NCBI GenBank assembly: GCA_963727805.1
Contig: CAVSHF010000003.1
Coordinates: forward strand, 2,240,001 to 2,304,000
DNA length: 64,000 nucleotides
Reading direction: 5' to 3'
From: an uncultured Nitrospiraceae bacterium
GTDB taxonomy: Bacteria > Nitrospirota > Thermodesulfovibrionia > Thermodesulfovibrionales > Dissulfurispiraceae
Below the pieces are notes generated by a model, which was given only the letters and a program-made list of their open reading frames with translations, searched no databases and was not told where the DNA came from. Both the position numbers and the translations under genes were made by a program. Below are positions 1-64,000 of this stretch, one piece after another (position 1 is the first letter of the stretch; each line of letters begins with the position of its first letter).

Positions 1-167
1 GAGAGATGCAGAATTGGCGCTTCTTCCTTATCACGCTTCTTTAATAGTATAACGCTCCCATTTGCTTTTCCGAATTCATATTCGTATTCAATGAGTTAGT
101 GATGGATATACAGACCGAATCTTTTTTGCGCAAAACAGCCTTCTAGTGGACTGCAGAATTGTTCGTC

Positions 168-800
168 TTACTGGACCAACTTATGCTGAACGGCGTAGTG
201 GGTCAGTTCGGCGTTTGACTTCATCTCCATTTTATCGAGGAGGCTTGCCCGGTGGGTGCCGATCGTTTTTATGCTCAGCGAAAGTTCAGCGGCAATTTCC
301 TTGGTATTTTTCCCCTTGGCGATGAGGCACAGCAGGTGGTACTCTCGGTCGGAAAGCTTATCATGTGGAGCTTTGTCGGCCCTCGGTTTAAGTTCATCAG
401 CAAGCCTCTCGGCTAGTGCCGGTGTGATATATTTTTTCCCCTGAGCTACCCTGCGGATAGCCTCGATGAGCTCACTCTTGTCGCTCTCTTTGGTAAGATA
501 TCCCGCCGCCCCCGCCTTCAAGACACGCACGGCATACTGATCTTCAGGATACATGCTCAAAATTAGGACCGGCAGTTTCGGTTGTTGGCTTTTTATCTGC
601 TTCAGGATTTCAAGTCCATTTCTGCCTGGCAGAGAGATGTCCAGTATTACTACATCGAAGTTGTTCGCCCATATCTTTTCGAGCGCTTCTTGACCGGTGC
701 TTGCCTCGCCCGCTACCTCGATATCGGGAGTTCTTGAAAGTATCTGCTTCATTCCCTTTCGGACAATACCATGATCGTCAGCAATAAACACCCTAATCAT
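168..800 (-). CDS. NarL/UvrY-family response regulator (REC + LuxR HTH)
   Basis: MIRVFIADDH, ILDISLPGRNG, GAAGYLTK receiver motifs; C-terminal LSDRE...EIAAELSLSIKTI HTH. Confidence 0.92.
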   Translation of the reverse strand: MIRVFIADDHGIVRKGMKQILSRTPDIEVAGEASTGQEALEKIWANNFDVVILDISLPGRNGLEILKQIKSQQPKLPVLILSMYPEDQYAVRVLKAGAAGYLTKESDKSELIEAIRRVAQGKKYITPALAERLADELKPRADKAPHDKLSDREYHLLCLIAKGKNTKEIAAELSLSIKTIGTHRASLLDKMEMKSNAELTHYAVQHKLVQ

Positions 801-1081
801 GCAAACCCCTTAACCAAACAAACTCATATAATAATTCCGGTGACTACGAAGGGACCTCTTGATAAAAGCGGCCCATCCCTATAGTACGAATCATGCGCTT
901 TCCCCATAAGTCGAAGACACCCGTCCCCTATGCACTTACAAGTATATGTTTCCGATCTTAGGTAGTATACTCTTTTTCTTCCCTGCTTTTAAACCAACCT
1001 TTAATTGCTTATTCTAGGTTTGATAATACTCTTTCTGGTAGTGGATCCCAGGGGGCGTTGAAAGGAGCGATGCTTTAATCA

Positions 1082-2137
1082 TCAGACAATGCTTGCTAGC
1101 AGTCCGTCCAAATCAAACTCCCTGTCGACCAGCTCTTTTGCTCGTAATACCTTTCCCTTTTCCCTTATGCTGATCCTCTTCAGTGCTGATTCGATCTTGT
1201 CGACCGTGGTGAATGTGTCTTCTGTAACCGAGATGATGGGTATCCCCCTCGAAATCGCCTGGCCGAGAATCATGTCGCTCGTCCTTAGACCGCCAGTGAG
1301 GATAATACACTTCGTCGACGTCTCGAGGGCGGCAAGCTGAATGTCTGTCCGGTGCGCCCCTGTGATTACTGCCTTATTGGGAATCCTGTTGAAATGTTTA
1401 ATGGCGCTGTCGGCATCCATCGCCCCGATAAGGAAGTTTTCGACGAACTCTTCAAGCCCCCGCTCGCAGCAGAGGATTTCGCCATTCAAAACCTCCAGAA
1501 GATTGCCGACTGTTATTGATTCGAGGAGCTTATCCTTTGGGAATACACCAAACACCTTGACCCCCTTCGTTTCGAGAAAGGGTTTAATCGTCTCTTTCAC
1601 ATACTGGAGAAGAGATTCGGGGACCTTGTTGATAATCCCGCCGAGGCACCTTGTGCCAAGCAGCCTCGCGGTGCCTAACAGGGTATCCATGGTGACCATT
1701 CCCCTCCATTGATCAACAATCAGGGCCTTTGCGTTCATTTCGTCGAGGAGATCGAGGATTCCGATATCGCTAGTCGTGCCATCGAAGATGTCGATGCCGC
1801 CCCCTAATAAAATGAAATCCTTATTCATAAGAGTCTGATAGGCAGTGAGTATCCGTTTCCTCGCATCCACCGGTCTGCCTCCGAGAAGGGCATTCCAAGT
1901 CCTAGTGTTGAAAACGAACGGAGATACGATTTCATGGGGCTCTTTCAGGTCGACAACATCGTTTATGAAAATAGAGTCATCATCGTATAAGTCGTTGTCC
2001 TTGCTTTCCGGAAGCCTCCCGGAAGGTTTCAGATAACCTACTGTATACCCCTTTTCCTTGAGCTTGAGCGCGAGTCCCAGGGTGATCACGGTCTTGCCCG
2101 AAGAGGGTGCATTCGAAGCCAAATAAAACGATGTCAT
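1082..2137 (-). CDS. Phosphotransacetylase N-terminal-like protein (BioD-like P-loop + DRTGG domain), no Pta catalytic domain
   Basis: SSGKT P-loop, VGYLKP, FLIGAM...VITGAHRTDIQLAAL...IILTGG; 351 aa. Confidence 0.8.
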   Translation of the reverse strand: MTSFYLASNAPSSGKTVITLGLALKLKEKGYTVGYLKPSGRLPESKDNDLYDDDSIFINDVVDLKEPHEIVSPFVFNTRTWNALLGGRPVDARKRILTAYQTLMNKDFILLGGGIDIFDGTTSDIGILDLLDEMNAKALIVDQWRGMVTMDTLLGTARLLGTRCLGGIINKVPESLLQYVKETIKPFLETKGVKVFGVFPKDKLLESITVGNLLEVLNGEILCCERGLEEFVENFLIGAMDADSAIKHFNRIPNKAVITGAHRTDIQLAALETSTKCIILTGGLRTSDMILGQAISRGIPIISVTEDTFTTVDKIESALKRISIREKGKVLRAKELVDREFDLDGLLASIV

Positions 2138-2256
2138 TGGGACCCCCTTATTATGCTGTCAGTATAGTCCGGCCAAAAAAAAGACTCACCGTAAAGGCTC
2201 TTCTTCTGTTCCCCTTATGGCTGCCCTTTCTTGGCCTGGACATTTTCTAGGCCCGA

Positions 2257-3027
2257 TTAATCCACTTGATTGATCGCGTAGACTACGGGGTCTTTTATGC
2301 CAGCCTCCTCAAACCCCTTTTCCCTGAATAAACAACTATCACATCTACCGCAAGCGACATAAGTACTGACTTGAGTGCTTCCGGCTTCCCGATCTTCCGA
2401 TGTAGATATCTGCGGATCATAACAGCTCCAAGTTAAGGAATAATCGAGCCCCAGAACCCTTCCTTTCTCTATTATCTGCGACTTAGTCAGAGAGAGCAAG
2501 GGGGCGTGGATTGAAAATTTTATTTTGCCTTCGACCGAAACCTTAGTAGCCAGGTTCGCCATTGTCTCGAAGGCCTTCAGATATTCGGGCCGGCAGTCAG
2601 GATAGCCACTATAATCAATAGCATTAGCCCCGATGAAAATATCGGGTGCTTCGAGCACCTCCGCCCAAGCGAGGGCAAAAGACAGGAATATCGTATTTCG
2701 AGCAGGGACGTACGTGACCGGAATAATATCCGGGCTTTTGGATACTGACGGTTGTCTCTTTGCATTTAACTCCCAGGTTTTATTTTTAGGCACCTCAATT
2801 TCATCGGTAAGTGCAGAACCGCCGATGTCCCTCATATTAAACCGCGTCACTAGATGTTTCCTAGCGCCAAGGGCCTTTGCAACCTTCACAGCAGAATTGA
2901 GCTCGATGGCATGTCGTTGCCCGTAGTCGAAGCTGAGCGCATAAACCTCGTATCCGTCAGCCCTAGCGATAGCGTGCGTTGTGGAAGAATCCACGCCTCC
3001 GCTCAAAAGAACCACCGCCCTCTTCAT
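2257..3027 (-). CDS. queC: 7-cyano-7-deazaguanine synthase
   Basis: [44 protein letters not shown] motifs. Confidence 0.96.
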
Positions 3028-3668
3028 CGCCTTTTCCTCGTAAACTTGCTCTCAGATCCGGTGATGAGCCGTTGAATATTGGCCCGATGACTTATGAAAA
3101 TTAAAATGGCGATGATGCAGGCAACAACAATCTTTTCGGCTGAATTATCGATCATTGAGATGCAAAACGGGAATGCTCCAAAGGCAACGAGGGCGCTCAA
3201 CGAGGAATACCCTGAATATCTGAAGGTCAAAAGCCAAATGGTCGCTGCTAGAAGTGCTGCGTGAGGTGAAAGGGCAAGCGCGACCCCGAGACTTGTCGCA
3301 ACACCTTTGCCGCCTTTGAACTTGAGAAATATCGAAAAGTCGTGCCCTAGAATAGCGGCCAATCCGATGGCCCCTTCAAAAGCAGTGTGTGTATTAGAAA
3401 TCTGAAAGGGCATCGAGGCCAGCGCGCTAAACTGGATGCCGGTGTCGGGGAAAAAGTATCGTGCCGCAAGGACCGGCATGAAGCCCTTTGCCATATCACC
3501 TACAAGCGTCATTAAAGCCGCCTCTTTCCCCATCGCCCTCAATACATTTGTGGCGCCGATGTTGCCGCTTCCGACCTTTCTCAGGTCAATACCTTTTGTC
3601 GCTGCGAGCACGAGTCCAGTAGGGATAGATCCAATGATAAAAGCCCCTATAAGAAGCACGAAGATCAT
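3024..3668 (-). CDS. plsY: Glycerol-3-phosphate acyltransferase
   Basis: [45 protein letters not shown] motifs. Confidence 0.96.
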
Positions 3669-4201
3669 CGAAAATGTCTCCAGAATGCGATCGTATATTT
3701 GACTCCCGATACAATGGCGAGAACCAGCGCCACATACATAAGTACTAGTCCGATGTCATACAAATCGATAAACCCGAGACTGAAAGGCAGGAGAAGCAGA
3801 ACGATAGAGGTCATCTGCGCTGCAGTCTTCCACTTCCCCCCTGCTTCAGAAGGGATGATGATGTCCATCGAAAGGGCCACAACCCTGAGTGCTGTTACCA
3901 TGAACTCCCTTACGATGATGATGATAGCGATCCATGCCGAGATCCTGACCATATCGACAAGCAAGATGAGGGCTGAAATAACAAGTATTTTGTCTGCGAT
4001 AGGATCGAGAATGATGCCGAACTTCGTTATCTGGCCGGACCTCCTCGCTAGATATCCATCGAGAAAATCAGTCAGCGACGCAACAAGAAAGATCGTCACG
4101 CCGAGAATCGGGCTCGTGGGAGTAATGAGCACGAAGAATGGTATGAGTATGATCCGGCTGAAGGTAAGGATCGTGGGAAGGTTAAGCCTTATGGTACTCA
4201 T
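3665..4201 (-). CDS. pgsA: CDP-diacylglycerol--glycerol-3-phosphate 3-phosphatidyltransferase
   Basis: TDFLDGYLAR...G..LDPIADK CDP-alcohol phosphotransferase motif; GKWKT. Confidence 0.95.
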   Translation of the reverse strand: MSTIRLNLPTILTFSRIILIPFFVLITPTSPILGVTIFLVASLTDFLDGYLARRSGQITKFGIILDPIADKILVISALILLVDMVRISAWIAIIIIVREFMVTALRVVALSMDIIIPSEAGGKWKTAAQMTSIVLLLLPFSLGFIDLYDIGLVLMYVALVLAIVSGVKYTIAFWRHFR

Positions 4202-4727
4202 CGATAAACTCTTCCCATCTGACTGCCACCTTCAGCAGCAAATCCGTCACTTCTCTGACTGCCCCTCTGCCACCGCGATTTACCGTGATCATAAGGGCAT
4301 ATTTCTTCGCCTCTTCAGCGGCATCGGCAACAACAACCGCAAGGCCGACCCTCTTCAAAAGCGGGATATCGACAACATCATCACCGACGTATGCCACTTC
4401 GTTGTCCGACAGATCGAATTTTTCGAGCAGCTGCTCATAGGCGACCGATTTGGCGTGGCAGCGCTGAAAAACATCTTTAATCCCGAGTTCGAGTGCCCGC
4501 CTGTCAACAATCCTAGAGAAGCGACCTGTGATGATGGCGATGTGGAACCCGGCCTTGCCCAGCATCCTGATCCCATGACCGTCCCTTACATGGAAGGCTT
4601 TGAATTCATTGCCCTCGTTGTCGAGGATAATGCTCCCATCGGTAAGTACTCCATCGACATCGAGAATAAGCAGCTTAATCTTTTTTGCAGCGGCGACTAT
4701 CTTCCGCCGATTACATTGCTTTTCCAT
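4182..4727 (-). CDS. kdsC: KDO 8-phosphate phosphatase (HAD)
   Basis: DVDGVLTDG, FHVRDG, YVGDDVVD, GGRGAVRE; next to kdsD. Confidence 0.94.
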   Translation of the reverse strand: MEKQCNRRKIVAAAKKIKLLILDVDGVLTDGSIILDNEGNEFKAFHVRDGHGIRMLGKAGFHIAIITGRFSRIVDRRALELGIKDVFQRCHAKSVAYEQLLEKFDLSDNEVAYVGDDVVDIPLLKRVGLAVVVADAAEEAKKYALMITVNRGGRGAVREVTDLLLKVAVRWEEFIDEYHKA

Positions 4728-4736
4728 TCCTCGTGT

Positions 4737-5723
4737 TTAAACGATCCCTTCCTTCAATATATCGTGCAAATGTATGATTCCAACAGCCTTGCCCTCGTGA
4801 TCGGGGACCACAAGTGACGTAATAGAATAAGTTTCCATCACAGAGAGCGCCTTCGCGGCAAGCTCGTCCTGGGATATGGCTTTTGGATTCGTGGTCATCA
4901 CCTCTTCAGCCTTCATATCAAAGAAGTCCTTTCCCCATTTCTGAATACCGCGCCGGACATCTCCGTCTGTCACGATACCGAGCAATTTTCTGTCATCACC
5001 CGCGACGATAGCAATGCCGAGCCTTTTTGACGAAATCTCCATTACCGCATTCATAACCGGCGTCGACGGGTCAATCACTGGCAACGCATCTCCCTTGTGC
5101 ATGAGGTCCCTAACCCTGATAAACAGCTTTTTGCCGAGACTGCCGGATGGATGGAAAGAGGCGAAGTCTTCCTGCCTGAATCCCCTTTTGACGAGCAAGG
5201 CAACGGCTATGGCGTCTCCCATCGCAAGAGTCGCTGTTGTGGATGCCGTCGGTGTAATCCCCATGGGGCAAGCCTCCTCCTTGACAGAAATATCAAGGCT
5301 GACATCAGCAGCACGGGCAAGGGTCGAATTCGGATTGCCGGTCATAGAAATAACAGTGACATTGAACCTCTTGAGAAAGGGGATCAGATCTGTGATTTCA
5401 TCCGTCTCCCCACTGTTTGATATTGCAAGGATAACGTCTCGGGTGGTGACCATGCCGAGGTCTCCGTGGCTCGCCTCGGCGGGATGGAGGAAGAAGGCAG
5501 GGGTCCCTGTCGACGCGAGAGTCGCGGCGATTTTCTTTCCAACTAGTCCCGACTTCCCCATTCCAGTTACAACTAACCGGCCCCTGGCTTCGTAGATAAT
5601 GTCAATAGCTTTTTCGAAACTGCCGTCTAGCTTGTCGATAAGAGCACGGACCGCGTCGGCCTCAGTCTGAAGCACTCTTTTAGCAATACTGAGAGCATCC
5701 ATTTTGCAATCGTCCATAGTCAT
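4737..5723 (-). CDS. kdsD: Arabinose-5-phosphate isomerase (KpsF/GutQ; SIS + 2 CBS)
   Basis: TGMGKSG, STGTPAFFLHPAEASHGDLG, PTASTT, FHPSGSLG, C-terminal CBS pair. Confidence 0.95.
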   Translation of the reverse strand: MTMDDCKMDALSIAKRVLQTEADAVRALIDKLDGSFEKAIDIIYEARGRLVVTGMGKSGLVGKKIAATLASTGTPAFFLHPAEASHGDLGMVTTRDVILAISNSGETDEITDLIPFLKRFNVTVISMTGNPNSTLARAADVSLDISVKEEACPMGITPTASTTATLAMGDAIAVALLVKRGFRQEDFASFHPSGSLGKKLFIRVRDLMHKGDALPVIDPSTPVMNAVMEISSKRLGIAIVAGDDRKLLGIVTDGDVRRGIQKWGKDFFDMKAEEVMTTNPKAISQDELAAKALSVMETYSITSLVVPDHEGKAVGIIHLHDILKEGIV

Positions 5724-5802
5724 AAGGAGCCATTTACATTATTTGTGTTAGGTGATTAATTGTATCATAATCTGATATTTTCGGTGGGGCTTCGAAATGT
5801 CC

Positions 5803-5832
5803 TTGCCTGAAGAAGATACTGTTTGATATAAT
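5803..5832 (+). promoter_or_regulatory. Putative sigma70 promoter of the tRNA
   Basis: TTGCCT-18 nt-TATAAT with TGn extension, 16 nt before the tRNA. Confidence 0.6.
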
Positions 5833-5848
5833 GTTAATTCGCCTATAA

Positions 5849-5924
5849 GGCGGCGTAGCTCAGTTGGTAGAGCATGCGACTCATATTCGCAGAGTCCGGG
5901 GTTCGAATCCCTGCGCCGCCACCA
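5849..5924 (+). tRNA. tRNA with CAT anticodon (most likely elongator tRNA-Met)
   Basis: GGCGGCG/CGCCGCC acceptor stem, TAGCTCAGTTGGTAGAGC D-arm, TGCGA-CTCATAT-TCGCA anticodon arm, GTTCGAATC T-loop, encoded CCA. Confidence 0.96.
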
Positions 5925-5933
5925 TTTTTGTTG

Positions 5934-7375
5934 TAACTCCTACTCCTACACATCAAATATGGTATAACCAGAGTATGGACGGTTGTTAACCGTTCATAAG
6001 GGGCAGGAGGACGTGGTTTCCTACAGGGTCAAGAATCCTTTACTAAGTCAGTCCCCTGTCTCCCAAAGCCATGATAAGTTGATAGGGCTACGAGCTCTTG
6101 TAAAGATGGAGATATGGTTGGGAGGCATTCCTGCCTAAGGTCCTATGCGGGAGGTGGTTGGAAATGAGCAAAGCATTCGTTGGCATCGATGTGTCAAAAG
6201 AGCACTCGACTGCCCAAAGCATCGACAGTGACGAAAAGAAGCTTTTTTATTTAAGGTTCTCAATGGACTCAGCGGGGTTCGCAGAGCTTCGGACTGCTAT
6301 TAAAGGATGCGGGGTGAACCCGGAGGATATTGCAGTGGCGATGGAGTCCACCGGCTGTTATCATATCAATCTCTTTTCCTTTCTATGTGCGGAGGGACTT
6401 CGTTGTGCGGTAGTAAATCCGCTTCTGATATCCAAATTTGTTCAGGGATCATTGAGAAAGACCAAGACAGATAAGAAGGATGCGATGACCATAGCGCAGT
6501 TTCTTCTGAACAATGAGAAGAAGCTGTGCGTGGTAACGTCATCCCAAGATGCGCAGGATCTGAGGGATCTGGCCAGGGAACGAGAGTCTCAGTCATGGAT
6601 GATTGCATCACTTAAGAATGACCTCAAACGGCTGCTGCAGAGCACCTTCCCCGAGCTTGAGACACTCCGCAAGAATATTTACACTGAGACGATGCTGAAC
6701 TTTGTTCGACAGTATCCATCGGCCAGATTAATCCGGGAGGCAAAGAGGAAAGATATCGACAAAGCACTCATCTGCCCCGGGGAGAAGCGCAAAAGAGTCC
6801 AGATTAGCGCCGACGATCTTATTGAGGCGGCAAAGCGTTCGGTGGGCTCAGCTGGTACAGCGAAGGAGCTTATCGTCTCTGAGAAGGCAACCACGATCCT
6901 GTATCTTCAGGAAAAGTGTGAGAAGATTACCGAGGCATTGGTGGATGCGTGTGAGGCAACACGGATCGAAGATCTTGAGATAATGAAGACGCTCGACGGG
7001 GTGAAAAACATCCTTGGCAGCAGCTTTCTAGCGGAGATGGGAGAGTTGTCCAACTTTAAATCATATAAGAGCTTGATAGCATACATGGGGTTCGATCCAT
7101 CGACTCATCAATCGGGGAAGCATGTGGGGCCAAGCAAAATATCCAAACGAGGGAATCGTCATATGAGGCGCATCACCCATATAATGACACTCGGTTCAAT
7201 AAAATCTGACAATATATTCAGAGAATATTATCTCAGAAGGATAGCCGAAGGATTGCCTAAGATGAAGGCATTAATGGCGACTTCTCACAAGCTAATAAGA
7301 GTGATCTTCTCTATGCTTACACATAGGATGCCGTTTAAAAAGGAGGTGGCTGCTGTATAGTTGACTTATTATCAA
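5934..7375 (+). mobile_element. IS110-family element A (long 5' non-coding end; exact ends uncertain)
   Basis: IS110 transposase with ~220 nt structured upstream region, very short 3' end containing TTGACT, no terminal IRs or TSD seen. Confidence 0.7.
6158..7360 (+). CDS. IS110-family transposase/recombinase (ATG at 6164 is a likely start)
   Basis: VGIDVSK, AMESTG, KTKTDKKDA (DEDD RuvC-like), QSG serine, ISKRGN. Confidence 0.95.
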   Translation: MEMSKAFVGIDVSKEHSTAQSIDSDEKKLFYLRFSMDSAGFAELRTAIKGCGVNPEDIAVAMESTGCYHINLFSFLCAEGLRCAVVNPLLISKFVQGSLRKTKTDKKDAMTIAQFLLNNEKKLCVVTSSQDAQDLRDLARERESQSWMIASLKNDLKRLLQSTFPELETLRKNIYTETMLNFVRQYPSARLIREAKRKDIDKALICPGEKRKRVQISADDLIEAAKRSVGSAGTAKELIVSEKATTILYLQEKCEKITEALVDACEATRIEDLEIMKTLDGVKNILGSSFLAEMGELSNFKSYKSLIAYMGFDPSTHQSGKHVGPSKISKRGNRHMRRITHIMTLGSIKSDNIFREYYLRRIAEGLPKMKALMATSHKLIRVIFSMLTHRMPFKKEVAAV

Positions 7376-7405
7376 CACCGCAGAGGCACGGCTTATTATT
7401 CAAGG

Positions 7406-8043
7406 GTCGAGTAGGCCGGTGGAATCGCACCACCAGCCCCTCACAGATTCCGTACGTGAACCTCTCGATTCATACGGCTCGTGTCAATCATCAAGTTGAG
7501 TCTTTGCAGTCTCAACCATACACATTGAGCGATAGTTCCTCCTGGTCACCCAGTTGACTGGTACTCTTTGTGGATTGACCCATCCCCTTCCCTCCACGGC
7601 TTATTATCACCGCTTCATCGGTACTATTGGACGGTCCGACCCCTTCACCTGCATCGATACTTTCCCCCTTCGTTTGCACTTATAGGGTTTTCTCTTAGCA
7701 TCAGATGAAGAGTTCCCGCGTTCCACACAGGAGCCTAGATCAGCTTCATGCCGCCTCTATGCCGGACGCCGTTCAGGCAGTAAACAGGTATCTCCTGAAC
7801 TAATCCTGATGCAAAGTAAGAACATCAGTTTTGACGTCGTCCTTTTCCTTTCGACACCTCATCAGCGGTTCGCTTACGCTCATCTCTCTGATCCATCCCT
7901 GACACGATCTAGTCGTGCCTTTTCCTTTAACGCTCACCACCGGAGCCTTTCGACTACAGCAGCTTAAGGTGGGTTGAAGCCTGCTCCTGCAAGCCGGCTT
8001 CGAGGGGCCAACCCTCATCTTCCTGTGCAGCCTCGTGGCGCAC
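7406..8043 (-). ncRNA. ORF-less group II intron, copy 1 (638 nt, IIB/class D-like)
   Basis: Minus strand starts GTGCG, ends CCTACTCGAC; domain V GAGCCGTATGAATCGAGAGGTTCACGTACGG; no RT ORF in domain IV. Confidence 0.92.
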
Positions 8044-8096
8044 TTACTTTCGGAAGTCTAGACTGACGCTTTTCTCCGGGAATCTTGTCTGCACCT
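8044..8096 (-). repeat. ~55-bp repeat, copy 1 (inverted relative to copy 2 at 15801)
   Basis: Minus strand aggtgcagacaagattcccggagaaaagcgtcagtctagacttccgaaagtaa versus aggtgcaggcaagatttccaggagaagtgcgtcagtctaga|tttccggtagtaa. Confidence 0.8.
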
Positions 8097-8100
8097 GATA

Positions 8101-8709
8101 ACATCCATTGAGAGCGACCGTGTCAAGAGAAAAAAGTATGCCGACAGTCTTTTATTCCTAAGACCGTATATCATTAGAAGTCCTTTGACATGAATAATCT
8201 GTCTCGTCTTTCTGAAAACGATGCAGAACCATTATCTGCATCAAACATCCATACGGGCTCTGTGGGATTACTCCCTTGCAGGGCAATGAAGCTTGCTCTG
8301 CGGCACCAGAAAGTTATCGGTTCCTGACCAGCCTCATTCAGCAAATGCAGTCGATGTCTGCACAGGGCAGCATCAGTTATCGTGGAGCTACCGGCCAGGG
8401 CAGACATCCATTGAGAGCGACCGTGTCAAGAGAAAAAAGTATGCCGACAGTCTTTTATTCCTAAGACCGTATATCATTAGAAGTCCTTTGACATGAATAA
8501 TCTGTCTCGTCTTTCTGAAAACGATGCAGAACCATTATCTGCATCAAACATCCATACGGGCTCTGTGGGATTACTCCCTTGCAGGGCAATGAAGCTTGCT
8601 CTGCGGCACCAGAAAGTTATCGGTTCCTGACCAGCCTCATTCAGCAAATGCAGTCGATGTCTGCACAGGGCAGCATCAGTTATCGTGGAGCTACCGGCCA
8701 GGGCAGACA
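8101..8709. repeat. Perfect 303-bp tandem duplication (8101-8403 / 8404-8706, plus 3-nt overlap) of the IS right end
   Basis: Direct base comparison; both units begin acatccattgagagcgacc and end ccggccagggcag. Confidence 0.95.
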
Positions 8710-9906
8710 ATGTCAAAACACCTCCATTTTTTTAAAGACAGATGGCGGCTACCAATCAAACACTCGGGCTTATGAGCCCACTTATCAGGCGGGTATTACC
8801 GCCACCCATCAGCCGAAAAGCTTTGCCTCGTCAAAAGGGACCCCTTCCTTCAACATATGAAACGTAGCGTTGGCTATTTTGTGAGCCAGAATGCAGTTGG
8901 CCACCATCGTAGCCGCACTGCCCTTCCTTCTGTTGGCATGTTTGTCCCTGAACTTTCTGAGCTTCGGATAATACCTGACCGCAATATTGGCGGCTTGGGT
9001 AAATGCAAACTTCAAATAATGATTCCCCTGCTTCTTTCCCTTCCCTCTCTTTACTGTGTCGGAGGACTGAGATACACCCGGCACCAAACGACAATAGGAT
9101 GCAAACTGCCTGACATCTCTGAATCTGCTGATGTCTCCTATCTCGTAATAGATCGTCAATCCAAGCACGTACATTACGCCGGGCAACGTTAACAGAAGCT
9201 TGAATCTGGGATCTTCTAACGTGATGTCTTTTAACCCAGTATCGAGCTTGTCAATCTGGTTGGATAGCAGGTCGATTCTCTCCAGTATCATGACGCAGTA
9301 ATCCTTCACTTGCTGAGGGATCGGCATAATATGAAGATCTGCAGGTAAGAGCTTCTTCAACTCGCTACCGCTCATGGTGTTCAGGTTATACTTTATGAAC
9401 TGTACCCTCAAGCTCGAATAGCATTCGGCACGCTCATGAACAAGGCCTGCCCTTCTCCTTAAGAGGTCTCTCAATGGTCTTTTCTCCTTGGGATAAATAT
9501 ACGCCTCCGGGAGTTCACCCATCCTGAGAAGTTTTGCCAACTTAAATGCGTCTCTTCTGTCAGTCTTTACCTTCGCCCCTGTTATCATGTACAGACCCAA
9601 TGTATGTGCAAGCCTTACGTCATAGCCCTTGTCCTTAAGTCCATCCACAATCCAATACCAATTTATGGTGCATTCAATCGCAATATGTACATCCCTACCG
9701 AAGGGTTCTAGAAATTCAAAAATGACCGAAAGATCATTGTTGAGATTACCCTCCTTTACCTTTTTCCCGTCCTTGTCAATAATACAGAGTTGGGATTTCT
9801 TGGTATGCAAATCGATTCCACAGTAAAATGTCATAGCGGCCTCCTTCCAGTTTTTGAATGCAATACAATTATCACATCCAACGGAGGTCGCTCTCAATAA
9901 TTATCA
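8102..9906 (-). mobile_element. IS110-family element B (IS1111 type) with duplicated right end
   Basis: 13-bp sub-terminal IRs attgagagcgacc (8107-8119) / ggtcgctctcaat (9886-9898); long 3' non-coding end; shared TG core at both ends. Confidence 0.88.
8809..9834 (-). CDS. IS110-family transposase/recombinase (start MTFYCGIDLH after AAGGAGG)
   Basis: CGIDLH, AIECT, KVKTDRRDA, EIGDISRF, SQSS, GNHYLK. Confidence 0.95.
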   Translation of the reverse strand: MTFYCGIDLHTKKSQLCIIDKDGKKVKEGNLNNDLSVIFEFLEPFGRDVHIAIECTINWYWIVDGLKDKGYDVRLAHTLGLYMITGAKVKTDRRDAFKLAKLLRMGELPEAYIYPKEKRPLRDLLRRRAGLVHERAECYSSLRVQFIKYNLNTMSGSELKKLLPADLHIMPIPQQVKDYCVMILERIDLLSNQIDKLDTGLKDITLEDPRFKLLLTLPGVMYVLGLTIYYEIGDISRFRDVRQFASYCRLVPGVSQSSDTVKRGKGKKQGNHYLKFAFTQAANIAVRYYPKLRKFRDKHANRRKGSAATMVANCILAHKIANATFHMLKEGVPFDEAKLFG

Positions 9907-10032
9907 AACACCGCGGCCATCTCTCCGAGTGTGTTTATTTCCAGTTGTCACCTCGTGTCAACACTTGCTTCGATATGGTTTTATAGTGGTAGTATTTAAG
10001 TCGAAGGTCTTCAATCTTAATACGTTGTCGTT

Positions 10033-10794
10033 TCAACGAACCAAGAAAATCACGGCGACTATTAACCCGATCGCTACAACAATACGGCGCAGTACCACCG
10101 GATTAATCCAGCTTGCCAATCGACCGCCCAATGCTCCTCCTGCAAGAGCACCCACAGCCATAATGAGTGCAGCGGACCAAACCACCTGACCCGAAAACAA
10201 AAAAAAGATTGCGGCCGCAGTGTTAATGGCGAACGAAATAACTTGTTTCAGAGCATTGAGTCGCGTAAATGAGTCTTCCAGCACAAGTCCAAGTACCGCA
10301 AGTACGATTACGCTCACAGCAGCCCCGAAGTAACCTCCGTAAATTGCTGCGGGGACCATCGGAAGTATTGACCATGCCTCATGCAATGTAACTGCTTCGG
10401 AATGACCGGGACGGCGTGTGACCCATGCACGCAATTTGTCCTGAGCAGCCAGCAGCACCACAGACAAAAGAATCAGGAATGGCACAAGTTTTCCAAATGA
10501 CTGATCACTCGTATTCAGTAATACTATTCCGCCTGCGATACCGCCCAGCACTCCGACAGGCAGTAGGAGCCATAGACGAAGCGCCTGACCTCGCAGGTCC
10601 TTCATCTGCGCAAAGGTTGCGCCAAGGTAGCCGGGGCAAAGCGCCACGGTATTTGTTATGTTGGCAGCAACAACTGGAATACCAACAGCAGTGAGCATGG
10701 GAAATGTGATGAGAGTTCCTCCGCCGGCTAGTGCATTTACCGCTCCTCCTACAATGGCCGCTGCGCCCACTGCTAACAAATCCAAACCGTTCAT
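10033..10794 (-). CDS. TauE/SafE (TSUP) family membrane protein
   Basis: [41 protein letters not shown] before MNGLD. Confidence 0.88.
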
Positions 10795-10839
10795 TATCGA
10801 CTTTTCCTCCTCATATTTACGTCGCAGACTATGCACGAT

Positions 10840-11010
10840 ATGCTTGTTGTATGCGGGGATGTGTGTGGCAGCATGGCGTTCATCATTTCTTTAGTGAAGG
10901 TCGCGATCGCGTCCTTGAGCGAGGGTGCATGATAGCCGAACTCCATCGCAAAGTGGCTGGTGGGTTTCGATGCAACAAGTTTGGGCAAATGCCTTGAAAA
11001 ATCGTCTTGT
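10840..11010 (-). pseudogene. Degraded C-terminal fragment of isochorismatase-like cysteine hydrolase
   Basis: Pieces TCCIET and FAMEFGYH...[12 protein letters not shown] lie in different frames and resemble the family C-terminus. Confidence 0.4.
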
Positions 11011-11273
11011 GACCTCCGCTTCTTACGACAATGCTGATCTCATATACCCACATCCGGCAGCAGTCCGCAAAACAGCTAATAGAACAATTATAGGAAGTGC
11101 ATAGTCAAAGTTATCCGCACATTCTATGTCTTAATTATACATATTGCATAATGCGATTTGTATAATGCGTCAAAAAAAGAACTTTACCTATTGGTCATAG
11201 TCAGAGGTGGACCCCAGAAATCGGACAGTCGTATAAGGTGTAAAATATACGATTGACTGGAGGTCGCACTGAG

Positions 11274-11561
11274 ATGAGCAAAACAAAGAGGAACCGATAT
11301 TCAGGGGAGTTCAAAGCAAAGGTAGCGCGTGAAGCAATGAGGGAGGGATCGACGATTGTAGAGATCGCATCACGGTACAATATTCACCCCAATCAGGTTA
11401 GCGAGTGGAAGAAGCAGGCTATTGAAGGGCTTGCAGATGTATTTACAGGGAAGCACGGTCGTAACGAAAACGCTCACGAGGCTCAAATCACGGAACTGCA
11501 TGCCAAGATTGGGCAGTTGACAGTGGAGCGGGATTTTTTAGCGAAAGCCTTCAATCGATGA
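11274..11561 (+). CDS. IS3 OrfA (HTH)
   Basis: RYSGEFKAKVA...IHPNQVSEWKKQ...KIGQLTVERDFL; T-TTT-TTA slippery heptamer near 11533. Confidence 0.92.
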   Translation: MSKTKRNRYSGEFKAKVAREAMREGSTIVEIASRYNIHPNQVSEWKKQAIEGLADVFTGKHGRNENAHEAQITELHAKIGQLTVERDFLAKAFNR

Positions 11562-12424
11562 GCCGCGATCGAAGGAAAGAGATAATTGAACCGGAACACC
11601 CGAGGCTCAGCATTACGAGACAGTGCAACCTACTTCAAATCAGCCGCTCGTCGTGGTATTACGAAGCAATGGGAGAATCGGCACAGAATCTGGAGTTGAT
11701 GCGCCTAATTGACGAGCAATTTCTGAAGACCCCGGAATATGGAGCCCGTCAGATGGCCCGTTATTTACGGCGGCAGGGATATTGGGTAAACAGGAAGCGG
11801 GTAAGTCGATTGATGCAGAAGATGGGGCTAATGGCGATGTACCAGAAACCCAACACGAGCAAACCGCATCCTGAGCACAAGGTCTATCCCTATCTGCTTA
11901 GAGGCTTGAACATTACGGAGCCAAACCAGGTGTGGTGCGCCGATATCAGCTTCATCCCGATGCGACGGGGATTTCTATATTTGGTGGCGATTATGGACTG
12001 GGCGAGCCGAAAGGTTTTAAGCTGGCGGCTCAGCAACACTATGGAAGCTGCTTTCTGTGTGACAGCCCTCAAAGAGGCCTTGGCCAGATACGGCAAACCA
12101 GGGATCTTCAATACCGATCAAGGCAGCCAGTTCACCAGTATTGAGTTCACACAGACGCTCCTGGATTCCGGTGTAAAGATATCAATGGACGGAAAAGGCC
12201 GCTGGGTGGATAACGTGATGGTTGAACGGCTATGGCGATCACTGAAGTATGATTGCGTTTATAGATACGCATTTGAGACCGGCAATGAAGCAAGAAATGG
12301 CATCGGCGAGTGGATCAAGCAGTATAACGAGGAGCGTCCTCATTCTTCTCTGGACGACAGGACGCCTCATGAAGCATACTGGAATCTGCCAAAGGCAGGT
12401 TGCCCGGGAAAACTGGCGGCATGA
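11558..12424 (+). CDS. IS3 OrfB (DDE integrase core)
   Basis: NQVWCADI, FNTDQGSQF, DNVMVERLWRSLKY, YNEERPHSSL; ATGA overlap with orfA. Confidence 0.94.
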   Translation: MSRDRRKEIIEPEHPRLSITRQCNLLQISRSSWYYEAMGESAQNLELMRLIDEQFLKTPEYGARQMARYLRRQGYWVNRKRVSRLMQKMGLMAMYQKPNTSKPHPEHKVYPYLLRGLNITEPNQVWCADISFIPMRRGFLYLVAIMDWASRKVLSWRLSNTMEAAFCVTALKEALARYGKPGIFNTDQGSQFTSIEFTQTLLDSGVKISMDGKGRWVDNVMVERLWRSLKYDCVYRYAFETGNEARNGIGEWIKQYNEERPHSSLDDRTPHEAYWNLPKAGCPGKLAA

Positions 12425-12668
12425 TGACCGGTGGCTTCCACCTTAAATCAGCCCCAAAGCTGTCCAACCAATGGGGGCCACCTCTGTCAGAGTGCGTATC
12501 AACTTACTTCTACTCTTAAAGTCATCATCGTGGCGACACTGTTCAATATGCAAGATTTCTTCCGGAAATAATGGCCACAGATGCATTCTCAGTTTCTAGC
12601 CAGAAACAATGTTGTAGCATTTGCACCAGAAAAACCGAAAGGAGTTGGAGTCTCCGATCGGCTTCTGG

Positions 12669-12863
12669 TTAAGATGCGAGGATTAGGGCGGCGTGTCTGA
12701 TGTCGAGGCCTTGGAGTTCTTTGTAAAGATTGCTCCGAGATGCCGGAATCTGGCAGGTGTGGCAGCCTGTACGGTTGTGATTCACCGACTCGGAGCATTT
12801 CGAGCAATGCTTGGCAATTGTACTCAATTTTTGATAGATGGCTCCTGCAGTGACTTTGTACAT
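12669..12863 (-). CDS. Small hypothetical protein with two CxxC motifs
   Basis: GAGGAG RBS; CSKC...CHTC; 64 aa. Confidence 0.45.
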   Translation of the reverse strand: MYKVTAGAIYQKLSTIAKHCSKCSESVNHNRTGCHTCQIPASRSNLYKELQGLDIRHAALILAS

Positions 12864-13907
12864 CTTTTTGTTCTCCTCTTTTCTTTGGGGTATATCCCCT
12901 TTCCTTTCTTATAGCTATATTCTAATAATACTGCTAATGATATAAAATATATATCGGACCACTCCTTTATTTTTTGTAGGATGAGTGATTGGCGGGATGT
13001 ACTTGTCTGTCCTACTATCAAAGTAATTCTTGACCAGGGGTTCGGAGGCAGTGTTCATTTACAGGCATAAAACATCATTTCGACCTTGCGAATTTCCACT
13101 TATAATATCGACCGACGATCTTGCTCTGGAAACATTTCAGCATCTAAATATGAACTGATGCTTGGTTTGTATTTGAAGAAATCATCGACAGTAAATAATC
13201 GCCCGGACTGAATATTGGTGAAATTGTCATCGGGGACTAGACCTGACAGCGTGTTCACAAGTCATCTGTTTTATGAACACGCCCAATCTTGGCTATTTCT
13301 TAGTAACGTTTTTTGCGACTCAAGGAATGACAAATTGGCGCTCCTGCAATTTGTAGCGGATTGCAGGAAGAGGGGAACCTAAAGTTGGCAGTTACTGCCA
13401 ACAAAAAGGCCCAGTAACAAACATGCTACTGCGCCTATTAATTGGAACACCGTGGATCTCAAATATGGTACAGAATCTGACAAAAAACAGCTTCCGGCAG
13501 TGAATTGTTGTAGTCATTTAGAACACAAAAATGGTACTGAGTCAAAATAGAACAAGACGGTGGCGTTGAGTCACAGCAGATAAGTTGTGCCTCAAAATAA
13601 CTTTCATGGCTGCTTTGTCAAGTGTCTCCTTGGTTAAAGCATCAGTACATTAGTACGCTGAATCGGAAGGAAGTTCCCGAATGATTTCACTTCAGGAGCA
13701 CCTTCTTGGGCTGCATAAAGCAACCCATTTCTCTTGTTTGCCCGCTCTTCAAGATATTTAGCAACAAAGAGTCGACGTGACTGCTGAGAAACGCTATGTT
13801 CAAGAACGCAAATGCAAGACATCTTCCGACAAGAAAATTGGCATGTTGTCCTACAAAAAATTCAGGTTAATCCTGATAACAAATTCATAGATAATCCTTT
13901 AAGCTAA

Positions 13908-13945
13908 TAATAGTGATATTTTGGAAGAATAAAATATCACTATTA
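13908..13945. promoter_or_regulatory. 15-bp perfect inverted repeat upstream of receiver-domain gene
   Basis: taatagtgatatttt-8 nt-aaaatatcactatta. Confidence 0.55.
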
Positions 13946-13988
13946 CAACACGACAATAAAGACTTATTACTAGGCAAGGGAGGTTTGC

Positions 13989-14432
13989 ATGTTTGGTATA
14001 AGCGCAAAAGAGAGCCAATCAGTTGATCAACCGGTCAATGTCTTTAATCAGAAGCTGGGAATAAGCATATCTAGAAACACTCACAGTATTCTTATTGTAG
14101 ATGAAGACGGTGATGTTCTAGATCAGCTTTTGAAGAGTTTCACCATTTGCGCAAAGCAATATAACATTTACATAGCCAAAAATCACAGGGACGCCTTAAA
14201 GGTTCTAAAAACCTCTTCAGTGAACATTTTGCTAACTGCCCTCAACATGCCCGTCATGCAAGACTTTGATCTTATAGACTACACAAAAATATATTATCCA
14301 AACACTCGGATATTCGTCATGTCGGAAGAAGATCCATGTACAATAAAAACCAGATTGGATGATTTGAGAATTTACGGATACATAAGAAAACCGTTACGGA
14401 TTGAAATGGTCTATAGCATATTGCGTGTTTAA
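13989..14432 (+). CDS. Stand-alone receiver-domain protein lacking the phosphoacceptor Asp
   Basis: ILIVDED, LLTALNMP (Ala at the usual Asp), YIRKP; GGAGG RBS. Confidence 0.75.
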   Translation: MFGISAKESQSVDQPVNVFNQKLGISISRNTHSILIVDEDGDVLDQLLKSFTICAKQYNIYIAKNHRDALKVLKTSSVNILLTALNMPVMQDFDLIDYTKIYYPNTRIFVMSEEDPCTIKTRLDDLRIYGYIRKPLRIEMVYSILRV

Positions 14433-14648
14433 TAGTGTCGATGAGCGAGGCAGAGAAGAACAAAGCTAGTAACGGCTCTGGATTATATGCTATTAAATCA
14501 TAATATCAACGTATCTTAAGGGGACGGATTTAATGATCTGCCAGATGCCGACATTTCTTTTTCAAAGTATCTTCCCCTAATTGCAGTCTTCGCGAAAATG
14601 CCAATGATTGCAAATTCTTGGTAACCCTTTTATTTTCAACATAGGTCT

Positions 14649-14663
14649 TGGCACAGCCTATGC
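14649..14663 (+). promoter_or_regulatory. Putative sigma54 -24/-12 promoter
   Basis: TGGCAC-AGCCT-ATGC (GG-N10-GC) ~85 nt before ORF 14747. Confidence 0.45.
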
Positions 14664-14746
14664 CTTAAATATAGGAAATATAGGCTAAACATTCAGAGAA
14701 TGAAGAAAAGATCCAGCCAGCATCAGTAACAACGGAGGGACAACTA

Positions 14747-14995
14747 ATGCAACGGATAATTAAATTTATGATTAAGATGATAGGGCGTAATGTTTTTATA
14801 TTGTCGGCAATAATAGTAGGGTATATCGTTGGAATTACCCACGGCTTTGACAAGGGTTATGCCTTTTATGGTAGACAACTGACTTCCGATGTCCGTGAGT
14901 TCATCGCTGATCCACAGGGAGGGGTCTGGATAGGTCAGATACGTATTGAGATGGTGAATAAAGATAAGAGCTATTTCAAGGTGGCGGTGCGTTAG
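14747..14995 (+). CDS. Small single-pass membrane hypothetical protein
   Basis: GGAGG RBS; hydrophobic segment VFILSAIIVGYIVGI. Confidence 0.55.
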   Translation: MQRIIKFMIKMIGRNVFILSAIIVGYIVGITHGFDKGYAFYGRQLTSDVREFIADPQGGVWIGQIRIEMVNKDKSYFKVAVR

Positions 14996-15466
14996 CCGTC
15001 ATTTTTTGCAAGATGGAGAACCAGACCGAAACCTGCAAGTTGTGTGCTGACACCACATATTAATTGCATATTAGCACTAGTGTACCTGTAAGCGCCATAA
15101 CTAAGTGCAACGCTTCAGATTGAAGCATCCCATACCCAAAAAAAGAACCTATTTATAAAGAGTTATCCGTTTCCTGCGAAGTGAGGGATAATTATGTGCC
15201 AGGATAAGCTAAAATTTTTGGTTTTGTGCAAAAACATGCGTTCAATAAGGTGCGCCCTAAGGCCATATTTGTGCAAAATATGGTTGAAATCAGCGCAAAA
15301 CCATGCTTCGCTTCACATATGATCGGTCAAATCTCCACGCTGAGGAACAGCCTTCAGGAAAGGGGCGGCCTGTCATGACTCCTCTAGCGATGAAGGCAGT
15401 TGTGATAAACGATTCTAGGCCCAACCCATTTTGGAGCCAATCTTTGGATCCTCGACCCATAATATT

Positions 15467-15670
15467 ACCCAGACACCTATGCGGCCGCTCCTTGTTGTAT
15501 TGAAGGCGCCATTTCTCGATTACCTTTGGGGCATGTTCCATGATCATAAATCAGTTCTGATTTAAACACTCATCACGTAATCTGCCGTTGAAGCTCTCCA
15601 TATAAGCATTATCGACCGGGTTGAAGGTGACAGAGCTGAAGCTCGATTCTACGCTCATATACCCAATGAC
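15467..15670 (-). pseudogene. IS3-family (IS407-like) OrfB remnant
   Basis: DNAYMESFNGRLRDECLNQN*F...IEKWRLQYNKERPH with in-frame stop. Confidence 0.85.
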
Positions 15671-15800
15671 ATGGCGAACACTGCGTTTCTCAAAGATGCA
15701 GATCAAGTCGCGTTATAAGGATGCAATCGACAGCACGGTCATGATAGGTTATTTTGGAAGGTAATCACCAAATTCCTAGTACTGGTAAAATCGATGTAGG

Positions 15801-15841
15801 AGGTGCAGGCAAGATTTCCAGGAGAAGTGCGTCAGTCTAGA
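15801..15841 (+). repeat. ~55-bp repeat, copy 2 (split by IS110 element C; continues at 20951-20963)
   Basis: Matches the reverse complement of 8044-8096 once element C is removed. Confidence 0.8.
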
Positions 15842-15937
15842 CATAATGTATTAAACCTGTCCAACCTTAAAGGACGTGGGTTAAGCTTTAAGGTAACGAA
15901 ACCAAAGGCTCAGAGCCACAATTAAGGAGGACAGGTT

Positions 15938-16095
15938 ATGAAGAATTTTAGCACATTTATCGGCATGGACGTACACATGGAAAAGATAGCAGTAGCAACG
16001 GCAGGGAAGCATGGAGTGCCCCGATACTATGGGGAGATTGCCAATACAGCCGAGGCTATAACGAAGCTGGTAAAAAAGGTAGTGCCATCTGGAAG
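15938..16095 (+). pseudogene. IS110 transposase C, 5' part
   Basis: AAGGAGG RBS; MKNFSTFIGMDVHMEKIAVA...; joins in frame to 19613-20582 (375 aa when rejoined). Confidence 0.92.
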
Positions 16096-16173
16096 CTAGC
16101 CTGTTCACAAAGGTGTTGACATTTGCTCCGCAAGAACATATATATCCCTTATCAGCAATGATAGGGGATATAT

Positions 16174-17954
16174 ATGTTGGATGAAGACGCATTAGCCGAT
16201 AAGCTTCGTATTCCACTTCCCGTTGGGGATGTGCAGGTCAATTTCTGTAAGAATCCTGCATGCCCTAATTTTGGGATTCCTGCCAGCCAGCGGAAACAAC
16301 CTCGTGGAAGATATTCCGGTGATAAAGAGAGAGACGCCTATGTTATAAGTAGCGGCGATAAGCCGCAAACTGTTCTCCTAAGATGCACCCTATGTGGCGA
16401 ATACCCGACAATTAAAAGCAACCTTGCAATCAGTGAGGAGATTGATCGCCTGTCACAGTACCTCGGACCAGAGAAAGAGATAATCTCATGCCCCAATCTG
16501 GGATGTCCAAACCGCACAGTTCCCCTATCAACGCCGAAAAGCTACGTATCTTTTGGAAAGACTAAATCCGGATCTCAAAGGTATCGCTGTAGGCTATGCG
16601 GAAAGGTATTCTCTGTCGGTACCCCGACGACCCGGCAAAAGAAGCCACATAAGAATGCCATGATATTCAAACTGCTTATGAACAAAGTGCAATCATCCGT
16701 ATTTGCGAGGTGGCCGGGCTCGGATCGATGAATGCGCTTTACTGGAAGATCGATTTCATCAACAAGCAGTGTCTTGCTTTCGCCGCCGCTAAGGAACGTA
16801 AACTGCTTGAGGGCTTCCCTATTAAGAGACTCTATATTGGCACGGACAGGCAGGATTACATGGTCAACTGGTCCGATTCTGCCGATAAGCGTAATGTAAT
16901 GCTCCACGCCGCAGGCAGTGCTGACAATAGTAGCGGATATGTATTTGGTCTGCACCTTAACTTTGACCCCAGTCTTGATCCTTTCTTGATTGTCCAGGAT
17001 GCTGAAGCGTCGGGAGACCTTGAAATGAAGGTCCCTTTCAGAAAGCACGCTCGTGTCTGGCTGCCAAAGGATTACCAAGAATCTGCCAATACAAGCTTAA
17101 GAAGACAAAAGGTAGAGACATACGGCACTCTCCCGGAAGATATTGAACAATCCTATGCCGAGGCCCAGGAGCGGGAAGATATAGAGGTGTTCGAGCAAAA
17201 AGATTATAACACTCGGTTGCCTGCAAAGGGCTTGCAGGTGCATGCCGAATACACTCTTTATGGACACTTCTTCCTTCTCAGGCAGCTCTTTGGCGGGGTT
17301 GAGAAGGTCAGGTTTTTCTTGGATCAGGATTCTGGTATGCGAGCAGCGTGCTTAAGCGCCTTTGTCAACCAGATCAAAGAGAAAAGGTGCGATGCATTTT
17401 ATGTCCGCATTAACAAGAATCTGACTATTGGCGAGAAGCGACAAGCAATGGTTGCCGTCCGCAAAGAATGGGAAGAAACAAAAAAAGAATATCCGGGACT
17501 CGGCGACTCCAAACTTCGACTTCTGATTATTAAGGAACGGATTAGGCAGGCTGTGAATATGGGGAAATGGTCGGACAAGTGGATTCTGCATCCATTCCCG
17601 AATATGAGCGAGCCCGAAAAGGCAGTGTGTTACCTCACCGATATTCAGGGGTATGATGAAGACCACCTTGCCTGGCTCTACAACAAGGCAAGCCTTCATG
17701 CCATAGACCGATTTTTTATGCAGGTTCGCAGGAGATTGTCTTTGTTAGAAAGGCCTATCGCAACGCCGAGCAGTGCCGGGCGGAAGTGGTTCGGCTATAG
17801 CGCTTATAATCCTGCCATTATCATCAAGATTTTAGATATCTTCCGTGTTTTCTACAATTACATAGAGGTCGGGAAGGATGGGTTGACGCCAGCGATGAGG
17901 GTGGGATTGGCAAAGGGCAGAATAGAGATCCAGGACGTTATTCATCATATTTAG
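16174..17954 (+). pseudogene. Long zinc-ribbon DDE-like transposase split by a frameshift near 16690 (ORFs 16174-16731 and 16710-17954)
   Basis: CKNPAC, CTLC, CPNLGC, GKTKSGSQRYRCRLC (InsA-like zinc ribbon); acidic motifs GTD, FLDQD, IDRFF; C-terminal YN...TPAMRVGL. Confidence 0.75.
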
Positions 17955-18016
17955 TCATCTGGACTGTATATGCGTCAGGTAATATGTATTACTAGATATT
18001 AAAAAGGAGATTATAT

Positions 18017-18205
18017 ATGCAAGATAAAACGAAAAAAATGTTTGGCATCACCGTATTTCTATTAATTATTGCGGTGGCATGTCTTACGGGTCTTAGCTTA
18101 TTAGGATTTAAAATAGATATTATAGGGTCGGTGATATTGTGCGTGATTTTGATGCCATTGATTCTATATGCTATCTATTTAGATTTAGGGAGGAAGCGTA
18201 AATAA
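18017..18205 (+). CDS. Small two-helix membrane protein (passenger)
   Basis: AGGAG RBS; two hydrophobic segments. Confidence 0.6.
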   Translation: MQDKTKKMFGITVFLLIIAVACLTGLSLLGFKIDIIGSVILCVILMPLILYAIYLDLGRKRK

Positions 18206-18351
18206 TAAGGGGGGTGTATTATTCGGCTGATTTTGGACAGCCGATCCACAATTGCATTGCACCATAGCGTATGTGTTAGTGGGATTAAGGAGTGCATGCG
18301 CGTCATTAAAGATTATGATAAGATTAAGGTGAAACTACTTGGAGACAAAAC

Positions 18352-18837
18352 ATGAAAGAATCAATATATCTTGAAACCACGATTGTCAGTTATTACACAT
18401 CAAAACCCAGCCGAGACATAATCGTACTCGCACATCAGGAGATAACGCGAGAGTGGTGGGACAAGGCATTGAAGCGATACGAGGTTTTTATTTCTGCCAT
18501 GGTGGTTGAGGAGGCTAGGGCGGGTGATCCTGAAGCTGCGAAAAAGCGATTGGGCATATTAAAGAGATTCCCCTATCTTGATCTGAACCCTTCGGTAGAA
18601 AAGATGGCTCAGGTGTATGTCGAAAAGCTAAAAATCCCCCCTAAGGCTCTCCGTGATGCTGTCCATCTTGCTGTTGCGTCTGTTCATAGGGTCGATTATT
18701 TGCTGACTTGGAATTGTTCTCATATTGCAAACGGAGAAGTTATAAGAAAACTGATGCAGATAAATATGTCATATGGTATTAAGACTCCGATAATATGTAC
18801 TCCGGAAGAATTGATGCCAAGGATAAAAGGAGAATAA
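18352..18837 (+). CDS. PIN-domain (VapC-like) toxin
   Basis: IYLETTIVSY, DAVHLAVA, DYLLTWNCSHIAN, ICTPEEL. Confidence 0.88.
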   Translation: MKESIYLETTIVSYYTSKPSRDIIVLAHQEITREWWDKALKRYEVFISAMVVEEARAGDPEAAKKRLGILKRFPYLDLNPSVEKMAQVYVEKLKIPPKALRDAVHLAVASVHRVDYLLTWNCSHIANGEVIRKLMQINMSYGIKTPIICTPEELMPRIKGE

Positions 18838-18841
18838 GATA

Positions 18842-19009
18842 ATGTGGAAAGACCCTATAGTTCAGGAAGTCCGCAAGGCTGGCGAAGAACTTGCGAAGAA
18901 TTCAAACTACAGTCTGCAGGGTCTGTTTAAGATCCTGCGGAATAATGAAAAAAAGAGCAAAGCCAAGGTTCAGACAAGGCTGAGTGGGAATCTTAGAAAA
19001 GCGTGTTAA
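18842..19009 (+). CDS. Small basic protein downstream of the PIN gene, candidate antitoxin (55 aa; below the ORF-track cutoff)
   Basis: AAGGAG RBS overlapping the toxin end; MWKDPIVQEVRKAGEELAK... Confidence 0.7.
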   Translation: MWKDPIVQEVRKAGEELAKNSNYSLQGLFKILRNNEKKSKAKVQTRLSGNLRKAC

Positions 19010-19115
19010 TTGGGCAGTCGGTTACATTGCCGCACTTGGCAACCTCTCGATGGGATAGATGTCCGCCAGACCGGAACGGGAGGCTGGATTTGCTTAAATC
19101 TCGCTTTTATGTTAT

Positions 19116-19493
19116 CTAAGCACTATGTTTTATACGATACCATGCAAACATACCGGTTCCAATAGGGAGCCCGATTCTCACAATAAGCAAGAATCTGTGC
19201 AGTAGTGAAAAATCAGGCTGATGTTGAGCTATTTCACCAATAACATTCCACAAGCACAGTGACACAATGAATGCTATCGCAGCAAGCACTTCGAATAGGC
19301 CTATTCCCATGTGAACTTTCAGTGCCATGTAAGCTATAACAGATAAAATTAGAATTAGAACAACAGTGCCAGCAATAGTAGATGTGGATACTCCGAGTGC
19401 ATCTGCTAATCGAGATGAAAAGACAAGCAGCAGAATGAATCCTAGTAGAACTATCCCGACACTTATGGCAAAAAAAACATCAGATAATTTCAT
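19116..19493 (-). CDS. Four-helix membrane hypothetical protein (passenger)
   Basis: GGAG RBS; four hydrophobic segments. Confidence 0.65.
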   Translation of the reverse strand: MKLSDVFFAISVGIVLLGFILLLVFSSRLADALGVSTSTIAGTVVLILILSVIAYMALKVHMGIGLFEVLAAIAFIVSLCLWNVIGEIAQHQPDFSLLHRFLLIVRIGLPIGTGMFAWYRIKHSA

Positions 19494-19612
19494 TTAAGCT
19501 CTCCGTAAGATTATTTCAAGAAGTAAAGCCTCTAACCTATTACAAGTTAGAGGCTTTTGGAATTTTTACTACCTGCCATCAACACCTTTGTGAACAGGCT
19601 AGCATCTGGAAG

Positions 19613-20582
19613 TCGGGCTGTTTTTTGTTATGAGGCTGGGCCGTGCGGATACGGAGTATATCGGCAAATAACGGACATGGGGCATCGATGCGATGTTATA
19701 GCCCCTTCATTAATACCGAAGAAAGCCGGAGATCGAGTGAAGACAGATCGGCGCGATGCTGTGACACTGGTGCGTTTACTTAGAGCAAATGAACTGACAG
19801 CGGTGTGGGTTCCTGATCAGCAACAAGAGGCGATTAGAGACCTCACACGAATTCGTGAAGATATGAAGAGCATGGAACGGCGTGCCCGGCAACGATTGAA
19901 CGGCTTTTTGTTGCGAAATAAGAGAATCTACTCCGGCGAAAATAAATGGACACAAGCACATTTCCGCTGGCTTGAAAAGATCAGCTTTGAAAGTCCTATC
20001 CAGCAGATCGTCTTTCAAGAGTATATAGATGCAGTTAAACACCTTCAGGGACGCGTGGTATCGCTGGAAGAACAGATGATCAAAGCGCTTGCGGGATGGT
20101 CGTTGGGAGCTGTGGTGGAAGCATTGATGGCATTACGGGGAGTTAAGCTTGTAACGGCGATGCCGATTGTATCAGAGATTGGAGATATAAGCCGTTTTGA
20201 AAGTCCTCGACAATTAATGGCTTATCTTGGATTAGTACCGAGCGAGGATTCAAGCGGTAATCGTCAAAAAAGAGGAGGCATTACCAAAACAGGCAATGGA
20301 CATGTTCGCAGGTTACTTGTAGAGGCTTCTTGGAGCTATCGTTTTGCTGCTAGGAAAACAGCTCATCTTCAACGGAGGGCCGAAAAGGCAAGTGAGGCGG
20401 TACAGGCAATTGCGTGGAAAGTGCAAAAACGTTTGTGCGGCCGATACTGGCATCTGACACAAAAGGGAAAACTAAAGGTGCAGGCATGCACTGCAGTGGC
20501 AAGGGAGTTGGCAGGGTTTATTTGGGCTATTGGTCGCGAGGTTATGGGAAAGAACAATAGTGCTGCGGTGAAAGTTGCATAA
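19613..20582 (+). pseudogene. IS110 transposase C, 3' part
   Basis: CYEAGPCG, RVKTDRRDA, EIGDISRF, GLVPSEDSSG, GGITKTGN. Confidence 0.93.
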
Positions 20583-20689
20583 CATGCAAACATGCACAGT
20601 AGAAGAAAGTTGTTGCCCCTAGTGGCTTCGTAATCATAAATGTGTTCTTCTAAACTTAGACAACTGTGGACATTGATTCGACGGGTGTG

Positions 20690-20870
20690 CATTTTGGCCA
20701 GGATAGCAGCCGGTTGGGAGAACCCTCGGGAAATCTAAGAGGCGCCTTCTTAAAGGCTGACCCTCGACTCTAGACACAGGCAGCTCCACGACGAAGACAA
20801 GTCATGCGGTATCCAACCCGCGCATATCAGAGTGATCTACCGTCGTTTATCGCTGCTGTCCTGACCCAAA
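20690..20870 (+). ncRNA. Candidate bridge/seek RNA of IS110 element C
   Basis: 3' non-coding end containing matches to its own target (ggaaatcta, tctaga) and donor junction (catatcaga); RNA boundaries are approximate. Confidence 0.65.
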
Positions 20871-21076
20871 TGTATGATCCAAAAAGGAGGTTATAACAAA
20901 AAAACAAAGACGCTGATCATCAGCACTTGACAGGTTTAATACATATCAGATTTCCGGTAGTAATGCCCCATCGGACAGGATTGATCACGAAAATGAACTG
21001 GTACCAAGTAAAAAAAATGGTATACTGTAAAATTCATGGTAGAGAACCTAATAATATCAATGAGGAGGAATGATTC

Positions 21077-21409
21077 ATGGCGTTAATACGCAAGAAACGT
21101 ATCTGGTGGGCACAAGCTGAGGGAGCTGCAGAATATGTGGTTTACTGCAGTAAGGATGCTGCCGATTTAGAATCTCATAATTTCAAGTGGGAGTCGACAC
21201 CCGGCTTAGTGAACAAAGTTGTCCGCGGGAAGACTGAACTGATACTACCGGATGAGTGGAAAGAGTTCCCTTCTGACCCTGGCGAGTATCACCTTGCCAT
21301 TACAGCTCGAGACGAGGCAGGTAACGAAAGTGACCCTTTTTTGTGCCAGGGGTTCTTCAAGTTTACTGCACCACTTGCACCCACAAGGGCAGGGATAGAG
21401 AGTCATTGA
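21077..21409 (+). CDS. Hypothetical protein, fibronectin-III-like beta-sandwich
   Basis: GAGGAGG RBS; W...Y.VY...Y.LAITARDEAGNES pattern. Confidence 0.6.
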   Translation: MALIRKKRIWWAQAEGAAEYVVYCSKDAADLESHNFKWESTPGLVNKVVRGKTELILPDEWKEFPSDPGEYHLAITARDEAGNESDPFLCQGFFKFTAPLAPTRAGIESH

Positions 21410-21423
21410 CTGACTGGGTCTTG

Positions 21424-22101
21424 ATGACGGATTCAATCCGCCTCACAAGAGAGTCGCTCGGCCGGATTCTTAAGCTAATTCCTGTGTCTCGGGATAGATT
21501 TAACAATGCGTCTTTTAGAGAAGTATTCCTAGATGACCTCTCTCAGCAAGTCGTCTTGATTGATCGCCTGACGGAAAGTCTTGAGAAATATATCGCTAGC
21601 AAAGAGTGGGACGAGGGTACAGGTAAGATTAACCTTTTTGTCAAGGAAATCCTTAAGAATCACCAGATGGAATTTGCTGGCAAGAATATCCAAGTTCATC
21701 TATCTCTCCAGAAAGACATCCCTAATGTCACTCTTCCGGATGAACATTTGAAGCATGTTATAAAAGTCGTCCTTCAATACGCAATATCCTCTCCATCCAG
21801 AGACGACCATTTAAAAATCACAATGAAACATGTTGAAGTACAAGAAGGAACCGTAGATGTCGAAGATAGGAACCGAACAGACTGCATCGAACTCGATGTA
21901 GATTTTAGTGGATATCCCTGGCAAATCGACTCATCTGAAGATGATTTCGGCATGACGCTCTCCAATAAAGAGAAGGTGTTGAAGCTTGAACTCAGCTTTG
22001 CTAAGAATATAGTCGAAATACATGGGGGGCAACTCAGGTTGCTACATCGTAGCAGTGACTCTACAACAACAATAAATTTAACGCTTCCAATTCGAAAATG
22101 A
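21424..22101 (+). CDS. Degenerate histidine-kinase-like (HATPase-like) protein
   Basis: INLFVKEIL, LQKDIPNV, AKNIVEIHGGQL, TTINLTLP; N and G boxes not canonical; start uncertain. Confidence 0.6.
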   Translation: MTDSIRLTRESLGRILKLIPVSRDRFNNASFREVFLDDLSQQVVLIDRLTESLEKYIASKEWDEGTGKINLFVKEILKNHQMEFAGKNIQVHLSLQKDIPNVTLPDEHLKHVIKVVLQYAISSPSRDDHLKITMKHVEVQEGTVDVEDRNRTDCIELDVDFSGYPWQIDSSEDDFGMTLSNKEKVLKLELSFAKNIVEIHGGQLRLLHRSSDSTTTINLTLPIRK

Positions 22102-23484
22102 AGACCACATCCCGCATACCGGGTAGATATGTGAATGCTATGTTATTATGTTTGAGATCTTCAGGCCTTTCTGGACACTTCTTTCATAAACGCTGGTGTA
22201 CACTGTGTTCTCCGCACAGATCGATAAAAATCTTAATGAGCATTTTGTTAATCTGCAGGCGATGACGGTTTCTTTCTAAATTCATGCATGAGCATTCGGA
22301 CTCTCACAGACTACTTGACACGGAAGAACATCTCGACTAAAACGTCTGCCTGAAAATAACAGCTACTTCGGAAATCGACAACTTTGGTGAAAGCCTGCAG
22401 CGTCAGTTCTCAAGTAGACTTTGAATAGCTCAGCTGGTGGATACGACGAGGGAGGTGTAACGAAGCCGCGAGAGGATTGTTAAATTACTTCCTATAAAAT
22501 CAGCCACTTAGCTCTTATCTATATATTACTATTCATAAAATTTCACTTTGAATAATACCAACACATTGCAAGCCTTTTATTCGAAAGTAAAAAGGGCGTA
22601 GTGAGGAGTTTAGAAAGCCGAAATCAAGCACGATATTTTTCGAGCGCTTTTCCCTTATTTGCCTTCCCATATTTTTTCAAAAGTGAGTTAGTCTATTCTG
22701 CGCTAGCAAAGCACAAGCGTTATGTCTTTGTTTTATATGCTTTTTACTTGCATTATCATGTGTATTTATTTTATAGTAAAAATATGATTTATACTTTTGG
22801 TTATATGATTTGGAGTGTCACAACTTCAAGTGTGCATGAAGGAGAATAGGAGAGATCAGTTGGTTGACGTGCAGTCACACCCCTACTCCCTTCCACCAGA
22901 GAAGTTCGATTTTAACCTGAACAGGCTTCATACTTATTTTGTGGAGTGCCACATTTGGGAAGGTGCAATTTTGGGTGGCAAGAAAGGACCAGTTTACGAG
23001 AACGGGATCGAATGACTGATAAATGAATGCTACTCCAAAAGCGTTCTCCTTTTTTTGCGTAGAGGCTGACCCTTGTTCATGTCACAGATTCTACGACATT
23101 GCTAGACGCCTCTTGTTCAAGGGTGTGGAGTGTATTCATGTTATGCAGTCGGGAGAAGAATTTACGACATCAGAATTAATCGACAGGTGCCCTTAGGCGG
23201 TCGCGTATTGGCCCAATCCAAATGGATGAATAGCAGATATATACTCTTCAGAAAAAAGAAGGCATGGCGCAGAGCTAGATCAAATTGCATAACGATCTTT
23301 ATAAAATTGAATCTCTTGTTCGAGTGGCTCATAGTTTCGTAGACGAGAACACTTGAGGAGATCCCCGTTTTGTGGATATCGGCACAATAACAGAGTTTAC
23401 CCTGGGAAGAATAAACTTACTCAAAGCCGATATTTTCAGTTTGTCTGAGGGATAAAAGAGGATACAAAGTAGAGAGTATAGACG

Positions 23485-23694
23485 ATGAAACATATCTGTA
23501 ATGAATGCAGGTCAGAGTTTGCCAAACGCCCGGCAATGGAATGCCCTGCGTGCGGACATGACGAACTAAGCGCAGTCGATGATAAGGCCTCTAAGTGCTT
23601 CTCAAGAACTCAGAATGGGGCCATCGATAAGGCCGTCGCGAGACTGAAGAAAGAGCCCCTGAAGATCCGATATGGAGGCATCGAGGACCTCTGA
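23485..23694 (+). CDS. Small zinc-ribbon protein
   Basis: CNEC...CPACG. Confidence 0.55.
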   Translation: MKHICNECRSEFAKRPAMECPACGHDELSAVDDKASKCFSRTQNGAIDKAVARLKKEPLKIRYGGIEDL

Positions 23695-24396
23695 TAATCT
23701 CCCTATTTATCTTCTTCGGAAGTTTTGGTGCATTATGGTAGGATTTTCAAGGAACCGTAAAAATTCTCTGATTAATGGACATAAAAATATGCTATACATG
23801 GCGTCATAAATCAATAACAATTCAGCAACACACGCTGCGTCTTCTTCCGACAGCCTTGCAGGACTTGAACATCCAAAGAAACAACCAGTTATGACGCCTT
23901 GCTTAGAAGAGGAAGCACATCTCAGTGCATGTTTCAAACGACCGCCTGAAAACCTCAAAGAAGATTGCATAATTTGCCCTGTAATAAACAGCATCTTTTT
24001 GCGAAGTGCACCTACAATTTCACAAGCAGCTCGAGGAGAAAACAACGATTTCCAGTAATACTAACCGTATTTCTTGAACAGGTGGGTTGGCCATAGAAGA
24101 AGTCCTCGCTGAGCTTGGCTTTCGGAAATATACTTCTTTTTGATAATTCGCAGCAAGCTTTTGATTGATAATACTCAACTTCACCCTCAAAGAAACGAAC
24201 AGGTTCAGATGGGAACGTGAATAGTCGCTAAAAAGACACAACGGCAGAACTGCAGCGTTGAGCAAGGAGACGTCGATAATTAGCTTGGTGATTTGTAGAC
24301 AACAGACGATAAAGAATCAACTTTAATCGCCTCCGGGCATATAAACACCAGAATGAGTCCCCTCATCAAACTTATGAATTATATAGGTTAGACAAG

Positions 24397-25347
24397 CTAT
24401 CTTTGTGATTTTTCTATGCTCACCAGTTCGACTGGATAGCCGTGCCCGCGCCAGGCGTGAAAACCTCCGGCCAGCGGCCGAACACGCGTAATTCCGCGCT
24501 GCCGCAATCGTATCGCCACCCGGGCGCTAGACGCTTCGTTGGGTCACGTGCAATACACAACCACCTCGCGATCTTTCGGAACTTCCTGATAACTCTCTAA
24601 CTGTTCTGAAGGAATGCGCAGAGCGCCAGGGATTATATAGGGATCAGCGTCAAAATCAAGAGAGTGACGAACATCAACAATCATAATATCTTCGCCGGCG
24701 TCTAATTTCTGTTTTAATTCTTCTGGTGTGACGCGTGCTACGAAAAGCTGCCGTAAAAAACGACGCCGCATGGAATATTTACGAAGAATATAAATTGACA
24801 GCCCTCCGGCAACGAGAAGGAAGAGCGTGTTACCCATACTTGCGGCGTAAGCCAATACGCGATCAAGCTGTTCGCTGAATAGATAACCGAACGCCGCAAA
24901 AGAGCCGACCCACAAGATCACTCCCATACTGTCGAAAAATAAAAAAAGTGGCAGTCGCATGCGGATGATGCCAGCCAATGGCGTCGACACAGCGCTTAGC
25001 CCTGGTAAAAATTTAGTTATCAAGAGGGATCGGGAACCATACCGCAAAAAGAGTTTTTCCGTTCGATGGACACAGGAGTCAGGTTCGAGAGAAATACGGC
25101 AGAGTAATGATAACAACCGATCGCCACTCCGTCTGCCAATATAGTACCAGAATATGTCGCCCAACAGCGCAGCGCAGACTCCTAGACCGATGCATGGAAA
25201 TAACTTCATCTGCCCGACACCAGCCAGGGCTCCTACAGTAATTAACAAAGGAGCGCTGGGGATAGGAAGTCCCATAGTTTCCGCAAGAACCCAGATAAAC
25301 AGCACAGTATAGCCATGCTGTATCAAGAATGGTATTATATCATGCAC
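24397..25347 (-). CDS. DedA/VTT + rhodanese fusion, predicted selenoprotein (in-frame UGA at 24544-24546)
   Basis: DedA motifs (ETMGLPIP, GD..WY..GR, KFLPG); YCT-UGA-PNEASSARVA...RPLAGGFHAW..GYPVE continues in frame to TAG at 24397. Confidence 0.85.
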
Positions 25348-25416
25348 TTATTCCATTCCTTTAGCTTTCAAGGCGTGCGTTAAGAACAGGATATTCGTTA
25401 AGCTTACGCCCATTTT

Positions 25417-25470
25417 TTAGCCACTGGAAACCACAATTTCATGATCATCAGCGATCAGTATTCGAAGCAT
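25417..25470 (-). pseudogene. 5' remnant of a NarL-type response regulator
   Basis: GGAGG RBS + MLRILIADDHEIVV then stop after 17 codons. Confidence 0.6.
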
Positions 25471-25757
25471 TTCGCCTCCGTCAATCAAACGTTGTTAATA
25501 TAGTTTATGCAGATGTGAAGGACAAATACAGTCAGGGTTCTCTGTTTCTTCCCAGGTTGTAACACACAACATATTAACAGGAATCGAAACGCTTAATTCA
25601 GAAAGTTCATCTCGGTGCATATTTCACCTCGAAGACTAACTCCCACACCAAGAGTGGTATGTCTGCGATTGAACAGACGGCAACTCTGCAACTAGGCGGT
25701 GACAGAAATGGATCGAATGCTCAAATAAACCCGTATGGAAGTTCGCAATATTATTGT

Positions 25758-27455
25758 TTAAAGCCGTCCTGAGCGGATGATCGAAATGATCAACCAGAGG
25801 CCGAGGAAAAAGGCTACGACAAATGTGATCAGCCCCAGGAATGAAAGGCCGAAGATGGTAGGCAGGACACCGGCTGCGTGCATAATCGCTGAACTCAGGA
25901 TCATGGTGCTCACGATCATCGCAAAGGCGATCCTGTTGGTAGCACGGTCCATGTCCTTAATAAATTCCGGCAGGTTCACATGATACATCTTTATCTGAAG
26001 GTCGTCTTTCACAGCCTTCTTGATAAGCTTCTTCATCTGTTTGGGGAATATCTGAGCGAAATCTGCTATCTCCTTTACATTCTGCACGGCCTTCTCGTAT
26101 ATCCTAGCCGGGTTCATACGTTTGAGACCTAGTTTCGATGCGAAAGGTTCAGCTGCAGCGATAACATCGATCTCGGAATCCAATTGTCTGCAAAGATTTT
26201 CGAGCATCATCAGGGTTTTGTCGATAAGAAGCAATTCGGAGGGTATCCTCAGATTATGTTTTATCGCCAGACGCGTAATGGTGTCCAGGAATTGGGTGAA
26301 CTGTATTTCCTGAAGTTTAAGTCCGTAAAGAGGTTCGAGTAAGTCGGCCAAGTCGGACTTGAATTCCCGTTTAAATGAGTCCGTATCTATATCTTCGGGA
26401 ACGATGCCAAGGTCGATATAGTGATCGACCAGACTCTCGAAATCTTTGCTGATCAATGACATGAAAGTCCCGGCGATAATTTCCTTAACTTCATCCGAGA
26501 CCCTTCCAACGATCCCGAAATCGAGAAAAGCGATTTCTCCGCCAGGTTTGATCAGGATATTACCCGGATGCGGATCGGCATGGAAAAAGCCGTCTTCGAG
26601 TATCTGCTTGAAATAGACGTTAAGTCCGTGTCGGGCAAGCCTCTTCTTGTCCACTCCCATCGCATCTATCGCGGCGATGTTGTCTATCCTAACCCCTTCG
26701 ATCATTTCGAGAACAAGCACCCTCTCCTTGCTCAAATCCTCATAGACCTTTGGGATATGAACTCCGGGATAACCCTCGAAATTTTTCCTTAAACGCGCGC
26801 AGTTCCTCGCCTCTTCTACGAAATTAAGCTCCTTCTTCACCGTTCTGGTGAACTCCTCGACTATCCCAGATGGATTGAAGAACCTGCTCTCCGGTACATT
26901 CTTCTCCAGGAGCCTCGCGACAAAAGACATTATCGTTATGTCGGATTCTATATCTTCGCGGATATGCGGCCTCTGGACCTTGACGACAACATCGTCACCG
27001 TTGCGTAGCCTGGCGCGATGGACCTGAGCGATAGAAGCAGCTGCGATGGGCGTATCATCGAAACCGAGGAAGAAAGATTCGAGCGACATTCGGAGATCCT
27101 CCTCGATGATATTCCTGACTTCTTGCACAGAGAATGGAGGAACCTCATCCTGGAGTTTCTTGAACTCGTTTGCGAACTGTTCGGATATAAGATCAGGCCT
27201 CGACGAAAGAAGTTGAGCGAGTTTGATAAAGGAAGGACCAAGTTCGGCGAATGCCTTCCTCAATCTTTCAGCTGCCGAAGGCCCTTTGACGGCAGGCCAT
27301 GCGCCGAAAGACCTGAGCCTCTTCTTGAAAGGGACATATACCCCGAGATGGACCTGGTCGACAATCTGGCCAAAGCCGTATTTCAGGAAGACATTGATGA
27401 TCTGCTGCAGTCTTCTGGCGGACCTATATTTTCGTGCAAGGCCAGGAATATCCAC
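25758..27455 (-). CDS. ABC1/AarF/UbiB-family atypical kinase
   Basis: LGPSFIKLAQ, LQDEVPP, AAASIAQVH, VVVKVQRP, FFHADPHPGN, DFGIVG. Confidence 0.93.
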   Translation of the reverse strand: MDIPGLARKYRSARRLQQIINVFLKYGFGQIVDQVHLGVYVPFKKRLRSFGAWPAVKGPSAAERLRKAFAELGPSFIKLAQLLSSRPDLISEQFANEFKKLQDEVPPFSVQEVRNIIEEDLRMSLESFFLGFDDTPIAAASIAQVHRARLRNGDDVVVKVQRPHIREDIESDITIMSFVARLLEKNVPESRFFNPSGIVEEFTRTVKKELNFVEEARNCARLRKNFEGYPGVHIPKVYEDLSKERVLVLEMIEGVRIDNIAAIDAMGVDKKRLARHGLNVYFKQILEDGFFHADPHPGNILIKPGGEIAFLDFGIVGRVSDEVKEIIAGTFMSLISKDFESLVDHYIDLGIVPEDIDTDSFKREFKSDLADLLEPLYGLKLQEIQFTQFLDTITRLAIKHNLRIPSELLLIDKTLMMLENLCRQLDSEIDVIAAAEPFASKLGLKRMNPARIYEKAVQNVKEIADFAQIFPKQMKKLIKKAVKDDLQIKMYHVNLPEFIKDMDRATNRIAFAMIVSTMILSSAIMHAAGVLPTIFGLSFLGLITFVVAFFLGLWLIISIIRSGRL

Positions 27456-27464
27456 AGGCTGATG

Positions 27465-27788
27465 CTAGGCTTCTTTGCCGGGGGCCCGCAGCTGTTCCAT
27501 GGTACTGATTCTTTCTTGAAGCTTTTGAATCTGCTCATTGAGTAACTCAATGTCCTGTTTAGTAGGGATACTCATCTTTTCGAGAGTCCTGGGTACGATG
27601 CCGGCAACAATTTCAATTAGCTCAGAGCTAGTCTTCTCTGCCTTCTCGGACCATTCCTTGACGAGTTTTGCGCCCTGCGATTCGCTTAATTCCCCTCGTT
27701 TCACAAGGTCCTCGACAAATTCCTTCACCTTCTCTTGTACGCCAAAACCCGCCAATATCGCATTCCTCACGAGATCCAAGCCTGTCAT
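27465..27788 (-). CDS. Phasin-like coiled-coil protein
   Basis: LAGFG...DLVKRGELS...IPTKQDI..L...I; GGAGG RBS before MTGLD; common ubiB neighbour. Confidence 0.7.
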   Translation of the reverse strand: MTGLDLVRNAILAGFGVQEKVKEFVEDLVKRGELSESQGAKLVKEWSEKAEKTSSELIEIVAGIVPRTLEKMSIPTKQDIELLNEQIQKLQERISTMEQLRAPGKEA

Positions 27789-27863
27789 GTGTCCCTCCGT
27801 TATCCAGAGTAGCAATTGCGTATCGACAGACACCGCTACAGAAGTCTGATTTTTGACTTCCGG

Positions 27864-28040
27864 CTACTTCTTTTTTACTAAAGAATACACAGATTCCAGG
27901 GCACTGTCCAGCTTGTTGAGTTCCCTTGTCCATCCCTGGGCCATTTCTGGCTTTCCTCCGCCTCTGCCTCTTGCGAGAGCCACGCCAGTCTTCAGTATCT
28001 CGCAGTCACCGAATTGTTTTGTGAGGCCCTTGGTCCCCAT
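27864..28040 (-). pseudogene. alaS: 3' remnant of alanyl-tRNA synthetase (C-Ala/DHHA1 end)
   Basis: TKGLTKQF...EILK...LARGRGGGKPEMAQG.TRELNKLDSALESV. Confidence 0.7.
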
Positions 28041-28088
28041 GGACCTGGTCGTCTTTGGCTGAGGCTATTACTTCTCGTTGTATATTTT

Positions 28089-28367
28089 TCATAGACGGTT
28101 GGAATAGTCGGTATTTATATCGGTTTCTTTTGATGCCGGCTCTCCGGATTGTTTGTTGTGGTGTATAAAGACCGAAAACTCATCTGAAATAAAGGGGACG
28201 TCCACCGTGAATGTCGTTGGAAAAAATCTGTTACCTGCGATACCATGGGCTTGTGATGAAACTGGAAATATTATGACAATCATCAAGGAGAGGAAAATTA
28301 GCGGGACAAGTAACTCTTCAATTCTTCGTATAGCTGTGGGGGAATAAATCTCCCTATAAATCATCAT
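28089..28367 (-). pseudogene. Truncated secreted/outer-membrane protein (N-terminus only)
   Basis: Signal peptide followed by AHGIAGNRFFPTTFTVDVPFISDE, then early stop next to the alaS remnant. Confidence 0.5.
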
Positions 28368-28897
28368 TCCCTCCGAAATGCTATTTCTTTAATTCTAGCA
28401 TCGCATCAGAGACTGTAAAGCAGAAAACCCCGATATGCGGATCGCTGGACGCTCGCCTCTAGGCATCACGCTATTAATCGCAAATAATCAAATAGTGATA
28501 CCGATGCTTATTATAATATTCATATGGAAACCGTATTGCGTGATAACGATGGCCGTCCTCGATTAAAGGCATCAAGTTTGAGGCAGCTTTCGTTTCCCGA
28601 ATATCTCGATTAACAGGGCGTTATCCGAAAGCTCACGAGTGTTCTGCTATTTTCCATGTGACTGGGGTTTACCGACATCCTAATTAGTAACTAAAAGCTG
28701 TTTTTATCGGGTTGCAACACATAACATATGAACGGGAATCAAAACGTTTAATTCAGGAAGTTAATGAGATATTTTATTCACCAGTCCTGCATCCCAGCTT
28801 TTTCTGGGACTCCGCACATCTGATCTATCCCAACATCCTTACCGGTCGTTATTACCTTCCTCGTCATAGACTTACTATAAAGATGTTACGTTCCCCT

Positions 28898-29854
28898 TTA
28901 ATCCTCAGTGTCAAGCAGGATTTTAACATGATTACGTAACAGTTCAGGCAGCCGATTCACACAGTAGCCGCCCTCGAGAACCGAGATGATACGTCCCCCC
29001 GCATATTTTTCAGACATCGTAACAAGCCGTTTCATGATCCACGTGAATCCCTCCGTCGACAAATTTATATCGGACATATCATCATCGACATGGGCATCGA
29101 AGCCTGCTGACACAAGAATGACTTCTGGTTTGAATTGCTCGAATGCAGGCAACAGATCCCTCTTCAATAATTCTTTATATGCTTCATCGCCTTGTTCTGG
29201 CAATACAGTCGTATTGAGCGTAAACCCTAACCCCGGCCCTGCCCCCTTTTCAAATTCCCTGCCTGTGCCGGGATATGAAAATGAAGGATGCTCATGTATC
29301 GAGTAAAAGAAGACCGAGGGATCGTCCTCAAAAATACTCTGCGTGCCGTTTCCGTGATGGACATCGAAATCCACTATGCCAATCCGCTTGACTCCCCACT
29401 TGTTCTGAAGATATCTTGCCGCAATGGCGATATTGTTAAAAAAACAGAAACCCATAACCCTGTTGGCCTCGGCATGATGTCCGGGCGGTCTGACAGCGCA
29501 GAAGGCATTGTCTATCTCGCCCTTCATTACCCGTTCCACGGTGTCTATAACGCCGCCTGCCGCCAGCATGGCGGTCTCGAAGGTATCCCGACAAAGCCTG
29601 TTGTCCGGAGTGTCAAGCACGTCCAATCCCCGAAGGCTCGCCTCTTCAAAACGCAGAATGAGTTGCAAGCTATGCACAGCCTCGATCCACTCCTGTTTCG
29701 CACGACTGGCCTTAATTTGTGTCAAGTACGGCAGCAAGCCCCCCTCTTCCACCCCACGGCAAATCGCAGACAGCCGTTCCGGTGATTCTGGATGCTCCAG
29801 CCCGGTAAGGTGGAGCATGAAACGCTCGTCGTAAAGAAAGCCAGTCCTCCTCAT
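28898..29854 (-). CDS. Zn-dependent HDAC-family deacetylase (AcuC-like), copy 1
   Basis: HPESPER, RPPGHHA, GFCFFNN, DFDVHHGNGTQ, SAGFDAH, LEGGY; start set by alignment to copy 2. Confidence 0.93.
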   Translation of the reverse strand: MRRTGFLYDERFMLHLTGLEHPESPERLSAICRGVEEGGLLPYLTQIKASRAKQEWIEAVHSLQLILRFEEASLRGLDVLDTPDNRLCRDTFETAMLAAGGVIDTVERVMKGEIDNAFCAVRPPGHHAEANRVMGFCFFNNIAIAARYLQNKWGVKRIGIVDFDVHHGNGTQSIFEDDPSVFFYSIHEHPSFSYPGTGREFEKGAGPGLGFTLNTTVLPEQGDEAYKELLKRDLLPAFEQFKPEVILVSAGFDAHVDDDMSDINLSTEGFTWIMKRLVTMSEKYAGGRIISVLEGGYCVNRLPELLRNHVKILLDTED

Positions 29855-30010
29855 ATAATTCTGATGCATCATAATAAATAATAAAATATTCTTCATCCAA
29901 AATAACACTGCAAGTGCCGGCTTTAATATTCTCATACTCTGATATGGTGATAGCCGTCACCGAATCTCCCGGTGCTTAGCTGTACTGTTAAATCAGGGAG
30001 GTGGATTTCG

Positions 30011-30307
30011 ATGGGGATAAGAAAACTGTCTCTCTGCGTGGTCGCGACGTCAGTGATCTGGGTGATCGCTTTAGCCTTCTTTGAGTTTGCTTTGTTGGTT
30101 GCGCTTGTGGCTTCGGTCAGAAATGGGGATATTGCGTTGAATGTCGTGTTTGCATCATGCTCGGCGCTTTTCGTGGGCGCCAACTACGTTTTTATCAGGT
30201 TTCTGGTGTGCGAAGCAGCCGATTATAAAAGAAACGGAACCCCTGGGCAGAATAGGCATAGAAACTCTTCAGTCCTGTCCGATCAGAGAATTCTATCTCA
30301 GGATTAA
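30011..30307 (+). CDS. Hypothetical membrane protein
   Basis: GGAGG RBS before MGIRK; two hydrophobic segments. Confidence 0.45.
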   Translation: MGIRKLSLCVVATSVIWVIALAFFEFALLVALVASVRNGDIALNVVFASCSALFVGANYVFIRFLVCEAADYKRNGTPGQNRHRNSSVLSDQRILSQD

Positions 30308-30539
30308 TGGAAAACCGTACTTCATCGAAAGGAGAAGTAAAATGATTATAGCTTTAAAAGATGTCTGGGCAAAGTTTGAAAAATACGCTCAGGATAAAGG
30401 GTATACCAAGCGAATACTTACGGCATACGTGCTTTGCAATCAGCAGGGCAATCGGATCAAGTTGATTTCGATCCGGTCAGGCCAACACAAGATGGTCGTT
30501 TGGGAAGATAACATGGATTATTACGAAATGGACATATAA
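30307..30539 (+). CDS. Small hypothetical protein (start uncertain)
   Basis: Open frame ending MDYYEMDI; AGGAG RBS before MIIAL. Confidence 0.35.
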
Positions 30540-31220
30540 TAGCTAATATTATGAGAGCACGATGAAATATTCCGAATATTGTCCGAAACAATCACCCGTG
30601 TTGAGTCAGGACTGACTCTTAATCATTCATCAAAGATGCACTCAGCAAGTTTGCAGAAGCCGATTTAAACATATCAGTCGGAGCGAACTTTAGTGCGGCA
30701 AGTTTATAAACAAAGATTTTCTATCGCTTTGCGTGAGCATCGACTATCAGCGTTTCCTACAGCTATTCATTTCCTATGGTGTGCCCCTGAAAAAACTAAT
30801 ACAATTGTGATTATTGTAACTGGCAATCCATGACGTAAATGCTTGACTGCATAACAAAAGGGGTCCTGAGCATACCCGAATGAGACATCAAAATACTCGG
30901 AAAGATACGTTCAAAAAAAAATATCGCATATTTTTGCGTTATCATTGTTATGACGATGGCGTGTTTTTAAACAGACTGAAAAGACCTTTCCCTTTCCCCC
31001 GCAGAGGCATGACCGGATATTTCTACTTTGCTTTGCCGTGATTTCGCAGTTCGATTTGACAGAATTTGGCAAAAATGATATTCTGCACAAATTGTTTATA
31101 CGCTAGCCTAAAGCTGTCAAAGTACTGTTGTCACACATTTAAAACCAGGCTATGCTGTATGATGAATTCCGGAATGCCCATTTTGGGCTGTAATGAAACT
31201 GATAAGAGGAGGAAGTTGGG

Positions 31221-33197
31221 ATGTCGAAAGACAGTATCAAGGTAATGTCAACCGAAAACAGAACTTTTCCACCATCACCTGAATTCAGCAAAAAAGCCCA
31301 TATCAAAAGCATTGATGAGTACGAGAGAATCTACAAGAGGTCGGTGGAAGACCCTGAAGGCTTCTGGGGTGAAATGGCGGAGAAGCAGCTCACATGGTAC
31401 AAAAAATGGGACAAAGTGCTCGATTGGACCTTTGAGGGTAAGCCTGAGATAAAGTGGTTCGCCGGAGGCAAATTGAACGTGTCGTACAATTGCCTAGACC
31501 GTTTTGTCAACACCCCAACCCGGAACAAGGCCGCGTTGATATGGGAGTCTGATGGCGGAAACTACAAGACCTTTACATATCAGCAACTCTATGCTGAGGT
31601 CAACAGGTTCGCCAATGTCATGAAGAAAAACGGCTTGAAAAAGGGTGACCGGGTCACAATTTATCTTCCCATGATCCCAGAGCTGGCCATATCGATGCTC
31701 GCCTGCTCAAGGCTCGGTCTAATTCACAGCATAGTATTCGGCGGGTTCAGCGCCCAAGCATTGAAAGACAGGATACAGGACGCGGGGTCCAAGATGGTCA
31801 TAACCTGCGACAAAAGCGTCAGGGGAGGCAAGTTCATACCGCTTAAGGCCAATGCAGACACCGCTGTCAAGGATTGCCCATCTGTCGAAAAGATGATTGT
31901 AGTAAAGAGAGCCGACGGTGCCGTTGACATGCATGCCGGCAGGGACATCTGGTGGCATGACGAAATGAAGGCCGACGACGTAAGGGGCTATTGCAAGCCC
32001 GAAGAGATGGACGCAGAAGACCCCCTCTTTATCCTGTATACCTCAGGGTCGACCGGAAAACCTAAGGGCGTTCTCCATACGACCGGCGGCTATTTGCTTT
32101 ATACAAATCTAACATTCAAATGGATTTTTGATTATCATGACGAAGATATCCATTTCTGCACGGCTGATATAGGCTGGGTTACCGGACACAGTTATATTGT
32201 TTACGGTCCGCTCAGCAACGGCGCCACGAGTCTTATGTTTGAGGGAATCCCCTCTTATCCAGATTATGGCAGGTTCTGGGACATTTGCGAGAAACACAGT
32301 GTAAATATCTTCTACACCGCACCTACTGCTATACGGTCGCTTATGAAGGAAGGCGAAAGCTGGGTTGCAAAATATGACCTGTCGTCTCTGAAGGTTCTGG
32401 GCAGCGTGGGAGAGCCCATCAATCCCGAGGCATGGATGTGGTATTACAAGAATGTGGGCAAGAGCAAGCTTCCTATCGTGGATACATGGTGGCAAACCGA
32501 GACCGGCGGCATCCTTATAACACCACTTCCAGGTGCAATGACGCTGAAGCCTGGCTCCGCTACTAGACCGTTTCCTGGAGTCGTTCCCGCGATTCTTAAC
32601 GAAAAGGGCGCTCCCGCCGGCCCCAATGAAGGCGGCAGCCTCGTTATTCTGAAGCCGTGGCCAGGTATGCTCAGGGGTACTTATGGCGATCCTGAAAACC
32701 AGAGAGTCAAAGAGGTTTATTACTCAATGTACCCCGGCAAGTATTTCACTGGCGACGGTGCGCGCGTTGATAGTGACGGCGATTACTGGCTCATGGGAAG
32801 GATCGACGACGTTATCAATATCTCGGGTCACAGGCTCGGTACGGCCGAGGTCGAGTCAGCCCTAGTAGCTCACGAGGCGGTTGCAGAGGCCGCAGTCGTT
32901 GGTTACCCTCACGACATCAAGGGCGAAGGCATATATGTATATGTTACGCTCAAGCAAGGGTTCCAACCGTCCGACGAGCTCAAGAAGAAACTTGTTGCGC
33001 ATATCCGCACGGTTATAGGTCCGATAGCATCCCCCGACAAGATGCAGTTCTCCCCGGGCCTGCCCAAGACCAGGAGTGGCAAGATCATGAGAAGGATATT
33101 GAGGAAGATCGCAAGTGGCGAGATAGACGCTCTTGGCGATACCTCGACACTTGCCGATCCTACGGTCGTGACCGATTTAGTGGACAATAGACAGTAA
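31221..33197 (+). CDS. acs: AMP-forming acetyl-CoA synthetase, copy 1
   Basis: [43 protein letters not shown]. Confidence 0.97.
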
Positions 33198-33217
33198 AAG
33201 ACAGTTTTTCATAATGA

Positions 33218-33253
33218 AAAAGAAGAGGCGGGGACAACCCCGCCTCTTCTTTT
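33218..33253. terminator. Bidirectional intrinsic terminator
   Basis: aaaagaagaggcgggg-acaa-ccccgcctcttctttt. Confidence 0.9.
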
Positions 33254-33524
33254 GTGCATCTTAACCTTTATCAGCGCAAGTTGCTAGTATACAGACAGTA
33301 AGGCAAAGTGCACGCGAATAGGTCTTTTCCCGATTGAAACCTTCAGTCTTGAACAATCTTGCTTCATTTTAGGGTTCTGTGAGGAGGTGACAGCAGACCA
33401 TGTTGTGACGATAAAGAATGGAAGTAGTTACGGAATCTGCCCCCTTCATCAAGCTGATGCAGATAAAGACATAAGATTGAGATTGTCATTTTTCTGTCAG
33501 CATACGAGGTACGCTCGGAAAATG

Positions 33525-34162
33525 GTCGAGTAGGCCGGTGGAATCGCACCACCAGCCCCTCACAGATTCCGTACGTGAACCTCTCGATTCATACGGCTCG
33601 TGTCAATCATCAAGTTGAGTCTTTGCAGTCTCAACCATACACATTGAGCGATAGTTCCTCCTGGTCACCCAGTTGACTGGTACTCTTTGTGGATTGACCC
33701 ATCCCCTTCCCTCCACGGCTTATTATCACTGCTTCATCGGTACTATTGGACGGTCCGACCCCTTCACCTGCATCGATACTTTCCCCCTTCGTTTGCACTT
33801 ATAGGGTTTTCTCTTAGCATCAGATGAAGAGTTCCCGCGTTCCACACAGGAGCCTAGATCAGCTTCATGCCGCCTCTATGCCGGACGCCGTTCAGGCAGT
33901 AAACAGGTATCTCCTGAACTAATCCTGATGCAAAGTAAGAACATCAGTTTTGACGTCGTCCTTTTCCTTTCGACACCTCATCAGCGGTTCGCTTACGCTC
34001 ATCTCTCTGATCCATCCCTGACACGATCTAGTCGTGCCTTTTCCTTTAACGCTCACCACCGGAGCCTTTCGACTACAGCAGCTTAAGGTGGGTTGAAGCC
34101 TGCTCCTGCAAGCCGGCTTCGAGGGGCCAACCCTCATCTTCCTGTGCAGCCTCGTGGCGCAC
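33525..34162 (-). ncRNA. ORF-less group II intron, copy 2 (638 nt)
   Basis: Identical to 7406-8043 except one substitution seen (C7611/T33730); different flanks. Confidence 0.92.
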
Positions 34163-34481
34163 CCACCTCGGGAAAATATTGGGATTCTTTGCTTCTAAAT
34201 GAAAACCACCAAAATGGCCATGAATAGCATGAATAGTATGGGGCAAAAGTTGCAGGTTTTTGGGAAAAGGGCTTTTGTACAAAAGTTCCTGGTGTAACAA
34301 GCGGCCGGAGAGAGTCGCCCGCGTAGCATATCAGAGCTGGGGGAGATCGATAGAAATCAGCAAGACTCAATCAAAACAGGTCTTTCAGCATAAAGGCTCT
34401 GCTAACTAACTTCTATATAGGGGTATTATATCGCCTATACAAAATTATCCCTATATAGAAGTTAAATAATACTAATACGTT

Positions 34482-37400
34482 TTACCTCATTGCAATTCTC
34501 ACATCTACCGTGTGTTCCTGACGGTCATCAACAAGAGGGATAGCCTTCTCGTCTTGCTCAACGCCATCGACAGTCACTCTCGTCTCGGCGTTTCCGTCAT
34601 GTGTTTGCAGGACGGTAATATGATAAATAGATTCCCTGAATCGATAGTGTACTTTGAACGACTCCCATGCCTCAGGCAAGCACGATGTGAAACGGAGTTT
34701 GTCTACTTCAAGCCTCAGCCCCAAGATTGACTCTATGATAAGCTGGTACATCCATCCGGCCGATCCCGTGTACCACGTCCATCCACCACGGCCAATGTGC
34801 GGAGAGACCGCATAAACGTCGGCTGCAACAACATACGGTTCTACTTTGTAAGTCATCACTTCTTCCTTAGATCTCGCATGGTTAACCGGGTTGATCATTG
34901 CCAGCAGTTCCCAGGCGCGCCGGCTATCGCCCAAAGCAGCAAACGCCATCGCTGCCCAGATAGCACCATGAGTATACTGCCCTCCATTCTCACGAACCCC
35001 AGGGACATAGCCTTTTATATAGCCCGGATTCAAATCCGACTTGTCGAACGGCGGGTCCAGGAGTTGGATGAGCGCATGTTCCCGTCGAACGAGGCGCTTA
35101 TCCACCGCTTCCATTGCCATGGCTGAGCGTTTGGCATTCCCGGCACCAGAGAGAACAGACCAGCTTTGAGCAATTGAGTCAATCTGGCATTCGGCATTAG
35201 TCGCCGAACCGAGCGGCGATCCGTCGTCGAAGTAAGCCCGACGGTACCATTCGCCATCCCAACCATTGTCCTCGATATTCTGGCGCAGCTGGGCAGCTTG
35301 CTGCATGCAGCGCTCGACGAAGGACACGTCGCCATGCAGGCGTGCAATCTCAGAGAACTGCATGAGCACAGCATAAAAGAAGAACCCCAACCAAACGCTT
35401 TCGCCTTTGCCATCTTTGCCTACAATGTTCATGCCGTCGTTCCAATCACCCGAGCCTATGAGCGGCAAGCCGTGCGCTCCAAGGTTAATTCCCTTCATGA
35501 TAGCGTGCACACAGTGATCGTACAAACTGGCCATTTCTTCAGAAGCATGGGGAAGATCGTAATACGAGTCCTCGTCCTTGTTTAAGGGGCGGCCCTCTAT
35601 GAAACGCACACGTTCATCTAACACCCACGTATCTCCGGTCATCAGAACATAGCGGCACACGGCCAGCGGCAACCAGAGAAAATCGTCTGAACAGTGTGTA
35701 CGCACGCCTCGCCCCGACGGAGGATGCCACCAATGCTGGACGTCTCCCTCACTGTACTGATGGGCCGCGCAGAGGAGGATATGATCACGAACAAGTCGCG
35801 GCTCAGAGTGGATAAGCGCCATCACGTCCTGCAACTGGTCGCGGAAACCGAAAGCGCCCCCGGACTGGTAGTATCCGCTCCGCGCCCAAAGGCGACATGC
35901 TAGAGTTTGGTATAAGAGCCAGCCGTTGGCCAGCACATTCACGGACTGGTCCGGTGTTTCCACCTGCACTGCGCCGAGAGTGTGCGTCCAATGCTGCCAC
36001 ACCACATCGAGGGCGGCCCGCGCAGCGGCTGATCCTCGAAAGCGCTTGACCAGGGTTCTGGCATCGTCGTTATCTCGCCCTGCACCGAGTCTGAATATGA
36101 TCTCACGCTCTTGCCCGGCAGCAAGCTCGAAGGGGACCTGGATAGCAGCGCAGGGATCCAGGGCAGCCCCCACCTTGCCGGAAAGACGAGTGCGGGTCAT
36201 AGCGGATGGACTCCGAAGAGTGCCATTGCGTCCCAGGAATTCAGTCCGATCTCCACTTACAGTGCGAGTCGTATCGTCCACGTCGAAGAACACAGTTCGG
36301 TCGCGGAACTCAGTGTTGTATGGGTTGCGTGCGAAGATCGCGCCGCTATTCGGGTCAATTTCAGTGATCACGTGCATAGTCGATTTCTGCCGCAAGTCGC
36401 CAAGAACCCATTCTACATATCCGGTAGCGGAGAGCCTTCGGGATCGGCCCGACTCGTTGCGGACTTTGAGCACAGTAAACTTGATCGATGCGTCCAGCGC
36501 CACGTAAACCCACAGCTCGGAGCAGATGCCACGCTCGGTGTGTTCGAAGACACTGTATCCGAAGCCGTGCCGGGTGACGTAAAGCGTACCCCCGCGGCAG
36601 GGCAGTGGCGTGGGCGACCAGAAATGTCCGCGCTCTTCATCCCTGATGTAAAAAGCTTCTCCACTCGAATCACTCACCGGATCGTTGTACCAAGGAGTGA
36701 GACGGAACTCGTGGGCATTCTCGCTCCAGGTGTATGAAAGGCCGCTCTCTGAGAGGATTGTTCCGAAGTGCGGGTTGGCCAGCACGTTCACCCAAGGCGC
36801 CGGCGTCAGCTGTTCGTGCGTGGTGGTGATAACATACTCACGTCCATCCGGCGCGAATCCACCCAGCCCGTTGTAGAAAGCCAGATCGTGGCGCGGCAGC
36901 GGGGCGACCGCCAAGGGTTCGGAGCGGTAGGTGCGAGTCGGGGTAAGGTGCGGCAGTTGTATTTCCGTCACGCCTCCACGGGTGATCTGATCCGCCAGCG
37001 ACCCCCGGCTGTCGGCGATGATGGCACGAGCAACCGCTTGGAACAGGATACGGTCCTCCTGTGCTATCTGGTCCGCAGGCCTCACGAAAATGCCGCCGGG
37101 TCGATCGGTCACATTGGCTTCGATACCTGCGGCAATGAGTCCTATGATCTGGTCGTGGAGGAGTTGCCGGTAACCGGCATGATCTTCGTTCCAGATCACC
37201 AGGTCCACCGCCAGTCCTTTTAGACGCCAGTACGCGTGGGCCTGCACGAGTTGGCGCACCATGTCGATATTGGCCGGATCTTCAATCTGCAGCAGAACAA
37301 TCGGTAAATCGCCTGAGATAGCGTATCCCCAGAGACCGGATTGTCCCCGGCGGTTCTTTGTGAGGACGCTTGGGTCGGCTCGCAGCGAAGAGTTGGGGTA

Positions 37401-40400
37401 GATCACAGAGCCTGCAATACGACAATAGAGCTGCGCGTCGGCCTCTGTGGCGTTGATCTGCCGTAAGAGGACCTGGCTATGTGTCCATGCCAGATCAAAG
37501 ACGCGATCCGCGAGACGCCGATCCTGATATTTTTCTACCAGGCTTAAGGCTGCATCGCGGGTTTCACCGATGCCGGAGACAATATTTATCGTTGCCGATT
37601 CTTCTGGATCCAGAGTTATACGATACCGGATGGCGACAATGGGGTCCAGCACCGAGCCCTGGCTGCCCGAAAGTGCCCCTGAGGGATCTGATGACTCGCT
37701 CATCGCTTGTGGATTGGCGGTAGTGTTTCCGCGGCCGATGAACTGCATCCGATCAGTCTCGTAAGAAATCTCCCCAACTTTCACCCCATGCACGGCCATC
37801 AGGTGAAACATCCATTGCGACTGTTCGTCGATGGAGCGAGGCCGGCGAGTGCAGAGGATCGTCCTCTGTCGGCGGATGATCTCGGTCTGAACAAAGAGAT
37901 TGCTGAACGCCGGATGAAGTGCATCTGCGGCAGGCGGCGCCAGGACCACTTCCGCATAACTCGTCACGTCGATCTCTCTGCGCCTGCGAGCGCGGTTGGT
38001 GATAGTTATTCGGCGCAGTTCGATATCATCTTCGGATGAAACAGCAACCTCGGTGTAAGCGTCAAAGTCGTCGTGCCGACAGCGAAACTCGGCTCTCCCT
38101 TCAGAAAAAACCGCCTCAAAGTTTTTCGATTGTTTAAGCACCGGCTGATATGTTGTTGACCAGAACCTGCCACTGGTCACGTCCCGAATGTAGCAGAACG
38201 CGCCCCAGCTGTCGCAGGTGGTGTCTTCGTGCCAACGTGTAACGGCGATGTCCTTCCAGCGGCTGTACCCGCCGCCGGCGTTCGTGATCATCACATGGTA
38301 TCTGCCGTTCGAGAGCAACTGCACTTCAGGAACTGGCGTGTCCGGGCTGCTAAAAACGCGCACCGGCGTCTCTGTGCCACTAGTAGCCGCGTGCAACTCG
38401 GAAAGCTCGGTAGTGTGCGCATAGAACGCGGTAGCCTTGGGAACCCGCTCCTGGAGCAGCAACATAGTCGCCTGAAACGAGGGTTCCGCTTCGAATCGTT
38501 TCTGCATCGGACGGCCCAGGAGCAGATAGGCTAAAGAAAGAAAGCTCATGCCCTGGTGATGTGTCATGAAGGAGCGAACCACGACGCTCGATTGTCCACG
38601 CGGCAAGCGTGAAGGAGTGTAGTCGATCGCTTCATAGAAGCCGAATTTTCCTTCAACCCCTTCAGCGGACAACCGCTCGAGATTCAAACATGCCTTCTCG
38701 GGCGCCACCATAAGCGCAAGAGCCGAGGCATAGGGCGCAATCACCAGATCCTCAGCGAGCCCTCGTTTGAGCCCCAGGCCGGGCACTCCAAAGGCGCGGT
38801 ATTGGTAGTTGAGATGCACATCGATGGCATTGTAGCCGCATTCTGAAATACCCCAAGGCGCCCCGGATTTTCTCCCATACTCGATCTGGCTGGCCACAGC
38901 CGCCTTATAGGTCTGGTCGAGCAGCGTATGTTCGTAAGTCGGCATCACCAACAGCGGCATCAGGTATTCGAACATCGACCCGCTCCAAGAAAGGAGAATG
39001 GGCTCTCCACCAGTGGTGGTGAGCAGACGTCCCAGAGCGAACCAGCTATCCTGGGGCAACTCTCCCTGAGCAATCGCCACGAAACTGGAAAATCTTGCTT
39101 CTGAAGCCAGTAGATCGTAGTAGCTTGAGTCCTGCCGATGCTCCCCAACATTGTATCCGATGGTCAGTAGACGATGAGCCTTATCGAACAGGAAATCATA
39201 TTCCATACGGGCCAGCTCGTTTGATTGCAGTGCAAGTTCTTCAATAGCCGCAATCCTAGCACCGGCCCGGTAGCTTGCCTTCATGATGAGAGGTCGAAGC
39301 TCATCAAGCCACGCCCGCTCCTCTGGCGTTATCTTCATGGCAAGCCGGTGATCGATTTCCGGCAGGAGCTCCACCTCAAGGGTGGACAATTGGCTCAGCG
39401 TTGGGATTCCGTCAATACCGTGAAAGTCCTGAGGTCTATTCTGAGAAAACAAGAGCGGTGTCCAAGGAGCGAGAAACATTAACTCATCGATGGCATCATG
39501 GCACTGCCGGACTAATGAGTGCGCCCACCACCTCAGTTGGCTCTCAGGGCCGTCGTCAAAAGCATCGGCGCTGGCGGCCACTTCCGTGGCGAATGCCGTC
39601 AACCGGTCCAGACACAGCCGTGCTGCAGCGAGTGTGGCTGGGTGGGAACTGACCGCAAGCTCTAGCTCCTTCTGAAGTTGAGCAAGCTGGGCCGGAGAAA
39701 AACCTTCCGCAACGTCCTCTAGGATCCTCCATGTGTCGCTGAGCCCTGAGAATAAGCGCGCTCCCAGGATATTATCATCGGCAAGTCCGAGTAGACCCGG
39801 CCGCAATGTCAGCAGATGACCTGCAAGATTCCCACTGTCAACCGACGAAATGTACAGGGGCAACAGTGGCTTCAGAGATTGCGTGTCGTACCAGTTATAG
39901 AAGTGGCCCCGGTATCGCTCCAGGGCTTCCATTGTTCGGAGGGCGTTCGCTGTGCGTTCGATCAATTGTCCAGCTGAAATGTAGCCGAAATCGTAGGCGG
40001 ATAAATTCGCCAACAGTGCAAATCCCATGTTGGTGGGCGACGTGCGATGCGCGATCACGGCAACAGGATGCTCCTGATAGTTATCAGGCGGCAGCCAATG
40101 ATCTTCCAGGCCAATGAAAGTCTCGAAGAATGCCCAGGTTTTCCGGGACAGCTTCCGCAGAAAGAGGGTCTGTTCCTCTGTCAGCCTTTCTCGGCGGCGA
40201 GCGAGCGGCCGACTGATCCACCAGACGATAATGGGGGATGCAAACCAAAGACACAGAATGGGTCCAGCTACAACTAACGCGGTCGGCCTCAAAAGCGCAA
40301 GAGTAAGCGCCACGGCAGCGGCAATGACTGGGGCGATCCACATAGTTCGGCACGAGCCGGCAAGGTCCGTGCGGCTGTTGCGATCCGGGTCGCTTGACGG

Positions 40401-43217
40401 GTTCCATTCGAGAAGCCGCCTATGAGTGATCAGGAGGCGCCAGGCAATGCGCACAATCGCATCCAGACTGAAAAACGCTTCGTATGGCATGCATACAAGC
40501 GTGAATATAGCTTGAACAAAATGCCGGCGAGCCGAGCTCACTGCGACAGCAAGGTGCTGCCCCAGAGTCACATCTACTGGCTTCTGAAGCACATTCATGG
40601 CCGAAACCATCAAAGAAGGAATCAGGATGATGCCGATCACCGCCAAGGTCCAGAACCAGGCCGACGGTAACACAGTCCAGCCCAACAGCAGCAGGAGTGT
40701 TAACGCCGCAGCCATCAGACTACGCCGCAGGTTGTCGAAGATCTTCCAGCGGGACAGCATCGAAAGAGGATTTTTCTGCAGGCGCGTATCGGGGCCGGGA
40801 ATACCCGGCAACATCCAGCGCGCAATTTGCCAATCGCCGCGAATCCAACGATGCCGACGGCTCACATCCGCGCTATAGCGAGATGGATATGCCTCGTACA
40901 ACTGTACATCGCTCAATAGCCCGGCACGGGCGTAGCACCCTTCCAGAAGATCGTGGCTAAGGATCCGGTTGTCAGGAAAGCGCCCATTGACTGCCCGTTC
41001 GAATGCATCAACCTCGTAGATGCCCTTGCCGATGAATGAGCCTTCACCGAATAAGTCCTGGTAAACATCGGAAACGGCGCGCGTATACGGATCGATGCCG
41101 AGCTCACTGGCACACATACGCGCATACCTCGACCTGTTCGTGCCGGACAGGCTCACCGCCACCCGTGGCTGAAGAATGCCATATCCCGCAACGACACGTT
41201 GCTGGAATTCATCGTAGCGCGCACGATTGAGTGGGTGCCCCATGGCGCCAACAAACTGCCACGCCGAATCGCGCGCCAGTTGCGTATCGGTATCCAGGGT
41301 AATCACGTACTTCACGTCCGACAAAATGGCGGTATTACCAACAACGCGTGCGAAGCGATCACTTGATACGCCGCGCAGAAGCCCATTCAGATCCGCAAGC
41401 TTACCGCGCTTGCGCTCATAACCCATCCAGATTCGGTCACGCGGATTCCATCGGCGCGGGCGATGAAACAGGAAGAAGGTATCACCTTCTGAACTACGGT
41501 ACTTTTTGTTCAGCTCTTCGATTCTCTGCTGGGCCAACCGCAAGAGCGGTTCGTCCTCTGGCAGCGTTTCTTCGATGGCGTCGCGAAAATCAGTGAGCAG
41601 ACCGAAGTGGAGGTGATCATCCCGATTTGCCAAAAAGCGGACTTCCAATGCCTCGATCAGGTCCTCGATGTTTTGAGTGCTCGTGAGCATCGTGGGGACC
41701 ACAACCAGAGTTCGCAATTCCTGCGGGATCCCTTTGGAGAAGTCCATGCGCGGCAGCGGGCGCGGCGTCGCCAGCAACGTTGCCAGCCAGTTCACCAAGG
41801 CTACCGCCAAATGACTGGCGCACAAAAGCGAGAGCAGTCCGAGCAGCCCGAGCGCCCAACCCTGCAACCCGCCGGCATGCGCCTCTGCCGCGAAGCCCCC
41901 GGCGAAAATCCCCGTCATCAGCAGGATGGTGCCGCCATACAGCAGCAAAGGAAACCGGTGGCTGACTTTGCGTAGAAGCTCAGCAGATGATACGCGCACC
42001 TCCGTTATTCGTTCCAGCTGCGCCAATCCCTCGTCGATCAGGTAGAACCCAACATGCGCCGCACGTTCGTCTCCGCCTTTCCGACTCGCTCCCTCATGCG
42101 CCAGATGGATCGCTTTGCGAGCCACCTCGCTCTCGGAATGCGGACTGCTCTTCGCAACCTTCTCAACGACGTGGCGGTAGCGATCACGGGTGGCAAAATC
42201 CATCTTGCCGTAAACACCGGCAGGATCCTCACCCAAGGTCTGCTCGACAGTGCTCATAGTCTCTACGAACTTGCGCCAATCCATCACGCCCAGGAAACGG
42301 AGGCTGCCGATGCTGTTGCTCATCGAGACCTGGTCCGCAGCCTGCTGTTGGGTCTCCGCGCGCACCAACTGTTCGATGGTCAAGCTTGCCTCGGATAGTC
42401 GCTGTTCAATCCATGTGAGCGGCAGTGCCAGAGCGGGACCCTGGCCTTGCAAGCGCCGCGTGAGCTCCGCAACAAACGAGCTCACCATCGGGGGGTTTGA
42501 CCGTGCCATATCGGCGATGACCAGAATTAAGCTTTTGGGGTCCTTCGTGGCGATCTCAGTCATCTGATCGGCCCAATAGTCGGCGCGGTTTCGATCGATC
42601 CTGTCGGCGGCGACCCGGGCGGCAACCCTCCGAAGATTTTCGATCAGGGCCAAGCGCAGCATGATGGGGATGGCCCAAAGCTCGCCCAATTTCAGGGTGG
42701 TCACCGACTGGTAGGCGGCGACGAAACTGCTGAGGCTTTCGGGATCAACACGTCCGTCGTTGTGCGAGATCGTCTCCAACGCGATGTCATAAACCCGCGG
42801 AAGCCCAGCCGATGGGCCATTCAGCAAACGCGGCAGCTCACGGCTATAACCCTTCGGCAAGTGTCGTTTAGCTGTTCGAATCTGTTCCTCAATCAAATAG
42901 AAGTTATCGAGCAACCATTCCCCGGCCGGAGTGATCCGGCGGTCTGCCTTGACAGCAGCGGTAAGCAGATAGCGGACTCCAAGCAGTACACCTTCATTTT
43001 CAGCCAGCCGCGTCAGAAGGCGGTCCCGAGGTCGTCCCGAGCTCAACTTATGCGAGTCCGCCAAGTCCTTGCCATGATGCTTCATCTGATCGGTGCTGAA
43101 CAACTCCGATCGGAGCGGTGGTTCGCTGGTGGCGTACTTATGTGCCGGGCCGTTTCCCTGGAGGCTTGCCCACAAATGGTGCAAGTTTCCGAGAATGGTT
43201 TTGTTGAGTTCTTTCAA
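34482..43217 (-). CDS. ndvB: Cyclic beta-1,2-glucan synthase (GT84 + glucoamylase-like + GH94 phosphorylase)
   Basis: 2911 aa; EWLLDNFYLIEEQ, GYERKRGKL, ITLDTD, SHDLLEG, RRHRWIRGDWQ, YQSGGAFGFRDQLQD, GDWNDG, RENGGQYTH. Confidence 0.93.
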   Translation of the reverse strand: MKELNKTILGNLHHLWASLQGNGPAHKYATSEPPLRSELFSTDQMKHHGKDLADSHKLSSGRPRDRLLTRLAENEGVLLGVRYLLTAAVKADRRITPAGEWLLDNFYLIEEQIRTAKRHLPKGYSRELPRLLNGPSAGLPRVYDIALETISHNDGRVDPESLSSFVAAYQSVTTLKLGELWAIPIMLRLALIENLRRVAARVAADRIDRNRADYWADQMTEIATKDPKSLILVIADMARSNPPMVSSFVAELTRRLQGQGPALALPLTWIEQRLSEASLTIEQLVRAETQQQAADQVSMSNSIGSLRFLGVMDWRKFVETMSTVEQTLGEDPAGVYGKMDFATRDRYRHVVEKVAKSSPHSESEVARKAIHLAHEGASRKGGDERAAHVGFYLIDEGLAQLERITEVRVSSAELLRKVSHRFPLLLYGGTILLMTGIFAGGFAAEAHAGGLQGWALGLLGLLSLLCASHLAVALVNWLATLLATPRPLPRMDFSKGIPQELRTLVVVPTMLTSTQNIEDLIEALEVRFLANRDDHLHFGLLTDFRDAIEETLPEDEPLLRLAQQRIEELNKKYRSSEGDTFFLFHRPRRWNPRDRIWMGYERKRGKLADLNGLLRGVSSDRFARVVGNTAILSDVKYVITLDTDTQLARDSAWQFVGAMGHPLNRARYDEFQQRVVAGYGILQPRVAVSLSGTNRSRYARMCASELGIDPYTRAVSDVYQDLFGEGSFIGKGIYEVDAFERAVNGRFPDNRILSHDLLEGCYARAGLLSDVQLYEAYPSRYSADVSRRHRWIRGDWQIARWMLPGIPGPDTRLQKNPLSMLSRWKIFDNLRRSLMAAALTLLLLLGWTVLPSAWFWTLAVIGIILIPSLMVSAMNVLQKPVDVTLGQHLAVAVSSARRHFVQAIFTLVCMPYEAFFSLDAIVRIAWRLLITHRRLLEWNPSSDPDRNSRTDLAGSCRTMWIAPVIAAAVALTLALLRPTALVVAGPILCLWFASPIIVWWISRPLARRRERLTEEQTLFLRKLSRKTWAFFETFIGLEDHWLPPDNYQEHPVAVIAHRTSPTNMGFALLANLSAYDFGYISAGQLIERTANALRTMEALERYRGHFYNWYDTQSLKPLLPLYISSVDSGNLAGHLLTLRPGLLGLADDNILGARLFSGLSDTWRILEDVAEGFSPAQLAQLQKELELAVSSHPATLAAARLCLDRLTAFATEVAASADAFDDGPESQLRWWAHSLVRQCHDAIDELMFLAPWTPLLFSQNRPQDFHGIDGIPTLSQLSTLEVELLPEIDHRLAMKITPEERAWLDELRPLIMKASYRAGARIAAIEELALQSNELARMEYDFLFDKAHRLLTIGYNVGEHRQDSSYYDLLASEARFSSFVAIAQGELPQDSWFALGRLLTTTGGEPILLSWSGSMFEYLMPLLVMPTYEHTLLDQTYKAAVASQIEYGRKSGAPWGISECGYNAIDVHLNYQYRAFGVPGLGLKRGLAEDLVIAPYASALALMVAPEKACLNLERLSAEGVEGKFGFYEAIDYTPSRLPRGQSSVVVRSFMTHHQGMSFLSLAYLLLGRPMQKRFEAEPSFQATMLLLQERVPKATAFYAHTTELSELHAATSGTETPVRVFSSPDTPVPEVQLLSNGRYHVMITNAGGGYSRWKDIAVTRWHEDTTCDSWGAFCYIRDVTSGRFWSTTYQPVLKQSKNFEAVFSEGRAEFRCRHDDFDAYTEVAVSSEDDIELRRITITNRARRRREIDVTSYAEVVLAPPAADALHPAFSNLFVQTEIIRRQRTILCTRRPRSIDEQSQWMFHLMAVHGVKVGEISYETDRMQFIGRGNTTANPQAMSESSDPSGALSGSQGSVLDPIVAIRYRITLDPEESATINIVSGIGETRDAALSLVEKYQDRRLADRVFDLAWTHSQVLLRQINATEADAQLYCRIAGSVIYPNSSLRADPSVLTKNRRGQSGLWGYAISGDLPIVLLQIEDPANIDMVRQLVQAHAYWRLKGLAVDLVIWNEDHAGYRQLLHDQIIGLIAAGIEANVTDRPGGIFVRPADQIAQEDRILFQAVARAIIADSRGSLADQITRGGVTEIQLPHLTPTRTYRSEPLAVAPLPRHDLAFYNGLGGFAPDGREYVITTTHEQLTPAPWVNVLANPHFGTILSESGLSYTWSENAHEFRLTPWYNDPVSDSSGEAFYIRDEERGHFWSPTPLPCRGGTLYVTRHGFGYSVFEHTERGICSELWVYVALDASIKFTVLKVRNESGRSRRLSATGYVEWVLGDLRQKSTMHVITEIDPNSGAIFARNPYNTEFRDRTVFFDVDDTTRTVSGDRTEFLGRNGTLRSPSAMTRTRLSGKVGAALDPCAAIQVPFELAAGQEREIIFRLGAGRDNDDARTLVKRFRGSAAARAALDVVWQHWTHTLGAVQVETPDQSVNVLANGWLLYQTLACRLWARSGYYQSGGAFGFRDQLQDVMALIHSEPRLVRDHILLCAAHQYSEGDVQHWWHPPSGRGVRTHCSDDFLWLPLAVCRYVLMTGDTWVLDERVRFIEGRPLNKDEDSYYDLPHASEEMASLYDHCVHAIMKGINLGAHGLPLIGSGDWNDGMNIVGKDGKGESVWLGFFFYAVLMQFSEIARLHGDVSFVERCMQQAAQLRQNIEDNGWDGEWYRRAYFDDGSPLGSATNAECQIDSIAQSWSVLSGAGNAKRSAMAMEAVDKRLVRREHALIQLLDPPFDKSDLNPGYIKGYVPGVRENGGQYTHGAIWAAMAFAALGDSRRAWELLAMINPVNHARSKEEVMTYKVEPYVVAADVYAVSPHIGRGGWTWYTGSAGWMYQLIIESILGLRLEVDKLRFTSCLPEAWESFKVHYRFRESIYHITVLQTHDGNAETRVTVDGVEQDEKAIPLVDDRQEHTVDVRIAMR

Positions 43218-43598
43218 TGGTGAAGGCTCCTTATCTTAGAAGCGAAATCTCACAGAACCAGATCGCAACTGTGGGACGGGTTATGGGGTAATGTCGGACT
43301 AGCCCTCTCGTATGATCTAACTTAGTGTTTCTCAATCAATCGGCAGGGCAGACATCAATTTGCTGCATATCTATTATACCACAGCATATTGATATCGCTG
43401 TATTAATGTGGCGGACTTTTTCCCTTAGCCGCCCTGTTTCTGGATTGAATAACATTTTGGGCTTCTCACGCCAATTTGTCCACCCTATGAGGACGTAAAA
43501 GACCATCAGCAGCAGTTATTGTCTTCAGCATTTTCGGCGCCTCTGCCTAGTCGCCTAGAGTCTAGCGCTTATGAGTCGTGCTTAAGGTCTGGTTCGTA

Positions 43599-44357
43599 TC
43601 AGATGGACTTCGGAGCCTTTGTTCTCAAATAGCGTGAGCCCGTCCAAATAAGAACGGCTGCGAAGATAATCCTGAGTGCACCCTCCGAGAGGACAAGTGC
43701 GAGGCTTCCTCCGAAATAAGTGCCAACAAGAATGCCCGGAATCAGCCCCGCAAGAAGTTTGGTCACAACATTGCCGAGCTTGTAGTGTGCTTGAGCCCCC
43801 ACAGCTCCTGCGGGAACCATTGCGAGGAGGGAACTTCCCTGGGCTATATGCTGGCCCATGCCTGCCAATAAGACCATTGCAGGCACCATTATTGTTCCAC
43901 CCCCTACTCCCATCATTCCGGAAAGAAAGCCCGTAAAAACCCCGGTTAACAGGAGCACAACGATCTTAGGCCACCCCGATGAAACAGGATGCGAGATATC
44001 GGCAAGATAGGGCTTAAACAAGAGAAGAATAGAGACAAAGATGAGAAAGCCGCCAAAAGACCGCTTGAGTTTCCATTCTGGCAGCGCATGGGCGAAATGG
44101 GCGCCGAAACGGGCCGTGAATATGGCGGTTACAGCTAGGAGCGCTGAGGCCGTCAGGTCGACCGAGCCCTTGATAGCATATGTGATCGCCCCTGCAATGC
44201 CTGTAAAGACTAGGGCGACAAGGCTTGTCCCGTGGGCTTGGTGCTGGGTCATTCTAAGCACCCCGACCATCAGCGGGATCATCACTACTCCACCGCCAAG
44301 CCCGACCAGACCCCCGAATATACCGGCGACAAGACCGATTAAAAAATTCATCTGCAT
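43599..44357 (-). CDS. TauE/SafE (TSUP) family membrane protein
   Basis: Repeated GLVGLGGG..MIP / GMMGVGGG..MVP; A.GTSL motifs. Confidence 0.88.
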   Translation of the reverse strand: MQMNFLIGLVAGIFGGLVGLGGGVVMIPLMVGVLRMTQHQAHGTSLVALVFTGIAGAITYAIKGSVDLTASALLAVTAIFTARFGAHFAHALPEWKLKRSFGGFLIFVSILLLFKPYLADISHPVSSGWPKIVVLLLTGVFTGFLSGMMGVGGGTIMVPAMVLLAGMGQHIAQGSSLLAMVPAGAVGAQAHYKLGNVVTKLLAGLIPGILVGTYFGGSLALVLSEGALRIIFAAVLIWTGSRYLRTKAPKSI

Positions 44358-44438
44358 ATGTTATCCGAAACGAAATTAATTGATACTACTTTATAAGGGA
44401 GCAGCTTTGTGGGAACGGACATGTTCATCGGCGCGGGT

Positions 44439-46106
44439 TCATTCGCCGCCAGTCCGAGCCATGCTCAGTGCCTGTCCGATAGCGGGGATAAAATCCTTCT
44501 TACGCGAAAGCACCTTTGGCAGGATGCACGTGTCGTCTTTGACTGTTACGCCGAATGCCTTCTCAACGACCCATGTTTCCCCTTTCAGGAGAACGCGCTC
44601 CTGCTTTGAGCTCAGCGGATTCGTCACCAGTAAGGCCGTCAGATCATACCCACTTGTTACCCTTATGCGCTCAAGCTCATCGAGAAGTTCCGCTTCCCTT
44701 AGGTCGATCTGCTCGCAGTCCAGTACCATCATCTGGCTTACACCGAGTTTTTTCCCGCCGATCAGGAACTCCTTGAAGTCCGCTTCGATGAGCTCCGCAG
44801 AACTCTTTCCTTCTATATTGATGCTTGCATGGAGGAGTTCTTTGCCATATGAGTTGATGGAAACGCTGGCAAGCTCAGCAAGACGCTCTGCCATCCTGTG
44901 GTCCCGGTCGGTTGTGGTCGAAAGGGTGAGAATCAGGGTATCTGAAAGGATGCCCGAAAGGAGTAATCCGGCAATCTCTGGAGGTATCCTCACCTGGTGT
45001 AGGAACATGGTACCGGCCACTACGGTACAGGTGCTCCCGACGGGATCGTTGTAAACGAAAATAGGGGCTACAGTTGAGATGTCGCCTACCCGGTGGTGAT
45101 CGATGATTTCGAGTATTTCAGCATCTTCTATGCCGTCTATTGCTTGCGATATCTCGTTGTGGTCGACAAGGATCGCTCGTTTCCGCACGGGATCGAGCAG
45201 GTCAGTCCGTGTGATGAACCCGATGAGCCGATTTTCGCTGTCTACTGCAATCGCGGAACGATACTCCGATTCGCGTATCCTTTTGCGGAGGCTCGCGATA
45301 TGTGTGAAAAGTCCTACCGTCGGATAGTCAATACTCATGATGGATCCGACCGGTTCGGACATGGTTAAAAGCTGCAGTGTCCCGAATGCATTATGGGGCG
45401 AAGAACAGATGAGAGTTCCCCTTTCTTGGGCTGACAAAATTATGTCCTTATCCACCGGCAGCCCATCGGTGATAATTAGAGCCGAGCAGTCCGCATGGAT
45501 GAGTTCCATCTGGATGTCCTGCTGGTCGCCTATGATGACAACTGCCCCAGGGGTGACCATGTTCAGTATCGTCCCTTTCTGCATCGCGGCGACAAATACC
45601 TTTCCTGACAGGGAAGTGACATCTCTACTGTTGCTGATCACCCTGCAGTCAAGCGTTTTAACAAGGATATCTACCCCGATTGGGGACTTCGACAGATCAG
45701 AGAAGCCGACACTGTCTATATAGTGCCGCGCTATGTCTTTGAGCCCCACTAGCCCGGACAGGCGGTCCTGATCGTCAACAACAGGGACAGCACGTACGCC
45801 CTGATCTTTCATGAGCTGGGCCAGTGCCTGTATCGATTCACGAGAATGTATGAAAACAGGCTTCTTCATTTCGAGGTCACTTACTGTTGGGGTGAGGCTC
45901 TCGATTTCGTTGGGGATCGGTACCCCGAACCGTTCGAGCACAAACCGGGTTTCTTCGTTAAGCTTCCCTGCCCGTGCAGGTGTAAAGAGAAAGCGCTTGT
46001 CCGTGAGATTCTTGAAATGCGAATAGCCTATGGCGGAACAGACGGAATCAGTATCAGGATTCTTGTGTCCTACGACATAAACGATTTTTGTACGTTCAGC
46101 GCCCAT
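44439..46106 (-). CDS. ppaC: Family II Mn-dependent inorganic pyrophosphatase with CBS-DRTGG-CBS insert
   Basis: GHKNPDTDS, LVDHNE, IIDHHR, ILSDTL, DFKEF, SRKK. Confidence 0.92.
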   Translation of the reverse strand: MGAERTKIVYVVGHKNPDTDSVCSAIGYSHFKNLTDKRFLFTPARAGKLNEETRFVLERFGVPIPNEIESLTPTVSDLEMKKPVFIHSRESIQALAQLMKDQGVRAVPVVDDQDRLSGLVGLKDIARHYIDSVGFSDLSKSPIGVDILVKTLDCRVISNSRDVTSLSGKVFVAAMQKGTILNMVTPGAVVIIGDQQDIQMELIHADCSALIITDGLPVDKDIILSAQERGTLICSSPHNAFGTLQLLTMSEPVGSIMSIDYPTVGLFTHIASLRKRIRESEYRSAIAVDSENRLIGFITRTDLLDPVRKRAILVDHNEISQAIDGIEDAEILEIIDHHRVGDISTVAPIFVYNDPVGSTCTVVAGTMFLHQVRIPPEIAGLLLSGILSDTLILTLSTTTDRDHRMAERLAELASVSINSYGKELLHASINIEGKSSAELIEADFKEFLIGGKKLGVSQMMVLDCEQIDLREAELLDELERIRVTSGYDLTALLVTNPLSSKQERVLLKGETWVVEKAFGVTVKDDTCILPKVLSRKKDFIPAIGQALSMARTGGE

Positions 46107-46440
46107 TTCAGCCCTTGCAGATATAAGAGATGTAAAAATTCTGCCTCAGCAGCGCAGATTATTAATGTACCCATTAATCATCTATTCGTCAAGCGTGCTC
46201 ATCCATCCTTGCTCATCCATCCTGGTCTGCACGATTCTGTACGATAAAGTCATCGGTGATGCGGGTAGTTTGTAAAGATGAACAGATCATTCATGAAAAT
46301 TTGAAAAACCAACCGTTATGCTGTATAAATTAATTAGAGATACATGTAGAATACTATTTCATAGGGAAAGTGGTCCGCCAGCTGTTTAAGATCACTCAAG
46401 AGTGCACTCAAAACGTCGCATTAATGAACGGAGGTCTGAA

Positions 46441-46752
46441 ATGTGGTACATAGCTACCTATGACGCAAAAGAAGATGTAATGCGAACCGAAATTTATCAA
46501 GAAAGAGCAGCATGGCTGAAGAATAAGGCGAAGGTATTTGAGAAGAAATGCAAAACAATTAAACGGTATGAAGTCATAGGGAGTTCCCCCGTGAAGGTCT
46601 TTTTCCTTATAGAGACGGATGATCCGAGAACATTGAATATACTGTCCAATCATTTTGGAGATGCTTGGTACTCGGAGACTTTTCCGGTAATCGAGCGTGG
46701 GATAGCCGAGGCATTGAAGGAAGATACAGCAGGGACTACCACAGCTAAATAG
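46441..46752 (+). CDS. Hypothetical protein (small alpha/beta)
   Basis: GGAGG RBS; followed by a hairpin. Confidence 0.65.
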   Translation: MWYIATYDAKEDVMRTEIYQERAAWLKNKAKVFEKKCKTIKRYEVIGSSPVKVFFLIETDDPRTLNILSNHFGDAWYSETFPVIERGIAEALKEDTAGTTTAK

Positions 46753-46761
46753 AGACCATGA

Positions 46762-46788
46762 ACCACTCCGGACTGAGACCGGAGTGGT
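46762..46788. terminator. Hairpin between convergent genes
   Basis: accactccgg-actgaga-ccggagtggt. Confidence 0.6.
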
Positions 46789-46863
46789 AACATAATCAAA
46801 TGGTTCTAAATTTTCTGCGTGGCTTCAGACTACTTTTTATGGCTCAAGGAGAGACTGCTTTTC

Positions 46864-47379
46864 TTAAGCAATCGCTCGACGGATAACGGCAATAGCATCT
46901 TCAACAGAAGTATTGTCAGTTTCAATAACTATTTCAGGATTTAAGGGTACCTCGTAGAGAGCGGTAATTCCGGGGACAGGCCAGCCTTCTCCCCCTTTTT
47001 TATAAATATTTTTTGGTGCGCTGCGGGTATCTTTCCTTATTGCCTCGCGCTGCTGGCATGTTTCTATGGGGCACTTCAGATACACTTCCATGTAATGGGG
47101 GATGATTTCGCGTGCCAAATCGCGCCACAGCCTGAGGTTGCCTGTGGCATCAATCAGTACATCATGCCCGAGTTCGGCAAGGACTTTGGCGAGAGAGACG
47201 ATAGATCGGTAAACGATATCTCGTTCCACCTCGGAATAAGTCGGTTGGGGCGTAATGATCTTTCTCAGATCGTCCATCCTGAGGAGTGTAAAATCAGGAT
47301 GCGCTTTCTTGATGGCATCGGCAATTGTGCTCTTGCCGCTTCCGGGAAGGCCCGTGATCCATAGGACAAGCCCACTCAT
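46864..47379 (-). CDS. Adenylyl-sulfate kinase family protein (CysC-like)
   Basis: WITGLPGSGKST, D.LR, EVYLKCP, PGI..YEVP.NPE. Confidence 0.8.
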   Translation of the reverse strand: MSGLVLWITGLPGSGKSTIADAIKKAHPDFTLLRMDDLRKIITPQPTYSEVERDIVYRSIVSLAKVLAELGHDVLIDATGNLRLWRDLAREIIPHYMEVYLKCPIETCQQREAIRKDTRSAPKNIYKKGGEGWPVPGITALYEVPLNPEIVIETDNTSVEDAIAVIRRAIA

Positions 47380-47602
47380 ATATAAAGCATAGCATCTTTT
47401 CAGCCGAACGCAGAGCCCACACTCAAGAACACAGACCAAGAGAATTTCTTTTTTCCTGTTTTTACATGCTCTGAGTGCTATCTATCCCTATTCGTCTAAG
47501 CTACTGAATATTTTCTTAAATATCAGGAAGGACAATAAAAAAAGGGGAGAATTTCTTGCTGTACGGTAAATTTTTTCTGAGCTCATACATTATTGCAGGT
47601 AT

Positions 47603-48817
47603 CTATTTCTCTTCTGCTGACTTGATGCACTCGACGGTCTGCTGAGCGATCTCAAGTTCCTCGTTAGTCGGGATGACCATAACCTTCACTCTGGCACCTG
47701 CTGTGGATATCTCGCGCAAGGATAGCAACGGGGCCGAGTTCTTTGCCGGGTCCATAATGATCCCCATTGCTTCTAAGCCGGAGCAGCATTGCTCGCGGAT
47801 CTCAACCGCGTTTTCGCCTATTCCGCCGGTAAAAATAATGGCGTCAACACTCCCGATCACTGCATAGAATTCGCCGATATATTTTCTGATTCGGTAGCAG
47901 AACATATCAATTGCAAGCCTGGCGTTCAGGTTGCCGCCTGCCGCAAGGCGTTCTACCTCGCGCATATCGTTTGCTCCGCAAATGCCCTTTAGTCCGCTCT
48001 GCGTGTTGAGGATGTTTTCAATCTCATTGAACGACTTGCCGAGGTTTCTGGCGAGATAGAAGGGGATTGCAGGATCAAGATCGCCACAACGTGTTCCCAT
48101 CACAAGACCTTCAAGAGGCGTCATTCCCATCGAAGTATCGACACTCTCACCGCCCTTGATGGCAGCGGCGCTCCCTCCGTTGCCCAGATGCAGGGTAATC
48201 AAGTTACATTCGCTAAGCGCCTTGCCGAGATAGGCAGCGCACTGCTTTGCGACGTACCGGTGAGAGGTCCCATGAAAGCCGTACCGACGCACGCGCAGCT
48301 CCTTGTAAAAAGTATAGGGAAGTGCATAGTGGTAGGCATGGGGAGGCATCGTCTGATGGAAGGCTGTGTCAAACACCGCAACTTGCGGAACGTTGGGACA
48401 GATGTGGCGTGAAACCTCGATCCCCATCAGGTTTGCAGGATTATGCAGCGGCGCAAGCGGGATCATCTCACGGATGGCATCGACGACCTTATCGACAATC
48501 AGGGCCGGTTTCCAGAAAGTCTCACCGCCATGGACAACGCGATGCCCGATCCCAGAAAGCTCATCTAGAGTATGAATGACGCCGAGCTTCAAGGTAATAT
48601 CGAGAATGAGTCTGAGGCCCTCATTGTGGTCTGCAACACGGCCTTCGGCAATTGCCTCCCTGGTATCACCGTTCCCGTCAAGCCATTTGTACTTAAGGCG
48701 GCCCGATGCCTCGCCGATCTGTTCGAGCAGGCCTGTTGTCAGGACCGAGCGATTATTCATGTTGAATATCTGATACTTGATCGATGAACTACCAGAATTA
48801 AGGACTAATATTTTCAT
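47603..48817 (-). CDS. ackA: Acetate kinase
   Basis: LNSGSSSIK, GHRVVHGG, APLHNP, FDTAFH, RRYGFHGTSH, FTGGIGEN, TNEE. Confidence 0.97.
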   Translation of the reverse strand: MKILVLNSGSSSIKYQIFNMNNRSVLTTGLLEQIGEASGRLKYKWLDGNGDTREAIAEGRVADHNEGLRLILDITLKLGVIHTLDELSGIGHRVVHGGETFWKPALIVDKVVDAIREMIPLAPLHNPANLMGIEVSRHICPNVPQVAVFDTAFHQTMPPHAYHYALPYTFYKELRVRRYGFHGTSHRYVAKQCAAYLGKALSECNLITLHLGNGGSAAAIKGGESVDTSMGMTPLEGLVMGTRCGDLDPAIPFYLARNLGKSFNEIENILNTQSGLKGICGANDMREVERLAAGGNLNARLAIDMFCYRIRKYIGEFYAVIGSVDAIIFTGGIGENAVEIREQCCSGLEAMGIIMDPAKNSAPLLSLREISTAGARVKVMVIPTNEELEIAQQTVECIKSAEEK

Positions 48818-48832
48818 ACGTGCTCGTCCCGC

Positions 48833-50932
48833 TTACTTAGCGTTCGCGTTCGCCTGCGCCTGAATGGCGGTAATGGCGACGGTATTCAGAATATCTGCTA
48901 CAGTACAGCCCCTGCTGAGGTCGTTCACCGGCCTGTTCAGGCCCTGAAGGATGGGACCGATGGCGACGGCATTTGATGAACGTTGAACCGCTTTATAAGT
49001 ATTATTACCCGTATTGAGATCGGGGAAGATAAAGACCGTAGCATGCCCTGCGACCTCGCTGTCGGGCAACTTAATTTTGGCTACAGAGGCGTCAATTGCC
49101 GCATCGAACTGAAGCGGGCCCTCAATCTTGAGGTTGGGTCTCAGCTCTTTTGCGATATGCGTTGCCTCGCGAACTTTATCGACATCCTTGCCCTTTCCCG
49201 ACTCACCCGTAGAGTATGAAAGCATTGCTACCCTTGGCTCAAGCCCAAACGCAGCAGCGGTTTGAGCGGAGCTGAGAGCGATATCCGCCAGCTGTTTTTC
49301 ATCAGGATTCGTGTTCACAGCGCAGTCGCCGAAGACGAGCACGCGGTCCGAAAGGCACATCAGAAAGACAGACGATACGATCGAGGTGCCGGGTTTTGTC
49401 TTTATGAACTCAAGGGCTGGGCGGATAGTGTGAGCGGTAGTATTGACGGACCCGGATACCATGCCGTCGGCATGGCCCTTGTATACCATCATCGTGCCGA
49501 AATAGCTTGGATCTGCCATAATGTCATGCGCCATTTCTTTAGCAATCCCCTTATTCTTCCTGAGTTCAAAATAGGTTTCCGCATACTCCTTGCGCAAATC
49601 GGAGGTTGATGGGTCGACAATGTTTGCCTTATCGAGCTTCAGGCCGAGTGCCATGATTCTCTGTTTGATCTTCTTCGGATTTCCGAGGAGGGTGATCTCA
49701 ACAACATCACGCAGTAACAAGAGTTCGCAAGCCTGGAGGACGCGCGGTTCCTCGCCTTCGGGCAGGACGATATGCTGCCTGCTAATCTTTGCACGGCGGA
49801 TAAGGTCATATTCAAACATGAGCGGTGTAACGCGGGTCGTTCGCGTAACGTTGAGACGGTCCATGACCTCCTGAACGCTGACCCCGGATTCGAAAATGCC
49901 GAGAGCTGTTTCTATTTTGCGTGTGTTCTCAGGAACCAGAGTACCCGTTACAGAACTGAGTTTCACGGTAGTACTGAATGTGTCGCTCTCCACGGTAAGG
50001 ATAGGAACGGCATCTATGGCAAACCCGTCAATCAGCCTTTGCACCTGTGGCGACGGTTTAAAACCGCCTGTGAGAATGATGCCGCCTATCCTCGGATAGG
50101 TAGTAGAGGCGTCGGCAAGGATGCAACCAATGGTAATGTCGTCACGATCGCCGGGTGTTATAATCATGGTGCCTTCGTTGATGTGATCAAGGAAATTGGC
50201 GAGCTGCATGGCCGCGACCTTGTAATCGACTACGTCTCGCTTGAGACATGATGCTTGACCGCTCAGAAAGCTGGCTTGAAGGGCCTCCGCTATCTCGCAT
50301 ACCGTTGGCTTCCACAACGCTTCATTCTCGGTAAGTACATACACAGGGATGCCCTTTGGAGCAACGTTTCTCAATCGTACGGGGGCATCTATCGCCTGAT
50401 GAGGCTCGATCCTGTTGACGACCACCCCGAAGATGTCACACTTCTTTTTTTCAAGGGCATCGACCACTCCGGTCACCGCTTCACTGATCTTCACCATCGA
50501 TCTTCCGAGCCCCTTCACAACAGGCATCATAAGGCTGCCCAAGTTATTCGCTACCTCTACATTGAAGTCAAACTCGACGGGGGAGACGGCGCTCCTGAAA
50601 TCGGAGCCGGCACAGAGCACGATGTCGCACTGAGCCTCAAGGGCCTTGTATTTTTCGATAATAACCTTGAGAAGTTCGTCGCTTTGGTCGGCCGCGATCA
50701 TCTCCTTGGCGGCATCAAGGGTGGTCCCATATAAAGCCTCATAGGGGAACTTCACGTTATAGCGACTCTTAATAAGATGTATCGTAGAGTCAGGTTCCAC
50801 CGTCTCTTGAATAATGGGCTTAAAGAAGCCCACCCGCTGGGCCTGGTTCCAGAGGAGCTCCATCATGCCGAGGATAACAATTATTTTGTCGACCCTTGGT
50901 TCTGCACTTGCTATATAAATGCTTTTTGCCAT
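48833..50932 (-). CDS. pta: Phosphate acetyltransferase (long class II form with DRTGG)
   Basis: TPGDR, IVLPEG, GDCAVN, MLSYSTG, FPDLNTGNNTYK, PVNDLSRG. Confidence 0.96.
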   Translation of the reverse strand: MAKSIYIASAEPRVDKIIVILGMMELLWNQAQRVGFFKPIIQETVEPDSTIHLIKSRYNVKFPYEALYGTTLDAAKEMIAADQSDELLKVIIEKYKALEAQCDIVLCAGSDFRSAVSPVEFDFNVEVANNLGSLMMPVVKGLGRSMVKISEAVTGVVDALEKKKCDIFGVVVNRIEPHQAIDAPVRLRNVAPKGIPVYVLTENEALWKPTVCEIAEALQASFLSGQASCLKRDVVDYKVAAMQLANFLDHINEGTMIITPGDRDDITIGCILADASTTYPRIGGIILTGGFKPSPQVQRLIDGFAIDAVPILTVESDTFSTTVKLSSVTGTLVPENTRKIETALGIFESGVSVQEVMDRLNVTRTTRVTPLMFEYDLIRRAKISRQHIVLPEGEEPRVLQACELLLLRDVVEITLLGNPKKIKQRIMALGLKLDKANIVDPSTSDLRKEYAETYFELRKNKGIAKEMAHDIMADPSYFGTMMVYKGHADGMVSGSVNTTAHTIRPALEFIKTKPGTSIVSSVFLMCLSDRVLVFGDCAVNTNPDEKQLADIALSSAQTAAAFGLEPRVAMLSYSTGESGKGKDVDKVREATHIAKELRPNLKIEGPLQFDAAIDASVAKIKLPDSEVAGHATVFIFPDLNTGNNTYKAVQRSSNAVAIGPILQGLNRPVNDLSRGCTVADILNTVAITAIQAQANANAK

Positions 50933-50945
50933 TTTGTCAGTGTGT

Positions 50946-51542
50946 CTAGGAATTTTGTTTCTGTTTAATAGCGCTTGATATTGCCTCGGGACTGTAACCC
51001 TTTATGATTATTCCTTCGACATCGACTACGGGGACCCCATGGCTACCGCCGGTCTTTTTAACCATTTCCTCCGCCGCGTTCCTTTCCCTTTCGATATCAT
51101 ATTCGATCAGGGACGCACCCTGCGAGTTGATGTAATCTCTCGCTTTTTTGCAGTAGGGACACCAGGAAGTCATATACATGACAACTTTTATATCCCTGAC
51201 CGGTCTGATCTCCTTTTTTTCCCGCGGCCCCTGAGGACTTTCGATCTGCCGCCCCCTTGTCATGCTTGTGTCTTTTTCTATTGTTGGCGGTGGCGGCAGT
51301 ACAGGCGGACGCTTTGTGTTTAGCAGTGCTTCTTTCACTTCTAATTCCGCTCTAGAGACAGAAGGATCAGGGGAAGAGTCGTCGCTGCCCTTGGCTTTCG
51401 TTACCAATATATTCGAAATCAGCGTACGTTCCCCGTTATTCATCCGCTGATAAACCCTATCAGCGAGGAAATAGGAAGAACATAGAAAGGTGGCAACCAA
51501 AATGACTATTACTATGTTAACCGGTTTCATGGGTAGTCGCAA
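50946..51542 (-). CDS. Membrane-anchored glutaredoxin/NrdH-like protein
   Basis: N-terminal hydrophobic helix; WCPYC, GVPV. Confidence 0.85.
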   Translation of the reverse strand: MRLPMKPVNIVIVILVATFLCSSYFLADRVYQRMNNGERTLISNILVTKAKGSDDSSPDPSVSRAELEVKEALLNTKRPPVLPPPPTIEKDTSMTRGRQIESPQGPREKKEIRPVRDIKVVMYMTSWCPYCKKARDYINSQGASLIEYDIERERNAAEEMVKKTGGSHGVPVVDVEGIIIKGYSPEAISSAIKQKQNS

Positions 51543-51944
51543 AAATTAACCATAAAAGATCCATCCTGCTTAGTGACTGAATTATCCTCACTTTGTGTCG
51601 GAAATGTCAAGAAAGCATATATTGCGTGTGTCTATAAAGTCGATAACTTTTTTTATGTGTCCCTCAACGGAGATAATCCAGTTATTTCAATATGTTTTAT
51701 GATCCCTGTTCGAGCGGGGGAATGAAAATGCCTTCGTATGTGGATAGATTAGATTTACCACCATATTCGAGTGGATCGGAAAGATCTGACATGTTACAAT
51801 TAGTGTCACGTGTAACATAATTACCCAATCGGGTCTGTGCGGACAATTCGTGACTCCAGCGAATTCCTGTTTATTCTAAGCAAATTGCAGCTTATATTCA
51901 GGAGGATAGGGTTTATGCTGTCATGATCTGTTCATGATCGGGCA

Positions 51945-53891
51945 TTGGAATTGCTGATGTTACCTGTGATGATAATCGAAGATGTTGTCGAATTCCTAAA
52001 ACATGTGCCTCCATTTCAATTTCTGGATGAACCTGCACTCACCGATCTTGCGGTCGGAATGTCGATGGAGTTCTTTCCGAAAGGGACGACTATTCTGAAG
52101 CAAGGTGGGGCCGCCAGCAAGTATCTTTATGTTATCAAGAAGGGGGGGGTAAAGGTATTCAGGCGCGCAGCGAGCGGCGAAGAGTCGGTTATCGATTTCA
52201 GGGGGCAAGGAGACCTCTTCGGGTATCTTTCCCTTGTCGGCGGAGATAAGGCGAGGGCTTATGTCCTAGCTGTGGAAAGCACAAGCTGCTATACCATCAA
52301 TAGAGAGGCGGTGAGGCAGCTCCTCGATAGCAGCGTAACAGTCAGAGAATTTTTTCTGAAGTCCTTCCTCAATATTTATATCGACAAGACTTTCAAGGAA
52401 ATGCACGGCAGGAGCCTTTTTTTTTCAGGAGGCAATGACCGGTTTCTATTCTCGACAACGGTCGGAGAGGTAGCCGCAAAGGATGTGCTCACAGCTCCTC
52501 AAGAAGCATCGATCAGAGAGGCTGCCACCATTATGTGCGAGAACAAGATTAGTTCCTTAATACTCGTCGACCGGGAACACCGGCCTGTCGGCATAATAAC
52601 CGACCGGGACATGAGGGGAAAGGTTGTTGCGCGCGGGAGGGACTTTAACGAGCCCGTGAAGAACATTATGAGTTACCCGCTCCTTAGGATTGATTCCAAT
52701 GACTATTGTTTCGAAGCCATTCTGAAGATGATGAAATACAACGTACACCATCTGCTAGCGATAAAAGATGGTGCTCTCGCAGGCATCGTGACGAACCATG
52801 ATTTTATGCTGCTGCAAGGGACCTCTCCTCTGCTTATCGCCAAGGATATAGAAGGACAGCAGGACATCGAAGGGCTTGCGGACGTTGCGAAGCAGATCAA
52901 CAATATTGTTGACATTCTTCTTAAACAGGGAGCGCGTGCGGGAAACATCACAAGCATCATTACTGAGATCAGTGATAGGCTTGTCAGGAAGATCCTGAAG
53001 ATAGCCGTGAGGAAGTTTGGCAGGCCGCCAGTGCAGTATTGCTGGCTCGCCTTCGGCAGTGAAGGCCGCAAGGAGCAGACTTTCAAGACCGACCAGGACA
53101 ATGCCATCATTTATGCTGACCCCGCAACGACCTTCGAAGCGGACGAAGCGAAGAAGTACTTCTCTGCCTTCGCTGCCTTTGTGAGGGACAGTCTTGTCCA
53201 GTGCGGCTATCCGTTCTGTCCCGATGCACATATGGCAAGCAATCCCCAATGGTGCCGGTCCCTTTCCGCATGGAAAAAGTTTCTTTCGGACTGGGTTGCT
53301 GATCCGGCCTCTGAGTTGGGAGAGACTGGGCTAAACCCTCTCACCTTTCTTGATTTCCGTGGGGTGGGAGGCGATTTTTCGCTGGCAGACCAACTCAGGG
53401 AATCCCTGGGAGCGATGCTCAGGGACCAGAAGGCCTTTTTGTGCTGCCTCGCAAACCTGGCGATCAAAAACAGGCCGCCCATCGGGTTTCTAAAAACCGT
53501 TGTAATCGAAAAGAGCGGAGAACATCGTGACAGGCTGGACCTCAAAGTGAAGGGACTCGCTCCGATCGTCGGCATCGTGCGACTTTACGCCCTTGAAGAG
53601 GCGATACGGGAATCATCCACCCTTGCGCGGCTTGAAGCGCTCAAGGAGCGTCATAGCGACGTAATTGAATACGGGGAGGAGATCGCCCACGCCTTTGAAT
53701 TTATCATGCTCCTCAGGATCCAGCATCAGTTCGGGCAGATCAGCAATGGGCAAGCACCCGACAATGTCATCAATCCCGACAACCTAACGAACCTGCAGAA
53801 GAAGACGATTAAAGAGGCTTTCAATCTGATATCGAAGCTGCAGAATTCGATCAGTGAGAGATACAAGCCTATGAAATGGCAAGTGGCATGA
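51945..53891 (+). CDS. cNMP-binding + CBS + DUF294 nucleotidyltransferase-like protein
   Basis: PPFQFL, cNMP domain, GIITDRD CBS pair, GSEGRKEQT..TDQDNA, ASNPQW, DLKVKG; true start probably a nearby ATG/GTG. Confidence 0.9.
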   Translation: MELLMLPVMIIEDVVEFLKHVPPFQFLDEPALTDLAVGMSMEFFPKGTTILKQGGAASKYLYVIKKGGVKVFRRAASGEESVIDFRGQGDLFGYLSLVGGDKARAYVLAVESTSCYTINREAVRQLLDSSVTVREFFLKSFLNIYIDKTFKEMHGRSLFFSGGNDRFLFSTTVGEVAAKDVLTAPQEASIREAATIMCENKISSLILVDREHRPVGIITDRDMRGKVVARGRDFNEPVKNIMSYPLLRIDSNDYCFEAILKMMKYNVHHLLAIKDGALAGIVTNHDFMLLQGTSPLLIAKDIEGQQDIEGLADVAKQINNIVDILLKQGARAGNITSIITEISDRLVRKILKIAVRKFGRPPVQYCWLAFGSEGRKEQTFKTDQDNAIIYADPATTFEADEAKKYFSAFAAFVRDSLVQCGYPFCPDAHMASNPQWCRSLSAWKKFLSDWVADPASELGETGLNPLTFLDFRGVGGDFSLADQLRESLGAMLRDQKAFLCCLANLAIKNRPPIGFLKTVVIEKSGEHRDRLDLKVKGLAPIVGIVRLYALEEAIRESSTLARLEALKERHSDVIEYGEEIAHAFEFIMLLRIQHQFGQISNGQAPDNVINPDNLTNLQKKTIKEAFNLISKLQNSISERYKPMKWQVA

Positions 53892-54544
53892 CAGGCAGAT
53901 TGAAGAAGAGAAGCTCTGATGACAGTGTTGAGAACATGCCTATTACGCACGCGAAATATGTGGTCATCGATACTGAACTCACCGGACTCGATGAGCAGAG
54001 GGACTCAATTATTTCGATTGGGGCCATCAGAATGTCTGGTGGACGGATAGAATTGGGAGAGACATTTTATCGGCTTATGAGGCCTGACGGACCATCCACG
54101 CAGGGTGTCGGTATTCAGGGGAACAAGCCGTCAGGGCTTCTCCTCGAACCGGAAATCGCCCCGGTCCTTTCGGAGTTTCTCTCCCTCTGCGGAAACGATG
54201 TAATAGTAGGCCATCTCATTTTTACCGACCTCGCTTTCCTTAAGAATGAGGTGAGGCGTTTTTTCGGATTGGAGGTGAAGAACCCGATAATCGACACGTA
54301 TCAATTGTATCACTGGCTTATGCGGCGAGAAGCGCAGGGTGCGACCTATTCTCCCAAGGAAGTTAAGCTTTATGAGATCGCCTCCCAGCTTGGAGTTACC
54401 ATATCGGAGAATCACGATGCGATGAGCGACGCTTTTATTACTGCTCAGGTCTTTCAGAGACTCATGCCCATGCTCATCAGGGAGGGAGTAAAAACCGTCG
54501 GAGAAATGCTGCGAATCGGCGATCCTTCAGAGGGGTTGCGATAA
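53876..54544 (+). CDS. DnaQ-like (DEDDh) 3'-5' exonuclease
   Basis: VIDTELTGLD, VGH....D..FL, HDAMSDA. Confidence 0.88.
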   Translation: MASGMTGRLKKRSSDDSVENMPITHAKYVVIDTELTGLDEQRDSIISIGAIRMSGGRIELGETFYRLMRPDGPSTQGVGIQGNKPSGLLLEPEIAPVLSEFLSLCGNDVIVGHLIFTDLAFLKNEVRRFFGLEVKNPIIDTYQLYHWLMRREAQGATYSPKEVKLYEIASQLGVTISENHDAMSDAFITAQVFQRLMPMLIREGVKTVGEMLRIGDPSEGLR

Positions 54545-54753
54545 TAAGGGACGCCACATCGTTGCGTGTAAAAACGTTGCACTGCATTTTGGAGGGTTGT
54601 GATGCTGCGAGGTTAGTTGCGAAAACAGGTTTTTTGGATTTCTGGTGCCATTATGGACCAGTCCCAGCTTTCTGATTAAGACTGGGGGGTTTTGCATACG
54701 AAACCGGGTTCGATGCAAGGCGTCGTGATATCCCGAATAAACGAGGAGGGAAA

Positions 54754-56073
54754 ATGGCGGAAGCTGTCAGTACAGGCGATGTAATTACCAAAGTGCCGGG
54801 TAAGGCATGGGTTGTCACCTTTGCCGGGACTGCTGTTAACTTATGTTTGGGAATCTTGTATGCATGGAGCGTATGGGCTAAGGCCCTGATCAATGTTAAA
54901 GATGCGGGCCAGCCCATGAGCGGAATTAACGAGGGATGGACGTACCTGACCAATGCAGAAGCAGCCACCCCGTTCTCTCTTTGCGTCATCATCTTTGCAT
55001 TGTTCATGATCCCTGGAGGGCGTATTCAGGACAAGTTCGGGCCCAAAGTCGGCGCGACGCTTGGTGGACTGTGCCTCGCGGCTGGTTGTATTCTCGCCGG
55101 CATGATGAAGAGCTATACCGGTCTTATAATCGGCTTCGGTATCCTCGGCGGCATTGGAATGGGGATTGGTTACGCCGCCCCGACTCCGGCTGCATTGAAA
55201 TGGTTCGGACCACACAAGCGCGGATTGATTGCCGGTCTGGTTGTCGGTGGGTACGGAGGAGCAGCGCTCTATATTTCTCCATTGGCACAAAAGCTCATCG
55301 ATGGCTATGGTCTCTCAGGAAGCTTTATTGGCTTGGGGGTTTTCTTTGCAATCGTGGTTGTTATCGCCGGACAGCTCCTCGCATGGCCGCCGACCGGCTA
55401 TACGCCTCCTGGAGCGCCCAAACAGACTGCAGCACAAACAGCAGCGACCGCTGCAAAGCAGACCGCGCATAACTGGACAGCCAGTGAAATGACGAAGACC
55501 TGGCAGTTCTATGCACTGGTAATCTTATTTATCGGTTCGACACAATCAGGACTGATGATCATAGCAAACGCAGCCGGCATATTGGCGAAAGCCGCAAAGG
55601 ACGTCCCTTACCTGGCTGCAAATGCTTGGATCCTAGCCTCTTTCGGCGGAGCTATCAATGCATTGGGACGAGTAGGCACCGGTATGTATTCTGATAAAAT
55701 TGGCCGGGCCAACGCATATACCGCGAACTGTATTATTTCCGCTCTCTGTCTCTTTGCGATGCCTTCCATTATCGCCTCGCAGAATATCGTACTGCTGTTT
55801 CTGGCGGTGGGTATTGCCTACTGGCAGTACGGCGGCGGACTTGCATTACTGCCCGCCTTCACTGCAGACTTCTTCGGTGCGAAAAACCTCGGCTTCAATT
55901 ACGGACTCGTGTTCCTCGGCTGGGGCCTCGGCTTCTTCATGGCGAGACTGGCCGGAACCATTAAGGATGTGACCGGAAGTCTTGATTATGCATTTTATCT
56001 TTCGGCAGCGGTGCTGATCGTGGCAGTTGTTGTGGTCAGGATTACCCAAAGACCGAAATGGACTACAGCATAG
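54754..56073 (+). CDS. MFS transporter, oxalate:formate antiporter (OFA)/monocarboxylate family
   Basis: LGILYAWSV, GRIQDKFGP, KWFGPHKRGL..G...GYG, DFFGAKNLG.NYG. Confidence 0.9.
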   Translation: MAEAVSTGDVITKVPGKAWVVTFAGTAVNLCLGILYAWSVWAKALINVKDAGQPMSGINEGWTYLTNAEAATPFSLCVIIFALFMIPGGRIQDKFGPKVGATLGGLCLAAGCILAGMMKSYTGLIIGFGILGGIGMGIGYAAPTPAALKWFGPHKRGLIAGLVVGGYGGAALYISPLAQKLIDGYGLSGSFIGLGVFFAIVVVIAGQLLAWPPTGYTPPGAPKQTAAQTAATAAKQTAHNWTASEMTKTWQFYALVILFIGSTQSGLMIIANAAGILAKAAKDVPYLAANAWILASFGGAINALGRVGTGMYSDKIGRANAYTANCIISALCLFAMPSIIASQNIVLLFLAVGIAYWQYGGGLALLPAFTADFFGAKNLGFNYGLVFLGWGLGFFMARLAGTIKDVTGSLDYAFYLSAAVLIVAVVVVRITQRPKWTTA

Positions 56074-56212
56074 TCAGAAAAATGTGGGATTCTCTAGCAA
56101 GTGAGTAAAGGAGGAACTATTAGAATATATTAAAGAATAATTCAACATATAACGTGATATTCAAATATTTTTGACTGCAAAATAAATTATTAATGCAAGG
56201 AGAATTATTATT

Positions 56213-58261
56213 ATGGCTGAAAAAGAAGAAAAAGGAGTAGAAACGTCAGAGGCCGAGATAGCGGTACATTGGGAAGAAGGGGCTTTATATTATCCCTCAA
56301 CAAAGTTCATCGCGCAGGCAAACATGACAGATCCAGCGGTCTATGACCGGTTTAGCCTGGAGAATTTTCCGAACTGTTTCAAGGAGTATGCAGACCTTTT
56401 GACCTGGTACAAGTATTGGGACGAAACCCTCGACACCAGCGATGCCCCTTGCTTCAAGTGGTTCAAAGGCGGGTTGATCAATGCAAGCTATAACTGTGTT
56501 GACAGACATCTTGCAAAGAATAAAAACAAAACAGCGATCCACTTCGTACCGGAGCTTGAGACTGACAAGGTCGAGCACATCACCTACCAGGAGTTGTATG
56601 TGCGGGTGAATGAGTTTGCATCAATTCTCAAGAATGACTTGGGCCTGAAGGCAGGGGACAGGGTAACACTGCATCTGCCGATGGTGGCGGAGCTTCCCGT
56701 CACAATGCTTGCTTGTGCAAGACTCGGCATCATTCACTCCCAGGTCTTCGGCGGATTCAGCGGCAAGGCATGCGCTGACAGAATCGTTGACTCAGGAAGC
56801 GAATACCTGATAACGATGGATGCGTATTTCAGGGCTGGGCAGGTTCAGGATCATAAGGAAAAGGCGGATATTGCCGTTGCAGAGGCGGCAGCAGAAGGGC
56901 AGAAGGTTAAAAAGGTCCTGGTATGGCAGCGCTATCCCGGCAAATATTCTGCTAAGACCCCGATGGTAGAGGGTCGCGATGTCTTTATCAATGACATGCT
57001 GAAAAAGCATTATGGCGCAAGGATTGATCCGGTTCCGATGCCTGCTGAAGCACCGCTTTTCCTCATGTATACCAGCGGCACAACCGGAAAGCCCAAGGGA
57101 GCCCAGCACAGCACCGGCGGTTATCTTGCTTATGTAGCCGGGACATCGAAATACATTCAGGACATTCATCCTGAAGACGTATACTGGTGTATGGCCGACA
57201 TCGGCTGGATCACCGGTCATTCTTATATTGTATATGGTCCGTTGGCATTATGTGCATCCAGTGTTATTTTCGAAGGCGTTCCAACATATCCGGATGCAGG
57301 CAGGGCCTGGAGGATTGCCCAGGATCTGGATGTCAACATCTTCCATACCGCACCTACCACCATCAGAGCGCTGAGAAAGGTCGGTCCGGATGAGCCGGCA
57401 AAATACAATTATCACTTCAAACATATGACCACAGTCGGTGAGCCGATCGAGCCTGTAGTCTGGAAATGGTATTACGAGAAAGTCGGCAAAGGGGAAGCGG
57501 CTATTGTTGACACATGGTGGCAAACTGAAAATGGCGGTTTCCTCTGCAGCACAATACCTGCAATTAAGCCCATGAAGCCCGGCAGTGCAGGCCCAGGCGT
57601 CCCCGGTATCCATCCGATTATTTATGACAATGACGGAGTCGTAATCCCGGCAGGAGCCGGCAAGGCAGGAAATATCTGCATACAGAACCCGTGGCCCGGC
57701 ATGTTCCAGACCATCTGGGGAGACCGCGACCGTTTTGTTAAGACCTATTTTGAAAGATACTGCAAAGACCCAAAGAGCAAGAGATGGCAGGATTGGCCGT
57801 ATCTTACCGGTGATGCAGCGGTTATGGCAGCTGACGGGTATGTCCGTATCCTCGGCAGGATTGATGATGTCATCAACGTTTCCGGTCACAGACTGGGGAC
57901 CAAGGAAATCGAGTCTGCTGCGCTCACCCACCCTGATGTTGCAGAAGCAGCTGTTGTGCCGGTTAAGCATGACGTCAAAGGCAAGGAACCGGATCTGTAT
58001 GTTTCCTTGAAACCCGGCAAAGTTGCAAACGAGAACACCGCAAAAGAAGTGTCAGCGTGTATAGTCAAGGAGATCGGAGCAATTGCAAGACCGAGAAAGG
58101 TCTGGATTGTGCCTGACATGCCTAAGACCAGATCAGGAAAGATCATGCGTCGTGTGCTTGGCGCTATTTCTAACCACCAAGATGTCGGTGATGTTATGAC
58201 ACTGGCGAATCCTGAAATTGTTGAAGCAATTCAAAAGATGAATAAGGAATCAGGAATATAA
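56213..58261 (+). CDS. acs: AMP-forming acetyl-CoA synthetase, copy 2
   Basis: [42 protein letters not shown]. Confidence 0.95.
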   Translation: MAEKEEKGVETSEAEIAVHWEEGALYYPSTKFIAQANMTDPAVYDRFSLENFPNCFKEYADLLTWYKYWDETLDTSDAPCFKWFKGGLINASYNCVDRHLAKNKNKTAIHFVPELETDKVEHITYQELYVRVNEFASILKNDLGLKAGDRVTLHLPMVAELPVTMLACARLGIIHSQVFGGFSGKACADRIVDSGSEYLITMDAYFRAGQVQDHKEKADIAVAEAAAEGQKVKKVLVWQRYPGKYSAKTPMVEGRDVFINDMLKKHYGARIDPVPMPAEAPLFLMYTSGTTGKPKGAQHSTGGYLAYVAGTSKYIQDIHPEDVYWCMADIGWITGHSYIVYGPLALCASSVIFEGVPTYPDAGRAWRIAQDLDVNIFHTAPTTIRALRKVGPDEPAKYNYHFKHMTTVGEPIEPVVWKWYYEKVGKGEAAIVDTWWQTENGGFLCSTIPAIKPMKPGSAGPGVPGIHPIIYDNDGVVIPAGAGKAGNICIQNPWPGMFQTIWGDRDRFVKTYFERYCKDPKSKRWQDWPYLTGDAAVMAADGYVRILGRIDDVINVSGHRLGTKEIESAALTHPDVAEAAVVPVKHDVKGKEPDLYVSLKPGKVANENTAKEVSACIVKEIGAIARPRKVWIVPDMPKTRSGKIMRRVLGAISNHQDVGDVMTLANPEIVEAIQKMNKESGI

Positions 58262-58311
58262 GAGCAGTTCGAAGGTTAAAGCATAAAACCTTATAGAGGC
58301 TATTAATAACC

Positions 58312-58353
58312 AAGAAAGGGGGCAGGAAGATATTTTCCTGCCCCCTTCTTTTA
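58312..58353 (+). terminator. Intrinsic terminator
   Basis: aagggggcaggaa-loop-ttcctgcccccttctttt. Confidence 0.85.
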
Positions 58354-58408
58354 TTGGTATACTATTGTGGAAGCAGGTTGAGTTGTCATTTCACTTCGGG
58401 AGATTCAA

Positions 58409-59365
58409 ATGAGAAAGACAGGGTTCCTCTACGATGAACGATTTCTGCTCCATTGCACTGGACCCGAACACCCGGAGTGTCCCGACCGGCTCCAGGCTGC
58501 TTACCGGGGGATTGAAGAGGGTGGGCTCCTGTCGCATCTAACGTTGATCAAGGCCAGCCGCGCCAAACAGGAGTGGATAGAAGCAGTCCACAGCATGAAA
58601 CTCATCATGCGTTTTGAAGAGGCGTGCCTTTGGGGATTGGACATGCTCGATCATCCCGATAACAGAATATGCAGGGAGACCTTTGAAACCGCGATGCTTG
58701 CAGTGGGCGGAATTATCGATACGGTGGACCGCGTAATGAGGGGCGAGATTGACAATGCATTTTGCGCGGTGAGGCCGCCGGGGCATCATGCTGAAGTCAA
58801 CCGGGTCATGGGTTTTTGCTTTTTTAATAATATCGCTATTGCCGCCAGATATCTGCAGAAAAAATGGGGTATACAGCGGATCGGTATCGTGGATTTTGAT
58901 GTCCACCACGGCAATGGCACGCAGAATATTTTTGAAGAAGACGACTCAGTTTTCTTTTATTCCATCCATGAGCATCCATCGTTTGCCTATCCCGGTACCG
59001 GCAGGGAATTCGAAAAGGGTTCGGGTCCTGGTGTCGGCTTCACCCTAAACTCGCCGGTATTGCCCGGACAAGGAGATGAAGAATATAAAGAGTTGCTCCA
59101 AAGAGATCTGTTTCCCGCCTTTGAAGAGTTCAAGCCTGAAGTGATCCTCGTATCCGCAGGCTTTGACGCCCACATTGATGATGATATGTCGGATATGAAG
59201 CTTTCAACAGAAGGCTTTTCGTGGATCATGAAAAATATTGTTGAAATGGCGGACAAATATTCGAAAGGTCGAATAATTTCCATTCTCGAAGGGGGATACT
59301 CACTCCTCCGTCTGCCTGAGTTGATAAAAAATCATATTAAAATCCTGCTTGGAACCGAGGCCTGA
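58409..59365 (+). CDS. Zn-dependent HDAC-family deacetylase (AcuC-like), copy 2
   Basis: Same motifs and length (318 aa) as copy 1. Confidence 0.93.
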   Translation: MRKTGFLYDERFLLHCTGPEHPECPDRLQAAYRGIEEGGLLSHLTLIKASRAKQEWIEAVHSMKLIMRFEEACLWGLDMLDHPDNRICRETFETAMLAVGGIIDTVDRVMRGEIDNAFCAVRPPGHHAEVNRVMGFCFFNNIAIAARYLQKKWGIQRIGIVDFDVHHGNGTQNIFEEDDSVFFYSIHEHPSFAYPGTGREFEKGSGPGVGFTLNSPVLPGQGDEEYKELLQRDLFPAFEEFKPEVILVSAGFDAHIDDDMSDMKLSTEGFSWIMKNIVEMADKYSKGRIISILEGGYSLLRLPELIKNHIKILLGTEA

Positions 59366-59377
59366 AAGGGAGGCACT

Positions 59378-60070
59378 ATGTTTATCGATAAGTCGATGAC
59401 GAGAGATGTTATTACGATTCACCCGGAGGCAACTCTCCTTGATGCTAGGGCAAAGATGGATGAACACCATATCAGGCATCTTCCTGTGATAAGAGAGGAT
59501 AATACCGTAATCGGGATCATTACCGACCGTGATTTACGAAGCGCGCTGCCATCCGTGTACTCGACTTGCCTGGAAGATCCGAAGGAAAGGGAACGGATTT
59601 CCGAACTAAAGGTTGGGGATGTCATGACTAAAAGTCCGATCACCATTTCCCCAATGAACACACTTGAGGATGCGATTATGATGATGCACAAGATGCGTAA
59701 GGGAGCTTTCCCAGTTGTTGATAATGAGGGGAAATTGAAGGGCATTATTTCAACCCGCGACCTGATTCGTGCATTTATTAATGTGCTGGGCATTGAGAAC
59801 CCCGGCACTCTTTTGTGTATTGAAGTGGAGGACAAACTCGGGCAGATGAAAAGGATCGTTGACGCGATTACCGAGGAGAAAATATCCTTCGGGAGCATCC
59901 TTGTTGCCAGGCACTGGGATGAGGGAAAGAGGGCTATTTTCCCCTACCTGCTAACGAACAATGTGGTTAAAGTGAAGAAGAAACTTGAGGGCATGGGATA
60001 CACGTTGCTCAACCCGATGGAATGGTCTCTGGAGCAGCTCCCCAGGAACAGCGGGACAAAATCAGGATAA
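59378..60070 (+). CDS. AcuB-like CBS-pair + ACT-like protein
   Basis: MTRDVITI, IRHLPV, GIITDRDLR, C-terminal EDKLG; next to the deacetylase. Confidence 0.85.
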   Translation: MFIDKSMTRDVITIHPEATLLDARAKMDEHHIRHLPVIREDNTVIGIITDRDLRSALPSVYSTCLEDPKERERISELKVGDVMTKSPITISPMNTLEDAIMMMHKMRKGAFPVVDNEGKLKGIISTRDLIRAFINVLGIENPGTLLCIEVEDKLGQMKRIVDAITEEKISFGSILVARHWDEGKRAIFPYLLTNNVVKVKKKLEGMGYTLLNPMEWSLEQLPRNSGTKSG

Positions 60071-60192
60071 TGACTGAAGGCCGGCAGCCCGGTGTTGATA
60101 CAAAGTATAGATGCAGGAAATATTCAGGGGGGCTTCAGCGCCCTGAATCCTATTTGGTCTTACTAAAGAAATGCTTCCAGAGGATCTGAATT

Positions 60193-62889
60193 ATGTCCAT
60201 AAAATATCTCGACTCTTTTTTCAATCCGAAACGAATAGCGGTCCTCGGGGCGAGTGAGGACCCAATAACCATTGGGTGCTCTGTTTTCGGCAACCTGATA
60301 GGCAAGGGCTATAAGGGAGCGGTCTATCCCGTAAACAGCCGCGTTGACTCGGTCCAGGGGGTTGAGGCATATCGCAAGATTGCCGATATACAGCATGACC
60401 TCGACCTGGCTATTCTAGCCGATGGCAGCGAGTTACTGCTCGCGCAGCTCGAAGAATGCGGTCAAAAAGGAGTGAAAGGAGTCATCATTCTCTGTCCCGA
60501 TTTTCACTACCGGGCAGCGGACCCGCAACAAATGGAAGTAAAAATCAAGGACCTCTCGCAGAAATATGGATTCAGGGTGCTGGGTCCTAATTCACTCGGC
60601 TTCATCAGACCGGGCAAGGGGATCAATGCAAGCATCTATCCAAATATGCCTCTCAAAGGCAATATCGCATTTATCGCGCAAGGCTCGACTCTCGCCAGCG
60701 CCCTTTTGGACAGGGCGGTAAGCAAGAAGGTGGGATTCAGTTACTTTGTTTCGCTTGGGTCAAAATTCGACATCGATTTTGCCGATATGATCGACTTCCT
60801 TGGCGTTGACCCTTCGACACGAGCCATAATCCTTTATGTGGAATCCCTCTGGAACGGCCGCAAATTCATGACTGCAGTTCGTTCTTATTCTTATAGCAAA
60901 CCTATCGTCGTCTTCAAATCAGGAAAATACGAAGAATCAGCCCATATTGCACTGACGTATTCCGGGAGATTGGCCGGCGAAGACCTCGTCTACGATGCCG
61001 CTTTCAGCAGGGCAGGTGCTGTCAGGGCAGACGAGCTTCTCGATCTCTTCTACCTCGCTGAGACCCTTTCCAAACAGCCCCGGCCGAAGGGAAACCGTCT
61101 TGCAATAGTATCAAATGCAGGAGGGCCGGCAGTGATAGCAGTCGATACGCTTTTGAAACAAGGGGGTGTTTTGGCACCGCTCGGCCCGGACACGATCACC
61201 GAACTGAAGACTGTACTACCGCAGTCAAAAAGGGTCGTGCAGAACCCGATTGATCTCCTTTCCGATGCCTCTCCCCAGCAGTTTCAAACGGCAGTTGTCA
61301 GTTGCCTAAAGGATGAGGATGTTGATGGCGTTCTCGTCATCCAGACACCGCATTTCGGAGCGAAACCAAACGAAACCGCAGAAGTGATCGCAGCGGCATC
61401 GAAGGCAAATCCCTACAAGCCGCTTTTTACTTCCTGGATGGGAGAGGAGTCGGTTGCATCTGCAAGAGAAGTCCTCATAGACAAGGGGATCCCTACTTTT
61501 ATTACTCCTGAGCAGGCGGTAAGGAACTTTATCTACATGTACCGATATGGCGACCATCTGCAACTCCTTCTGGAAACCCCCGAAGATATCCTTAAAGATT
61601 TCTTTCCTGAAAAGGGGAAGGTCGCATCGATAATCAAAGGGGCTTCCGAAAGACGAAAGCTACTCTTTAACCTGAATGAAGCTAAGGATATTCTCACTGC
61701 TTACGGCATTCCCGTCATACAGACTGAAAAGGCTTTCAGCGAGGAAGACGCACTCCGCATCGCCGAGCAGACCGGCTATCCTGTGGTGTTGAAAATCGAC
61801 ACGCCGAAGATTTTTCATAAATTGAAGAAAGGCGGCGTCATTCTCAATATCAGAGACAGGGATACTGTTGCCCAGGCGTTCAGGTCGCTCAGAGAGCTTG
61901 CCGCCAATGTGGGAGACCCTGGCGCGCCTGTACTTGTCCAGCCGATGATCATCAAGCATGGCTACGAGGTCGCGATCGGCGCAAAGAAGGACCCGACCTT
62001 CGGCGCTGTAATACTCTTCGGCATTGGTGGTGAACTCCTTGGTGCGCTTGAAGATTACGCGGTCGCCCTGCCGCCTCTTAATCAGGCGTTAGCCAAACAT
62101 ATGATGATGGAGACAAAGATCTTCCGCTATCTCCAGAGCCGGCCTGAGTATGCCGAGGTCATAAAATATCTCGAAGAAATCGTAGTGAGATTTTCGCAAC
62201 TGATCGTCGATTTCCATCACATTAAGGAAATCGATATCAATCCATTCTTTATCACTGAGAACGGAGGCTTTGCCCTCGATGCTGGGATTGTATTTGAAGA
62301 CGAGATCCTTGACGGCTTTGTGCAAAATGAAGGAGAATTTTGTCCGCCGCACCTCTCGATCTGCCCTTATCCGAGAAAATTTGCAACCGAAATTACGCTG
62401 AAAAATGGCACGCCGGCAGTCATCCGGCCGATACGCCCAGAAGATGAACCCATGATTGGCGAGCTGTTCAAGAGCTTTTCCGAACAGACCATCGTTTTGC
62501 GCTTTTTTCAACGATTCCCCCAATTCGCACATGAACAACTCGTAAGATATTGCCAGATCGATTACGACAGGGAGCTTGCCCTTGTTTGCGTAATCGAAGA
62601 TGGTGGACACGAAAAAATTATCGGAGATGTTCGAATGATAAAGCTCGCCGACATGGAAAACGCTGAAATGGCGATAATGGTGTCTGATCAGTGGCAGGGA
62701 ATGGGTGTTGGTATTGCGCTTTCAACGCACTGCCTTAAGGTAGCTCGTGATGCGGGGATAAAGAGGATCACTATGGACATATTGATAATAAACACCTACA
62801 TGCAGAACCTGGCGAAGCGCCTGGGATTCAAGAGGACCCATTCATACGACGATTATGTCGAAGTTGTATATGAAGTGAACGGGGAATAG
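60193..62889 (+). CDS. Pat/PatZ-type protein lysine acetyltransferase (NDP-forming acyl-CoA synthetase-like + GNAT)
   Basis: IAVLGAS, GPNSLG, SNAGGP, NPIDL, DPTFG, IRPIRPEDE, QIDYDRE, WQGMGVG. Confidence 0.9.
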   Translation: MSIKYLDSFFNPKRIAVLGASEDPITIGCSVFGNLIGKGYKGAVYPVNSRVDSVQGVEAYRKIADIQHDLDLAILADGSELLLAQLEECGQKGVKGVIILCPDFHYRAADPQQMEVKIKDLSQKYGFRVLGPNSLGFIRPGKGINASIYPNMPLKGNIAFIAQGSTLASALLDRAVSKKVGFSYFVSLGSKFDIDFADMIDFLGVDPSTRAIILYVESLWNGRKFMTAVRSYSYSKPIVVFKSGKYEESAHIALTYSGRLAGEDLVYDAAFSRAGAVRADELLDLFYLAETLSKQPRPKGNRLAIVSNAGGPAVIAVDTLLKQGGVLAPLGPDTITELKTVLPQSKRVVQNPIDLLSDASPQQFQTAVVSCLKDEDVDGVLVIQTPHFGAKPNETAEVIAAASKANPYKPLFTSWMGEESVASAREVLIDKGIPTFITPEQAVRNFIYMYRYGDHLQLLLETPEDILKDFFPEKGKVASIIKGASERRKLLFNLNEAKDILTAYGIPVIQTEKAFSEEDALRIAEQTGYPVVLKIDTPKIFHKLKKGGVILNIRDRDTVAQAFRSLRELAANVGDPGAPVLVQPMIIKHGYEVAIGAKKDPTFGAVILFGIGGELLGALEDYAVALPPLNQALAKHMMMETKIFRYLQSRPEYAEVIKYLEEIVVRFSQLIVDFHHIKEIDINPFFITENGGFALDAGIVFEDEILDGFVQNEGEFCPPHLSICPYPRKFATEITLKNGTPAVIRPIRPEDEPMIGELFKSFSEQTIVLRFFQRFPQFAHEQLVRYCQIDYDRELALVCVIEDGGHEKIIGDVRMIKLADMENAEMAIMVSDQWQGMGVGIALSTHCLKVARDAGIKRITMDILIINTYMQNLAKRLGFKRTHSYDDYVEVVYEVNGE

Positions 62890-62918
62890 CCATTAAATCC
62901 TTCGTGGTATAATGTTGA

Positions 62919-64000
62919 ATGCGAATACTGTATAGTGACAAACAGTTGCAGGCTTTTTTACAGGTACTCAGGAAACGTGCTGCCGGAGTCAGTCCCGATA
63001 TTGAAAAGAGTGTTAGGGATATCCTTGCGGATGTGCGTAAGAAAGGTGATATAGCGGTCGCCAAATACACAAAGCGATTTGACAGGCATGTACTCCCTAT
63101 CAGGATAAAACCGTCCGAGATCAACGGATATGCGCGGAAGGCCACCAAGCACATCATGGAGGCACTTGAGCTTTCGGCTTCGAGAATTTATGATTTTCAC
63201 AACCGTCAGAAAGAAGACTCATGGTTTTTTGAAAAAGGTGGTATCATCTTAGGCCAGATTATTCGCCCCCTGGAAAGGGCCGGTGTATATGTACCGGGGG
63301 GGAAGGCATCTTATCCGTCGACGGTTCTGATGAATGTGATTCCGGCCCAGGTCGCCGGCGTTAAAGAGATCGCGGTCTGTGTGCCAACACCTGCGGGTGA
63401 GATCAATCCATATGTTATGGCAGCAATACAGCTTCTGGGGATCAAGGAGGTATATCGTGTCGGCGGCGCCCAGGCTATAGGCGCGATGGCATATGGTACC
63501 GGGAGCATCAGGAAGGTCGATAAGATAGTTGGCCCCGGCAATATTTTCGTCGCCCTCGCAAAGAAGATGGTCTTTGGGGAAGTAGATATTGACATGATCG
63601 CCGGTCCCAGCGAGATACTGATAATTGCCGATGATACGGCAAACCCCGTTTTCATCGCTGCCGATATGTTGAGTCAAGCGGAACATGACGAGCTCGCTTC
63701 AAGCATTCTTATTACACCGTCTGACACAGTTATCGAAAATGTGACGCAAGAATTGAGATCCCAGCTCAAAACCTTAAAGCGCCATGAAATCGCAAAGAAG
63801 TCACTTGGCAAATACGGAGCGATTATAAGGACGAAGAGCGTAGATGCAGCGACTGCTATTGCCAATGCAATTGCTCCCGAACACCTTGAAATAATGACTG
63901 AAGCCCCTGAAGAGGTCGTTGCAAAGGTCAAAAATGCCGGAGCGGCCTTTCTTGGGCCGTGGACGCCGGAGCCGCTGGGTGACTATTCTGCTGGACCAAA
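62919..64000 (+). CDS. hisD: Histidinol dehydrogenase (runs off the window end)
   Basis: RPLERAGVYVPGGKASYPSTVLMN, VGGAQAI, GPGNIFV, IDMIAGPSE, SQAEHD, APEHLE, EPLGDYSAGP. Confidence 0.96.
   Translation, partial: MRILYSDKQLQAFLQVLRKRAAGVSPDIEKSVRDILADVRKKGDIAVAKYTKRFDRHVLPIRIKPSEINGYARKATKHIMEALELSASRIYDFHNRQKEDSWFFEKGGIILGQIIRPLERAGVYVPGGKASYPSTVLMNVIPAQVAGVKEIAVCVPTPAGEINPYVMAAIQLLGIKEVYRVGGAQAIGAMAYGTGSIRKVDKIVGPGNIFVALAKKMVFGEVDIDMIAGPSEILIIADDTANPVFIAADMLSQAEHDELASSILITPSDTVIENVTQELRSQLKTLKRHEIAKKSLGKYGAIIRTKSVDAATAIANAIAPEHLEIMTEAPEEVVAKVKNAGAAFLGPWTPEPLGDYSAGP

Follow-up and report, generated by a model that had tools for sequence, protein, structure and literature searches.

Given that a 638-nt group II intron without an enzyme gene occurs twice at unrelated sites in the stretch of DNA analysed here (the window, 64,000 nucleotides from the genome of an uncultured Nitrospiraceae bacterium), we asked how an intron lacking its own reverse transcriptase (RT) could have reached them. 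A preliminary description, made from the letters of the window, had proposed mobilisation in trans by an RT encoded elsewhere, which we also infer from the comparisons below. It had placed near-identical copies with different flanks at 7406-8043 and 33525-34162; the copies proved to be one base apart (7611 C versus 33730 T), and their identity ends at the intron boundaries. Position 33730 was read as C in all four sequencing runs compared, so the T may be private to copy 2 or an assembly error. Both copies lie on the minus strand, a point absent from that description, and each is downstream of a same-strand gene, copy 1 between two IS110 transposase genes and copy 2 between an acetyl-CoA synthetase gene and a 2911-aa GH94 gene. 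The assignment as a group II intron with domains V and VI was confirmed with Rfam models, since each copy matched group-II-D1D4-2 (RF01999) at 109.8 bits and Intron_gpII (RF00029) at 45.4 bits (cut-off 40); the termini, GUGYG at the 5′ end and AY at the 3′ end, are as for group II introns. No ORF of at least 100 aa overlaps either copy, in agreement with the reported lack of an RT ORF, and the RT encoded in domain IV (DIV) that counts towards class D is thus missing from the element itself. The element is a complete intron of self-splicing type without an enzyme gene, its splicing being predicted. Its features are as follows.

7406-8043, minus strand: ORF-less class D group II intron, copy 1 (638 nt; intron nt 1 = 8043)
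33525-34162, minus strand: ORF-less class D intron, copy 2 (638 nt; one substitution, at 33730)
7717-8043, minus strand: domain I and junction, 92% identical to the resident RT-encoding intron, with a switch at intron nt ~327
7844-7848, minus strand: EBS2, pairing with target -13 to -9
7813-7819, minus strand: EBS1, pairing with target -7 to -1
7757, minus strand: EBS3 (G, intron nt 287); target +1 is C at 10/10 sites
7580-7712, minus strand: domains II and III, family type, with approximate boundaries taken from the fold
7483-7579, minus strand: miniature domain IV, consisting of DIVa with GGAGG and a short DIVb hairpin that replaces the ORF
7542-7538, minus strand: GGAGG in DIVa of copy 1
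about 7517-7493, minus strand: short, tetraloop-capped DIVb hairpin
7406-7482, minus strand: domains V and VI (catalytic domain), with a bulged A predicted near 7412
8044-8056, minus strand: 5′ exon of copy 1 with IBS1 and IBS2; IBS3 is 7405
34163-34175, minus strand: 5′ exon of copy 2 with IBS1 and IBS2; IBS3 is 33524

The search for further copies that the preliminary description had called for covered the whole genome (3.89 Mb, 5 contigs) and yielded ten full-length copies; the Rfam search and a custom-model search returned the same ten. Nine are identical and one carries a single change, although identity between copies within one assembly may be inflated by polishing. At all ten sites the intron ends are exact and the flanks differ. 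Identity running past the intron ends, which had been named as evidence of segmental duplication, was looked for and stops at the boundaries in 10/10; with the flanks of the copies unrelated, segmental duplication is ruled out. Every site is intergenic, and at none of the ten does a copy break a convincing ORF, the frames that span the site after excision being few and 81-122 aa long.

The guides fit these sites closely. Combined EBS1 and EBS2 pairing scored 8-11.5 of 12 at the ten sites, compared to a mean of 4.7 at random positions; nine sites scored at least 9.5, as did 0.12% of 200,000 random positions even with four offsets allowed, and the weakest, C3:743947, scored 8, which 2.2% of random positions reach. 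A class C (IIC) intron of the terminator/attC kind, marked by the lack of EBS2, was rejected, since EBS2/IBS2 pairs at 4-5 of 5 positions at nine of the ten sites. The C at +1 of every site lies opposite G at intron nt 287, which we assign as EBS3 because this position is Watson-Crick with +1 in 42 of the 48 readable family records (of 63). The same register is used by RmInt1 and RmInt2 of Sinorhizobium meliloti (class D, IIB), with IBS2 at -13 to -9, IBS1 at -7 to -1 and a G-C EBS3/IBS3 pair in the portion of the RmInt1 report available to us (PMC4075523). Collectively, the EBS/IBS pairing found at each of the ten sites speaks for retrohoming. Unoccupied look-alike junctions at C5:61320, C5:65473 and C3:790754 show no target duplication. 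Eight of the ten copies lie on the G-rich strand as defined by 100-kb GC skew, a small sample confounded by gene orientation; class D introns prefer the lagging-strand template.

Four sites (window 7360-7405; G000 C5:35426, C5:63431 and C3:793991) lie 33 nt upstream of one shared short core. This core is a repeat family with empty copies, and IS110 ends also occur beside it. The surroundings of copy 1 (5849-25500, after a tRNA) are rich in mobile elements, with three IS110 transposases, an IS3-type element and a PIN-domain gene. A direct tandem duplication of 306 bp at 8098-8709 involves the IS110 at 8809-9897, whose non-coding end it repeats; three further genomic copies of that end (C3:694460, C3:1085538 and C4:29709) match as a single unit, and the duplication may be real or an assembly artefact. 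Of two tauE copies of 267 aa, one occupies 10033-10836, and the second TauE lies at 43599-44357. A 13-nt match found by eye between the 3′ exon of copy 1 (7398-7410) and the loop of intron domain III is probably due to chance.

The abundance of IS110 and IS3 elements in the window, the 100% identity among copies and the tandem duplication beside copy 1 would suit a spread of the copies as DNA, by duplication, as IS cargo or by gene conversion, or else an assembly artefact. Such an origin is nonetheless highly improbable in view of the exact intron ends and guide pairing at all ten sites; moreover, a short-read contig set holds the intron with one further 5′ exon that fits EBS1 and EBS2 and is absent from the assembly, and in another contig copy 1 and its 5′ flank are contiguous, with zero differences over 932 nt. 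A low-depth contig that bridges copy 2 (skip 681, its short side being 28 letters) is too weak to indicate an empty allele, and the summed contig depth of one run, higher on the intron than on its flanks, was not used as copy number. No exon junction was found in contigs from RNA runs, which cover the intron and cannot show transcription or splicing.

A related intron RT, whose absence from the genome would have counted against mobilisation in trans, is present: two of the six intron RT genes, at C5:46945 and C3:1128094, lie within full-length introns of the element's own Rfam domain I family. The resident RT (412 aa) is 57% identical over 98% of its length to the multicopy intron protein of S. 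meliloti, a likeness from which the label "class D" is taken; we take that protein to be RmInt1. Judging by its length and its full-length match to relatives without an endonuclease domain, the resident RT appears to leave no room for one, and one of the two copies has C in place of R before YADD. These two introns likely encode the helper RT that would act on the element in trans. The EBS1, EBS2 and EBS3 of the element all differ from those of the two RT introns, and so do the targets: position -4 is G at nine of the ten element sites versus A at both RT-intron sites, and +1 is C versus T. Since the targets track the EBS of the element and not those of the helper, the element's own RNA chose its sites. 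The four other intron RTs belong to other Rfam domain I families and fall short of E 1e-110 with the resident class D RT as query. Among RT introns of the genome, L004-L006 (G000 C3:647802, C3:2327689 and C5:120139) are three near-identical RF02005 introns whose domain V/VI is unreported by RF00029, and in L003 (G000 C3:6831-8800), an RF02012 intron, the ORF stops about 100 nt before domain V.

The RT-encoding parent that the preliminary description expected, matching in domains I-III and V-VI, did not appear, as the resident RT intron matches in domain I only. Identity between the element and the resident RT intron is 92% in domain I, 63% in domain II and 64% in domain III, whereas with L030, an ORF-less intron of the family described below, it is 73%, 89% and 77%, respectively. 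Of the informative sites before nt 330, 76 sided with the RT intron and 13 with the family; beyond it, 47 sided with the family and 12 with the RT intron (Fisher p 2e-15), placing the switch at nt 327; a second comparator repeated it (p 5e-19). The comparisons demonstrate a mosaic, in which domain I, presumably acquired by recombination, comes from the lineage of the resident RT intron and domains II-VI from an ORF-less lineage.

A simpler origin would be the recent local deletion of the ORF from a resident class D intron, as in Thermosynechococcus TeI3. The 92% identity of domain I is what such a deletion would leave, and deletions of this kind do exist: the third ORF-less intron of the genome, L025 (C3:689720-690343), is an ordinary independent ORF deletion of a class D intron, as are L243, L257, L258 and L259, each a single match with its own junction. 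However, domains II and III of the element, 63-64% identical to those of the RT intron, are 77-89% identical to those of the family members L030 and L024; domains II-IV fall in a clade of their own; and the miniature domain IV scores 80-128 bits in family members but 47 in the deletion derivative (ORF-bearing controls reach at most 34). The switch at nt 327 already refutes a plain local deletion, which we regard as very improbable. The likeness of domain I to that of the helper could alternatively reflect convergent selection for recognition by the RT, given that intron RNA and intron-encoded protein (IEP) co-evolve in the RmInt1 work (PMC4615759, seen as excerpts). We give this reading hardly any weight, as the identity extends over variable peripheral helices and then ends abruptly, and reciprocal mosaics exist, L055 and L060, in which a family domain II is joined to an ordinary DIII, DIV and RT ORF.

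The mosaic reading is consistent with repeated exchange of domain I across the family. In the domain I tree, family members are split at least six ways among ORF-bearing introns, and a test of their monophyly rejected it (p-AU 6.8e-31). In this tree the resident RT intron has as its sister group the window element together with a decayed copy from G003, a genome of the same genus (100/97). Fourteen of the 63 full-length family records are nested, as twintrons, inside class D ribozymes, at about seven positions. L030 is inserted in a class D intron, just inside its domain II; the RT of this host shares 86% identity with the resident RT, and recombination between the domain I/II junctions of the two introns would give the layout of the element. 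This host is not the direct donor, as its domain I is 80% identical to that of the element versus 92% for the resident RT intron. Twintron nesting is a plausible route for domain swaps; the product would be no different if it arose by template switching or by ordinary recombination of introns resident together.

Several related arrangements were seen alongside. Three copies of a family intron, L031-L033 (CAWIRY010000100.1), stand head to tail within domain I of a class D intron, and the last of them is itself split by another intron. Other group II introns interrupt domain V or VI, at recurring positions, in the family members L034, L037, L047, L042, L061, L072, L095 and L108. Close relatives of the mosaic element occupy other sites in a contig of run X14, a wetland RNA library (about 96% over 604 nt), and in the metagenome contig L159 (92% in domain I and 98% in the rest).

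To delineate the ORF-less lineage, we used an exact-match pattern of domain II, which recovered 37 GTDB stretches (35 distinct loci) and at least 122 metagenome loci. For the miniature domain IV we made a covariance model from 47 sequences, which by construction match it; the model matched 28 of the 35 GTDB loci at full length and three in part; of the others, two carry an RT ORF, one is deleted and one shortened. Among the metagenome loci listed, the model matched 97 of 122, the others being too short or interrupted, and no ORF was seen in those without a match. The labels, assigned from record titles, span Desulfobacterota, Nitrospirota, Nitrospinota, Bacillota, Pseudomonadota, Acidobacteriota, Bacteroidota and Myxococcota, and short MAG contigs may be misbinned; at least four phylum groups are backed by isolates (a Desulfosporosinus chromosome and a Caballeronia plasmid) and megabase contigs. 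On plasmids, a clear family member was found only on the Caballeronia pSBC plasmids, and viral contigs gave 0 matches to the domain II pattern. A second member of the lineage resides in the genome of the element as a single copy, L024 (C3:2011708-2012346), sharing domains II-IV and differing in domain I and guides. An independent model search of 150 + 150 genomes found two strong matches outside the element's genome, both with the family domain II and one resembling a locus already in the set; four weak matches were separate ORF deletions with ordinary domain II and different junctions.

A tree based on domain II is partly circular because the members were found by a domain II pattern; the test was therefore redone without it. 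The tree of DIII and 5′ DIVa placed 59 family rows on one side and 22 ORF-bearing rows with the deletion on the other (99/95; 99 columns, unrooted). A tree of domains V-VI, with too few columns and just two ORF-bearing rows, was uninformative (p-AU 0.175). The trees omit duplicates, loci in which no 5′ end or split point could be detected, and two rows lacking a J2/3 match. In the miniature domain IV of about 95 nt, pairing holds in 94% of cells, and both sides vary in 26 of the 30 pairs; 0 of 500 shuffles reached 26/30 and slid controls gave 35-44%, a control that is favourable since the structure was derived from the tested alignment. The preliminary description had noted a GGAGG-like remnant in domain IV. 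The motif is there, but "remnant" is probably a misnomer: GGAGG is nearly invariant across the family although no ORF is present, and it sits inside the covarying DIVa stem, so it is probably not idle. Retention for RT binding is likely, because DIVa is the proposed IEP binding site in RmInt1, whose DIVa, like that of RmInt2, bears a Shine-Dalgarno sequence (PMC4615759, in part). Furthermore, EBS1 fits each member's own exon, with a mean of 5.63 of 6 against 3.97 when shuffled (47 records, 31 distinct exon ends; the maximum of 2000 shuffles was 4.37), indicating retrohoming of the family to many targets.

Eleven of the 15 other host genomes gave a class D RT match of at least 50% identity, several of these matches being broken or partial, and nine of the 15 gave one at E ≤ 1e-110, compared to 6/300 and 9/301 sampled genomes. 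Seven of the 15 are twintron hosts; among the remaining eight, five have a match of at least 50% and three one at E ≤ 1e-110. In four of the 15, including the complete chromosome G061, no class D RT match was found. G061 carries three family copies, many non-class-D RTs and, from class D, a domain I remnant only; the lack of a match there counts against strict current dependence, and the remnant is consistent with later loss. The element may instead have retrohomed in trans through one of the other four intron RTs of its genome or a relaxed general maturase: these RT introns are at hand, albeit of other domain I families, G061 fits such a reading, and relaxed driver IEPs are documented in the accessible part of PMC2882425. 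Speaking against the class D helper, domains II-III of the element are just 63-64% like those of the helper, and most heterologous IEP/RNA pairs among RmInt1 relatives lost mobility, even though the RmInt1 protein can act in trans (PMC4615759, excerpts). Nevertheless, with a DIVa motif of class D type, the co-occurrence in non-twintron hosts set against the sampled genomes, and the remnant in G061, we consider a different RT unlikely.

Together, these results make it probable, in our judgement, that the intact ORF-less class D intron found at ten intergenic sites owes its splicing and retrohoming to the RT/maturase of the two resident full-length class D introns, and that it is a mosaic of domain I from the RT-intron lineage with domains II-VI from an old cross-phylum ORF-less lineage. 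The intron would be transcribed by read-through from flanking genes. The borrowed RT would bind the retained DIVa and promote lariat splicing, as work on RmInt1 and T. elongatus suggests. The intron RNA would then pick targets through EBS1/2/3 pairing, which is seen at 10/10 sites, and reverse-splice into them. As the RT seems to have no room for an endonuclease domain, cDNA would probably be primed from replication forks, which RmInt1 reportedly uses for this purpose. Domain I would have been gained by recombination, possibly through collapse of a twintron formed when an ORF-less intron homed into a class D intron; EBS1, EBS2 and EBS3 now differ from those of the helper.

MITEs and SINEs are non-autonomous elements, and by analogy the intron resembles them in being enzyme-less, keeping its cis signals and outnumbering its helper (10 versus 2). 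It differs in that its RNA is itself catalyst and guide and can be retargeted independently of the helper. Compared to RmInt1 and RmInt2, it has no ORF, its naturally miniature domain IV is conserved across phyla, and its targeting of intergenic DNA is relaxed and multi-site, whereas theirs is directed to one IS target. Trans-mobilised ORF-less introns and twintrons are established in Thermosynechococcus elongatus (Mohr et al. 2010, PMC2882425); TeI3 (IIB1) represents, in the sections available, one deletion within the intron family of one genome, with ORF remnants visible. The element shares with the TeI3 type its multiple copies and EBS/IBS pairing (10/10), but its lineage is class D, spans phyla and appears to exchange domain I with its hosts. 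The ORF-less archaeal introns of Dai and Zimmerly (2003) and those described by Simon et al. (2008), both known to us by title or citation, likewise occur beside related RT introns and nested in introns; the former home into intron ORFs, whereas the family here homes into domains I and II of host ribozymes.

In the parts of two reviews available (PMC4424553 and PMC3245105), bacterial group II introns that lack an ORF are rare and are partners of closely related RT introns, and non-mobile derivatives are suggested not to persist. A large survey counts ORF-less introns without classifying them, its supplement holding a single unclassified "No IEP" column (PMC8919778, in part), and the accessible portions of PMC8643678, PMC12584367 and bioRxiv 10.1101/2024.08.31.610620 do not describe the element's family. 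No cross-phylum, long-lived, domain-swapping ORF-less class D lineage was described in the literature searched. The mechanism, a trans-mobilised ORF-less intron, is already known; what appears new is persistence, a dedicated domain IV and modular exchange.

A bolder reading would make the family a single old lineage of protein-free class D introns across about eight phyla, a dedicated parasite of RT-encoding class D introns: its miniature domain IV would be purpose-evolved to dock borrowed RTs, and homing into its donor introns as twintrons, followed by collapse that takes the donor's domain I, would adapt it to each new RT and bring it new target guides. We hold this tentatively, being slightly more inclined to doubt than to accept it. 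Retro-parasites of introns can be long-lived, as the conservation of an ORF-less lineage across phyla indicates, and the natural swaps present domain I, which does the targeting, and domains II-VI, which form the catalytic core and the RT dock, as exchangeable modules. The covarying miniature domains IV define likely binding needs of the class D RT. A general maturase acting in trans on ORF-less introns is a model for an early step towards shared splicing machinery, and a naturally efficient RNA of 638 nt with dozens of guide variants is a candidate compact scaffold for gene targeting.
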